Assembly (NCBI GenBank): GCA_001600815.1
Contig: BCKZ01000001.1
Coordinates: forward strand, 354,613-418,612
DNA length: 64,000 bases
Reading direction: 5' to 3'
Source: Alloascoidea hylecoeti
Taxonomy: Eukaryota
Shown: positions 1 to 64,000 of the stretch, one piece after another
How the letters are laid out: each line of letters begins with the position of its first letter
Numbering within the stretch: position 1 is the stretch's first letter
Program-made: the position numbers and the translations under genes
The notes under the pieces: model-generated
The model's database searches: none
What the model was told of the DNA's origin: nothing
Seen by the model: the letters and a program-made list of their open reading frames with translations, nothing else

Positions 1-1934
1 ATGTTCAAGTCTACCCAGAGAGGGGTACCGTTGCTTTCGGTTCAGGTCTTCACGGTTGGGCTTTCACCGTCCGTCAATTTGCCACCAGATACTCAAAGAA
101 ATTTGGTGTTGACAGAAGTAAAATGATGGAAAGACTTTGGGGTGATTCATACTTTAACCCAAAGACCAAGAAATGGACTACTAAGGAAAAAGATGCCAAG
201 GGAAAACCATTAGAACGTGCTTTTAACATGTTTGTTTTGGATCCTATCTTCCGTATCTTCTCTGCCGTTATGAACTTCAAAAAGGATGAAATTCCAGTTC
301 TTTTACAAAAATTAGATATCGTCTTAAAAGGTGATGAAAATGATTTAGAAGGAAAAGCTTTATTAAAAGTTGTTATGAGAAAATTCTTACCAGCTGCTGA
401 TGCTTTATTGGAAATGATTGTTTTACATTTACCATCTCCAGCTACTGCTCAATTTTATAGAGCTGATACATTATATGAAGGTCCTTCTGATGATTCTAGT
501 GCTATTGGTATTAGAAACTGTGATCCTAAAGCTGATCTTATGTTGTACGTCTCTAAGATGGTTCCAACATCTGATAAAGGTCGTTTCTACGCTTTCGGTC
601 GTGTTTTCTCTGGTACCGTTAGATCTGGTATGAAGGTTAGAATTCAAGGTCCTAATTATATTCCAGGAAGTAAGACTGATTTGTCTATCAAAGCTGTTCA
701 AAGAACTGTTCTTATGATGGGTAGATCTGTTGAATCCATCGATGACTGTCCAGCTGGTAACATTGTTGGTTTAGTTGGTATTGATCAATTCTTATTGAAA
801 TCTGGTACTTTAACTACAAATGAAACATCACATAACATGAAGGTTATGAAATTCTCTGTTTCTCCAGTTGTTCAAGTTGCTGTTGAAGTTAAGAATGCTA
901 ATGATTTACCAAAATTAGTTGAAGGTTTAAAAAGATTATCAAAATCTGATCCATGTGTTTTAACTTACATGGCTGAAACTGGTGAACATATTGTTGCTGG
1001 TACTGGTGAACTTCATTTGGAAATTTGTTTGAAAGATTTAGAAGAAGATCATGCTGGTATTCCATTAAAGATCTCTCCTCCAGTTGTCGCTTATAGAGAA
1101 ACAGTTGAAGCTGAATCAAGAATTACTGCCTTATCTAAATCTCCTAACAAGCATAACCGTATTTACGTTAAAGCTGCTCCACTTGATGAAGAAGTTTCTC
1201 TTGCTATTGAAAGTGGTAAGATCAGTCCTCGTGATGATTTCAAAGCCCGTGCCCGTATCCTTGCTGATGCCCATGGATGGGATGTTACTGACGCTAGAAA
1301 GATTTGGTGTTTCGGTCCAGAAGGTACCGGTCCTAACTTAGTCGTTGACCAAACAAAGGCTGTTCAATACTTAAGTGAAATTAAGGATTCCGTTGTTTCT
1401 GGTTTCCAATGGGCTACTAAAGAAGGTCCAATCTTTGGTGAAAACTTAAGATCTGTTAGAGTTAACATTATGGATGTTACTTTACACGCTGATGCTATCC
1501 ACAGAGGTGGTGGTCAAATCATTCCAACAATGAGACGTGCTACTTATGCTGCTTTCTTATTAGCTGAACCACGTATTCAAGAACCAGTTTTCTTGGTTGA
1601 AATTCAATGTCCAGAAAACGCTATTGGTGGTATCTACTCAGTTCTTAACAAGAAACGTGGTCAAGTCATTTCAGAAGAACAAAGACCAGGTACTCCATTA
1701 TTTACTGTCAAAGCTTACTTACCAGTTAATGAATCATTTGGTTTCACTGGTGAATTAAGACAAGCAACTGGTGGACAAGCTTTCCCACAGATGGTATTCG
1801 ACCATTGGGCTACAATGTCTGGTGATCCAACTGATCCAGCAAGTAAACCAGGTCAAGTTGTCGTTGAAGCAAGAAAGAGACATGGTATGAAGGATGGTAT
1901 TCCAGGATATGAAGAATATTATGATAAGCTCTAA
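1..1934 (+). CDS. EFT2: Translation elongation factor 2 (eEF2), 5'-truncated by window edge
   Basis: Frame is open from base 3 ([21 protein letters not shown]...) into ORF 123..1934. Contains the diphthamide-site peptide [15 protein letters not shown] and the typical C-terminus EYYDKL; strong high-expression codon bias. Confidence 0.98.
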
Positions 1935-2217
1935 GCAAAATAGATACTTATAATTAATTATACTTGTTTATTATTTTTTGTGTTTATATTTCGTTTGTGG
2001 TATTCATGTAATGTGATACGTGTTTTTGGATATTTATTTCTTTAAAAAAAAAAAGTATACTCTAAGGAAGAATACATTATAAAATTATATATTATATAAG
2101 TAAAAATATATCTTATTATATGTTATACCAATTATAGATGGTTCAGAAGTGCATCCAAATAGTATTTGGATTAATGGATATAGTTTTTATGGAAGGATAT
2201 GTATGCATAAACGTAGC

Positions 2218-2349
2218 ATTTCACTTAATTTCGGCCATGCAGATTGCTGATTATCGGCCCTTTATTGCCGGTACCTATTAACTCTGCCGAGTAGCAGTTG
2301 TTAATATAAACGATATTTAGTAACGTAAATGGCTGAAATTAAATGAAAT
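2218..2349. mobile_element. MITE-like element with ~21-bp terminal inverted repeats
   Basis: ATTTCACTTAATTTCGGCCAT (2218-2238) matches the reverse complement of ATGGCTGAAATTAAATGAAAT (2329-2349) at 19/21. TA dinucleotides lie just outside both ends. The core CACTTAATTTCGG recurs at 16849-16861. Confidence 0.55.
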
Positions 2350-3129
2350 AACTATATCTAATTTTCTTTTTTTTCAATTTGATTATTGTCATAAGTTAAC
2401 TGTTTGTTGAATTACGTTCTAAGTTGACAATATATATCCACGGAATTATTTACCTTCAATTGATATGAAGCTGAAGGAGGGAGGAAACAAATAATATGCT
2501 GAACTATGTAGCAAATCGCTTTTTCTTACAGATGACGATATTAAGCTTGAACATATTACAGAAATCAGTTACTTAGTACTTACCAATATAGGTTTGATCC
2601 GAGTCGCAAATTTTTAGAAATTGTCTCGCTTGACATCTAAATCCCTACGAATTTTGCGATGGTTTCCCTCAATAACAACCCCTATACTTGATCGCACATG
2701 GTTCATAGTTATTCTTGGAACTATAGCCTTATATTAAACCAAATTTAAAATTGACAAATGATTGCGATCACGATATAATAATACAACAATTTATAAAATA
2801 ATGATGGTTAAATGTAATATGCATAATTGGCTTAATGCATAAGGGGCATCGGTTCAAGTTGACCAATTGACTACTTCAAATTCGCATACTAATATAATAA
2901 AAAAAGCGATTAATTAATAAATAAGTCAATTATATAGTTAAACTGTTGCCATATACTTGCTCATGCCTCTTGTAATTGGATACCATTTACATACATAGTT
3001 AAAGTTGTTTGTTTCTTAGCTTCTCAAAATCGATTTAAGCCAATTAGAATCAAGAGGGTGCATATAGGGCATTTCCCTTATAACAGTATCACAACCTCTT
3101 TCTCTTTTTCTTCAAATTTTTCATTTTTT

Positions 3130-4603
3130 TCAAACCATAAACCACGTCTTTAAATCATCACTAGCAATATCGATTGTTAAGTCAAGTTTATGCTTCGAAA
3201 GAAGAGTTTCCATCTCTTTATTGATTATCTCAACATTTTCAAGTTTTGTTACAGCCTCAGATAAAAAGCCTTGGTAAATATTCCTCTCCTTTTGAAGGGG
3301 GAATCTAAGCGCCACTGCTAAAACACAATAAGCTGAAAGTATTAAGGTTGCTAATGGTCTCCATTCTCGTGAATATTTAACAAATTCCCTTGACATAACA
3401 CTTAAAAAGAAATGAAAAGATCCGATATTTTTAAGTTGAATGGCTCTAGCAATATAAAATAGTAGGGTTTTGATAACTTCCCTATATATTTCAGTTTCTT
3501 CTTCTTCCATTTTTGAATAAATTGAATATTCATCTATAGTACGAACCAATCTTGAACTAAAAGGAAATTGAATTAATTCCGTAGGTTCTGGAATCCTATA
3601 TTGTAAGAAAGGTTTTAAATCATCAAAACCTGGTTTATTATTAATAACTTGGGGTGAATATACTGAAATGGAATATACAGCTTTTGATCCTTGAGCTACG
3701 GATAAAAAGTCAACAGGTGAATTATCATTCGCAACTAAAGGTACTAAAAATGGATGATGGGTTGAAAAAACAAAAATTATGAGATTATTAAGAAAAAGAG
3801 ATATGATTTCAAAAGCAGTACTATTTTTGTTAACCTGTGCTAATGCATTTCTAAACAATCTTAAAGCTTTATTGTATAGAACTGTACATTTTGCCTCAAG
3901 ATCACCCCCATGTTCAAAACTGTTCCTCATACACCAATAATGAAGCTCTGAAACCGCTTTAATCGATGCATATAGTGATGTTGAGCATTGGCTATACATA
4001 GGAGCAAGTTGACTGAGGGTACCGTACATGGGATTATCCGACCCTAGCTTCATTATTCCACATGTGTTATTAACATAATGGTGAAGAAGAAACATATCAT
4101 TCTGACTGATCTTAAATATACTAGATATTGGAGTAGGACTAATAGTATAACGTGGTTCCTGATTGCGATGGGTGGGGATAATTTGTAGTTGATCCGTCTC
4201 TTCCGTCTCGTCGCGATCGATATCGATAATTTGACCCTTATAAAAATCTTCACTTCCCATCTCAGAGGCAGGCTTTGGGGCTATACTCATAAGCCTGCGT
4301 GCCTGAACCACTTGCTTCTTCTTTTTCATTCTTGTTGGGGGCAGATAGATACACTCTTTATTAGCATTCAAGCAATGTTTGCAAAGGGGTTTAGTTTCAT
4401 CGCACTAAGGTTAGAATAAAGTTAGAATATAACAATATAAGTTAGAAGTCCAGGAAAGTTTATTTTTTATATCTCTGGTGGATTTAACGTACCTTAATTC
4501 TCATTCGTTTACAGTTCGCGCATCCATTTCTTGACCTTCGATGAATAGTTTTTTCGTTCCCGATGTTATGACTCAACTTGGTAGCAGAAGTAAGGGCTGT
4601 CAT
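3130..4603 (-). CDS. Zn(II)2Cys6 transcription factor, Upc2/Ecm22-like; exons 4603-4493 and 4404-3130
   Basis: Splicing the GTACGT...CTAAC...TAG intron (4492-4405) gives HRRSRNGCANCKRMRIK|CDETKPLCKHCLNANKECIY, a complete six-Cys cluster in frame with ORF 3130..4371. The C-terminal fungal TF domain includes LLHHY. Confidence 0.88.
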
Positions 4604-6899
4604 GGTTATAATCTACGGAATAGTTGTTATTGTAGAGAGACGTAACTCTTATTGTATAGGTATTTTTTGAAGTAATTAAAGGTAAAGTCAAGTAGAGAGT
4701 TAAAATTCTCAGGTTTGCTTCTTTTTAATAACCTTCAGGGTTATTAATATAGTTGGTGGATCTATACCCTCCACACACCGGCATTACAGCAGATATAAAA
4801 TATTATGGTAGAGCATGAGTTATATAGCTAATATTGACTTTATAAGCAATTATATAATTATATATACTGTGAGTATCCATATACGTTGTATATTTGTTTG
4901 TTAAATGGTCACTATTGGAATTAATTAATGTAGATTTCTAATTAGAATTGGTCTCGACCTGTAGTTAAATGTTTGTCAATTCGACAATATTGCAATATAT
5001 CACTAAAAAGAAGATATCTATAGCTATTATGGCCTAAATACCGGCACGTTGAAGTATGTATCAGTCCTATACCTATGGGGCGTCAATCGAACATAGGTAA
5101 TTCTTCAGGAAACCATAGAATCGGTATTGTTCTAAAGTAACCTAATTAAACCGTCAAATTTTAACAAACTCTTCGTAAAATACAGTAATGAATCTAATGA
5201 TATTATGTGAAACATAACATGCAATTAATTAGCGATATAGTTACCGCTTCAATGTATAATTATATATCGCTGATTAATATTCAACCACCACTAATATCCT
5301 CGAAAATAACCCTACGAAAGGGTGGGAAAACTGCTCTAGATATAGTAAAAACGTAGTAATCGGTATCTATTATTGTATTGTTTGTTTTATCCGCGCGATA
5401 CTTATCTATCTCTTAGGATCTGGCGCTAATGGGCCCATGTGATATATCTATAATAATCTTCATATGAATAAATCATTAATTTAATAATGCTATAGCGCTA
5501 GCTAAGAATTATTATTTTTCTATCAATGGTCAGGGCGGAATTATTAATTTATAATTCACCTAGATCCATGTTACAGAGGGTTGAAGAATTATCTTTACGA
5601 TTACCAGGTGTTTGTGGCAGAGGAGAGGGACTATGCTATTGTTTCCTATAGCATTGGGGCCCATTGAGGGGGGAAAGGGGCGGATTATAACAAAGTGGAC
5701 GTTTAATGCTGGCCAGAGCCAGCTGGAAGATCAGCATTTTCTACAATCTGTTTGTTTTTGAACAATACAAGGCGACTTTTAATTTGGATAAATTGTCTTA
5801 TATTATTATGTAATAAATAACATCCCAAATCCCCCCAATCATGCCACCTAAATTTAGAAAATGAGAAAAAACAAACAATTAATTTACATTGAAAAAGAAG
5901 TCAGGTGCAGAATGATCAACGCGTATCCCTAAATCTAAATCAGATGTCTCTTGGGCGATGGCATTGAATGCCTTTTATTCTTGGTGTTGAATAAACTTTC
6001 ACCTTCTACGTATTGCAGTTGTAAATAATATAAATGTTGATGCTAGCTAAGATGGAAACATGATCAGTTGGAGTAGCAAGCAAATATTCAACCAAATATA
6101 TCTGTAAGGCTGCAGCTTAAATTGATCTATAAACGTTATGACTATAATCTGGAGGTTTAGAAATATTTAATTTGATATCGCAATAATAAAGTATTATTCG
6201 GTAAGGGTTTAGCGGATATATGATCCACGTGCATGAGAATTTCAATTGTTCTCAATTTAGTTGTAGAGGTTTCATGGTGCAGGACACTCAAAATGAACAA
6301 CTTTTTTCTGGTGAGAAATTTTGGTCCTCAGTAAATATGCATGCAACTGTACATTCTACGCCATGTGGAAATATTACAGCATATGTATGCATGTAGTCAT
6401 CTAGATGTGGTAGGTTATATTACTGTTATGCACATGATTCATGTGATTATATGCAAGCATGCCCTATTTGTTTGACCGTGAAATCTAGATCGGAGGCCTA
6501 GGAAATGGGGGAAAATGATTTGACAGCGCAAATTTCAGCTTTGTCATTTATCTACCGGTCCCCCCTCTTGTCGTCTTCAATATATGAATGAAGCTTAGTG
6601 ATTTTGGTGGTCTGATCATATTTTCCGCGAGGGGTATTGATCATGAGGATTGTCTAAAAGTTGCTCATTTTAGGCGCTATCTGAATAAGTAATCAGCTTT
6701 ACAGTCTATTGTTTGACTACTCTTAGGCTTTACTGTTCTAAATCTGTTATAATTCAAAATAACCAATGGGTTGTCTACGTATACTTATCTTATCGTGATC
6801 CCCGAGTGAGAATAGAGATTGGTGCTCAATTGCAAGATTAAAATGTGTATTTTGAAGTTCGGAGAATCATGATAAGATATCGATAAGTAAACAGGTCAA

Positions 6900-7380
6900 T
6901 GGTTATCGTAAATTACAAAAACACAGAAGAGTTGCCTAAGCATCAAATTATATGGCAGTTACACTACAGTATCATCTTCAAGAGTATTATAGACTATTTT
7001 ATGGACATAGAGGCAAACTACTATGGCACTCGCTGGTAAATCGTAGCATGGTGAAATTTTGTGTTTTAAAGTGCTCATTGCTCGGTATGTTAAACCGTAA
7101 AAGAAAGCTCTCATCACAACCCAAAATCGCAAATATTGATGGAAAATATCGAACAGTTAATAAGTAGTCTAGATTTTAGTGGTAATTATTAGTATTTGTT
7201 ACTGGTTGTTGGAATGTAACAATTTTCGGTGTCTGAGTATTAGGCGCCGGTTTATGGCACAAAATCAACATAAAAACTCCAATTATTTCTCCCAGTTAAG
7301 CATTAATACTCCTTGAAGGCTGGGTATTTATAAATAGAACTATAAATAATATAATAAACAGTAATTGCCTCACATAAAAA
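6900..7380 (+). pseudogene. Degenerate Ty3/gypsy integrase remnant
   Basis: The stop-riddled frame from 6902 reads IIWQLH...YYG...AHCSVC*TVK...ISSLDFSGNY*YLLLVVG..FS. A shifted frame then reads LLEGWVFINRTINNIINSN. This order fits the HHCC zinc finger followed by the DDE core (SMDF.G / LVVVD.FS / W...G.P..I.SDN). Confidence 0.45.
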
Positions 7381-8104
7381 TGTATTTAATATCTCAATTA
7401 GATTCTGAGCATAGTTTGTGGCGCCCAATTGTCCAATTAAAACTACCATATGCATCTTAGTAAGCTTTAGAACTTATATCAATTTTCTTTGCGATGATAG
7501 ACAGGATTTTCAAATATTAACGGCTGGGGTAAATATCCAGCATTCAGCAAATGCGGGTGCCGAACTATCGTGAACTAAAACTAGTTTACCACCGAAGCGG
7601 CTCGACCTCCTGAAGGAATGGTAGGGACACCAAATAATCCCATAATTCTATATTACCAGTATAATCTGATAGCTAAGAAGTCATCATCGTAACAACCACA
7701 ACCACAGCCACAGGCCAAACCGTACATAAACGTTATATATATATATATATTGTATGTCTCATTGTAAGATCTTATATGGCAGTTTTATATTGTGAAAATC
7801 TCACATTTATGCTTTGTCTTTAAACAAAAAATGATTTTTTTTCTTAAAATCATATCTATAGCGCCATTATTTAATTTAGGCTTACAATTAAGTTTTCAAT
7901 CCCCTGTCACACCTTACTTCTTTTAACGATAAGAATCATGTTGAAGTGCAGTCAGGTCAGTGTCAATACTGTCAACACGCTGAATTGAGAGTAAACCAGT
8001 TGTATTTTTAAACATATATAGATCTGTACTCGTATGCCTTATTAATATTTTGCCGGATCGGAGTTTGCTTAGAAATCATGATCGTTTTGGGGTTTTAAAT
8101 TCCA

Positions 8105-8113
8105 GTCACGTGA
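8105..8113. promoter_or_regulatory. Cbf1/bHLH E-box GTCACGTGA upstream of NAD kinase
   Basis: Exact RTCACGTG match about 400 bp upstream of the ATG. Two TTACCCT Reb1-like motifs sit in a short direct repeat at 8305 and 8329. Confidence 0.45.
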
Positions 8114-8513
8114 TCGTGCTGACACACACACCGAGAGAGATCAAAACCATATAAGAATTTGATGTAAGCAAGATCGTCTCATCGTAGACCTATTTTATAT
8201 AAGTTAATGCATAATTCGCCTTGATGTTGGACAGTTAGAAAGGAAATTTTATCTCTTAAAAAAGCTTTTTAATGTTTGAGCTTAATTTTTTTTTTTGGTT
8301 GGACTTACCCTTTTTCTTTGGTTGGGAATTACCCTTTTCTTTTTGAAAACTCTCTATAAATTACAAAAATCCCAATCACAAAATCATTTAACCAAAACAC
8401 GAATATTCATAAGGCATCAATAATAATCATATTATTAATAGATATAAATAATTGAAAAAAAGCGAACTCTATCTATTCCTTTTCTCTTTAGTTACAAACA
8501 AACACAAAAAGCA

Positions 8514-10340
8514 ATGGAATCATCAACTAGTACTTCATCAGATAGTTTCACAACCCCATGTTATATTCATAATAAATTCGAAGAATTAGTTACACCAGAT
8601 TGTGATTTAAAAGATTTAACATCAATAAATGAATTAAATCGAATTACACATTCAAGATATGTTCAAACAGCAACTGCTGTCCGGGAATTAGCTCGAAAAT
8701 TAGGAAATGCTGAATTAAAACTTATACCAAAATCAATATTAATTGTTACAAAAGCAAGAGATAATAGTTTAGTTTATTTAACAAGAGAAATGGCTGAATG
8801 GTTAATGGTAGTTAAAAATATAACTGTTTATGTTGATCATAAGCTTGAAAATTCAAAAAGATTTAATGCAAAAGGGTTTATAAATGAAAATCCACATTTA
8901 ACCCCATTGTTAAAATATTGGGATAGAAGTTTAACAACTTCAACTCCAAATTTATTTGATTTGGTTATTACTCTTGGTGGAGATGGTACTGTTCTTTATC
9001 TTTCATCAATTTTTCAACATATTGTACCTCCAGTTATATCATTTAATCTTGGAAGTCTTGGTTTCTTAACGAATTTCAAATTTGAACATTTTAGAGAAAC
9101 TTTAGAGAGTGTTTTAACAAATGGTTTCAAAGTAAATTTAAGAATGAGATTTACATGTACTGTTTTTAGATATAATGGAACATTGGTTACAAAGCAAGAA
9201 GTTCTTAATGAAATTGTTATTGATAGAGGACCAAGTCCATGGGTTTCAATGTTAGAATTATATGGAAATGATCACTTATTAACCGTTGTACAAGCGGATG
9301 GCTTGATATTATCCACACCAACTGGTTCTACTGCTTATTCATTATCAGCCGGAGGTTCTTTAGTTCACCCTGAAGTTCCTACAATCTCGGTGACGCCAAT
9401 TTGCCCCCACACTTTATCTTTCCGACCTATGCTTCTACCAGACTCAATGGCTTTAAGAGTTGTTGCTCCGGAAACTTCAAGATCAACAGCTTGGGCTTCA
9501 TTCGATGGTAGAAATAGGGTGGAATTACATCCCGGAGATTATGTTCAAGTTGTTGCGTCTCAATTTCCGCTTCCTACAATTATTTCTAGTCCCACTGAAT
9601 ATATCGATAGTATCAGTAGGACATTAAAATGGAATGTAAGAGAAAGACAAAGATCATTTGTTCATCTTCTTTCTAAAAAGAATAAACAAAATTATGATAA
9701 TGTTGAAGATTATCTTCTTAATGGAACTGATTCATTGGATGATTCCGATGATTCCGATACTCCAGATATTGATGGAAGAGATTCAAGTACATATTTACAA
9801 AGACCAACAAAACTTGAATTAGAAAGTGAATCATCAAATATTTCAAAAACAATTTCAAAATTAAGGATAGATAGTAATATGAGTCGTGGATATAAATCTC
9901 CAAGTTCTTATCAATCGAGTAGAAGTCATAGTTATGAAAATCTATCAATGGCAAGTCCTATTTCAAACTCAAAGAATAATTCACCTTCAATTACGAAATA
10001 TCCTCGACAAATATCTGCTGTTGCTGATTTATCAGAAGCACTTGGAGAGCTTAACGATCAAAATTCAAATTATTTAGATTTCATAGCACCAAGTAGGAGG
10101 GATAACAATACTATGAACAAAACTTCTTCAGATAAGATAACAAATAATAGAAATCCTAATGCTCTTAATGATAAAAGAGGTCCAAAACGACATGATGATC
10201 ATCGATCATTACTTCAATCTTTAAATACTTCTCATCGTGTACCTCCATCACATCGAAAACCAGTTGAATATGATATAGTGGAAAGTCGAGTTCCTACTAG
10301 GAAGAATTCAATGTTGAAATTAACTCCTTCCAAGGTTTAG
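8514..10340 (+). CDS. UTR1: ATP-NAD kinase (Utr1/Yef1-like)
   Basis: GGDGT motif, NE motif (VLNEIVIDRG), QADGL..STPTGSTAYSLSAGG and TPICPHTLSFRP, followed by a low-complexity Ser/Asn C-tail. Confidence 0.93.
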   Translation: MESSTSTSSDSFTTPCYIHNKFEELVTPDCDLKDLTSINELNRITHSRYVQTATAVRELARKLGNAELKLIPKSILIVTKARDNSLVYLTREMAEWLMVVKNITVYVDHKLENSKRFNAKGFINENPHLTPLLKYWDRSLTTSTPNLFDLVITLGGDGTVLYLSSIFQHIVPPVISFNLGSLGFLTNFKFEHFRETLESVLTNGFKVNLRMRFTCTVFRYNGTLVTKQEVLNEIVIDRGPSPWVSMLELYGNDHLLTVVQADGLILSTPTGSTAYSLSAGGSLVHPEVPTISVTPICPHTLSFRPMLLPDSMALRVVAPETSRSTAWASFDGRNRVELHPGDYVQVVASQFPLPTIISSPTEYIDSISRTLKWNVRERQRSFVHLLSKKNKQNYDNVEDYLLNGTDSLDDSDDSDTPDIDGRDSSTYLQRPTKLELESESSNISKTISKLRIDSNMSRGYKSPSSYQSSRSHSYENLSMASPISNSKNNSPSITKYPRQISAVADLSEALGELNDQNSNYLDFIAPSRRDNNTMNKTSSDKITNNRNPNALNDKRGPKRHDDHRSLLQSLNTSHRVPPSHRKPVEYDIVESRVPTRKNSMLKLTPSKV

Positions 10341-11025
10341 AATTTCAGGTTTTATTGAAAGGAATGTTAACAGATATATTAAAGAATGGGGGGGAAGGCT
10401 TCCCACGGAATATTTTTTTTAAAAAATATATATACCACATATTAATACTAATTATAACTTTTATATATCGTGTCTCATGATTTAAGTCTAGCTAGCGCTA
10501 TCTGGAGTTTATTAGCTCCATGATTATTTTGCTTTAATATATATTTACAATATGATTATTATCATAGGTAAAAAAAAATAGCACAGAGTAACATCACGAA
10601 TGATAAAGTATTAAAGCATCCGTTAGAGTTGCGCCAAAAAGTCACAGGACCTTGATTTCCAGATTTATTTCTACTTACCTTCAATGATAGGATTCACAAC
10701 TTCAAATTTTCCAATGATGATCAAATAATAATCCATCAACATTGCCAACTTTTTACCCATTTTTCAATTAACAACACTTTCTTCAAAACGAACGCAACAC
10801 ACAGTAATTGCTTCATTAGCAGTTCTATTAGTTACATATATTAATTTATACGCAAGATCTTTACATGATATCGTTGAGATAATAGATAACAGGGTATGAT
10901 AAAGGGATTACTAATGTTATAATAGTATTATACTCCTGAGCTTTTCCCAATGAATTTGTAAACCATCTTCAATGAAACTATTTACTCCTAATTAAGGGTT
11001 ATATAACTATGTATTTATATATTTA

Positions 11026-12675
11026 TTAAAAATCAAGCGTTAATTCATTATGAGAAGCTAATGCTAATTCTTTAGCTTCAAATCTCTTAATAATTCTTTC
11101 AAGAGCATCCATACCTTTTTCTAACTGACTCATCTCTGGACCATATGAAATTCTAACATAAGAATACATTTCTGAGTCAACTAATTCTCTTCTTGCTAAA
11201 GGATTTAAATCAAAAAATATTCCAGGAACAACAATTGTTTTTTCATGTAAACATTCATGGAAAAAACCTAAACAATTTGAAATTTTGCCTGGTAATCCCG
11301 ATAAATCTAACCAAATATAAAATGTAGAATTTGGTATCTTTTTAATAAGAAACCCCATTGTCGTTAAACGAGATATACAATAATCTCTCTTCTTTTTAAA
11401 ATGCTTTTGTAAAGCAGCCATTTCTTGTTTAACCAATCTTGGTTCTAAAAATTTAACCGCTGCTTGTTGGAATGGAACATTAGAGCCACCATCTAAAAAT
11501 GAACCAACCGAACTTAAACATTTAATATAATCTTTTGGTCCTACAATCCAACAGATTCTCCATCCTGGTAATCTAAATGCTTTTGTTAAACCATCAAGAA
11601 TTAAAACAGGATCCCTATTAACATCTTTAACATGAGAAGCAGATGATAAACTCTCTCCATTGCATTTATTATTATAATTATACCTTGAATAAAATTCATC
11701 CATAATTAATAAACAATCATTTCGACACATATTATGTAATTGTTCTAATTCATCAGCAGTTAAGCATTGACCAGTTGGATTCCTTGGATTTGATGTTAAT
11801 AAAGCAGTAACACCTCTAGCTAATTCTTTTCTAATGATATCAAGATCCATATGATAAAATTCACTTTCATATAGAGGAACAGGAATAGGTGCAAAGTTCT
11901 TAAAAAGTGATAACATTTCAGCATAAGCAGTATAATCCGGTAAAAAAAAAGATAAATAACAATTCTTTAAAATTGCAGCAATACGTGTTAAACCAGCTCT
12001 TCCACCAGGTACAATACAAACATTTTCATAAGTATATTGTGATTTTCTACCAACTCTATAATGAGCGTTGTATAATTTTGCAACTGCTTCTCTTAGTTCC
12101 TTAATACCAGCAGTCGACGCGTATTCACACCCTTCTTCATCGATTGGAATAGATTTAGGTCGCGGAAAACAACCGGGAATTGGTCCAACCTCGGGCATGC
12201 CTTGTCCAAAATTGACCCAAGAGGGATCACCATTTGTATAACCACGTTCATAGGCGCGTTCTGTCGTCCAAATAACACCTGTAGATGCTTGTTCTAAGTC
12301 AAGGGCTGGATGATTGATTTGATATGGATATGGACCCGGTTGTGGAATTGGAGAATCATTACCGGACGCGCTAGGGCTTCGTCCTTGTGGAGCTCTTAAA
12401 CCAGCAAGAGTTGACACATGAGTCTGATTATTAACCAAAGTATGAAAAGCGTTTGAAGGATAGGTTCCTGGATTTCCCGAAGGAGTGGATGTGCCGGAAT
12501 TGAGTCCAGTATGAAATATCTGTGAAAAAGATTTTTTCAGTGGTTCTGGTAAAGTTTGTTCAAAGTCTGAAAAGTCAGATCCATCATCCCAACCGGTGGC
12601 ACCATCCACGCTAACATTCGGTGGTAAGGCACTCGGTGATGGAGGGTTATCGTGGGATTTTGAGTCTTCGGACAT
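11026..12675 (-). CDS. PLP-dependent class I/II aminotransferase (fungal aspartate aminotransferase-like)
   Basis: Motifs NFGQGMPE, SNPRNPTG, DEFY and GLTKAFRLPGWRI (PLP lysine region). The first ATG is MSEDSK at 12675; the track start at 12687 is TTG. Confidence 0.9.
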   Translation of the reverse strand: MSEDSKSHDNPPSPSALPPNVSVDGATGWDDGSDFSDFEQTLPEPLKKSFSQIFHTGLNSGTSTPSGNPGTYPSNAFHTLVNNQTHVSTLAGLRAPQGRSPSASGNDSPIPQPGPYPYQINHPALDLEQASTGVIWTTERAYERGYTNGDPSWVNFGQGMPEVGPIPGCFPRPKSIPIDEEGCEYASTAGIKELREAVAKLYNAHYRVGRKSQYTYENVCIVPGGRAGLTRIAAILKNCYLSFFLPDYTAYAEMLSLFKNFAPIPVPLYESEFYHMDLDIIRKELARGVTALLTSNPRNPTGQCLTADELEQLHNMCRNDCLLIMDEFYSRYNYNNKCNGESLSSASHVKDVNRDPVLILDGLTKAFRLPGWRICWIVGPKDYIKCLSSVGSFLDGGSNVPFQQAAVKFLEPRLVKQEMAALQKHFKKKRDYCISRLTTMGFLIKKIPNSTFYIWLDLSGLPGKISNCLGFFHECLHEKTIVVPGIFFDLNPLARRELVDSEMYSYVRISYGPEMSQLEKGMDALERIIKRFEAKELALASHNELTLDF

Positions 12676-14699
12676 TTTAATTCGCAAAGGAGTGAGAGTG
12701 ACAGAAACTAGATCTTATATAAGGTTTGATGACTCTTCCACAGCAATTTTTAAAAATCGTACATATGACGACCTTTTATATTTTCAGAATTACAAGTACT
12801 TATAACAAAATCTATGGCCATGAGTTAGTTCCTTAAAGTCCCGATCATGAGGAATGAATATAATGACGTCGACTTATTTCGGATGTATAGTTTTAATATT
12901 AATATTTACGGCTGTCTGATCAATAAATTATACCATCTAACTAAAACACAAACCATTGTAAATTTGAATCTTGAATATTCTATTTAATTGGTCGAGATCT
13001 AATAGTTCCGGAGCTATATTTATAAATTAAAACTATGTATCCACGTGTGGCTTTATAATTATATTACTCGGCCCACAAAGTTTTGAAATATCATCTCTTT
13101 GTTTGAAACATCTGTTGAAAATGGTGTTCTTCAGTTTCAACAAAGCACATTATGGATGCACTTTTCCATTTTTGCTGCTTCCTTGTTCCGGAAGCTAATA
13201 TCGTTTGAAATGGAAAGTGTCTTAAACTTGGTCGATGTGAAAAATCAGCACGGGTACTTGTCCAGATTATAATTATAGCCGTAACTGCCCCCACTCATCT
13301 CTAGATATATTCCCTCATCTTTATGCTAGTTTACTATAAAGTTTATACAGTAATTTTGATACTTCTCCAAATCATCCCGAAGGCTATTAATAGGTGAAAA
13401 GAGTGTATTAATGTTATAAAATTTGTTCTTTCTTTCTTCCTTCCAGATCCCATATTACTTACTTGAATATTATAATATTGGATATACGATGGATCGTTTG
13501 CATGTTGAATGAGCTTGTCATACATCATACATAAATTTAAATGCTTATATTTGGTGATGACATTGTGTTTATTCCGCACTGCTTTGTAATAATATAGTTA
13601 TAGAGTACTATAGGATTAGGATATATTGCAATTGGTTTACATATAAGCCTTATAGAGACCTTGTAGTTGTCTATTTCTATGATGTAATTATATTATTTGC
13701 TTGCACCGCTTATAGCTGACCAGTGACCATAACATATATAAGTGGGGTTCGTCAAGTAATTATAGTAACTAGCTATAGTCAATAATCCATGAAGCAATGG
13801 AAAGCAAGCCCTCTGGCTCAAGAAGTTTATGGAAGTAATGAAATTCTGTAGCTTTATCTTTCTGAGTTTTTAACGAATGCTTTCAGGTTAATAATATTAT
13901 AAGGATAGAGTAGTTTTATATCTGCACTAATAGTATAATTCGCTAGTAGTTTGTTAAGGTGTTTTCTGAAAACACTAAAAGAAGCGCTTGAGCTGCCAGC
14001 AAGTGTCCCATTTGAAGGGACCTAAGAATTCTTAGGACAAACAAGTTGATTGTAACGTTAACGAAGATACAGTAAATGAGCTCGAGTATACTATCCAAAG
14101 ACCTTGTAATTGTATGAAATTCATAATTACGTAGCGAATCATTAATCTTCTTTCATAGTATATTTTAAGGAAAATTGAGGAAGAGGATCCAGAGTATTCA
14201 ATTAAATTACTGCAACTGATGTTTACAAAATGTTGTAGCCGCGGGGTTTCTTGATCAATTACAAGCAAAACTGACAGAAGTACACACTGTATACAGTCTA
14301 GTCAGGTACCCGCTCTGATCCGGGGATCTATTATTTTTCACATCGAATATACAAGTACATGTATGTGCCAATAACTTTTCATCGAATTGCAATAATTTTG
14401 AGTCTCACGAGCTATATCTTACACGATCGCGAGGTTATAGGATTACAAACGACTATGTGATTAATAATAAAACTGCCATAAGATTATTATATCAGAGTAA
14501 AATATAGGTATTAGGTAATCTACAAAATTGATGATTCCGGAGTCTTTGGACAATGATGGTTGGGTCGGGTGGACATAACACCTAAATTTATAACCCTGTA
14601 TTTTCGTTCTCCACACCCTGAAAATGATAATAAGGAAAAAAACTTAAGGTTTCTTGCATCAAGGAACAAATAGTCTATTAAATTTTCTAAAAAATTGTG

Positions 14700-14920
14700 C
14701 TTAAGCCGAATATGTCAGTTTCAAAGATTACTAAAGAGAACAAAGTGCCCCGTCCAACATTTTACTATAGAAAAAATGGCAGACACTCTTCAGCGGTGGA
14801 CGAAATTTGACAATATATCACAGAGGTAGTGGAGGGACGACTTACTAATCTACTGATTTGTTGGGCTGGAATAGCTATGGGAATTGATAGTGAAGCGTTT
14901 TACCATATGGTGGATTAATA
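14700..14920 (+). mobile_element. pogo/Fot1-like transposase N-terminal remnant (psq-HTH + CENP-B HTH)
   Basis: Translates as PNMSVSKITKENKVPRPTFYYRKNGRHS...*QYITEVVEGRLTNLLICWAGIAMG. This matches the S....A..Y.VPRSTL..R..G / LT..EE..L..WI pattern of fungal pogo transposases and has an in-frame stop. Confidence 0.6.
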
Positions 14921-17900
14921 GAGGAAGAAGAAGTAAAACGGAATTTTAAAATTAATATTCAATTATATGGAAATGAAATTAATTTGGAAGTTGGATAGTT
15001 AAAACAAAATAGTTAGTTATAACATCCTCCTAGAAAATATCTTAAGATTAATATATATGAAACTTAACCAAATAAGAAGTAAAATTTATAAGCACATTGT
15101 AAAGTTGTTCATTTTTGAAATTTAATTTAAACAAGTTCTTTTTTCTTCTGTTCCAAAAATTAAACCAAATTTTACCGACAAAACTTGTTCATGGTCTTTT
15201 AGATAATAGGCTCTTGTAATGTCTCTAGTTCTGGTAATCGTGTATCTTTGATAAACATAATTTTTATCCATATTTAAAGAGTCAGGTAATTCAAAATAAT
15301 CAGAAGATGAGTCTTTTAATTTATATTCTGACTGAACTGTATGGGTTACTAATGATTTGTTATTGACATTAGTTTTAACTGAATTCGAAGCTGAACATGG
15401 AAATATTGAAAGAAAACTCTCTCTCTTTGAAAAGTGATTGGGCAGACAGCACGGGAAAAGTGTATATCACAAACTATGGGATGCGATTCTTGTGGGTGTT
15501 TTGGATCATTTTGAATCAATACTTTTGCTCTCATTCTGAAAGCTTCTTATTGATAATATATTGAATTTTTTTCATAGTCGCTGATGTTTTTGTTTCGCGG
15601 TCGGCTACTTCGATATTTTTTACAATTCACAATTGATTTGAAAACATCAGTAACTGACTTTTTCAAACTGCTGTGATTATTTCGTGGTGAAGTTTTTCTT
15701 GCCTTCTTATATTGATCAATTACTGAAATTAAATGAGCTTTTCCATAGTTTTACAATGTATTTAGTAGAGCATTGGTTACTGGCGATAATAGTAAAAAAA
15801 AAGACGTGGAGTGAAGAACCTATTTTTAAACGTTAAATATCATAAACATATGCGCGTTTCAAATAATTAGAACAATACCTTCTTGATAATATGCGCAACC
15901 TATAGAATGGTATATCGGATTAGTTTAGAGTTGCTATTGCTATACTAGAATAGCAGACTGGTAAAACAATTAATAATGGGAAAGTTTTCATGCTGTGTGA
16001 TGGATCAAAACATCCTCAATCGAATGAGATGCCTGCAAGCTCGTCACCTTGTTAGAATGCGTCACTCAGTATTCGGCAGTACTGGTGCTAAAGAAGTAAA
16101 CTTCAAGAAGACAGTCATTTTGACTTGATAAGCGTATGAAAGCAGAAACCATCATTACTGTCTTTTCCTCCAATATTACACAGACCCCTTTAATTCTTGG
16201 ATGATATAGAGTTATCGAGTCCATTGATAAAATGGATTTTCATAGATAAAAATCATTGGAGTGATGTGGGGGATCCTCAAAAATCCTGATTCGCTACCTG
16301 AAATTACGCGCCGGACACAAAATGGAGGTTGTAATGAAGAGTTCTGTACAGAAGCTAGAAGGATCTGAGATCCTCTTTCCTATAAGGATAGTTATTTGTA
16401 GTAATGCAGAAGAGCTCTTAAAGACTCTACGAGATATCTCTGGCGACTGAGCCATTGGAAAGGGGAATGTTGGCAGATGGTGAGGCAAAGATTCTTCAAA
16501 AGAAGGATTCTTAGAAGAATAGGTTGAGAACTGGAAGAAAAATTCCTTACAACACTTTGAGTGTAATAAATATGATATATGGATATGGTGTAAATCAGAA
16601 TACATATATTCAAAAAGAAAAATTAAAGTAGAATTGTTGATCATGGTGAAAATTATAGTTGGATGGTTTAGATTGTGTACAATCGGCCGTCGCTGTCCAA
16701 ATTCACTGTAAATTTATATTACATGTTAGAGTGACAGATGCTAATTTTCTGGCTTGTTCTCTATTATACGGTTACTATTTAGTCTAAGTTAGTGTCCATA
16801 GTTTCTGTTCTCGCTATTCTTCTCGAGACTCGTGGGTCCACAGACTTACACTTAATTTCGGTGGCCATGTATTACACTAAATAATAAGCCATATAATGTA
16901 TTTAATAATTGGTCGTTTCTATGAATAATTGTTGGTGCATGAAAAAGCCGAATACTTCAATGAAAGGGTGGTAAAAATGAAGATGAAGCATTTCATATTT
17001 TAAATAAATATTTCGTATTTATAATGAATTATTTATAACTTTGCAATTTTTAATTGATAACATCAATTGTAAACACCATAAATTGTAAATAATAAAAATT
17101 ATTTAAATTGATATGATCAAAAGGAGTGAAATATAAGCTATAAAATCTCGATTGTAGAAATTATTAACAAGCGAAGCGTAAGTAATATATGATATCGACG
17201 TAAAATTTAACAAATCTATTTAATCTAGTTTAACATGATTATAATATGGAATTAAATGAAAATTTAAATATTTTAAATAAATATTAAAAAAATCTGCATG
17301 CATTTCTTTTAAACCTTGTGTAGTTTTTGTCAATAATCTGGTAACTTTCTAAGATCCATCAATGTTAAATATTAAAAGTTAAACCATATTTGAAATTTGA
17401 TATTGAGAACCATTAATATTAAATATTTTGAATCAAAAAGGAGCTAAAGATTTCACATGTTTAAAGTTTATTAATATCTTTATCAGACTTCAAAAGGATC
17501 CAAAAGGATCCAAAAGGTAATTATATGATAGCCCAGTAGACTAATATCGATAACCCCTTTTCAAAGTATTCACTATCATTATTATGATATCTAGCCAAAC
17601 TTGAGAATTAATATAAATTTCTTTGCAATTGATTTAATGATTAATTTCATATTACTTTTAGTGGAAATAAATTAAAACCATATATTTTCAACCCCTTTTC
17701 CTAGAACCTGAATTGAAAAGAAATTTAAAGATCGTACGATTTTTTATACCATTTAAATGAATTTCCAGGTTCATTTTAAGGCATTTACCAAACATTTCCT
17801 TTAATTTTAAAATAAGTATAAAGTTAATAGTTAGCTAGAACCTAAAATCAAGAAAAAAAGAAGAAGGAGTAAAATAATTAAAATGAAAAGAATGTGAACC

Positions 17901-20900
17901 AGAAAGATGAAGGACCTTAATTTAGTAATTTAAGCGTGGCGTTTCATTTTTGACTTCTTATAAGTTTCTTATCTATCTTAATTAAATAAAATGAAAAAAA
18001 AAAACTTATATAATTATGTGATATATCAATCAATTTGTTATAACGCGGACCCTCTAGATGGACGACAAACTTGGTAAAAAAGTCGCATGTTGTGGTTCAA
18101 TGAAAACAATCAAATATATCGGGCATAATTACTATAAATAAACAATATAAATATGTGGTCGTATATGGGTATATGGTAGTTAAACAGTCAACAATTTAAT
18201 TATAATCATTTTAATTGATAGTTCTCTTGTATATTTTAGTATTCAACTGTTCGGAGATGGTATAGGAAATAAGTCCCATATGCATATGCATAATTCCATT
18301 AATATAATGAGAACATTGAGAAGTCAGTCATGAACATGAAATTTAAAGAGGATAATTAGTAATAAAACGCTCTTATATTAATGTTATAATAATCCATTAT
18401 TTCGTAAAAAGGAAAAGATACTGAAATATTGTTAAATAAAAACGTATATATAATACTTTTAAATAAATAAATAAAATACATAAGACATCATTTAGATTTT
18501 AATATTTCAAATTGCTTATAATTATATAAATTTAAGTTTATTTTGCAACTGTATGTATGTTAATTTGTTAAATAAACGACTAATTATAATATAATTCATT
18601 GGTATTTAATTATATTATTTATTCTATAGGCTCCATTCTAAATTGAGATCCGGGGAAAGTGTTCTCCATCAATTTTCAAAACGTACTTGTATTAAGTTTG
18701 TATCATACAATTGTAATTAACAATCATCAATGGGATGAGAATCTAGAACATGATTCTATTTTTATCTATATAGCTACTCTTTATAAAATAACAGTAGGAT
18801 TATTTACAAGTCTATACGAGTACGCGTATGGTATATGATCATGATATTTAAATGCCGTGAGGATAATAAAGCTAACCATCAAAGATATAAATTAAATAAA
18901 AAACAAAAATAAATATAATGTGATTAAAAGAAATTGTGTGGGATGCATTTCCGGCCTTCAAGTTTAAGAAGCTATCGAGCTTATACCAGTATTAGGAATT
19001 TTTTAAACTGAATTTAGAGATTTGTGAAAATACTCATGATTTATTATGTTCTCATGATATATCTACCGAGAGAGCAATATATTGTTTTAATTAAGGGGAT
19101 GCATTATACTCTATATATATAAATATATCAAGTTTATATTAAATTCCTATTGCAAAGCTTACAATTGATTAGAAATCCACTGTATTTCCTCATCAACAGC
19201 GTTAGCTTTTGATATTAATTGGAGTATTCCATTAAGCCTTGAATTTTTTCACATATTCATTGATTTGTTTTCTATTGTAATTGATAAATATAAACAGATG
19301 CATAATTTCTAGATTAAAATAATATAACACTCTTAAGCTTAATCAGAAAAACCCCCGGAGATATATCCCGAATCTGAATGATGGCATAATAAATTTCCTT
19401 CTATTATATCTTCAAAATATTTATATTTAATTACAAATACGAGTAATTCACTATTTATACAAAAAGTTCCATGATGATAATTAGTAATTATTAAATTAAT
19501 TATAAGAAATAACCGGCCGACCCAAATATCGACTTTTTAACTTTTTAACTTTTTTTTAAATACCTCCTCATCTTCAGTATATTATCCATATGGACATATT
19601 ACAAGTCTTACATGATTGATCGTAGACGTCTACATCTTTTATATGATCACGGTTTTAATGAACAAAGGACTGGAATTATTTCCCTTTTAGGATTGAGAAG
19701 ATATATAATGTATTGTCTTTTGTTTTTCTTAATACGTCATTAAGTCTATTGGAGCTAGAGCTAGGCACAATAACTATTTATAATGTTGGGTTATAACTTA
19801 TAATTGATAGTAATCGCTACGTAATGTTAAATCATGATTAATATATTCTTATACGTTCAAATTTATTAAACCATTCGATATATTTTTATTGTTGTAAACT
19901 CCATCATTTCAATTGAATGGATACACACCCATTTAATGATTTAAAGTGGGCATAGTTTTAATTTTTCGTTAAAAAAGTGGGCCTGAGTTAGCTTATACAC
20001 AATTTATATTAAATAGAATATAATGGTATCATTATTATTAATTTTATTTACTTAAAATTATACCAAGACTTTTATTTTATTTGGTTAAATTTAAAAAATA
20101 AACTAAAAACAACAAGACATATTTGATTATATAATAATTATAATCAATATTCAAATATACAATTTGATTTAACAAATAAACACCTTGGATGTTTATTATG
20201 GAACTTCAAACTCCTCACTGATCATTGTAAAAATTGATAATTATGGTAATGCAATGATTGTATACATTTTTTTTTTTAATAATATGAGACAATTAATTTT
20301 ATCATGATATATATGAAGGTTAAAACGGAACGATATCAATGTCTAGATGATTATAAATATCATTAAATATACTGATTATGTAGCTAGATATGAGATCCAA
20401 AATTAATCCTCCTTAATTACTCTAGATCTAAATACATTAAATTAGCTAAAGATTATGAATCAAACATCCTTAGTAGTCTATATATTAATAATATTTTTGA
20501 TTAAATTGACAATTGACTAGTTTGATTATAGTAAAAAAAGCGGACCAACTGTTTGCTTTCTTTGTTATTTTGTACAGTTACAGAATTATGATATTTTAAA
20601 ACACTCCTTTTTATATTTTCTATTATCATATAAAATAATCAAATTAAAGAAATGTCTCAGCTGCAAATGCAAACAAAATAACTAAAGATACGAAGATGCC
20701 ACCATATAACGTCAATATTACATTACTAATTATAAATGAAACAGATATTTTCATGCTTAAAACTCTATGTTAATAGCTATAAATATGCAATACTCTGTTT
20801 AAGGAACTCTATAATATTAATACTAACCACCTGCATATTACTAACTGGTATGGTGGCGCTATTGAAGTTTTAAAAATCATATCTTCAATTTGCCCACTGT

Positions 20901-22637
20901 AGAATAACTACCATATTCGGCCCTGCACATATACATAATTGCAGTAAATGAATACTCAACCACTATGAATTACTACATATGGTAACAGAAGCTTTACATT
21001 GCATACATCAGAAAACTAAGAATAAGTCCAGAAACTCTAATTGAAATGTATCACCCAAGTGGGTAATTATGCCATGAACATGTGCAGCATATCGCATATA
21101 TTTGCCGTTTATGCATATCTATCCGCTGTCGTGTTTAAAGTCATCTAAAGTTGGTGGTTGGCATGCACAAATCAATTAGATGACGGTTGTCATATAATAA
21201 TTAAACTTTGTTATCGATATCAGATATAAACGTTATCAGATATAACTTATAAGTTATTAAAAGGTGAGTTGTGGTAACTGCTTTCCATGGGTGGATTATT
21301 AAAAATATCAATTGTGATTACCTAGCAATAAATTTAATAAAAGGGAGTTATAAAAGAAAAAAGTAGTAAATTTCAATATTGTCAAAAAATACAAGTAAGG
21401 TATGAATATAGTACGTACTACGTATCGTATTTTGAATATTTGATGATAGTCCGGTTATATTGCTCGTAATTTAGATGCATTTACCAGAGACTGATATAAA
21501 ACTCTAAATCAATCAATCCCTCGGTATCAACATGATATCATAATCATTTCATTAATTATGTATAATGATGAATGGTGGGTATGAGGATTGATTGAAGATT
21601 GCAATGGTTATGAATATGTTTGGATAAAATCTAAACGTAGTAAATGTTTAAGAATCGTATACTTATAATCATAATCACCAAATTTACAATTGCAATCACA
21701 TTGCAACTCATCCAAAACCAATTTTAAAGAATATCAATATGCATGTAAATTACCAACTAATTAAAATGTAAATTTTAAAAAGAAGTTCAATATTCAAAAT
21801 TTACTTACTTTCAATCACTCAAAATTCAAAAAAATAGATTCCCTTTCATAATTACAATGTTTCTGTAATATTCTTATAATTAATTAATTATATATATATG
21901 TTGTAATTATAGTGTACTTGAATTAATACTGAAAGACAAGCGAGATAAGATAAGATAAATTTAAGTCTCAAAAATCTGATAAATATTGATTTAATAAATA
22001 AAACTTAAATGAATGGATGAGGTCTCAAGGAATTGGGGCGTTTATATTTCTTTGATAATGAACATTTAAAAATCAAATTAAAAATGAATAAGAAAGATAT
22101 AAAATGAATGTGAAGGCTGTATATATACGTTAAAAATTAAATTAAGTTTTTATAAACATAGGTAAGATAGTAGTATTAATCAATAATATTTAATTTAATA
22201 AAATAAAATATATCTTTCGTGTTCTTTATTTATCAATTGAAATTATAAAGAAGAGGAAGAAACAAATAGATCAATTGATTTATGAGAAAGGAAAGTTAAA
22301 ATATATATGTATTCACAAATAAAGAAAATGATAAGTTGGCATAAATATAGCAAGGTATTAGAAAGTATCATATTAAGCAAAATCAAAAATAGAAATATAA
22401 AAAAAAAATATATATATGTAACAATATTTGATAATAATAATAATTAATAAGTATAAAATTAAAAAGATGAATATAATATATATATCCCAATAATATTTGT
22501 AAAAAAACAATTGCAAAAGAATAAAAGGTCAAAGCAAAACAAAAAAGCAAAAAGTATTACAGAATTACTTTCTCAATAATTGTAAAATAATGATAAAATA
22601 ATAATAATGGTAAATAATAAATAACAATACTAATAGC

Positions 22638-22679
<42 letters not shown>
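22638..22679. repeat. (AAT)14 microsatellite in the putative long U-rich 3' region of the PUF gene
   Basis: Perfect run counted directly. Confidence 0.95.
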
Positions 22680-22681
<2 letters not shown>

Positions 22682-23166
22682 TAGTCTATATATATATATA
22701 AAAAGAAAAACTTCAAATGAATACATATGTGCGTGCCGTTCAATTAAATGTAATAATAAATAATAAATAACATGAAGAAGAAAGAGAAGAAGAAAGCAAA
22801 GAAAAAGGATAACAACAAGTAATAATGTAAAAGATAGAAGTCATAACATTCCAACAAATGTATAAACAGTAGCAATAAGTAACCAAATTAAAAATGAAAT
22901 GAAACATAAAATGTGAATGAGGGGTAGGAGTAAAGGGAGATATTAATAAATAGTGTTATGTGTAATGGATAGATGTTCAAGAAAAAGGAAAGATAAAGTC
23001 ACAAGACAATAAACGGTAATAACAGAAAAAATTGTATTAATTAGAAGATAATTAATAATCAAAAATCCATGAAATGAAATTGAAGCTCATGAAGTTAATC
23101 AAGAGATGAATATCAAAATGAATATCGAAATCAAAGCAAACCATACACCTTCAAACCAAGTAAAAA

Positions 23167-24828
23167 TTAAATAACAATTTCTTCACTAATAGCAATTAAT
23201 CTTTCAATTGAAGCCAATCTTTTACTTCCATTATATCTTTTTAAATGTTGTAAACATGGTTTAATATAACTAACCAAAACAATTTTTTGATCATAATTTG
23301 AAACTTCTAATAGTTTTTGAATAACATAATTTGCAAATTGATCTTTCATCATTTCATTAATTGGTATTATAGAATTATTATTTGATTGATTAATTGGAGT
23401 TATAATTAATCTTATAAAATCATATAATTGTACTGGTGAACAATACATTATACATTTTTCAACAACATTTGAAGCAAATTTATGTTTCGAATAAATTAAT
23501 AAATTATTCATAATTATATTAATTATTAAATTTTTATAATATAAATTTGATGATTCAACAATATGTTGTATAACATAATTACCATATAAATCTTGAATTA
23601 AATAAGGTATAAATTTTTCTAAATCATTTAAAATTAAAAGTTGATATTTTAATTCTTTACAATTTTCTAAAATTCTTTGAATTATTCTACAACCATATGG
23701 ATTCGTTGATAATTGATAAATATTATTTTTTAAAGAATTTATAATAAATTCAATATAATTCATTGGGATTTTTTCAATTGCTTTTTGAATAACATGATTA
23801 CCATTTTGATCTTTAACCAATTCTAAAACGTGACCTTTTAATTCATTAATTAACAATAATTGTTGTTGTAAAGGAATATATTCTAATATTTTTTGAATTA
23901 CTCGGCATGCATACATTTGAGTTGATAATTGAATAACTTTACCACTAATTTGTTGAACAATGATTGATCTTTGGTTATCATCACCAACTTCAATGAATTT
24001 TTGAACGACATAATTTCCAAAAACATTTGAAATTAAATGAAACAAGTTGTTCACAACTTGTTGAAAGATTAAATCTTTCAATTCTTTATTATGAGTTTGT
24101 TCAAGTTGTTTTTGAATAAATCTTGAACCATATTGATCGGTAGAAAATTCAACTACATGTGAAATAATGTCTTGTAACTGATATTTTTCCTTATTTAGCT
24201 TGAAATCATCCAGTAACGATAGAGAAACGGGAGAAGGGGTTGGAGACCTCAATCTTTGCAAAGTATGCTCGTTTTGGGAGTGTCTTCTTTTCCAGTAGGA
24301 AGGATCTGACAGGTCGCAGTCGCTAATACTGGCATTGAGGTCGTAACAGCTGGATCTTCTGTCGTAGCCGTTTGATAAACTGGTGGACAGACTGGAGGAG
24401 GCCGGGTGTGTGGGTGTGTACAGGGGAGAAAACAGGCTCTCCGAGCAGTTTGAGGAATAGGACACTCTTCTGTCCTTCGCGAGGTCCATTCCGAGGTCCA
24501 GGGTGCCGAGGTCTAGGGTTGGGGACAGCTTGCTCTGTCTCGGGTTGTGGACGTAGTTGTGCATGTCGCCCCGGAGGTCGCCCCGGAGGTCCCCTCGGAA
24601 GTGCCGGGACGCCACGTCGCCGATGCTGGCAAAACAGACGGACTGGGATCTTTCCTTGGATTCGTGGTCCGTGGGGCTGCTGGACCAGATGCTGTTGCTT
24701 TTCGGGCGGAAGCCCCATTGACCCAGGGCAGGCTGGCTGGCCAGGCAGTCCTGGGATGTGTAGGAGTAGTCGTGCGAGACCGAGACCTGCGAGACCTGAG
24801 ATTGTGGGTAAGAATAGACACTGGACAT
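23167..24828 (-). CDS. PUF3: Pumilio/PUF RNA-binding protein, Puf3-type
   Basis: Eight PUF repeats with recognition residues SRFIQ, NYVVQ, CRVIQ, NHVIQ, CRIIQ, NYVIQ, SNVVE and NYVIQ, the canonical Puf3/Pumilio set (UGUANAUA). Ser-rich disordered N-terminus. Confidence 0.88.
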   Translation of the reverse strand: MSSVYSYPQSQVSQVSVSHDYSYTSQDCLASQPALGQWGFRPKSNSIWSSSPTDHESKERSQSVCFASIGDVASRHFRGDLRGDLRGDMHNYVHNPRQSKLSPTLDLGTLDLGMDLAKDRRVSYSSNCSESLFSPLYTPTHPASSSLSTSLSNGYDRRSSCYDLNASISDCDLSDPSYWKRRHSQNEHTLQRLRSPTPSPVSLSLLDDFKLNKEKYQLQDIISHVVEFSTDQYGSRFIQKQLEQTHNKELKDLIFQQVVNNLFHLISNVFGNYVVQKFIEVGDDNQRSIIVQQISGKVIQLSTQMYACRVIQKILEYIPLQQQLLLINELKGHVLELVKDQNGNHVIQKAIEKIPMNYIEFIINSLKNNIYQLSTNPYGCRIIQRILENCKELKYQLLILNDLEKFIPYLIQDLYGNYVIQHIVESSNLYYKNLIINIIMNNLLIYSKHKFASNVVEKCIMYCSPVQLYDFIRLIITPINQSNNNSIIPINEMMKDQFANYVIQKLLEVSNYDQKIVLVSYIKPCLQHLKRYNGSKRLASIERLIAISEEIVI

Positions 24829-27659
24829 TTATTTGATTGTCAGTTGCAGTTGGGAAGAGAGGTTGTTATATACTTTTGTGCCAATTACATCATCTGCAGT
24901 ATTATAATATTTGCAAACTTATATAATAGAACTTCCACGTGCACACGCTCCCACACGCACGCCTGCTGTACGCCCATGTGTACTGCTGCATGCTCCTGTG
25001 TACGGAGCCATGTACGTGACCTCTAAGGCACTGTGCATTGCAGTCGCATGCAATGCACATGAGAAATGAAATATATGGGTAGAGATCGTCATCTCCGGTT
25101 TCCTGTTTGGTATAACAGTTATAAACTTAACATTAACATTAACATGAATAATAATCTAATTGCACTTAAGCTTAAGCTTAAATCGTGTGAAACATGTAAT
25201 CTATACCAATCTATCTAAAGGCGTTCACTCTGCATTCTGAGATCTCGTATATTCACTTATCTTTAATCTTTCTGCTTACATATCTTTAAATTTATTATAA
25301 TATCTCCTCCAACCTAATAGCAAATTATCAATTAATATTGCAACTTGCAAGCTCAATTTCCATGTCAAATATGATAAGGATCAAAACCTTCGATATGTAG
25401 CGATATGTAAAGAAAAGTATAATAACAACTTATCGAGATCCACAATTCTAGAAATATTTAATGCATGGTATTATAATATTACTTCCTTTATTATAATACG
25501 TTTAACTCCATCAATTATTATAATTATTTCCATGGCACTATTCTCTTTCAAAATTATGGAATTTGAATGTTGTTAGTGGCACCGGTATTAAATGAATATT
25601 TTAATTGGTATAACATTCGCACAATATTCTTAATATCATATAACAGGTACTAAATATCGATGTTTCTTATAAATGTAGTAAGGTTAAATGTCATCAATCA
25701 TGAATAAAAATCTATCAAAGAAATTTAAAATCTTATTTATCATGTTACTTCAAAAGAATGCTTAATAATCTTAGACATTTGAAAAAACATTGATTGAAAC
25801 AAGTTTGTATTGATTAAAGGTTTTGAAATTGTCTAAAAAGATCTAAGAGTATAATAAATTAATTCTTATAATTTATTTATTACAATTTACAATTCACCAA
25901 TATAAAATATATAGAATATTGAGAATCTTGAGAATCTTGAGAATCTCGAGAATTTAAGTAAAAAAATAAAAATTTAGCGCTTATAAAATGATTGATTAAT
26001 TACATATAAATACGAATAAGAAACCAACTTATTTCATATTTACAAAACATTTATATATATATATATATAACTCTTCATATTCATATGTTTAATATATTTA
26101 AAATTAAATTTAAATTTAAATTCTCAACTGCTTGATATATCTTTATCTAGATCTTTATCGATATCTATAAATAAAGCTTATGTCCTAGTATGTCATATAT
26201 TATGAATTACATACTCATAAATTAAACATGGTATTTAGTTGCGATATTGATATCGATATCGATTGTTTATTTAGGGCTCAAAGAATTCGAAATTTTTTAA
26301 AAGTTCAAATTATATTAATTGTTTTTTTTTTTAAATTTTTGTAATTCAACTCCCATTTAAATTATTTATTGGTGGAGATGGATCAAATCATCAGCTCTAT
26401 AAACCAAGTGCCTTAAAGATACGTTTCGATCACTTAATTAATTTTCTATTAATTTGTTTTAAATTTTAAAAAAAATCTTGAATATAATTTGTACCAAAGA
26501 TTCTTTAATAGTTATGATATTTAACAATCCTTAAGATAATTAGAATGTATGTAATAATAATAATTATAATTTTCATATGCTAAATGTGATAAAAAGAAAC
26601 CATGTCCACATGTTTATTTCCTATTTCAATACTTGGGTTTCTTAAATAGATACTGTAAGATACCAATAATAGTCTAATCATACTTAAAACGAATATGTTT
26701 TGCATAAGTTTCGGATCAACTTTTATAATTTTATTGATCAAATTCAAAATTTAAATATGTATGGCAGATCATTAATATATGTCAACTCAAACATCTAATA
26801 TATCAAATCTTAAAATTTACAAAAACTCTTACATAATTACACTTTCTTTTTTTTTTTAAACTTTATTTCTGGATGATCATGGTGTACCGCCGTTATGTAT
26901 CTTTGGTCATGAGGTAAAGGTATATTTATGTATATATATATATATATATATATATTTAGAAATCACATAATACTATTGATTCTAAATGTTTCCTTTTTAA
27001 AAAATTTGTCATATAACTTAATTGTAATTAATATTTAAATTTAATGATCATCATCATCATCATCTTGACAATTATGGCTTATCAGAAACTCTCTTTATAA
27101 AATTATATAGTTTGCAATTCGAATCAATATTAGTAATTATGGCTGGTTCGGTCATTTATTATTGATAATTATGAATAGTTATTAATGAATATTCTTCAAG
27201 CTTGATAATTGTGGGGATAATATATTGAGGAATTTAAATCTTGTAATCTAATGTTTTTGGTATATACTTTACAAGTTAATATATATGCATAATTTGTACT
27301 ATTAAAGTTTTTAATAAATATACCCTCATGATCATTGATAGAACCTAGGCCTGGATCTATGATCATTGAAATATGGGAGGTTTGTGGCTGTGATGATCTA
27401 AAAAACCTCTTTGTTATATGGTCAGATGACTACATTGCAAGTGTTGCAGCTGTCACAAGTTTAAATATAAATCTCAACTCCAAAAAAAATGTTTATTTTT
27501 ATTCCCTTATACCCTATACTTTGTCCTAATCCTAATGCATATTCATACTATATAATCGTCTCTATATATATTTATTTTATTTTATTTATTGTTTTTTATC
27601 TTTTGTTTTAATTTTTCCTTTTTATTTTTTGTTTTTTAAATTTTTAAATTTTATTTATT

Positions 27660-29033
27660 TTATTCATCATCATCTAGATTCAAAGGAACATTAGTTCTAA
27701 GTAGATCAAATTTTATAAAAAAACTTCGAATCAATCCAATCAAATAATTAACCAATTTATTAAGGTATATAAATATAATTCCAACTCCAATGAAAGAACA
27801 CCAAACTCTTAAATCATCAAGTCTTAATAATTCTTCAATTGGAATATCAAACTTTTTCCCCTCATGACCATCTGTAACTGTATCAAATGTTCTATATTTA
27901 TTACTATTATTATCATTATTATTTTTGTTATTATTAATATTATTGTTATTATCAATGTTATTAGATTCATCATTTGTAGATAAATAAATATCAATCATTT
28001 CTAATCCAGGAATATAAATACCTAATGTATCTTGAATTAAAGGAAATATTCGTAATATTGATACAGAATATCCAATAAATCCAACAAGACAAGTACCTAA
28101 AGATAAATGTTGTCTCCAAGTTGGATTTTTAATGAAAACAATTGCATCATTATTATTTGTAATTGCCGCCCATTTAAATGATCTTGTTGAATATAAATCA
28201 ACAATTAAACTAAATATACTCCAAACACCTAATGGACCACCAGTTAAAAAATCAAATTGAAATCCTTTATATTCAACTCTACTTGTTGTAAAAGTATTAT
28301 GTTTGGAAGTTGTTGATGATAAAACTTTTTCTCTTTCTGTTTTCTTAATTTCATCATATAATCTTTTACCATTTTTATGAATTCCTAAAATTATATCTTT
28401 TCTAATTGATTCTGATAATTTTTTAAATCCAATTTTTGCAAGTATTAAATCTTGCCAATTTGCAATTAATAAAATATCATTTGGTTTAAAACCAAGTAAT
28501 AATGATCTTTGTGCATTATAACCCATTAATATACATAAAGTTATAATAATGATTGTTGTTATAATATAACTGAAAAATGATATTGGTATAATTGATAATA
28601 AATTAAATATATTTCGTTGTTCATATTTATATTTAAAACCACATAAATCACATTTATTATAGCTTTTTTTACCCACGTTTCGATTTCTCCACATTTGAAG
28701 ACAACGAACATGGACATATTTTGAACTTCCTTTACATAAACAAGGTGATATTAATGGACCTGAATATTCATCATCTGTATCATATTCATTTTCAACATAA
28801 ACACATTCTTCAGATTGTAAACAAATACGACATATCTTTTCAAGTTCATAAAGGTCTTCTTTTTCTTTTTTTTCTTCTTGTAAAGATAAACTATCAATAG
28901 AATCATTAAAAGATGACTTGAAAGTTCCTGTATATGACTCATGGAGTTCAACTCCAGATGATACTTCTAATACATCATCATCACCCCTTATTCCATTTGG
29001 TCCTTGATCTGCCAATGTAAACTCAAAATCCAT
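27660..29033 (-). CDS. RING-CH (RINGv/MARCH-type) membrane E3 ubiquitin ligase
   Basis: C4HC3 motif CRICL...LISPCLCKGSSKYVHVRCLQMW...CDLC followed by several hydrophobic segments and an Asn-rich loop. Confidence 0.88.
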   Translation of the reverse strand: MDFEFTLADQGPNGIRGDDDVLEVSSGVELHESYTGTFKSSFNDSIDSLSLQEEKKEKEDLYELEKICRICLQSEECVYVENEYDTDDEYSGPLISPCLCKGSSKYVHVRCLQMWRNRNVGKKSYNKCDLCGFKYKYEQRNIFNLLSIIPISFFSYIITTIIIITLCILMGYNAQRSLLLGFKPNDILLIANWQDLILAKIGFKKLSESIRKDIILGIHKNGKRLYDEIKKTEREKVLSSTTSKHNTFTTSRVEYKGFQFDFLTGGPLGVWSIFSLIVDLYSTRSFKWAAITNNNDAIVFIKNPTWRQHLSLGTCLVGFIGYSVSILRIFPLIQDTLGIYIPGLEMIDIYLSTNDESNNIDNNNNINNNKNNNDNNSNKYRTFDTVTDGHEGKKFDIPIEELLRLDDLRVWCSFIGVGIIFIYLNKLVNYLIGLIRSFFIKFDLLRTNVPLNLDDDE

Positions 29034-29188
29034 AATCTATTTTTAAAATTCAATAAATGAAATGAAAAGCAAAAAAACAAAAAAAAATTAGAGATAATAA
29101 TCCCTCGGAGTTTATCGTTGGTATATTGATAGCTCTGTTAGTAACAATACTGATAAACTTTATAAGTGAGGCGATATTGATTTCCAGT

Positions 29189-29197
29189 GTCACGTGA
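29189..29197. promoter_or_regulatory. Cbf1/bHLH E-box GTCACGTGA upstream of the RING-CH gene
   Basis: Exact RTCACGTG about 155 bp upstream of the ATG. Confidence 0.45.
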
Positions 29198-30529
29198 TTA
29201 GCACCAAAGATAACGACTTACAACGATTACAAATTTATCGATATCATGACCTTCATATTTTTGAAAACTGGAATTGGAACTGAAATGGTCTTCATTTAGG
29301 TTAAAATATTGATAAATTTGATCATTAGTTTCATATTATAATTATGTAATTGATATTTATTTACTTAACCGTTTATAATTTTAAATTATTTTATGAAATT
29401 GCAGTATGATGTTTTTTTTATTAATAATTATAAGTATATTTTTGATATCGTATCTTTATTTTTCTAATTCCACTTCAATCAAATATTTGTCTTAAATTTT
29501 TTACAAATAAAAAAAAGAAAGATCATTTCCTTTTACTTTTTTCTCATTATATTTTATTTGTTTCAAATAATAATTATTTATTTTAACTTCATATATATTC
29601 TTTAAATTCCATAAATAAAATGCTATGCATATTAAAAACATGTGAGTTATAACTTATAAAATGTAACGTTAACCACATCCCCACGGCCGTAAAATAAGTA
29701 TAAACCAATTGAAATCGAATCTTAAAGACTGTCTATGAGTAAACTTATAAGCATAAATCAACAATTAATATTTATAATTACTCGATCAAAATATAACTTA
29801 TAAAAAACGATACGTACGCCTTAAACTCAAATAATGACTAATTATCATAAAATTGAAAAGAAAAGTTAATTATTCATTATTAATTTTCATAGTTATACTT
29901 AAAACTCTTCGTAAAATTATATATGATTATGTCTACTTGAGTTTAACTTTCCATTGTGTTTCTTTCTTTGGAAACCATCTAATCCAATCAACAATTACTA
30001 TTTATAAATGTTTTTCGAGTCGATTAAACTAAATAGACATTGAGATTAATAAGAACTAACAATTGCAATGAATCTTAACGTAAAAGAAAAATAAAACTAT
30101 GCATATATTATCTTCAACTTTACTAAGTTAAAACATTAACTGAGCCAAGGCACATTTTGAACATTCACCAATATTTTTGTTTGCAATTGATCATTGGTAG
30201 TAGTATAAATCGTCATTTGTGAGAAAGCTTATTTCGTGTTTTCCAAATTTGCTTAGTCTTAACACCATAATCATTTTACTATTATGATAAAGAGTCTTCT
30301 ATTAATAAGTAAGGTACAGCCGTGAAAAACCTTAAGTTAAGCCTTTTCTTCAAATAAGAATGGCGGTGTCATAAACAGCTGCTGAGTAGCCTTTTAAGCC
30401 TTAAGCTGTTTTTAAAATACATAGTGCATAATGTTCCGTAAATATTAGAGATTATATTGATGCATATAGAATGACATTTTAAGTTTTAATATTTAGTGTT
30501 GACACCCTTAACCCTATAAACGGCTGTCA

Positions 30530-31470
30530 CTCTATGAAGTCAATCAGATCATCAATAATATCCTAATCCATGAGCTCCCAAAACTTTGAAAGAGATATCA
30601 ATATTAGGTCTTCCTTCATTTCAACACCATGTGAAAGTCTGATAATCGTAATGCCTTTTGATGCACTTCTTTGAGGAGATTCTAAATGCTCAAATGGATT
30701 CAGGTTCGTTGAAAAAGGTGGCACTACGACCCTCTATCTCCTTCTTAGGAAATCAATTCATCTCGATTTTAGCTTTATGGATACGTGTGTTATCCTGCTT
30801 GAAGATGAGACCCTCAGTAGTCTCATAGAAGACCTCTTCCAGAAGTTTTATGTAAGAACGTGCGATGGATCCTCTTTTTCTGCCTTCAGTGATCACCAAC
30901 CACTCGAGCTCTAACATGATCTCCTTTCCAAATTTCAGCGCATACAATATGTCTTAAAAATCCAGACTTCCTTATATTTTAAATATTTTGAAGTTCAAAG
31001 GTCAGGCCTGACTTTTGTAGAGCACTTACTTTTCTAGGTCTAGATCCCAAAATGATTGATTGTTCGTGGTTAAATATAACACCATCCCAAACGTCCTGAG
31101 ACCACTTCAATCCATTTTTAAATTATATTATTCTGTTCCGTTGATCCTTCTCATTCGGAAAAAGCCTTTTGCATGTCGAAAATATTCCGTATTCATGTTC
31201 TTACAGAAAGTTCTAATTAGGTGGTCTTTGATATTTTAATGTTGAACTTTGAAGCTAGTTCATCATATATATTCAAGGGGGAAGCTTTTAAACCCCTCAG
31301 GATTTGATTTAACGTCCTGATAGTTAACTCTGAAGGGTTTGTTGTCCTAGGAGGTGTTACATCAGAAGCGTTGTTGGCGTATTTCTTTGCCCTGCACGGC
31401 ACAGTTGAGGGACTAATATCAGACTTCCTTCCTATTCCAGGAATTAAGAATCCATCCTTAGTCAAATTAC
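30530..31470 (-). mobile_element. Degenerate Tc1/mariner (IS630-Tc1, DD34E-like) transposase
   Basis: Fragments appear in the correct order across frameshifts: an HTH-like N-terminus (ISPSTV...ELASKFNIKISKTT), WDGVIFNHE (W..VIFSDE), IFKQDNTRIHKAK (FQQDNA..H) and PPFSTNLNPFEHL (PP.SPDLNPIE.LW) at 30683-30724. Confidence 0.85.
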
Positions 31471-32454
31471 ATATTTAATCCCACCTAGTTGCTCAAAAGT
31501 TTTAGAATTACAATTTACAATTACGTAGAATCTAGCTTAGCAGAATTCTAGAACTCATTCTATGCTATATTTAAAAAGAAGGGTTTTTATTTGGAATAGT
31601 ATCCAAGAAAATCTTGGAAATTTAAGGTCATACCCGGTATTTCCACTCCGAATTGAGTTCCCGTTGGAGGAAGTATGGATATGTGTGTTTCCATTACGGG
31701 ACGAAGTGGATTTAAAAGTTCGGTATATGAGGCAACATATTTAGCCGTCTGTTTGAGTTAAAATTGGTGCATAAATTCGATGTGTATATAATGTTTCAGC
31801 AGAAGCTAGAATTCACAAATCATTAATATTGCTTTAATGAAATATGTAGCAACGTTATCAATATTGAATTTTTATAGTAATATCATCGGTCTATGAGGAA
31901 GACACCAAGATTTAGATAACTTAATTATTACATGATATACATCCTACTTAATTTTGGTGTATGTCCTCGCTTAGGTTAGGTATTTGTTTTTACGAAATAA
32001 TTCCAACTAAGAATTTAGTAGAGAAATGTTATATTTTCTATTTAAAACCTCCTTCTATCTTCTGTTTATATATTATAACTTATTTTATTTCGCTAACAAA
32101 AAGTAGAAAATCTCCTCTATATTAGGAAATTGGGTACCAAAATTGATCATGAAGCTAGCGCTTAAGCTTCAACAACATATCCACATCTTTTTCGATATAA
32201 TAACTTATAGGTGCAATCTCAATAAAAAATAAGTATTATTTATGTCAGTAACACAAAAATCATACATTAGGCCAAACATTAGTATATCAAGGGTGTGATA
32301 ATTTGTAGTGAATGTGGGTGAACATTTAGTCATCCGAGTGACTGAAATCAAGTGAAATGACTGTATATTGAAAATAATAGACTATACGCAGGTATATCAA
32401 ATATAATTATAACACCAATTATAACCTACATGGAATTGAACCTTCATGATATAG

Positions 32455-33100
32455 TCAACTGGGAATAGTAAGACCTTTGGCAATTTCGTGAAAAACTGTC
32501 AGTTTTTCATACCATGATTTGACAGCAAGATATTTAGATGAATACAGTCCAGATCTTTCTGTTACTTTAGTAACACGAGGTAAGTTACTAATATCTGAAA
32601 TAGAAATATGATTAGTAATCACCAACAACGAGTTCTGTTCCATTCGTTATCAATTGTTCATTCAAAGTAGAATAAAATTTTTCCAAATTAGTTTGAAATT
32701 TATTGATGACCTTCTTAAGATGTTTATGATTTTGAGAAATTTGAAGATTTCCCTTGCTTAACCAGATATATGGAAAAATAAACATTGTAAAGATGTATAA
32801 TAATCATTAGATCCACTTAGAGATGAAAATTATTTATTATTAGTAAGATAGACTAAACTAGCACCTTATTCACTTTAAACAAATATTTCTTCCTTTTCTT
32901 TAGCATCAGTTAGCACAGACATGTGACCATCAATATTTATAAGTTTAAGGAACCAATCTTGCTCATGTTATTTGCTGGAAGATCAACTCTTTTGTGAATA
33001 TATTTAACCTAGAAGCTCTAGAACAACGGATGTTCTTGTACCGTTAAAATTTGGAAATTAGTAGATCTGAGTTTAATATATGGAGCTTCAAGAGGACCAA
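32455..33100 (-). pseudogene. Glutathione S-transferase (Ure2/GST-nu-like) pseudogene
   Basis: Frameshifted pieces read NGTRTSVVLELLG / YIHKRVDL / EQDWFLKL-INIDGHMSVLTD / SE*GASLVYL / LQCLFFHISG / FYSTLNEQL...ELVVGD / HISISDISNL...KYLAVKSWYEKL...IAKGLTIP. These are collinear with the GST N-domain (NG.K, WFL.INPNGRIP, ESGAI..YL) and C-domain (YLVGD..SIADI) motifs. Confidence 0.8.
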
Positions 33101-34546
33101 TTTTGAATCACTCTCATAAATGAAAACCATTTTGATATAATATTATTTTTAAAATAATATTGATTAATATTCCAATAGAGTTAAACTTAGAATTAATATT
33201 TAAAGATTTAAGTTTTGGGGGAGATAAACATATATTTTATGGATAATTGGTAATTGTCCATTCTTAGACCTACCAGAACACGACAGATATTTCCAATTAT
33301 CAAACGCTAAGACGTGGATTTTAAAGGTATTTGGTATTCATTTTATCACCAATGCATTGTTAAGCAAATCATTTAATTGTATTACTATCTTGGTCTATTC
33401 TCCCTGTAAGCTAAATTGTAACAAGTCAAATGGTTAATGCTGTTATTATCATTTTCTTTTGGGGAAAAGACTCCTTTTCTCGTAGCTACAGGATATCCGG
33501 AGGCTATCAGGAGCTCCCTTCAGTACTTTCTTTATTGCGCATGCTATTTGATAAACCTCATTACAAATGATATAGGCCTACAAGTTTCCACTTAATTTTA
33601 GACATGAGTAGCATAAAACTATTAGATATCGATATTTTGTTTCGCTTCAGTTTAATCAGTTTTTCGTTAGCTATAGCTGTTTAAAGTTACGCTTTAGGTA
33701 ATATATACGTAGTTATACTTCAGTTTTGATTTAATGATTTATTGGTGTCACAATTTAGTTATTTCTTTATCAATTCACCACTTTATAGTATCGAAACATA
33801 GTCATTATATGCACAAATTATCGGGGATGCTTTTGACTCAAAATCAAATTCTGTTGGATATGCTCTCATATTACCACTTAAGCTTGCAATATTGTAACAT
33901 CAGTTAAAGAATTATCATTACCACTTAATTCTCTTCCAATTAGTATATCACTGATAATAAATCCATCATCATCAGAATCAATAATAACTGAGCTTGACCT
34001 TGATTTATAAATATGATGCATTTTCAATATCTAATGATGATCCAATACCTTTAATCCCACCCGGATTCTTTATAGTACAAGTTTGGAAATCAAGAAATTC
34101 CTCAATATATCAAAGAAAATAAGTTAATAATTAAAAGACAATATAAAAATATACTTTGCACTAATTGTATAACATTTGTTACATGTACATATAATCTTGT
34201 AGTATAACTTATACATTATAAACCATAATTTTCAATTAATCTTTTCAGATCTTGGTGACTCGTTTGGATCACAGTTAGTAAAGAGTTCATGCATTGTTGA
34301 AGCATATACATATGGTGAATTCAACGCATTACCTTTTGATTTTAATATCAAGAAGGATATTTAAAGAAAAACAATAACTATTGGCTTGTGAACTGATTGA
34401 AGAAAAAGAATTATAATTTATTTGTGGTACAGTCGAAGTAGCCTTACGATTATCATCGCACGTACTACAGTTGTGAAAGTATTTTGATGTAATTGATTCC
34501 AAAGTTTTTTCCATCAAGCCTAGATTGGGTACTGGTGTTTGAGATC

Positions 34547-35944
34547 TCAATACAGTTCTGAATTCCAATTTGTAAAATTTGGAACTAAGTTATAAGTGAT
34601 TGAAGGTATTTTAATATTTATAGTTCGTTCATATTTGGTTTGTTGACCTTCCAAATCATATTGTGGTGTCCATTGACTCCATATATCTTCATTCAAGTTT
34701 ACATTCACGTTTACAAGCTGTAGTAGCGGATATATCACAACCACCATTGCTCAAGTTTTCGGCCGTAGAGTCACATCCCTCATCAATAATATGCTTTAAA
34801 ACATACCGGTTCTGATCAACTAGAGAGTATTATCTCGAGTTCTTAAATATTCTTAATGAGGAATATGACATTCCCGTAATATGATAAAATTTTAAATATG
34901 GTCCTAATCCTGTAATTAGTGGTGGAGGCTGAGGTAATCCATCAATTATTGTTGGGTTATAAATGAACCTCAAGGGAAACGTAATATAGTTACCTACGAT
35001 CGGATTAGTGATTGGTCGTTGAACTGAGCTCGAGGTTATTGATTCCGGTAGATATAATATAGGTCGAATGCGATCACTTCTATTGTTGACATGATTTGAT
35101 TTGGACAAGATTTTTGTTTTCTTGCTATCCATTCAAAATGTTTAAGATATAATAGTTTTTCTGTTTTGCAGTCAACAGTATAGAGCGTTTTAAATTTCGT
35201 ATCACCATTCGCATATGTCTGGCCGTGGTTTATTGATACATATTTTTTAGATGGCTGAAGAAGGTGATCATGAGGGGAAACCGTAGCTCTATATGAAGGT
35301 ATGAGATCTTTTCAAATATATGGGTGGTTCATGCTATTGCTCAGATAAGTGGTGTTCCAAAGTTACTAAAGATTTACTCATAAACTTTTTTTCAATAATC
35401 GCTTCAATAGAATAAGTAATATTATCACCAAATGACTGGTTCAATAGAGTAATATCGGGTCCTGAATTATTGGTACGACACAAATTGTGCTCCATTATTA
35501 TAGGTATTCTGAATTCATATTACTCACCGGTAAGACACCTTCCATTTAGGTATCCACCAGGCTTGGGATAAAAGTAGGTCTCTGTGAAATCACTTATTAA
35601 TAGTCAAAAGTGGAATTGGGAAGTAAGAGGAAAGCGAAAATGGAGCCAGCTATCTACGCATTTGTATTCTCTTCTTTTAGGAATATTGATGTTAAATGGT
35701 ATAATACACTTCATACCAGCTAAAGCTATGTTGTCTTTGGGACCTGCAGCTTCATCTGGAAATGTATCATCGAAGTTGTGGAATAATATAGGACTGATGC
35801 CGATACACGTCCGCTTATACTCAGAAAGAATTGGTTATAAGAAAACGTAGCTTCAGGAATTAGGGTAACAACGAATTTAATACTCTCACCTGGAATATAA
35901 AACGGTTTTTCATTTTCATTACAAACGGTGAGCTTTGCTTTCAT
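34547..35944 (-). pseudogene. Arrestin-fold (alpha-arrestin/Bul-like) pseudogene
   Basis: Starts MKAKLTVCNENEKPFYIPGESIKFVVTL (F..GE.I.G.V.L arrestin-N), then KYEFRIP, NITYSIEAII and ITYNLVPNFTNWNSELY, broken by many stops and frameshifts. Confidence 0.6.
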
Positions 35945-36969
35945 TTGTTCTTTCTTACATGGTAAGATTAAATGTCACCAAGGGTAGGTAATTTTTCGTC
36001 GCCGACTGTTTTTTTCTCTCAGACATGTCATCCATGATTAGATATTGTAAAAATTTTGACCGTCTTTAAAAGAGTTGGAAGTTGAGACTGAAATTTATCA
36101 TATAGTGAGTATTCTATATCATAGCAAAACTGCAAGCATGCATAATAATGTAAAGTTGAGAGCAATTTTAAAAACCTTTCTCCACTTCTGGACTGCAACA
36201 CTAAGAAATTACTGTATAAGCTTATAGGTATTAATAGAATAGAACTAATTCAATGTAAAAGGAGAGATTTCTACTTTTCAGAGAGGGACATCAGCAAAAT
36301 ATATATAGCTTTGTAACCTCTATTAGTGCGATACTATAAATTGTGGCGGTGGTGGGTCAAGGCTACCAAACGGAGATTCCAATGCAAACATTAAACTCTG
36401 AAAATTTTATGATGGAAGGTATTGAGCAGGATAGACTTGATATTCCTATAATGAGATGCAGAGAAGATGGTTATGATCAAGAGGAATTGCAAACAATCGA
36501 GCTGATAGAGTAGCTACTGAAGAGTACTGCAAGTTCCAATTCAGGGTCGACTCTATATTGAAAATGATTATGCCAATTGTATCTGATTTATTAGTCTCAG
36601 CTAATATTGCAACTTCAGAATATCATCTTAGGAAGAATGGTTGGTATTCATATATACGCCATCTGCTTCCTTGATACAAAAAAATATCAAAGAGGTTTAG
36701 AATTTTCAACGCAAAACAACTGCTTGTGTTAAACGGCGAATTAATGTGCTCAGAAATAACGAACTGTGTACTGAACTGATACCTAAATATAACTCACACA
36801 GATGACGAAATGATACGCCTCTCTAATACTGAACTTTTAATGAAAAACACAACACCCACACAACCAATAACACGTGTCACATATTTACTTGAAATTCTTT
36901 GAATCTTTTCAACAGTTTTATACCTGTCCTTTTTCTTATTTTTTCGCTCTTTTAAATACAAAATAAGAA

Positions 36970-38907
36970 ATGGCTGTGATATACAAGGCAAAACACATTG
37001 GTCTAGCATTAGGCCTTTTCTTGTTAGTTGCTTTTGGCATATTTTATTCATCGACGGATTCTACTCCTACAATCACTCCTTGTAAGTTAAATGTGTTATA
37101 TTTATAGATTTTTCAAGCAATCTAAAAATCCAAATACAAATTACAAAAAAAATTATCTGTTTTTATTATAAATCCAACTTAATACTAACCTTTTTGTTTT
37201 TTTAAAGATAAGCCTAAAGCTGGAGATTTCAATACTCCTCCTGTTATACCTGAAGGCCAAGGGAAAATAGATCGTCCACAAGGCGTTACTACTCCCTATT
37301 CAACCCCCGAGGAAGACGCTGTCCCTGAAAAACAGCTAGGAGTAGATGTTGCAGCTGAAAAACCTTTATATTCTGACCCTGCCACCATTAAGCTTACTAC
37401 TGAGAAGTCTGATAGTGCCAAGCCTGATAATGCTGATAAGAGTTTAGCTGCTGGCTCTTCTAATACAAACGGAAATACTGGCTATGTTCCTGTTAGTGAT
37501 GCTATTAATGCTGCTGAAGATAATAAATTCTCTGACAGTAAGTCGAGTAGCAGTGGCCCATCTCAAACTTTTTCTGGTAAAGTGGAAACTAAATATGTTG
37601 TTGTGATTGATGCTGGTTCAACTGGTTCAAGAGTTCACGTCTATGAATTTGAAATTGGTGCTGCTGCTCCAGTTTTAATCAATGAAACCTTTAAGATGTT
37701 AAAACCAGGCTTATCAAGTTTCAAAACAGATGCAGAAGGTGCCGCAAAAAGTCTCGATCCATTATTAAAGATTGCTGTTGATACCGTTCCAGCTGATTTA
37801 CAAGGCTGTACACCCGTTGCCGTGAAAGCAACTGCTGGTTTACGATTATTAGGTAAAGATTTAAGTGATAATATCTTAAAAGCTGTTAGATCAAGACTTG
37901 AAAATAGTTTCCCATTCCCTGTTGTTGAAGGCGATGGTATTTCAATAATGGAAGGTAGAGATGAAGGTGTTTATGCTTGGATTACGGCTAATTTCTTACT
38001 TGGTGCAATTGGATCAAAAGATAAAACTCCAACAGCTGCTGTTTTTGATTTAGGTGGTGGTTCAACACAAATTGTATTTGAACCTACATTTAATGAAGCT
38101 AAAAAAGAAGCAATGGCACCTGGTGAACATCGTTATGATTTGGATTTTGGTGGCAGAAAATTTGTACTTTATCAATATTCTCATCTTGGTTATGGTTTAA
38201 TGCAAGGTAGAAATAAAATTCATCAAAAAGTTATTGAAACATATTTAAAAGATAAAGAATATTCAAGTTCTTTAATTCCAATTACTTCTTCTGATGATAA
38301 AATTGCTAAAGTTACTTTAACTCATGCTTGTTTTTCACCTGAAGATAGTGCTGAAAATGTTGAAGTTAAAATGGAAAATGATGATATTTATATTGTTAAT
38401 TTTAATGGACCAGAAACTTCTTTAGCGCCACAATGTAGATTTTTAGCAGAATCTGTTCTTAATAAAGAATTAAGTTGTGAAACTGAACCATGTTCATTTA
38501 ATGGTGTTCATCAACCTTCATTACAAAGAAACTTTTTAAGAGATAATGATATGTATATCTTTTCATATTTTTATGATATGACAACACCACTTGGTATGCC
38601 AACATCATTTACATTAGAAGAAATGAAAGATCTTGCAAATACTGTTTGTAAAGGTGATTCAACTTGGAAAAGTGCATTTTCAAGTATTGATGGAGCAGTT
38701 AAACAATTAGAAGATGAACCTCATTGGTGTTTAGATTTAAATTTCATGGTTTCAATGCTTCATACTGGTTATGATATACCACTTAATAGGGAATTGAAAA
38801 CAGCTAAAACTATTAAAAATAGAGAATTAGGTTGGTGTTTAGGTGCTAGTTTACCTTTACTTGATGATAAAAATGGTGGTTGGACTTGTAAAGTCAAAAG
38901 CGCTTAA
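36970..38907 (+). CDS. GDA1: Golgi guanosine diphosphatase (GDA1/CD39 apyrase); exons 36970-37081 and 37208-38907
   Basis: Apyrase conserved regions [23 protein letters not shown] and DLGGGSTQ. The upstream exon encodes the type II anchor ([18 protein letters not shown]) and joins in frame through a GTAAGT...TACTAAC...AAG intron. Confidence 0.93.
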
Positions 38908-39084
38908 ATATTGCATCTCATTTTTTTTCAAAATCATTTTTATATGGTATAGGGCATAGGGTGTATTATAATGATATACTGTACAAGTTTTAAAACATAT
39001 ATTTTAACTATTCAATATATATAGGAGTGTTATTAATGTCTTCATTTTTTTTTTGAAATATACTTATAATTATATACCCTCATT

Positions 39085-40692
39085 TTATATATCTTCGTGT
39101 ATACCTTTAATAGGTCTAGTGTTCTTTTTTAAATATATATTTATATCAATATCCCCTCCAATAGCTTTAGGGCTATCAGGTAGTTCTCCAGATATAGCTT
39201 TATCAATTCTATTTAATTCATTTTCTGCAATATCGACCAATTCTTCAAACTCACTACCTTTTGCACGAAGTCTAGATTCACGTAGTAATTGTTTGGCTTT
39301 ATCAAAGAAACCAAGGTTGAAATGAATTACTCCAAGACCATATGTAGCTAAAGCAGTTGCTTCATCAATATTAGTTCCGGCACCATTCCGACGAACAGAT
39401 GATGGTAATTTCTTTGAAAAGAATATCACTGAATCATAACAGGCTTTAGCTAAATATAAACTGTACATTCTGTTTTCAGTAGCTTTTTTAGCTGCTTCAA
39501 CATCCGATGTCTTCATAGCTTCAACCTCACGGAATTGAAATTCCTCAGATTCTAAGTAGAATAAAGAAGCTAGATTACACTGTGACATTAATATATCACC
39601 AGGATCACATTCAGCATAAATCATCCATTTTGTTGATACCAATTTAGTATTAACAGCAGCACTAATATCACCAGTACTTAAAAGAGAAGTTACTAATAAA
39701 TCTCGTAGGTTAAATAATTCATCTCTAAATGGTTGAAAAATAGAAGCATGTTTTGCTTTAAGAATATCTTTATTATTTTTATTTTCTTCAGTTAAACGAA
39801 GTGGTAAATTATCTTCAGAAATATGATGAGCTAAATCCTTTTCTTGTTGATCTTTTCCAGCATTCTGTAAATGTTGTTTAAACAATCGCCAATCATCATT
39901 AAATATAGATTCACTTTCTTCATCTTTAATCCCATCTTCTAAACCCTTTTGAATAAGAATTTCTTTTGAAGCAAAAAATGCATGAGTTAATAATAATGAT
40001 TTAACTCTTGTTTGATCATCAACTAAAAGTTCACATAATTTGACAGCAACTCTTAAATCTTTTTGTAATATATGTGGACGTCTTGTTATAGGAACTTCAT
40101 TATTAAGTAAACATGTTAGATAAGCAGATTGAATTTCCATATATAACATAATTGCTTTATCATTCATTTGTAAATGTTCATACATTTCTGCTACTTTTAA
40201 TTGTATACCAGTATATTCATCACTAATAGGTATCATTTCCATTTTATCCGCTTCCTCCAAAGCTTCTAAATAATATCTTAGTGCTAATTGATGATCCTGA
40301 TTTTCACCTTCCGCCTCGGCCCAAAGCGCTTTTCGAAGAAGTTTCGCAACAGAGGGAGGAAATCTATGAAATGTAATTATCTTAAAAGCAACAACAGCAG
40401 CAACAACAATACCAAGAAAATACCATTTTTTATAAGTTTTTTTTGGTGGAGGTGGAATATAGTATCCTTGTTGTGAATAGTTGTTTTTAAATAATTTAAC
40501 ATTAATATTATTCATATGACCGAATGATTCTTTCGCAATTAAGTCCCGTGGCTTTGAAGAAATGGCCATTGTTCCAGCTGAGTAATTATGATAAAAACAT
40601 CTTTTGGATAGTTGAGCGGACACTATTCCAGATAATATACTGCATACTGGATTGTTTGTCCTTAATATTGTGGTTTTTGTAATCAAGCTCAT
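39085..40692 (-). CDS. MGR3: Mitochondrial i-AAA protease adaptor Mgr3-like (TPR-like)
   Basis: Basic/Ser/Thr presequence, a single TM (WYFLGIVVAAVVAF), HRFPPSVAKLLRKALWAE and helical repeats. Head-to-head with SRAP as in S. cerevisiae YMR114C/YMR115W. Confidence 0.8.
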   Translation of the reverse strand: MSLITKTTILRTNNPVCSILSGIVSAQLSKRCFYHNYSAGTMAISSKPRDLIAKESFGHMNNINVKLFKNNYSQQGYYIPPPPKKTYKKWYFLGIVVAAVVAFKIITFHRFPPSVAKLLRKALWAEAEGENQDHQLALRYYLEALEEADKMEMIPISDEYTGIQLKVAEMYEHLQMNDKAIMLYMEIQSAYLTCLLNNEVPITRRPHILQKDLRVAVKLCELLVDDQTRVKSLLLTHAFFASKEILIQKGLEDGIKDEESESIFNDDWRLFKQHLQNAGKDQQEKDLAHHISEDNLPLRLTEENKNNKDILKAKHASIFQPFRDELFNLRDLLVTSLLSTGDISAAVNTKLVSTKWMIYAECDPGDILMSQCNLASLFYLESEEFQFREVEAMKTSDVEAAKKATENRMYSLYLAKACYDSVIFFSKKLPSSVRRNGAGTNIDEATALATYGLGVIHFNLGFFDKAKQLLRESRLRAKGSEFEELVDIAENELNRIDKAISGELPDSPKAIGGDIDINIYLKKNTRPIKGIHEDI

Positions 40693-40789
40693 AAATATCA
40701 GTTAACGTTGCTCTATAAATTTAAAAAAGGTTGAAATTTGGGTGTTGTAGAAAACATCGAACAACCATTTGTCAATTCTTTAAAATTAA

Positions 40790-42154
40790 ATGTGTGGAAG
40801 ATTTGCTTTAGATCTGGTAAGCTTCGATTTTTTTTCCTGTAGCTATTTTTAAATGCTTTTGGACTGATGATTTTTTTCTTTTGTTTTAGACACCTAATGA
40901 GGTTCAGCATTTATTAAACGATTCCGGACTTCCTGTGAATGAGATTACCAACCAAGAACATTCTACAACATCGTGAGTACCCCACAAATATGATGCTTAA
41001 TTCCATATATAGAAACCTCATATTAACACAGTGGTTTGTAGGTATAATTTTGCTCCAGGTAAATATTCAGCTGTTTATAGATTGGAGCAAAATTCAACAG
41101 GAGACAAAAATGGCACTGTTCAGTATATGAAGTGGGGACTGGTTCCATCGTGGAGTAAAGAAAAGCCGAATTTTCAACAGTATGGATTTCTCATTCAATC
41201 ATAATTACCTAACTTATAAGTACTAACGAAGCATAACTTAGATTTATGAGGACTTATAATGCTCGGGCGGAGTCAATATTTGCAAATTCACGTCTATGGA
41301 ATGGTCCATTATCTTCGAAACGCTGTGTGATACCAGTCTCTGGCTATTATGAATGGCAACATAAATCTACAGGACCTAAGAAATCACAGGTTGATAAAAT
41401 TCCTTATTATGTTCATAAAGAAGATAGGTCTTTAATTTATTTGGCAGGTTTATGGGAGGAAATGGGATATACAGAACAAACAGATACAACTACATTTGAA
41501 CACGTAAAGCTCTACACATTTACAATCATAACTACCAAAGCCCCTGAACAACTAGCATGGTTACACGAAAGGATGCCCGTAGTTTTGAATCCAAATACAC
41601 CTGAGTTTGAAAAATGGTTACAACCAGGTAAAATTAACTGGAAAACACATGACAATCATAACTGGTTAAAGAAGATATTAAAAAGTTATGAGGAGTATGG
41701 TATTGCTTGGTATAAGGTCAGCAAAGATATTGGTAAAATGAGTAATGATGGAAAATATTTAAGTGAAAAATTAAAGGAGAAAACTATCGGTGATTTTTTC
41801 AAAACTTCGAATTCTATACCTAAACACGATAATTCCGAACTAGCAATAGTCAAGAGTGAAATAATCCCCAAAAGCAAAGAAGAGACAACTGCAAATACTA
41901 TTAAATCAGCTAATGGTATTAATTCTTCTAGTTCTAAAATCAAATATAGATCTCCCAAAAATACAGGAGCGCTTGATGCATTCTTTAAGAAGAAGCCTGT
42001 GGCTATTAAAGAAGAAAAGAAGGAAGAACAATCAGAAGATACAAATGAATGCAATTCCCTAAAACACAACCGATCTGCAAAGGAAGAAATTAATGATATC
42101 GGGCGGCCCGAAATTAATCTTGAGTTAGAACGAAAGAGGTTTAAATTAACTTGA
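40790..42154 (+). CDS. SRAP/HMCES abasic-site protection protein (YMR114C-like); exons 40790-40816, 40890-40972, 41042-41179, 41242-42154
   Basis: Splicing three GT-AG introns restores the invariant N-terminus MCGRF, then YNFAPG, MKWGLVPSW, NARAE, GYYEW, AGLW and WLHERMPVVL. Confidence 0.92.
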
Positions 42155-43562
42155 ATTTATTAATGTTTAGATTCCCATTTAAAATCATACTCTTTAATGA
42201 TTTTTTCTTTTCCTAGTTATAATCTTATATCAATAAATTTGGGCCCAAATAAGATTGAAATTGCGGTCGTTAGATTATTTGAAACGTTATGTATCACTAC
42301 CGTTAACGTTTTTTTTTTCTATTTTCCGGTAGAGCCTAATATAATATCAATATTAAATTGATTAATCTCCTTGAGATCGGCCATGATCATTCTCATCTCT
42401 TCCATAAAAAATTAACTGTGAAAGGTTGAGGTGTGCAAATTACAGGTATCTATAGTGATTCGTATAGTCTTCTGAAGAGAGCAAACGTTTCCCCAAATTT
42501 CCATGCAATATTAGAATATATAATAGCTATAGCTTATATCAATGTTATAACCAATACAAAAATAGAATTTAACTGATAAGCCATATGAATCATGTTTTGA
42601 TATGCAGCTTCGATTGGAATATTATTTACATGTATATAACGGTGTGCATATACGGAAATTCTCCACACAATCTTCCACTCTATGCATTTTACAATCTATG
42701 TCTATATCCTGAATGGTTGTTTAATTGATAATGACCAGATATAGTTATATATCCGCTAGCTATAGGGTATGTAATCGTGAGTGTATGCCAATCACGAGTT
42801 AAGACGGTAAATGGTTGTACTACAATGTTTAAAAAACCACCAGGTTCTCCTGTGTCACACCTAAGCTAGGTACCTTTTATATAGGCAATAAATATATTTG
42901 TTAAATTTTAAAATGCTTTAGTTTTGGTGAACTTCTATAGCACACTCGCGATTGGTACGTAAGTTACTATAGCGTTCTGGATCCACGGATCAAATCTTAA
43001 CTTAATTGGGCATCTCGCTTGCAAATGCAATTGATAGACAGCGTTTACGCATTTATAGCTATATGATTATATCAATATCATTTAGAAGGTAAATCACCAC
43101 TTTAAAATATAGGCTTATATCTACATTTAGCTACCTAAAACTGTTTGATAGCACGATTATTATTTTGATGTAAAAAGGATAAATTATTGTTGATTGGGAT
43201 CATTTACAATTATACGATGCGTTAAATTTCCCATTCTGGGATCAAGATCCTGCTCAGTTTTTTAAACTTGCATAAACTTGCAATTGCAATTGTTTTGTTT
43301 ACAAATCTAGAGCTTAAGAAGCAATTGAAAATCACTATCTTCAGCTTGTATTTATAGATCAATTAGATAACAGCTCTTATCGCAACAACGGGTTTAGCTT
43401 TCCACAGTTCGGAATTCTATCTGCGTGCTAAGATTAGTATTACTGATCAGTATATAAAAGGCTTTACATGCCTTTTTATGTTTGACTTCCTTTCCTTTTA
43501 TTTTTCTTCATTAGATACTTTTATTGTCGATTTCAATCCAATAAATTTAATTATTTAACCCA

Positions 43563-44666
43563 ATGACTACTATAATTGATTCACCAGTTATTATCGAACA
43601 TTTAGTTTCTAGACAAACTATCCACAGAACCATATCAGAAAATGATCTCGAGGTAACACCAATAACCGAATTCAAATCCCCAAAATTTGATCCAAAGAAA
43701 CATTTAAACTATAAGCCTGCTGATAAACAAGTATTGCTTTCAGAAATTGGAATCACTGATTCCTCACAAGGAATCTCACCCGTTGCTGTCACATCACCCT
43801 TCCCACTATTCACACCAGATGCTGTTGCAATCATGAGAGCCGAAATTTTGAATCCAAAACTAATTGAAAATTATGGAAAATTATCATGGAACGCAAATAA
43901 TTTAGTTGAAGACTATGAAAATTTACAATGCGTTTTGAGGGGTTATGCTAAAGATGCGGCACCTTTCACATATCAGGCTTGGACACATCCTCAAACCGTT
44001 GAAATTGTTTCAGAAATGGCTGGTGTTGAATTGCAAGTTGCCTTTGATTATGAGGTTGCACATGTTAATCTAGATATCAAAACAACTGAAAGCGAAGACG
44101 AGCGTGCGCTTAAAACCAAAGGAAAAGATGATATGCCTGCTTTAGTCGGATGGCATCGTGACTCGTATCCTTTCGTTTGTGTTTTAATGCTTAGTGACAC
44201 TACTAATATGACAGGTGGTGGAACATATATGCGGAAAGGAAATGGTGAAATTTCAATGGTTGAGGGACCAAAACAAGGACATGCCACTGTTTTACAAGGT
44301 AGAGTTGTTGAACATTTGGCTCCAAAGCCAACTCGTTATAAGGAAAGAATTACGATGGTTACTTCTTACAGACCAAAAGACATTGCAGTTAAAGATGAAA
44401 CGGTGTTGGGAACTGTAAGACCTGAAACAGACAAGTCTACTGATTTTAACACATTTTACCCACAATTCGTTGGATACAGATGTGACCTTATTTCTCAAAA
44501 TCTTAAAAAGTTACAACATACAATGATTTCAAGAATGGAAAAAGGTGAAGACTTCGTAAAGTCTGAAGCTATGTTGGAGTTGAAAAGAATGAGAGATTAT
44601 ATCAATTGGACCTTGAATGAAATGGTGGTTCCTGACCAAAAGGAACATTATGAAAATTATATTTGA
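43563..44666 (+). CDS. Fungal Fe(II)/2-oxoglutarate dioxygenase-family protein, substrate unknown
   Basis: HxD (WHRDSYPFVCVLMLSD), distal His (LQGRVVEHLA) and R.T..TS (ERITMVTSYRP). TATA-like TATATAAA near 43451. Confidence 0.8.
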   Translation: MTTIIDSPVIIEHLVSRQTIHRTISENDLEVTPITEFKSPKFDPKKHLNYKPADKQVLLSEIGITDSSQGISPVAVTSPFPLFTPDAVAIMRAEILNPKLIENYGKLSWNANNLVEDYENLQCVLRGYAKDAAPFTYQAWTHPQTVEIVSEMAGVELQVAFDYEVAHVNLDIKTTESEDERALKTKGKDDMPALVGWHRDSYPFVCVLMLSDTTNMTGGGTYMRKGNGEISMVEGPKQGHATVLQGRVVEHLAPKPTRYKERITMVTSYRPKDIAVKDETVLGTVRPETDKSTDFNTFYPQFVGYRCDLISQNLKKLQHTMISRMEKGEDFVKSEAMLELKRMRDYINWTLNEMVVPDQKEHYENYI

Positions 44667-45027
44667 AAATTTATATAGAAAAAACGGAAAGCTTAAGCTT
44701 ATAATAAGGTATCAATATGGGTTCTAGATTTTGAAATTCATTATGAGCCTGAGTTGCAATATAGTACATTGGATATTTTGATACTGTGGTTTGATTTTTA
44801 GGATGTGCAATTGTTTATGATGAAGTAGTTTAAATAGCATTAATTGAAATTAATGGAATTTATATGATTGTGTAATGAATCAATTCAATCAGATTATCAA
44901 TGATATCTTTATCCACGATCGGATCCCAGAATTTTGAAAAGACATAAGCATTATACTTTGAAATTTTAGACACATACATCTCTGATCGAAAATCATTTCA
45001 TCACTGAATGGAGAATAGTAACATCCT

Positions 45028-45567
45028 TTACATTATAATATCTCCATCTTTATCAGTATTTTCCTTGACTTCTTCATCCTTTCTAATTTCTGTGTCAGAA
45101 TTTAGCATTTCATCTAAAACTTTCAATTGTTGTTTCTTTTTGTATTCACCGACCCATACTGCCTTTCTATTAATGTTTATGGGTAGAAGTAGTGTTTCTT
45201 CACCTCCATTTCTTTGTTGTGCGTCCCCGCTTTGAGTATTGACTTTAACTCTACCTCCTATTGCTCCATCTAAAACACGAATTTCTCTTCTTAGCTTTAC
45301 ACCGACTTCTTCAACTGTTTCAAAAAATTGCTTGTTTGATTCTTGAAAGCTATTTCTTGCGCTTTGATGTCTCTGCATTTCATCTGGCATCACAGCATTT
45401 GCAGTCTTTTTAAGCTCAACAAGATGTGATAAAGAAGATGATACTGCTGATACTATTGTTGCAATTTTGGTGTCCAACTCATTTAAGTCAGCAAGGCGGG
45501 TTTCTATTTGAGGAACGGGTAGCGTAGGCACATCCTTCTGCGTATCAGCAGTAGATTGCGAAGCCAT
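45028..45567 (-). CDS. MED11: Mediator subunit 11
   Basis: Helical pattern IETRLADLNELDTKIATIV...FFETVEEVGVKLRREIRVLD. First ATG is MASQST at 45567. Neighbourhood matches S. cerevisiae YMR112C. Confidence 0.8.
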   Translation of the reverse strand: MASQSTADTQKDVPTLPVPQIETRLADLNELDTKIATIVSAVSSSLSHLVELKKTANAVMPDEMQRHQSARNSFQESNKQFFETVEEVGVKLRREIRVLDGAIGGRVKVNTQSGDAQQRNGGEETLLLPININRKAVWVGEYKKKQQLKVLDEMLNSDTEIRKDEEVKENTDKDGDIIM

Positions 45568-45632
45568 TGGAACTTTGCTTATGAAACACTTTGGATGTTT
45601 TGAATGTTCCAACAATACTCCCGGAATAGTTG

Positions 45633-45664
45633 AGCCCTAACCTTAGGGAAATAGAGCAGTCACA
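45633..45664 (+). promoter_or_regulatory. Ribosomal-protein promoter module: paired Tbf1-type sites (AGCCCTAA/TTAGGG) plus Homol-D box (CAGTCACA)
   Basis: AGCCCTAACCTTAGGG at 45633-45648 and CAGTCACA at 45657-45664, about 145-175 bp upstream of the ASC1 ATG. Confidence 0.65.
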
Positions 45665-45807
45665 CAATCGCCGGATCAAGAAAGTTCGGGTTTGGATATT
45701 ACGCGTGCATTCTGAGGTATACGCTGGTGATAGATTTCAACTCGAGGTTTTTGGATGTCATTTTATTCCTCACAGAACCGTTCCTTTGCAACAATAAAAT
45801 TAACAAT

Positions 45808-47254
45808 ATGAGCGACAGTGCTACTGAAATCTTGGTTCTTAGAGGTTCCCTTGAGGGTATGTTAATGATAAATAAACAACAATTGCTGCTTCATACTGAG
45901 GATGATTTTGGTTGGTAATAGAATCAACTAACATTTCTTTCCTTTAGGTCACAATGGGTAAATACAATATTTATTTATTTTTTCAAGTAATCATTGAGTG
46001 TAGGAAGATTTGGAAATTTATTCACGATAGTTTTTGGACCAATTTTTTTACAATAATCTTGTAGAAATCAATGGTTTTTTTCATTAAATATTTTCAAACT
46101 TACACCAATCATTTTACAAGAATCAACCGAATCAATAACATCAACTAACTTTTTAATTATAGTTGGGTCACATCCCTTGCTACATCCCCAACCCAACCCG
46201 ATATTCTTTTATCTGGATCCCGTGATAAATCTTTGATCATCTGGAACCTTACCAGAGATGAAGCCAACTATGGTGTCCCAAAGAAATCTTTACATGGTCA
46301 CTCACACATCGTTGAAGATGTTACCATTTCTGCCGATGGTGAATATGCTTTGTCTGCTTCTTGGGATAAGACTTTGCGTCTCTGGAATCTAAAGACCGGT
46401 GAGTGCACTAACAGATTTGTTGGACACACTGGTGATGTTTTGTCTGTTTCTATTGCTAGAAACTGTAGACAAATCGCCTCTGCTTCCCGTGATAAGACTG
46501 TCAAGGTCTGGAATACCATTGGTGAATGTAAATTCACTTTAACTGGTCACGAAGACTGGGTTTCAACTGTCAGATTCAAGCCACCAACAGACGAAAACGA
46601 GACAACTGCTGTTATCTCTGCTGGCTGGGACAAGGTCGTTAAGGTAAGTGAATTTTTTCCGATTTTATGAAATTTTTAATATGATGATTAGTTATTTGCT
46701 ACTTCAGATGCTGAATCACTATCAGTGCATGAGACAAACCATCACTACTTTTCCTGATTAAAAACTACCATTATTTTATCAAAATTTAAATTTTTATGGA
46801 AATTTTTCTAACAAATTAATTAATATAGGCCTGGGATCTTAATGACTGGAAATTAAAAGCCGACTATAAGGGTCACAACGGTTATGTTTCCACTATCACA
46901 ATCTCCCCCGATGGATCACTCTGTGCTTCAGGTGGTAAGGATGGTAGCATCATCCTTTGGGATTTGACATCTTCTCGTCATTTATACTCTTTGATTTCTG
47001 GTGATGAAGTCCACGCTTTGTCTTTCTCTCCAAACAGATACTGGCTCTGCGCTGCTACATCCTCTTCCATTAAGGTTTACAACTTACAACAAAGAGAATT
47101 GATTGATGAATTAAAACCAGACTTTGCTGCCAGCGGAACTAAATCAAGAGACCCAGAAGCTATTTCTTTAGCTTGGTCTGCTGATGGACAAAACTTATTT
47201 GCTGGTTATACCGATAATGTTATCCGTGTTTGGCAAGTTATGAGATCTAGTTAA
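45808..47254 (+). CDS. ASC1: RACK1/Asc1 40S ribosomal WD40 protein; exons 45808-45856, 45948-45957, 46163-46643, 46829-47254
   Basis: Spliced product reads [29 protein letters not shown]...[13 protein letters not shown]...[11 protein letters not shown]...[13 protein letters not shown]. All three introns have GT 5' sites, CTAAC branch points and TAG ends. Confidence 0.96.
46675..46764 (+). ncRNA. snR24: Box C/D snoRNA U24 (snR24-like) in ASC1 intron 3
   Basis: C box ATGATGA at 46681, guide TATTTGCTACTT before D' CAGA, C'-like ATGAGA, D box CTGA at 46754-46757, and terminal stem TTTTTAAT/ATTAAAAA. U24 is known to be hosted in ASC1/cpc2 introns. Confidence 0.88.
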
Positions 47255-47672
47255 ATCTCGAAAAAAAATTAGCTGAATGAGAAAGATGCTGCTGATATAT
47301 TCTAGAAACAAAACAAAGAATATACAAGTTTGGAGAGGGAAAGTCTTATACAAATAGTTTACACATTTTTTGGACTGAACTGTTTTCTTTCTTGTATTTT
47401 AGTATAGCTGCCCTCATGATTTTGTTCTATATTATTAATTGAAAATCATCCTACTTAATCTAGAGTAAATCTATCTGCATTATTATGATATCGATATTGG
47501 TCAGTGTAAACTAATGCATCCCTTCGTAATGACATCCCTCATATTGTAATCTCTCCCCATAAACTTTTTTGATAAGTATATTTTTAACATCTTTACACCC
47601 AATCCAAGGTTTGTATTTGATTCACTTCATCACTCTCGCCTCAGAATCGCTTTTTTTTAAATTTAGTGGGAA

Positions 47673-48893
47673 ATGGCCGGTGCATCTTCTCGTAAGAAGC
47701 TTCTACTCATGGTGAGCAGCGGATAATTAGCATTCGACAACTGTGGTATGTTACTAACACTAATGGATGTAGGGTAGGAGTGGTTCTGGAAAATCCTCAA
47801 TGAGGAGCATTATCTTTAGGTAAATTGAAAATGTTTATCTAACAGCTGTCAGCTAAAATCATTAACGTGTTATTTAATAGCAATTACTCAGCATTCGATA
47901 CAAGAAGGCTCGGCGCCACTATTGATGTAGAGCACTCACATCTGCGGTTTCTTGGTAATATGACTTTGAACCTGTGGGATTGTGGTGGGTATGTTAGAAA
48001 ATTAATAATTCACAAACGGCTAATTGTATTTTCTAATATTATTTTCTAATAATAGACAAGATGCATTTATGGATAACTACTTTACTACACAAAGAGACCA
48101 TATCTTTAGAATGGTTCAGGTTCTAATTCATGTTTTTGACGTTGAATCCAAAGAAGTTATCAAAGATATAGAAACGTTTACGCGAGGGTTGAGACAGTTA
48201 AAGGAATTTTCACCAAAAGCTAAAATATTCGTCTTATTACATAAAATAGATTTGGTTCAAGTTGACAAAAGAGAGGAGCTTTTTTCAATAATGATGAGAA
48301 AGTTAGAAGAAAGCGCGGGACAATTTGGATTTGCAATAACTGGTTTTGCTACATCAATATGGGATGAAAGCTTATACAAAGCATGGTCACAGATTGTATG
48401 CTCTTTAATTCCAAATATGAGTTTATTCGAAAAGAATCTCCAAAATTTCGCATCTATTAGTGAAGCACAGGAAGTGATTTTATTTGAGAAAACTACATTT
48501 CTGGTTATTTCACATGTTTCCAACAATGTAGAAGATGGTGACGCTCAGTTAATCGAGGCTAATGGTAGAAATGGATTGATCCCCACACATGCTAATATAA
48601 ATAACTCTCTGAGTAATCTAGATCCCAAAAGGTTTGAAAAGATATCCAATATAATTAAAACTTACAAACAGAGTTGTAGCAAAATGAGAGCTCAATTTCA
48701 AACCTTTGTTCTTCATGGATCATCTTGCTCCATATATATTGATGTATTCACCCCAAACATGTATGTTATGGTTGTTTTACCCAATAACACAAATGGGGAT
48801 AGTGCGGATGAAGAGAATTTGGTTCTGACCAATATTCGTGTTGCTAAAAAATTGTTTGAAAGAATTGAGTGTTGTTATTTCAATTTTAATTAA
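47673..48893 (+). CDS. GTR1: Rag A/B GTPase Gtr1; exons 47673-47711, 47773-47819, 47881-47988, 48056-48893
   Basis: Spliced product reads [64 protein letters not shown]...HKIDL...[13 protein letters not shown]. The extreme C-terminus is uncertain (possible further intron). Confidence 0.95.
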
Positions 48894-49814
48894 CTTATTT
48901 CATGCTTACATATCCGATATGCAGTGCAGATCAATCATCAAATGATCTACATATGTTTCAGATTTATATTAAACTACATGCCTTGCATATTAGATATGCA
49001 GGGGTTACGTGGTCATTCATATACTACAGCAAGCCCCTTAATATTATTGCCACCTCCTTATTATTATTTAGCCTATATAGTTACATATATAAGACAGTTA
49101 AATCCATTGGATTTAACTCTCTACTTTTTCTTATTCCTATTTAATATACTATTTACTTTATCTTTTTTACTCTATCAGTTTTACCGATTAATATTGAGTC
49201 AAATCGATAAATGTCAACCATTCTTATATTACTTTAAATTTGTTGTCTTATACGTATATATATATCTGTCAATATCAACTAATATAATTTTTGGATCATG
49301 ATCGTGATACTTATAATTACAATTTTAATCGATATAAGTATCTATGCATTATATTAAATTCTAAAGCGGGAATTTTGAAAGCACTCTAAAACATGTCAAA
49401 CGTCAAACGTCAAACTAACTATGAAACCTCTTTCGTTAAACAGCACTATATGCATACGACAGGCTTCTCTTCGTGATCTTTGATTGTTTTAGGATTGATC
49501 CCCTCTATATTTAGACCAATACTTTGAGGTTTCATAAAACACATGCTTGTTGGATGCTTATTTATGCATTGATATATTGATATATTCCTTATTAGTTCGT
49601 ATTATAATTAATAGTTCAGATGTCAATTGCAAATTATTAACAAAGCCTTGATAGTCTATCGGTAGAGTTGTCAGAGAATTATGAAAAGAGATAAAAATAA
49701 TCATTTTTCAATCAATTAATAACTTTAACTTTTCAATTTTATCATTATCGATATCATTTTATAGTTTTCTTTCTTGTTGGTTAACTTATAGCTTTTTATC
49801 TTATAAAAATTCTA

Positions 49815-51509
49815 ATGGAACTTGAAAGTCTTAATGTTTCTGAGATAGAAAAAGTTTTAGGAAATATTGAAGATCATGAAGTTAAATATTATACAGTGGG
49901 TATTATGAAAACAGTGACCGTGTCCGAAGGAACATTACCGGCCGCGGGTGTTGCATGTCAAACAACTCATATTAATCTCAAGAATCCAAATATAAACTTA
50001 ATATCTAGGGACATTATAACCACTACTACAGCAGCGGCTGTTTCTTCCTCAACATCAAGCACATCTTCCAGTAGCCCACAGCTACTGTACCTATTGTTTC
50101 TTGTTCCAATGATGATAGTTGGGGTTGGATTAATATATATCTTAAGAATGCACCTGAAAAGCACCAAAAGGAATGTAATTAAGAGTGAAGAAGTTATGTC
50201 GTCTCGCAGTCACACAGATGATGAGGAAATATGTGATGGTCCTGGTTATAAATCGATTGTTAATGCCTTGAATGAAAGACTACCTTCCTATAAGCCATCA
50301 TCATTTCCTGGAACTTCGAAAATATTGTCTCGTTCTATGGCGTCTTTAAAAAGGGGACATGGAACAGGCGAAGTTCAAAATAATGATTCTCAATTTACCA
50401 GGTTTCGTCAGTCTCTTTCTTTGAATAGATATTCTGACATATTTCATTCAGTTAATTTTCTACCGTCTATTAAGACCCAATTTAGGTCTCGTTCTACTCC
50501 AAGTAATTCTGATACAATAAGACTACCAACTTATCAACATGTTTTAGCTGACAATAAAGCAGGGAGTATTGCTTCATCTAGATCAGAAAGTCTTATAGTT
50601 GAATTTCCTAAACCAGTTGCTCTTCCAAAACGGTTTTATTCACTCTCACATAAAGACCCAAGAAAGGCATCAAATAAGAGACTACTATCTTCTGCACCTA
50701 TTAAATATAATCCACTTAAGCTTGGGCCAGAACAAAATTATAAAGCAGGTACTATACCTATTGAAAGTACATCCTTGACAGATAATACTAATGTTCCAAA
50801 ACACAATATTAATACTGTCTCTAATAACATCAGGTCTCACTCACGAAGTATTACTCTAACAATAGGACTTGATCTTAGTCAAGAAAATATTACAACAGAT
50901 TCCAACTGTCAGGAAGGAAGTGATCTACAAAATAGAACATCGAAAAATAATGATTATATTACAATTTTAGCTCGAAAAGATAGAGCTTCACCAAAATGGG
51001 TTAGACATGCACCTCCAGCACCCCCTCATACATATACAGTATATCCCATGTCTGCCTCTCTACCTATTCCTTCAGTTTCAGAAGTCAAAGGTCAACATGT
51101 AAATAAAAAACAAGATCGAAATCAAACAAAAATGATTCAAGCAAGTCCTCTGAGAATCGCTCCCAAAAACAAAAACTTAATCAAAAAACCTCATCCATGT
51201 TTAGTTATTTCACCACCTCCATATAGCCAGAATATCAGGAACATACCTTCAATTAACGTTGAAATTGCAAACTCAAATTATAATGTTCGTACTAATGAAG
51301 CAAGTTCCAATGATGAACGAGTTACAAGCAATCTCAGCAACTCAAGCTACTTTTCTATTGGGTATCATTCCCCCAGCGAAAGAATATCTCAATGTTTAAC
51401 ACCACAATCTGCATTAAGTTTTGATAATAATAGGCCTAGTGTATTTTTAGGTAGGCTTTATGAATCATATAATCGGAAATCGGCAAATCCTCCTTCTACT
51501 TATATCTAA
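49815..51509 (+). CDS. Orphan single-pass membrane protein with S/T-rich ectodomain and long disordered cytoplasmic tail
   Basis: 564-aa intact ORF with a T/S tract, then TM LLYLLFLVPMMIVGVGLIYIL followed by basic residues. LPSY, LPTY and PPPY motifs lie in the tail. Confidence 0.7.
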   Translation: MELESLNVSEIEKVLGNIEDHEVKYYTVGIMKTVTVSEGTLPAAGVACQTTHINLKNPNINLISRDIITTTTAAAVSSSTSSTSSSSPQLLYLLFLVPMMIVGVGLIYILRMHLKSTKRNVIKSEEVMSSRSHTDDEEICDGPGYKSIVNALNERLPSYKPSSFPGTSKILSRSMASLKRGHGTGEVQNNDSQFTRFRQSLSLNRYSDIFHSVNFLPSIKTQFRSRSTPSNSDTIRLPTYQHVLADNKAGSIASSRSESLIVEFPKPVALPKRFYSLSHKDPRKASNKRLLSSAPIKYNPLKLGPEQNYKAGTIPIESTSLTDNTNVPKHNINTVSNNIRSHSRSITLTIGLDLSQENITTDSNCQEGSDLQNRTSKNNDYITILARKDRASPKWVRHAPPAPPHTYTVYPMSASLPIPSVSEVKGQHVNKKQDRNQTKMIQASPLRIAPKNKNLIKKPHPCLVISPPPYSQNIRNIPSINVEIANSNYNVRTNEASSNDERVTSNLSNSSYFSIGYHSPSERISQCLTPQSALSFDNNRPSVFLGRLYESYNRKSANPPSTYI

Positions 51510-53276
51510 TTTTTATTGATTAATTTTTCCAACTACTGCTTCAAATTCGCATATTAAAATTTCTAGATCTAATGACATCTATCATTATTTGTGATTTTCT
51601 AATTCTTATATATAAAATTTATTTTATTAATACATTTCGGAAGTTTAAACTAAAGGGTTTAGGTGATTATTTAGTGTTCGTGTTTCTGATTTTTTTACAA
51701 CTTGATTAATATTATACCAAGGATATGCTAATTTCATGGCCAATTCAACAACTACTATAGCTATAGCTATGGTTAAATTCTTAATTATAAGTTTACGCGC
51801 ATCTATAACTTACACAAGATATATAAAGCTCAAATTAATGTAATGAGAAGTTACGACAGACATTAAAATAGTAAATATATTTGCAATAATTATCTTCTAA
51901 ATTTAAAGCGTTTATCGTAATACTTATTGTTCTTTTACATTTTCAATAAAACCAAAATTTCCATCAGCATTCAAATTCTCTTGTAGTCAAGTCCCTCTCT
52001 AATGGTTAGCCTTTTCATGGTAGAGTTTGTACCCTATTAACAAATTGTATAACTACAATGGCAATATCAGTAGAATAAAAGTATTTATGATTGTAACAAA
52101 TGAAACATAATCTGACTGAGGTTTCCCCCATTTCAAATAGATAACTTAATATAAAAATAGATAGACTTTCCTTTAATATAAACTATCTTATTTTCTCATC
52201 TTTATCTATTATCTTAGATGCATAATTAACGTCTTTATGTATATTTGCATACACTCTATTGATCGTTGCTGATTCGTTAGACACAATTGCAAGGTTAACA
52301 ATCCAGTAGCTATAACAATATAACTATTAACTACTAAAATAAAAGAATTTAATTGTAATATAAGTACTAAACACCCGTACTATTTAGACAGTGAAATTTC
52401 CCAAAAAATCACTATAATCGTGATTAGTTAATCAGTATAATTTAAAGCCGCTTGTAATTAGCTCAAACATGGAGAGATTATGACCAAAAAACTTTAGCTG
52501 AACAAACACTATTATCATCATAATTAAAATATTATTCTGTTTAATAACAACTCGCAATTGGTTGTCAATGCAACTTCAAATATTACTCTTGGGTGTTTAT
52601 GGCGGCATTTATATTGTTATGAGAAATAAGAGAGAACAGAAGTCACCAGAAACATATGCACTTTTTTTCATTTTTATATAACTTGTATCTTGGAAATTTA
52701 TCGAAAAAGAGGAAAATCTAAGTATAACTGACCATCAAGTATGAAATTATAATTAAAGAAACCAAACCTCAGAGGCCTCGACTCAATATAAGTATTCTAC
52801 GGCTATCTGAAGTAATGCTGTAGTAAGTTATCAAAAGATTTTACAGTAATTCTCTTAATTGTAAATAATGTTTCATATTTTTTATTATACCGTTAGCATC
52901 ATACACCGGTACCATATACATACAATTAAGGATAGTGTCTTATGAGAGCTTTGTAGGCTTCTGAAAATGTTTAGACTGATATATCTGTTAATTACAGTAT
53001 ATATTTAATGGTTCCGAAAAATAAGAGAAACCCTTAATTATAATGATTTAACTATACAAGTATACCAAGATATGACAATTTACAAGTTATAATGGATTAG
53101 TAGATAATTATTTTTATTAAAGTCGTATACTACTATACATAACATTAATATACATTAAAATTATGAATGTATATATATTCTCAAAGAAAATATCTTTAAG
53201 ATCCTATTCAAATATTGGAGTGGTATTATCTGGTGAATGTTTTTTTGAATTATTAACAGTTAAGGTATCTTTTCTT

Positions 53277-54191
53277 TTATATTTTAGATTTACGCTCTTT
53301 ACGATTTTTAAAATGATAAATAAGTGATGCTGGACTAGTACTGGCATCGCAATATTCGTATGCTTTTTGTTTGTTGGTATCACTAGGGCTCAAAAATGGC
53401 CATGGAGTTGATTCAAATAATCGTTGTAATTCATCAGTTCTAACAATATCAACAATTCTTTTAGTATATTTTAATACTCTTAAAGAATATTGATATCCTT
53501 GCTGATGATACTTCGAGGCTAAACAATTATGGAAAGCTGAAGCTAAACAATAGAAGTTCGATACCAATGAATAATATTGAGCCAACTGAATACCGTTCAC
53601 TGATTTATCAAATTTTCTTCTAACAAAAGTATATGTTTTACCATTAACCTCCACTGTTAACGTTTTATATATTTCGTCATTTGTACTGGTTAGCTGTTGG
53701 AAATACTTATTAATATATTCCAACGTTTCAAAGGCATAATCCTTGTATTTAGTATAATCACGATTAGTTATCAACGTCGATGTCAATACATCATGATAGC
53801 CTTTAAACAATGATGTTGTATTATGACTATGCTTATCTTTTCTAGACATTGAGGACTGATATGGATACATAAATTCAATAAATTCATTGAAATGTTTTTG
53901 GAATTCATCTTGAACGTTTAAAATATCAGAGAAAGTATCTTTACAGTTTTGTGTCGTCTTTATATTCTGTTTCATTCTACTATATTTATATCTATGGGAA
54001 TTTTCAGCACCAATAGCCATTGCTGAAATTGGAACAGGTTCATTATATATTTGTTGAGGAGGCAAATAATGACCATTTTTTCCTTGACTGCAGTTTGAAT
54101 TCGTTTTGGAAGATTTTAAAGATGGAATGAAGTCAAAGATATCTAGAATCATGGTGGTAAGATTCTTTTCTTGAGTTAAAACGGTAGACAT
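53277..54191 (-). CDS. Orphan 304-aa protein, left palindrome copy (Leu157)
   Basis: Intact ORF with ATG context CACCATGT. Weak KilA-N/APSES-like segment VEVNGKTYTFVRRKFDKSVNGIQL and a basic C-terminus. Confidence 0.75.
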   Translation of the reverse strand: MSTVLTQEKNLTTMILDIFDFIPSLKSSKTNSNCSQGKNGHYLPPQQIYNEPVPISAMAIGAENSHRYKYSRMKQNIKTTQNCKDTFSDILNVQDEFQKHFNEFIEFMYPYQSSMSRKDKHSHNTTSLFKGYHDVLTSTLITNRDYTKYKDYAFETLEYINKYFQQLTSTNDEIYKTLTVEVNGKTYTFVRRKFDKSVNGIQLAQYYSLVSNFYCLASAFHNCLASKYHQQGYQYSLRVLKYTKRIVDIVRTDELQRLFESTPWPFLSPSDTNKQKAYEYCDASTSPASLIYHFKNRKERKSKI

Positions 54192-54552
54192 GGTGAAAAT
54201 TTAGTTAGAGACAAATATAATTGTTAAGTGAAACGGATAGAAGTGGAGAAAAAAGAACAGAAACAAAAATTTTCTTCATAAATACCCCCATAGGTGTACT
54301 TTCTCTTACCATATGCATATGTATTATAATTAGGTTTAGAATGTGGCAGCTGCAGCTGCAGTTGCCGCTTTCAGTATCTTTCTTCGAATGTTCCATCGTA
54401 CCTCCAATATCCCTAGATTGATCTGTACCCTATATTAAAGGAAAGTACACCTATGGGGGTATTTATGAAGAAAATTTTTGTTTCTGTTCTTTTTTCTCCA
54501 CTTCTATCCGTCTCACTTAACAATTATATTTGTCTCTAACTAAATTTTCACC

Positions 54553-55467
54553 ATGTCTACCGTTTTAACTCAAGAAAAGAATCTTACCACCATGATTCTA
54601 GATATCTTTGACTTCATTCCATCTTTAAAATCTTCCAAAACGAATTCAAACTGCAGTCAAGGAAAAAATGGTCATTATTTGCCTCCTCAACAAATATATA
54701 ATGAACCTGTTCCAATTTCAGCAATGGCTATTGGTGCTGAAAATTCCCATAGATATAAATATAGTAGAATGAAACAGAATATAAAGACGACACAAAACTG
54801 TAAAGATACTTTCTCTGATATTTTAAACGTTCAAGATGAATTCCAAAAACATTTCAATGAATTTATTGAATTTATGTATCCATATCAGTCCTCAATGTCT
54901 AGAAAAGATAAGCATAGTCATAATACAACATCATTGTTTAAAGGCTATCATGATGTATTGACATCGACGTTGATAACTAATCGTGATTATACTAAATACA
55001 AGGATTATGCCTTTGAAACGTCGGAATATATTAATAAGTATTTCCAACAGCTAACCAGTACAAATGACGAAATATATAAAACGTTAACAGTGGAGGTTAA
55101 TGGTAAAACATATACTTTTGTTAGAAGAAAATTTGATAAATCAGTGAACGGTATTCAGTTGGCTCAATATTATTCATTGGTATCGAACTTCTATTGTTTA
55201 GCTTCAGCTTTCCATAATTGTTTAGCCTCGAAGTATCATCAGCAAGGATATCAATATTCTTTAAGAGTATTAAAATATACTAAAAGAATTGTTGATATTG
55301 TTAGAACTGATGAATTACAACGATTATTTGAATCAACTCCATGGCCATTTTTGAGCCCTAGTGATACCAACAAACAAAAAGCATACGAATATTGCGATGC
55401 CAGTACTAGTCCAGCATCACTTATTTATCATTTTAAAAATCGTAAAGAGCGTAAATCTAAAATATAA
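54553..55467 (+). CDS. Orphan 304-aa protein, right palindrome copy (Ser157)
   Basis: ATGTCTACCGTTTTA reads directly on + at 54553 and ends TAA at 55467, so the '-' label in the supplied track is wrong. Identical to the left copy except TTG/TCG at codon 157 (55021). Confidence 0.75.
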   Translation: MSTVLTQEKNLTTMILDIFDFIPSLKSSKTNSNCSQGKNGHYLPPQQIYNEPVPISAMAIGAENSHRYKYSRMKQNIKTTQNCKDTFSDILNVQDEFQKHFNEFIEFMYPYQSSMSRKDKHSHNTTSLFKGYHDVLTSTLITNRDYTKYKDYAFETSEYINKYFQQLTSTNDEIYKTLTVEVNGKTYTFVRRKFDKSVNGIQLAQYYSLVSNFYCLASAFHNCLASKYHQQGYQYSLRVLKYTKRIVDIVRTDELQRLFESTPWPFLSPSDTNKQKAYEYCDASTSPASLIYHFKNRKERKSKI

Positions 55468-56479
55468 AAGAAAAGATACCTTAACTGTTAATAATTCAAA
55501 AAAACATTCACCAGATAATACCACTCCAATATTTGAATAGGATCTTAAAGATATTTTCTTTGAGAATATATATACATTCATAATTTTAATGTATATTAAT
55601 GTTATGTATAGTAGTATACGACTTTAATAAAAATAATTATCTACTAATCCATTATAACTTGTAAATTGTCATACCTTGGTATACTTGTATATTTAAATCA
55701 TTATAAGGGTTTCTCTTATTTTTCGGAACCATTAAATATATACTGTAATTAACAGATATATCAGTCTAAACATTTTCAACTGTGTAATAGAAGCCTACAA
55801 AACTCTCATAAGACATTATCCTTATGAATAGCACCAAAAACTTAAAATGATTAAATGCATGTGGATATGTTTCAATGAAAATATTTCCCGCTATAAAACT
55901 ACGTAGCTATAGATAATATTTGAAATAAAATTATATGTTGACAGCCAGTTGAGAGATTTTAATTATGATCATACACACATGTGTATATCAATAACTTCCC
56001 TAGTATAAAATCTAATAGGATAGAAATAGTTAAGTTACTTATAGTATTGGGCCTATGTTCCCCATTTATAGTGGGAATCATCCAATATCCATTACAAGAC
56101 GGAAGATGTATTAAAAAGTTGAATGAAAGCATGCAATCCATGAAGAGGCACCGGTTAATCGAGTTTAAAGAACAACACCAATAATAATGGTAGAGGTTTA
56201 GAGATTTCTGTTTCTTCCCAACTTCAAGGTATTTCCAGTTAACTATGGAATTAGTATGGATAGAAATTCTTAATGCATGAAACTTTTGTTTGACTGTTAC
56301 TCTTCTTCGAATGGTACATGCAATTGGCTCAGTTTATTAAGAAAAAATTGGCAGAAAGTGCACTGCAAAATATAGGTGAGGTTAAGGAAGTATAAAGATC
56401 CTCGAGTATATTTAAAAGCGGTACTATACTTATAACTAAAATATATAATATATCATTGCAAACTGTCATAAATAGCCAC

Positions 56480-58015
56480 CTATTTTTTCAAGAAATAGTA
56501 TGTCAAATAGAGAAGAACAAGAACTAATTGCCATTTTCGAAAAAACCAATTCTTAGTAACTCTTCCCTTTCTGCCAAACCAAGCAGTTGGAACTGTTCCA
56601 AGACTAAGTAATTTTAAATTCTTTTCAGTAAAAGGTGGATATCTAAATTTTAACATAAGTTCAGCCCAAAATGGTTGTTTTAAAATAGGATATGCATGAG
56701 AAAATTGATCAAAAGAATAACGTCCATGATATGCTCCATTACCAGATTCTCCTACACCACCAAATGGCAATTGACTGATTCCGACATGAATTATAACATC
56801 GTTCATAAATAGGGCTCCGGTTCTAATATGTGATTCAATTTTCTTAACATCTGGAGATGATGAGTTTGATGTGAATATATAAGTAGCAAGAGGAGTATCG
56901 TGTTTTGAAATAACATTATGAATAGCTTCATCAATATCATCATAAGGAATGATAGGTAAAATGGGACCAAATAATTCCTCTTGCATGGTTGAATCTTCAA
57001 ATGAAGCATTATTGATAATTGTTGGTTTAATATAATTTGATTCAGGATCGGAATCTTTTAAACCGCCGAAGACAATATCACCTTTTGTATTTTCAATGAC
57101 CGTAGAAATTCTCTTAAAAGCAGCAGAATTAATTAAATGTGTATAATCAGATGTTGAAGCTGTTAAATTAGGATACATGCTTTCAGTTACTTTAATGATT
57201 TCATCAACTAATTTGGCTTGTAATGATTTATGAACATAAACGTAATCAACAGCAACACATGTTTGCCCACCATTTGTAAATTTTCCCCATGCTATACGAT
57301 TAGCAACAGTAGTTAAATTCTTGGTATTCTCAACAACAAAAGCTGGCGATTTACCACCTAATTCAAGAAGAGTCGGTGTTAAATGTTTGGCAGCAGCAGC
57401 AGATATGATTCTTGCTACTTTACCACCACCAGTATACATGATTTTATCAAATTTTTGTTCCAATACGGCAGTTGTTTCTTGAACTCCACCTAAAACGTAA
57501 TCAAAGACATTTGGAATATCAATTGCCTCTGACATCAATTTAGAAAATAATTTCGAAAATTCGGGAACTTGTTCAGAAGGTTTAAAAAGAACCGAATTAC
57601 CCGCTGCAATGGCACCAATAATTGGACTAGCAGATAATACCAAAGGATAATTGAAAGGTGATATAATCAAAACAACACCTAATGGTTTCTTGGAAATATA
57701 TGGATTTGTTGCTTTAAATGCTAAATCAATACCTGAAGCAGCTACTGGTTTGGCCCACTTTTTAAGATTCTTAATCACATCAATGATCTCACCTAAACAG
57801 ATATTCACCTCCAAAGCAAGTGTTTCTGACGGGGACCTGAAAAAGTCATGGTATAATGCATCTTGAAATTGTTTGGAGTTATCTTTGATAGCATAATATA
57901 TATTCCTAAGGAGGTGAAGTCGAGTATCAATATCGAGGATGGTTTGGTTCAAATAGGTTCCCCGCAGAGCAGAAACCTTCTCTGGGATATCAGATATTGG
58001 AGTAAAATCAGACAT
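56480..58015 (-). CDS. HFD1: Fatty aldehyde dehydrogenase (ALDH3 family)
   Basis: Motifs PFNYP, KPSE, LELGGKSP, GQTCVA, EELFGP and PFGGVGESG, with a C-terminal membrane anchor. Confidence 0.92.
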   Translation of the reverse strand: MSDFTPISDIPEKVSALRGTYLNQTILDIDTRLHLLRNIYYAIKDNSKQFQDALYHDFFRSPSETLALEVNICLGEIIDVIKNLKKWAKPVAASGIDLAFKATNPYISKKPLGVVLIISPFNYPLVLSASPIIGAIAAGNSVLFKPSEQVPEFSKLFSKLMSEAIDIPNVFDYVLGGVQETTAVLEQKFDKIMYTGGGKVARIISAAAAKHLTPTLLELGGKSPAFVVENTKNLTTVANRIAWGKFTNGGQTCVAVDYVYVHKSLQAKLVDEIIKVTESMYPNLTASTSDYTHLINSAAFKRISTVIENTKGDIVFGGLKDSDPESNYIKPTIINNASFEDSTMQEELFGPILPIIPYDDIDEAIHNVISKHDTPLATYIFTSNSSSPDVKKIESHIRTGALFMNDVIIHVGISQLPFGGVGESGNGAYHGRYSFDQFSHAYPILKQPFWAELMLKFRYPPFTEKNLKLLSLGTVPTAWFGRKGRVTKNWFFRKWQLVLVLLYLTYYFLKK

Positions 58016-58191
58016 ACTTTTTTTATAATAGTGGCTTTTTTACGTGTAAACAGGAGATATAAGTATTTATAAATAAAAATCGTTGGGTTGCTCTTTAAAT
58101 TGACTTAAATTCGAGAAGCTTGTGAAAGAGCTAGTCTACTCTTCTTCATTTAATTTCTCCACATTTGCTAATAAACAAATCGAGAACCTTA

Positions 58192-59457
58192 TCACATGCA
58201 CGATCGGAGCAACAAAGAAGCCAAATAAAGAGACCCACACACCACAGCATTATCCTCGTTCACACAGGAGAAGACGGCAGACAATGGATTGTGATCCACA
58301 GACACATTGGGCGTGAAAGGTTTCATCTGCTCAGCTACTGCCTCGGGTCTTTGGGGTCTAATCCACGGCATCCCGTCAATGTCACCAAATTGGGTAACCG
58401 TTACCCGGTCTTCGGTCGTCAACAGTGGGGGTAGAATGGATCCTAAATCCTTACCCTGTGTAAATGCCATGACATAATGAACGCCTTTTCCGTTGGCTCT
58501 TATGTTCTCATCTACATACTTGCCCAGTTCAATGGCAGCGGATCCATTGTGTGCCCCATCTAGCAAGAATGTGACTTTTTTACCGTCTCTTTCCAAGGTA
58601 AGATGCTGTAGTCTACCTTCCCAGACAACACTCCTGATTCCCTGTAATACTGACTCACGACTCACTTTGCTGAGCGCCGATGGGAAGTACTTGTGAACAG
58701 ACTCTAATGCAGTTAAAGCACAGGATAAATTGCTTGCTTGAAATGATCCTGGTAAAGGTGTGGAATCAAGTGAAATGGAACCGAACCTCGTCTCAAGGAT
58801 ATCTTCTCTCTTTAACGAAGGTGAAGTTATAGTGATAGGTGCTTCCATTTGATTGGCCCGTCTTGTAATTGTATCCAGTACCCCAGCGTTATTCGATCCA
58901 TCGACTACAATCGGTATCTTATACTTAATTATTCCTGCTTTATGGGTTGCAATTTCTGGTAATGTAGATCCTAAAAATCCTTCATGGTCCAATCCAATCT
59001 TTGATATAACGCTACAAATGACACCTCCTTTATCTGTATCCTTAGCACCAGTTAAAATATTAGTACTATCAAGTAGACCACCCAAACCACATTCCACAAT
59101 TGCAATTTCAACATTTTGTTCTTGAAAAACACCAAACGCAATTGCAGTCATTACTTCAAATTCACTTGCTCCAATCTTAAACTCTTTATTAATTCCATTT
59201 ACTTTATCTTCCCATTTCAGGAAAACATCTTCATCAATCGATTTGTTGTTTATTGCTATTGAATCCCACCTATAACGTAGATATGGGGATGTAAAACGAC
59301 CAGTTGGGATTAAAGAAGTTGATAAGATCGAGGATAAATACGAAACGATACTACCTTTACCATTTGTACCCGATACATGTATTGTACGAAAGGTAAGTGG
59401 AAGGTGTAATAACTGAAGAAGCTTGTCAATTCTTGCAAGACCAGGAATAATTGGCAT
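58192..59457 (-). CDS. FOL3: Dihydrofolate synthetase / folylpolyglutamate synthase family
   Basis: Motifs IHVSGTNGKGS, FTSPYL, ECGLGGLLDSTN, HKAGIIK, DGAHN and CGSLYL; syntenic with HFD1. Confidence 0.9.
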   Translation of the reverse strand: MPIIPGLARIDKLLQLLHLPLTFRTIHVSGTNGKGSIVSYLSSILSTSLIPTGRFTSPYLRYRWDSIAINNKSIDEDVFLKWEDKVNGINKEFKIGASEFEVMTAIAFGVFQEQNVEIAIVECGLGGLLDSTNILTGAKDTDKGGVICSVISKIGLDHEGFLGSTLPEIATHKAGIIKYKIPIVVDGSNNAGVLDTITRRANQMEAPITITSPSLKREDILETRFGSISLDSTPLPGSFQASNLSCALTALESVHKYFPSALSKVSRESVLQGIRSVVWEGRLQHLTLERDGKKVTFLLDGAHNGSAAIELGKYVDENIRANGKGVHYVMAFTQGKDLGSILPPLLTTEDRVTVTQFGDIDGMPWIRPQRPEAVAEQMKPFTPNVSVDHNPLSAVFSCVNEDNAVVCGSLYLASLLLRSCM

Positions 59458-59689
59458 TTGATAAAAATTACTAAGTTTTATTAATTGAAAAGTTTTAGGT
59501 TTACACGATGTTGATGATGGGAGGTTAGCTATAAACTCAAATATAGCCTATAATTATAACATAGCTATAAATTATAAGGTCTTAGCTATAGCTGGAAAAT
59601 TTTCTCACTTAACATGATATTTATAGAGATCTATATCTGATACCCTATATGTGTGTTATGATTGTTATTTTTCTGTCAAACGTAAGGGA

Positions 59690-60100
59690 AGTTAATACAT
59701 CTAAGCGTGCCGTTGGATTTTTGGATAAAAAAATACCTCATGCTGCTAATTGCTTCCACCTGGTTTTATTACTCCTTGTTTTTCTAATTGCTTCAACCAT
59801 TCTTTTGCTTTACTTTCTACTGCAACTGGAACTTTAATTGTTCTTGCTGGTTTTGGATAAGCAGATTTATTTAATTTAAACCAGATTATTTGATTGTGAT
59901 GGTTCCATCATTTTTTCAAGTTCTTCATAAGCCTTAAATAATTTGTAAAACTCCTTACTTTTGCTCGGGTACATCATCCTTCACAACATCATTGTCGGGT
60001 AACGTCACTAGAGTTTGTGATACTTCCTCTTCCTGTTCCTCGCTTGAATCGGAATAGTCGTAAAAGAACATTTCCACATCGGACTCCTCCTCATCCTCCT
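59690..60100 (-). pseudogene. Ty3/gypsy reverse-transcriptase N-terminal remnant
   Basis: Reads KPARTIKVPVAVESKAKEWLKQLEKQGVIKPGGSN*QHEVF / FIQKSNGTLRCI, matching gypsy RT (L...GVI.PS.S.W....F.V.K..G.LR.C), with a stop at the Trp position and a frameshift. Confidence 0.7.
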
Positions 60101-60523
60101 ATTGTTAGAACGTTTACAAGAATTTGGGTTTGAGCCTGAAGTACAGTATAAGCGACAACCATATTAAAATTCGTAGTTTCACGATATACGGTGTTGGCCA
60201 CTCCACTTGGAGATGTTTTTCACCTTGAAGAGTCGTTTTCAATCTATTTTTTTTATCATATTGTGGTTCTTTCTTAGTTTAATTAGAAAAAAAAAATAAA
60301 AAGTTAAATGGCAAAGCATTCCAAATTAAGTCGTGACATAACACAAAAAGTTAAGAATGAAAATATTATCAATCTAGTTTGGGAAGAAGCTCCTTTTTTT
60401 TACATGCCATATATAACATAAGCTTATATATTTACATTAATATGAAATTTTATTTGATAGTTGAAGCCGAAAAGTAATTATAGGACCTATAAAGCATGCT
60501 TTCATTTTACGAACTATAATAAT

Positions 60524-63088
60524 TTAAGCAGTTATTTTATCCCGTAACCAAAACAAATATTCTTTATAACTCTTCAAAAGCTCAACTCTATCTTCAGATA
60601 AAGTACTTAAAGCCCACATTCGTAATGCAAATTGTTCAGGTGATCCAGCTTGTGTATTATCATGAGTAGCAGGACCAGTAACAACATATAATGATTGATA
60701 ACGAATAGTATCAATCTTTTCTCTAACTTTACCAATAATATTTCGTAATCGTTCATTGAAATCTGTAGCAAGTTCTGGAAGTTCTGATTTACCAATCGGT
60801 GGAAGATCAGCACCCCAAACATCATTAATAAGAGCAGGAACAGCATCACCACCTAACCAAAGGAATAATTCATTACCATTATCAATTAAATATAAACCGA
60901 ATAATTGTAGTCTTTCAGCGGATGCATTAATTTGAGGTGGTAACACAATTGAACCATCTTCACCTGGGAATCCTGCATCATCGGGCATATCATGCAATGA
61001 ATAAACCGTTGGATATAACATTTTAATAAGGTATGGAATTGGAAGAGTTGTTAACATATTTAAAGCAGCAGCTCTATGATCACTTGGAACTTTACCAGGT
61101 CTTAAAGCAGTACTTTTTTGTAAAGCAGTTATAAGCAAAGGTAACATTCTTAAATTTGCACTTATAAATAATGGAGCACCAGCACCAGTATTTGTTGGCA
61201 TCAATTCCTTTCTGTAAATTTGTAAAATATCAAGCAGATATTTATCTGCCAAATCCCTAGCTTCTTGTAATGAATTACTAACTGCCTTTTCAGCTACTTT
61301 ATGGGTTATATAAGCAGTAATTGCTAATTGATCAGCAGATGCATAAACATCAGAAATATTAGATGTTGTTGGAACAGCCAAAGTCATAACTCTAATTCGT
61401 CGTTCTCCTTTACATGTAGTATGCAAAATAGCGGCTTGGAAAACGCAAAATGGTTTGGTTAATTGTTCATCCAAACTTACTTCAATAACATATGATTGAT
61501 CCCTTGGGAATGAAGGAAAAGATAATAAATCTGAAGATCTGGAGAAGAAATTTCCATAAAATGAATTCATTCTTAAACCAGAAGAACCGCGAACACGCAA
61601 AACGGATTCAAGAGCCACTTCCATTGATAAATGATTTGATAATTCAGTAGCAAGTTTAACCGTTTCTTCTTGACTACTAGCAGACCATCCTGGGTAAAAA
61701 TGAGTTTGACCGGCGGTATATCTGGGTAAACTAGATAATGAAGAAACATCTTGATATTCAGAAGAGCATAAAAACATATCAACAGTAATTTGTGATTTAT
61801 TACAATCAACGGCAAAACTTTTATAAAAAGAATTAGCAACGGTTAATAAAGAACTCTCCTTACTTGTATTTAACAATGATTTTTCATCCCTAACAGCTAA
61901 TTTTCCAATACCAATAGTGGGTAAGGTCGAAGTTAAAACTACAATTTTACCTCCAAGAGAATGTATCAATTTATGAGCTGCTTTTAAAGCTGGGCCTAAA
62001 GCAAATTGAGTTGAAACATTTGTAGAAAACATATCAGCCATTTTCTCCAAAATAGTTTCGATATTCTCTCTACATTCGGCCAAAGAGACAAGCAAATTTT
62101 GTGGGCATGGTAAAAATGGTTCTTCAAGATCGGAAATAACCATCATTGATGGTTCGGCCGTTGATGGAGGAATTGGAATTGAAAAATAATGAAGAGAAGA
62201 ATCGGCAGCAATAAACCCAATTCTTGTTCTTTTATCGACATTTGGAATTTTGTCGAGGCTTTCCAAAATCGTTCTTGTTGCCACGGCAAATAATCCATTT
62301 TTAATCGAATTAAGAGACACATCCAAAATGAACAAATATACTAAAGGTTGTGGAGCTCTAACCATATATTCTGGAGGAGCGATAAATTCGATAACAGAGG
62401 CATTTAGCTCAGCTCTCCCAAAACGATCGACTTGTTGTCCCTTGAGCGCATCGTAGTCAAAAGCAGACGGAATATCATTGCGCAAAGAGCAAACCGGACA
62501 AACCCACCTGTTATTTTCGAGTTTTATAAAGGGGTTAATATAAGACCTGCAACGGCGGCATCGCGCAATAACGGAATCGTCAACGGTCGGAACTGGAGCA
62601 TCTTCGTCGGACAGAGATATGTATGGTCTGATGACTAAGGCAAAAGGCAACTTTGATTTTTTTAGAAGGGAATGAGTGGTTGGGATAGCATTTAGAGTGC
62701 TTCTGAAATAGTCATGGCTCGCATTGGAAGCTGGGGATGGAGTAACAGATGCAGTGGCCGGAAGAATGATCGGTGGAGGGGGTAAGGCTAAGTCTGTTAT
62801 TTTGGGTGGTAGCTCACGTAATAAGTCAATGTTGTAGATTTGGTTCATGGCCTGGATAGCAGGTTGGTTAAAGGCATGCGATTGGGGTTGGTCGTAGCTT
62901 CCATTGATGGACATGCCAGCGACCTGCGCAGTTACCTGATCCATTCGAGATCCGGTTCGGGCAGGTGTGAAGACGTCAGGTCCCGGAGATTCGGCAGGGG
63001 ACTGAAGCGAATAGGACTGAGGAGAAGCAGCAGCATACTGGTATTGTGCCGTTGGATAAGCTCGTTTCCTGTGATGGTCTCGGGACAT
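60524..63088 (-). CDS. SEC24: COPII coat subunit Sec24
   Basis: Zn finger RCRRCRSYINPF...WVCPVC, PQPLVYLFILDVS vWA domain, GERRIRV and gelsolin region. Likely start MSRDHHRKRAYP at 63088. Confidence 0.96.
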   Translation of the reverse strand: MSRDHHRKRAYPTAQYQYAAASPQSYSLQSPAESPGPDVFTPARTGSRMDQVTAQVAGMSINGSYDQPQSHAFNQPAIQAMNQIYNIDLLRELPPKITDLALPPPPIILPATASVTPSPASNASHDYFRSTLNAIPTTHSLLKKSKLPFALVIRPYISLSDEDAPVPTVDDSVIARCRRCRSYINPFIKLENNRWVCPVCSLRNDIPSAFDYDALKGQQVDRFGRAELNASVIEFIAPPEYMVRAPQPLVYLFILDVSLNSIKNGLFAVATRTILESLDKIPNVDKRTRIGFIAADSSLHYFSIPIPPSTAEPSMMVISDLEEPFLPCPQNLLVSLAECRENIETILEKMADMFSTNVSTQFALGPALKAAHKLIHSLGGKIVVLTSTLPTIGIGKLAVRDEKSLLNTSKESSLLTVANSFYKSFAVDCNKSQITVDMFLCSSEYQDVSSLSSLPRYTAGQTHFYPGWSASSQEETVKLATELSNHLSMEVALESVLRVRGSSGLRMNSFYGNFFSRSSDLLSFPSFPRDQSYVIEVSLDEQLTKPFCVFQAAILHTTCKGERRIRVMTLAVPTTSNISDVYASADQLAITAYITHKVAEKAVSNSLQEARDLADKYLLDILQIYRKELMPTNTGAGAPLFISANLRMLPLLITALQKSTALRPGKVPSDHRAAALNMLTTLPIPYLIKMLYPTVYSLHDMPDDAGFPGEDGSIVLPPQINASAERLQLFGLYLIDNGNELFLWLGGDAVPALINDVWGADLPPIGKSELPELATDFNERLRNIIGKVREKIDTIRYQSLYVVTGPATHDNTQAGSPEQFALRMWALSTLSEDRVELLKSYKEYLFWLRDKITA

Positions 63089-64000
63089 TCTGGATGAGGG
63101 TGGAAAACAGAAAGGTCTAATGAAAGTTGTGTGTTGGCAGAAAAGAAAGTAGGTGTAAGGTGGTGATAACTCTAACTGCCTATCTTTTTGATCCAAAAGT
63201 TTCATAAAAATATATTCTAAAGTAAATATTATCAACTAACATAATTCGGCTCAACACCCTCTCCATTGGAGATCGGGCCACCCATTTCATTACCCGTGTA
63301 CATCAATTGCGTGTTATTGACAATGTCCTGAATACTATGAATTAAAGTGTCCAGACAGAAATGTGAATTCGCTAAAATATCTAAACAGTTTTAGGCACCA
63401 GCTGTCAGGATTAGAACTTTATCAATCTTGTTTCAGTTTCTCAGGCATATAGGATACAATCACTTCATGGCCAGTAATCCCGTACTAAACAGCTCGTTGG
63501 AATTTTTTTAAGTTTTTTCGAAATAGAACTACATATCATAGCCATTAGATTTAAAGTCTTTACTGCGCGAGCCTCGTATTTTAACTAAGTACCCTAGTCA
63601 TACTGTCAACTCCCCGTTCGAAACTCACTGTTGCAACATTACCGTGGAGTTTATTCATTTCTCCAGCGCCACAAAATCAGTTACTTAGAATTTTGTAAGG
63701 ACTAAAAAAGAGTTATATATGAGTGTTGCCACTGCTATTACAGATAATGAAACGTTTCGTTTTTAATGGTACAGAGAACCTAGAATGATGTTGATATTAC
63801 TATTACAGGAGATTACTTCGATCTTGGTGTTATTAAAACATCAAATACATCATCTTTTGGTGTGAGATCGCTTATTGATGAAGCCTCACTCAGACTTCTA
63901 TTGATCCTACTAACAGGTCATTCGTTGTCAAAACTTCTCCATGTTCTTCTGTTGGTAAGGTGGTACTTGGAGATCTGTTGATAAAAGATTTTTCTATGTA

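What the first reader, a model, noticed from the sequence alone, without database searches (positions are those of the whole stretch)
52927..55824. Gene-bearing ~2.9 kb palindrome: two intact divergent copies of an orphan gene around a 137-bp asymmetric spacer
Seen: the arms (1377 and 1384 bp) are near-perfect reverse complements, each with a full 304-aa ORF plus 5' and 3' flanks, pointing outward from a shared 361-bp inter-ATG region. I found only about 2 substitutions across the inner ~1.2 kb. The outermost ~170 bp has about 4 substitutions plus 11-bp and 4-bp indels. Known: long inverted repeats with short spacers are unstable in yeasts, and inverted repeats underlie flip/flop mating-type switching in methylotrophic yeasts. 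Inference: the divergence gradient suggests an older duplication kept homogeneous by arm-to-arm gene conversion. This could be a maintained system such as a dosage palindrome, a selfish element, or an invertible promoter cassette, sitting within an otherwise conserved ASC1-HFD1-FOL3 neighbourhood.
Basis: partly seen in the sequence, partly recalled or inferred. Interest (0 to 1): 0.85.

Follow-up and report, generated by a model that had tools for sequence, protein, structure and literature searches.

The report
Mirror-image twin orphan genes in yeast
A budding yeast really carries two almost identical, back-to-back copies of a gene of unknown function in a 2.9-kb DNA palindrome, most likely a local duplication kept alike by copying between its arms, which is a known process in a tight form and not a genetic switch.

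Summary
Observation confirmed: arms 52927-54303 and 54441-55824, 137-bp spacer, two intact 304-aa ORFs (L157 or S157), 6 substitutions and 2 indels. It is not an assembly artefact: contigs of 4 of 4 public runs (3 studies) fork from the arm into both flanks, and in 3 of 4 one spacer contig joins the arm at both ends. The gradient is real: 6 of 8 differences lie in the outer 151 bp (p 0.004-0.05 on neutral sites) and no hidden inner variants appeared. Best reading: a local inverted duplication homogenised from the centre outward by conversion or template switching, giving two doses from one shared promoter region. A functional flip, a transposon and a centromere are poorly supported. The protein has no detectable relative; an APSES/KilA-N-like stretch (aa 166-204) is a weak lead chosen after the fact. 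No sister species or RNA data were available, so age and expression are untested. This scan noted the same layout at other loci of this genome (unchecked notes); that genome-wide pattern is more interesting than this locus.

The parts
52927..54303 (-). Left arm of the inverted repeat (1377 bp)
53277..54191 (-). Left copy of the 304-aa ORF, Leu at codon 157; this allele is not in the 15-billion-protein collection
52927..53070 (.). Frayed outer zone of the left arm: 4 substitutions, the 4-bp extra and the site of the 11-bp gap
   Evidence: the fork at the 11-bp indel is seen in 4 of 4 runs
54304..54440 (.). Unique 137-bp spacer, 39% GC; with 112 bp of each arm it forms the 361-bp shared upstream region
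   Evidence: one 197-bp contig joins the arm at both ends in runs X2, X3, X4
54339..54372 (.). 34-bp GC-rich imperfect palindrome in the spacer (14 of 17 pairs, 59% GC), centred 16 bp left of the spacer centre; candidate two-way regulator site or relic hairpin
   Evidence: 1 of 15 centres in the window scoring 9.5 or more, the other 14 being A/T-only or (TA)n runs
54441..55824 (+). Right arm of the inverted repeat (1384 bp)
54553..55467 (+). Right copy of the 304-aa ORF (P0001), Ser at codon 157; soluble, basic (pI 9.2), basic C-terminal tail, host-like codon use
55048..55164 (+). Codons 166-204: ungapped weak resemblance to the first half of StuA/Efg1-type APSES (KilA-N) domains; a lead only
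55674..55824 (.). Frayed outer zone of the right arm (151 bp) with 6 of the 8 arm differences
49815..51509 (+). Left neighbour: 564-aa ORF with one hydrophobic stretch and no significant Pfam family
56480..58015 (-). Right neighbour: fatty aldehyde dehydrogenase (HFD1-like)

Best explanation
A lineage-specific, probably nuclear protein gene was duplicated locally in inverted, head-to-head orientation together with 112 bp of upstream and 357 bp of downstream DNA. Shown: the structure, two intact frames, the gradient of differences. Inferred: (1) it arose by a fold-back or replication template switch that left a 137-nt loop, followed by a second switch back to the chromosome; (2) since then one arm has been overwritten by the other, by gene conversion or template switching that starts near the centre and fades about 1.2 kb out, so the outer 150 bp keep older differences; (3) both copies are transcribed outward from the shared 361-bp region, with the 34-bp symmetric element as a possible two-way activator site, giving roughly double dose; (4) the spacer is long enough to keep the repeat tolerably stable; (5) the spacer may flip now and then as a by-product, without a switch-like output. 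For the protein my best guess is a fast-evolving DNA-binding regulator (APSES-like first half, about 15% likely).
For: Topology in 4 of 4 runs: arm contig of 1338-1342 bp, fork at 55778 into the right flank and into letters matching the left flank; spacer contig joined to the arm at both ends in 3 of 4. Arm contig depth is 1.6-2.1 times the right flank's (the tool warns depth is not a copy number). Gradient: KS p 0.001 for all 8 events, 0.028 for 6 substitutions; on non-coding plus synonymous sites only, scan-corrected p 0.0044 (7 events) and 0.044 (5 substitutions). The outer rate predicts about 13 substitutions at inner neutral sites; 1 is seen (Fisher p 0.012, boundary chosen after the fact). 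Every arm variant shown by the runs (5 places) is a left-arm allele of the window; the left allele appeared in 7 of 12 bubble choices, so hidden inner differences would mostly have shown. ORF beyond chance (0 of 2000 shuffles) with CAI 0.66 inside the host range 0.49-0.82. Precedents: C. elegans hsp16 modules, inverted 1.9-kb repeat 416 bp apart (PMC3966223, passages); Drosophila Hsp70 pairs (PMC3924832, section 10); template switching homogenises arms and inverts spacers of short repeats in S. cerevisiae (PMC8604942, abstract).
Against: Only 8 events; on substitutions alone the gradient is marginal (p 0.03-0.05). The standard proofs of conversion (paralogues closer than orthologues of a sister species; shared polymorphisms) could not be run. 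No decayed homology continues beyond the outer ends (149 of 200 shuffles score as well; anchored tests 429, 427, 321, 103 of 500) or convincingly into the spacer (24 of 500 for 20 bp; 245, 184, 316 of 500 for longer), so nothing independent shows an older, larger repeat. The only coding difference is non-synonymous, so there is no sign of purifying selection between copies. Arm non-coding DNA is not GC-enriched (0.235 against 0.27-0.31 in flanks). Expression is unknown. The published fold-back models yield triplications or whole-arm duplications (PMC10766186, PMC10622511, passages); a local duplication with unique flanks needs an extra step.
Confidence: 0.6

Rival explanations
1. A single recent inverted duplication of little consequence. 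The outer cluster of differences was made at once, by error-prone synthesis near the junction (a recalled property of microhomology-mediated repair), and no conversion has occurred.
For: Sharp ends with no decayed homology beyond; inner 1233 bp differ at only 2 sites; all samples nearly identical; unchecked notes describe many young and decayed inverted duplications in this genome. Opposite-orientation gene pairs make up 19.0% of 469 tandem arrays in nine yeasts (PMC2822764, passages).
Against: Six separate events of three types over 151 bp (2.6% substitutions) is dense for one repair event, and they affect both arms (an extra 4 bp left, an extra 11 bp right).
Confidence: 0.2
2. A selfish or foreign element (fold-back transposon, virus- or plasmid-derived cassette, or drive gene) inserted as a palindromic unit.
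For: Orphan ORF with GC1 of 0.34, below the 0.35-0.54 of the 16 other ORFs measured; abrupt ends; a TA at both ends could be a target duplication.
Against: The only non-adapter loose end in the three single-organism runs is the left flank, so no third near-identical copy shows (1 loose end and 6 pieces not displayed). No longer target duplication. No match in Pfam, PHROGs, NCBIfam, viral contigs, phages or plasmids. Codon use is host-like.
Confidence: 0.07
3. An invertible promoter cassette: recombination between the arms flips the spacer and changes which allele (L157 or S157) gets the stronger promoter half.
For: The spacer is asymmetric and the alleles differ at one residue in a predicted helix. 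Cores between 2-kb repeats do invert in Komagataella isolates (PMC5010909, abstract).
Against: After a flip each spacer end still faces one near-identical ORF, so the output hardly changes (inference). No MAT-type or recombinase family among the window proteins scanned. No joint was listed, though such contigs cannot phase the spacer.
Confidence: 0.05
4. An inverted-repeat centromere of the Komagataella type.
For: Arms of kilobase size and 98.5% identity; unchecked notes propose such centromeres elsewhere in this genome.
Against: The core is 137 bp, not about 1 kb (PMC5010909, abstract); intact ORFs fill two thirds of each arm; the AT-rich, gene-poor trough of this window lies at 17-30 kb, not here.
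Confidence: 0.04
5. Assembly or library fold-back artefact.
For: No long reads were available; contig graphs alone also allow other walks. Proteins of this region sit on contigs of 34,309, 1,627 and 5,096 bases in the collection, as if another assembly broke here.
Against: Same fork, spacer and alleles in runs of three studies; arms differ at 8 fixed places; about double depth.
Confidence: 0.02

Closest known systems
C. elegans hsp16-1/hsp16-48 inverted repeat (as described in PMC3966223, passages)
   Same: Kilobase gene-bearing arms, short unique spacer, diverged flanks, identity attributed to gene conversion.
   Different: There each arm holds two known stress genes and the spacer is 416 bp; here one orphan gene per arm, a 137-bp spacer and frayed outer ends.
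Drosophila Hsp70Aa/Ab and Ba/Bb palindromic pairs (PMC3924832, section 10)
   Same: Mirror-image paralogues in which breaks are repaired from the other arm.
   Different: Conversion there is proven by cross-species comparison and shared polymorphism; here only a within-genome gradient supports it.
Opposite-orientation tandem gene arrays of yeasts (PMC2822764, passages)
   Same: Two adjacent paralogues on opposite strands; 19.0% of 469 arrays in nine yeasts.
   Different: Those were defined by protein similarity; the passages read give no case of near-identical DNA arms including flanks with so short a spacer.
Macro-palindromes of Saccharomycopsis schoenii (PMC13148404, passages and first part of section 22; Supplementary Table 7 not read)
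   Same: A budding yeast genome reported to hold numerous inverted repeats with arms over 100 bp, some carrying mirrored genes.
   Different: The described cases have kilobase spacers and surround MAT cassettes; no MAT or SLA2 gene was found here.
Flip/flop mating-type locus of Ogataea polymorpha (PMC5720833, passages)
   Same: An identical kilobase inverted repeat that can recombine.
   Different: It inverts 19 kb with MATa and MATalpha at opposite ends next to a centromere; here the invertible part is 137 bp of non-coding DNA.
APSES/KilA-N transcription factors (StuA/Efg1 group, Pfam PF04383)
   Same: 13 of 38 identical residues without gaps over the first half of the domain; predicted hairpin then helix at the same place.
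   Different: No Pfam match, no support from the second half of the domain, hhalign probability 0.7%.

Membership tests
Palindromic gene pair under concerted evolution (hsp16, Hsp70 type) | Adjacent intact paralogues in inverted orientation with near-identical arms and unrelated flanks | tested here: met
Palindromic gene pair under concerted evolution (hsp16, Hsp70 type) | Identity not uniform: more alike inside than a single age allows | tested here: met
   p 0.004 with indels, 0.044 on substitutions alone
Palindromic gene pair under concerted evolution (hsp16, Hsp70 type) | Paralogues closer to each other than to orthologues in a sister species | not testable with these tools
   no relative of the ORF found; no eukaryote genomes held
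Palindromic gene pair under concerted evolution (hsp16, Hsp70 type) | Polymorphisms shared between arms across strains | tested here: inconclusive
   runs X3 and X4 show only the window's own alleles, in mixed order that contig building alone can produce
Flip/flop mating-type locus | Invertible region carries different MAT genes at its two ends | tested here: not met
   137-bp non-coding spacer; both arms carry the same gene
Flip/flop mating-type locus | Homeodomain or HMG/alpha-box MAT proteins | tested here: inconclusive
   no such Pfam family for the whole protein or 7 fragments (filters drop weak matches); C-terminal model pLDDT 49.5, best Z 3.2
Flip/flop mating-type locus | Both orientations occur and one end is silenced | not testable with these tools
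   needs long reads and RNA
Komagataella-type inverted-repeat centromere | About 2-kb arms around a core of about 1 kb | tested here: not met
   1.38-kb arms, 137-bp core (PMC5010909 abstract)
Komagataella-type inverted-repeat centromere | CenH3 binding over the core | not testable with these tools
   needs ChIP
Fold-back or TIR transposon | Dispersed near-identical copies | tested here: not met
   only two outer junctions and about double depth; diverged copies would not be seen
Fold-back or TIR transposon | Target-site duplication | tested here: inconclusive
   only a TA dinucleotide is compatible
Fold-back or TIR transposon | Transposase domain | tested here: not met
   no family
APSES/KilA-N proteins | Pfam KilA-N match | tested here: not met
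   absent, whereas control domains score 37.6-44.9 bits
APSES/KilA-N proteins | First half of the domain (hairpin and first helix) | tested here: inconclusive
   pair E 0.001; 6.2 bits, reached by 1 of 5000 and 0 of 5000 shuffles; family picked by eye beforehand
APSES/KilA-N proteins | Second half of the domain (recognition helix, wing, last helices) | tested here: not met
   shuffling it scores as well in 1326 of 2000 trials against a StuA/Efg1-only profile
APSES/KilA-N proteins | Winged-helix fold | tested here: inconclusive
   model pLDDT 33.6; best Z 7.6 (rmsd 2.3, 63 aligned) to generic helical hairpins

The most novel reading that the evidence does not exclude
This yeast lineage uses short-spacer, head-to-head palindromes as a regular way of amplifying and preserving genes (this orphan, and by unchecked notes a metallothionein, two zinc-finger genes and another orphan), because hairpin processing or centre-initiated arm repair works differently in it; the gene here would be a highly diverged APSES-like regulator whose dose is set by a symmetric two-way promoter, possibly binding the 34-bp element itself.
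Probability: 0.15. Interest if true: 0.65.

Novelty: new member of a known kind. Interest (0 to 1): 0.33.

Why it matters
As a single locus it is a clean natural example of a gene palindrome with a polar homogenisation gradient in a budding yeast, useful for measuring conversion tracts but not a new kind of system. If the recurrence across this genome holds up, it would be a natural model for how cells tolerate kilobase palindromes that laboratory yeast destabilises, and short-read assemblies that collapse such repeats may hide the class in other yeasts.

Tried and rejected
Homologue searches for P0001 found only itself: word search (1 of 681 candidates, lengths 167-532 aa only), full phmmer of 1.84 billion representatives, PDB, PHROGs (2 families at E 0.09-0.12), NCBIfam, metagenome and viral contigs, plasmids and phages, earlier findings by sequence. 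Atlas searches gave scores under 0.9, partly ADP-ribosyltransferase clusters with fewer than 100 shared features; rejected as noise. Two single-sequence models were unusable (pLDDT 33.6 and 49.5) and three fold searches gave nothing specific. Homeodomain at the C-terminus, seen by eye from recalled family features: no Pfam or PDB support. Bromodomain ZA-loop likeness (aa 261-290, best E 0.081): the ORF ends before the rest of the domain and the downstream frames hold no continuation. Alpha-box and positional EUC1 ideas (recalled) found no support and were dropped. Attempts to widen the APSES profile to other subfamilies failed, so the test rests on StuA/Efg1-type domains. The 34-bp palindrome as the centre of the original fold-back: the DNA on its two sides is unrelated (1393 of 2000 shuffles score as well). 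No Rfam match in 44-64 kb and no tRNA. The bacterial promoter scan is not applicable. No RNA holder listed, which says nothing on expression. CUG reassignment is irrelevant: the ORF has no CTG. Literature searches listed no paper describing near-identical short-spacer head-to-head gene palindromes as a class in budding yeasts, apart from the S. schoenii macro-palindromes; the library omits most subscription papers.
Full report
1. Observation. The alignment of the two arms gives left arm 52927-54303, right arm 54441-55824 and a 137-bp spacer, with 6 substitutions and two indels (4 bp only left, 11 bp only right); 1367 of 1388 columns match. Each arm holds a 304-aa ORF pointing outward (53277-54191 minus, 54553-55467 plus), 361 bp apart at the ATGs, differing only at residue 157. 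The frame is far longer than chance (307 codons; 0 of 2000 shuffles above 151) and its codon use lies in the range of the 16 other ORFs measured.

2. Is it real DNA? No whole genome is held. Four of ten listed runs hold 92-96% of the sampled words; they come from three studies, and X1/X2 may be the source of the assembly. I laid all four on 54315-59500, that is most of the spacer, the right arm and the right flank. In 4 of 4 runs one contig of 1338-1342 bases covers the arm and ends at 55778, where the graph forks into the right flank and into letters that match the left arm's last 35 bp. In X2, X3 and X4 a single 197-base contig covers the spacer and overlaps the inner arm end on both strands; in X1 it is split in two. 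Arm depth is 2.14, 1.85, 2.10 and 1.56 times the right flank's; the tool cautions that depth is not a copy number, so I rely on the topology. These contigs cannot phase the spacer with the flanks. The runs are almost identical in the flank (one difference, at 56036 in X4), so they show the structure is real but cannot date it. Six pieces and one loose end were not displayed.

3. The gradient. Six of eight differences lie in the outer 151 bp. Against uniform placement KS p is 0.001 (8 events) or 0.028 (6 substitutions). Counting only non-coding and synonymous sites, so that selection on the protein cannot explain it, the scan-corrected p is 0.0044 (7 events) or 0.044 (5 substitutions). A worry was that an assembler had copied one consensus into both arm interiors. 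The runs argue against it: all five variant places they show in the arm are the window's own left-arm alleles, the left allele was picked in 7 of 12 bubble choices, and about 13 of 14 hidden sites would have surfaced if choices are independent. Against an old repeat: no homology continues past the outer ends or clearly into the spacer, and arm non-coding DNA is not GC-enriched.

4. The spacer. It holds a 34-bp imperfect palindrome at 54339-54372 (59% GC), the only one of 15 equally scoring centres in the window that is not an A/T-only or (TA)n run. It is off-centre by 16 bp and its two sides are unrelated (1393 of 2000 shuffles), so it is more likely a symmetric regulatory site than the seed of the duplication; this is inference. 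No RNA family or tRNA was found.

5. The protein. It has no detectable relative. That is less striking than it sounds, since the neighbouring aldehyde dehydrogenase has no relative above 52% identity among the 120 listed: the host is an isolated lineage. The protein is soluble, basic and ends in a basic tail. By eye, from recalled family features, residues 166-204 resemble the start of an APSES domain. To test this I collected fungal APSES domains with a recalled short motif (116 matches in 115 loci, 31 long enough, 15 aligned after dropping intron-broken and near-duplicate rows by eye) and confirmed them as KilA-N and Mbp1 relatives. P0001 aligns without gaps over 38 residues, 13 identical (E 0.001 for the pair); the HMM score of 6.2 bits is reached by 1 of 5000 and 0 of 5000 shuffles. 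But hhalign gives 0.7%, Pfam gives nothing, a whole-domain alignment is reached by 10 of 2000 shuffles and 2 of 256 unrelated windows, and the second half adds nothing (1326 of 2000). As the family was chosen by eye from many, this is a lead of perhaps 15%. A bromodomain-loop likeness is of similar weakness. Models and fold searches were uninformative.

6. How it most likely works. A fold-back or template switch duplicated the gene in inverted orientation and left a 137-nt loop. Such junctions at short interrupted repeats are described for yeast (PMC10766186 and PMC10622511, passages; the latter reports more inverted duplications without Sae2 or Mre11 nuclease), although a local duplication with unique flanks needs a second step. 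Later repair copied one arm onto the other from the centre outward, sparing the outer ends. A spacer of this size damps instability 20- to 300-fold in S. cerevisiae assays (PMC10164571, passages). The result is two doses of one protein from a shared upstream region. Structure and gradient are shown; origin, conversion, expression and dosage benefit are inferred. I give this 0.6, a recent one-off with junction errors 0.2, a selfish element 0.07, a functional flip 0.05, a centromere 0.04, an artefact 0.02.

7. Comparison. It works like the hsp16 and Hsp70 palindromic pairs (PMC3966223 passages; PMC3924832 section 10), though the cross-species proof of conversion is missing. It is not a flip/flop MAT locus (PMC5720833 passages) or a Komagataella-type centromere (PMC5010909 abstract) by the features testable here. 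Opposite gene pairs are common in yeasts (PMC2822764 passages), and one yeast genome paper reports numerous macro-palindromes (PMC13148404, passages and part 1 of 2 of section 22; its Supplementary Table 7, not read, may list closer cases).

8. Context from this scan. Unchecked notes on other pieces of the same genome describe head-to-head palindromes of a metallothionein and of two zinc-finger genes, a palindrome with an orphan gene facing inward, and many retroelement or decayed fold-backs. I could not test them. They make this locus look like one case of a genome-wide tendency, which lowers its uniqueness and raises the value of a whole-genome census.

9. Verdict. Real, accurately described, a new member of a known kind; interest 0.33. 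The bolder reading, a lineage that routinely amplifies genes as tight palindromes, has probability about 0.15 and would deserve about 0.65.

Noticed in passing
window 17000-30000: AT-rich, gene-poor trough (20-27% GC except one kilobase); nearby genes have very low GC3 (RING-variant gene 0.09, GDA1-like 0.10, NAD kinase 0.14). Candidate centromere-type trough (PMC2997560, search listing only).
   Followed up: partly
window 24001-25000: GC spike (48%) over the 5' part and upstream of a PUF gene whose 3' part is about 21% GC; an unchecked note describes a similar spike elsewhere in this genome.
   Followed up: no
window 54431-54446 and 52165-52180: An exact 16-mer spanning the right inner junction recurs inverted 750 bp left of the palindrome; 4 of 15 control slices also share a 16-mer with the rest of the window, so chance is plausible.
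   Followed up: partly
window 49815-51509: 564-aa Ser-rich ORF with one hydrophobic stretch, no significant Pfam family and no exact record in the protein collection; a second unexplained gene beside the palindrome.
   Followed up: partly
window 43563-59457: Proteins left of, inside and right of the palindrome are recorded on contigs of 34,309, 1,627 and 5,096 bases, and only the S157 allele is on record, as expected if another assembly collapsed the repeat.
   Followed up: no
window 54315-54470: Spacer contig depth is only 0.43 of the flank's in metagenome run X3 (0.84-0.91 in X2 and X4), possibly hairpin-related loss in library preparation.
   Followed up: no
window 56036: Run X4 shows T>C in a 508-base contig at about half depth, a possible heterozygous site.
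   Followed up: no
window 55248-55298 and 53446-53496: A weak 52-bp self-complementary stretch (77%) inside the ORF of each arm.
   Followed up: no
window 39085-59457: MGR3-like, SRAP, Med11, WD40 (ASC1-like), HFD1-like and FOL3-like genes recall the S. cerevisiae YMR110-YMR116 block in rearranged order (names and synteny recalled; families).
   Followed up: partly
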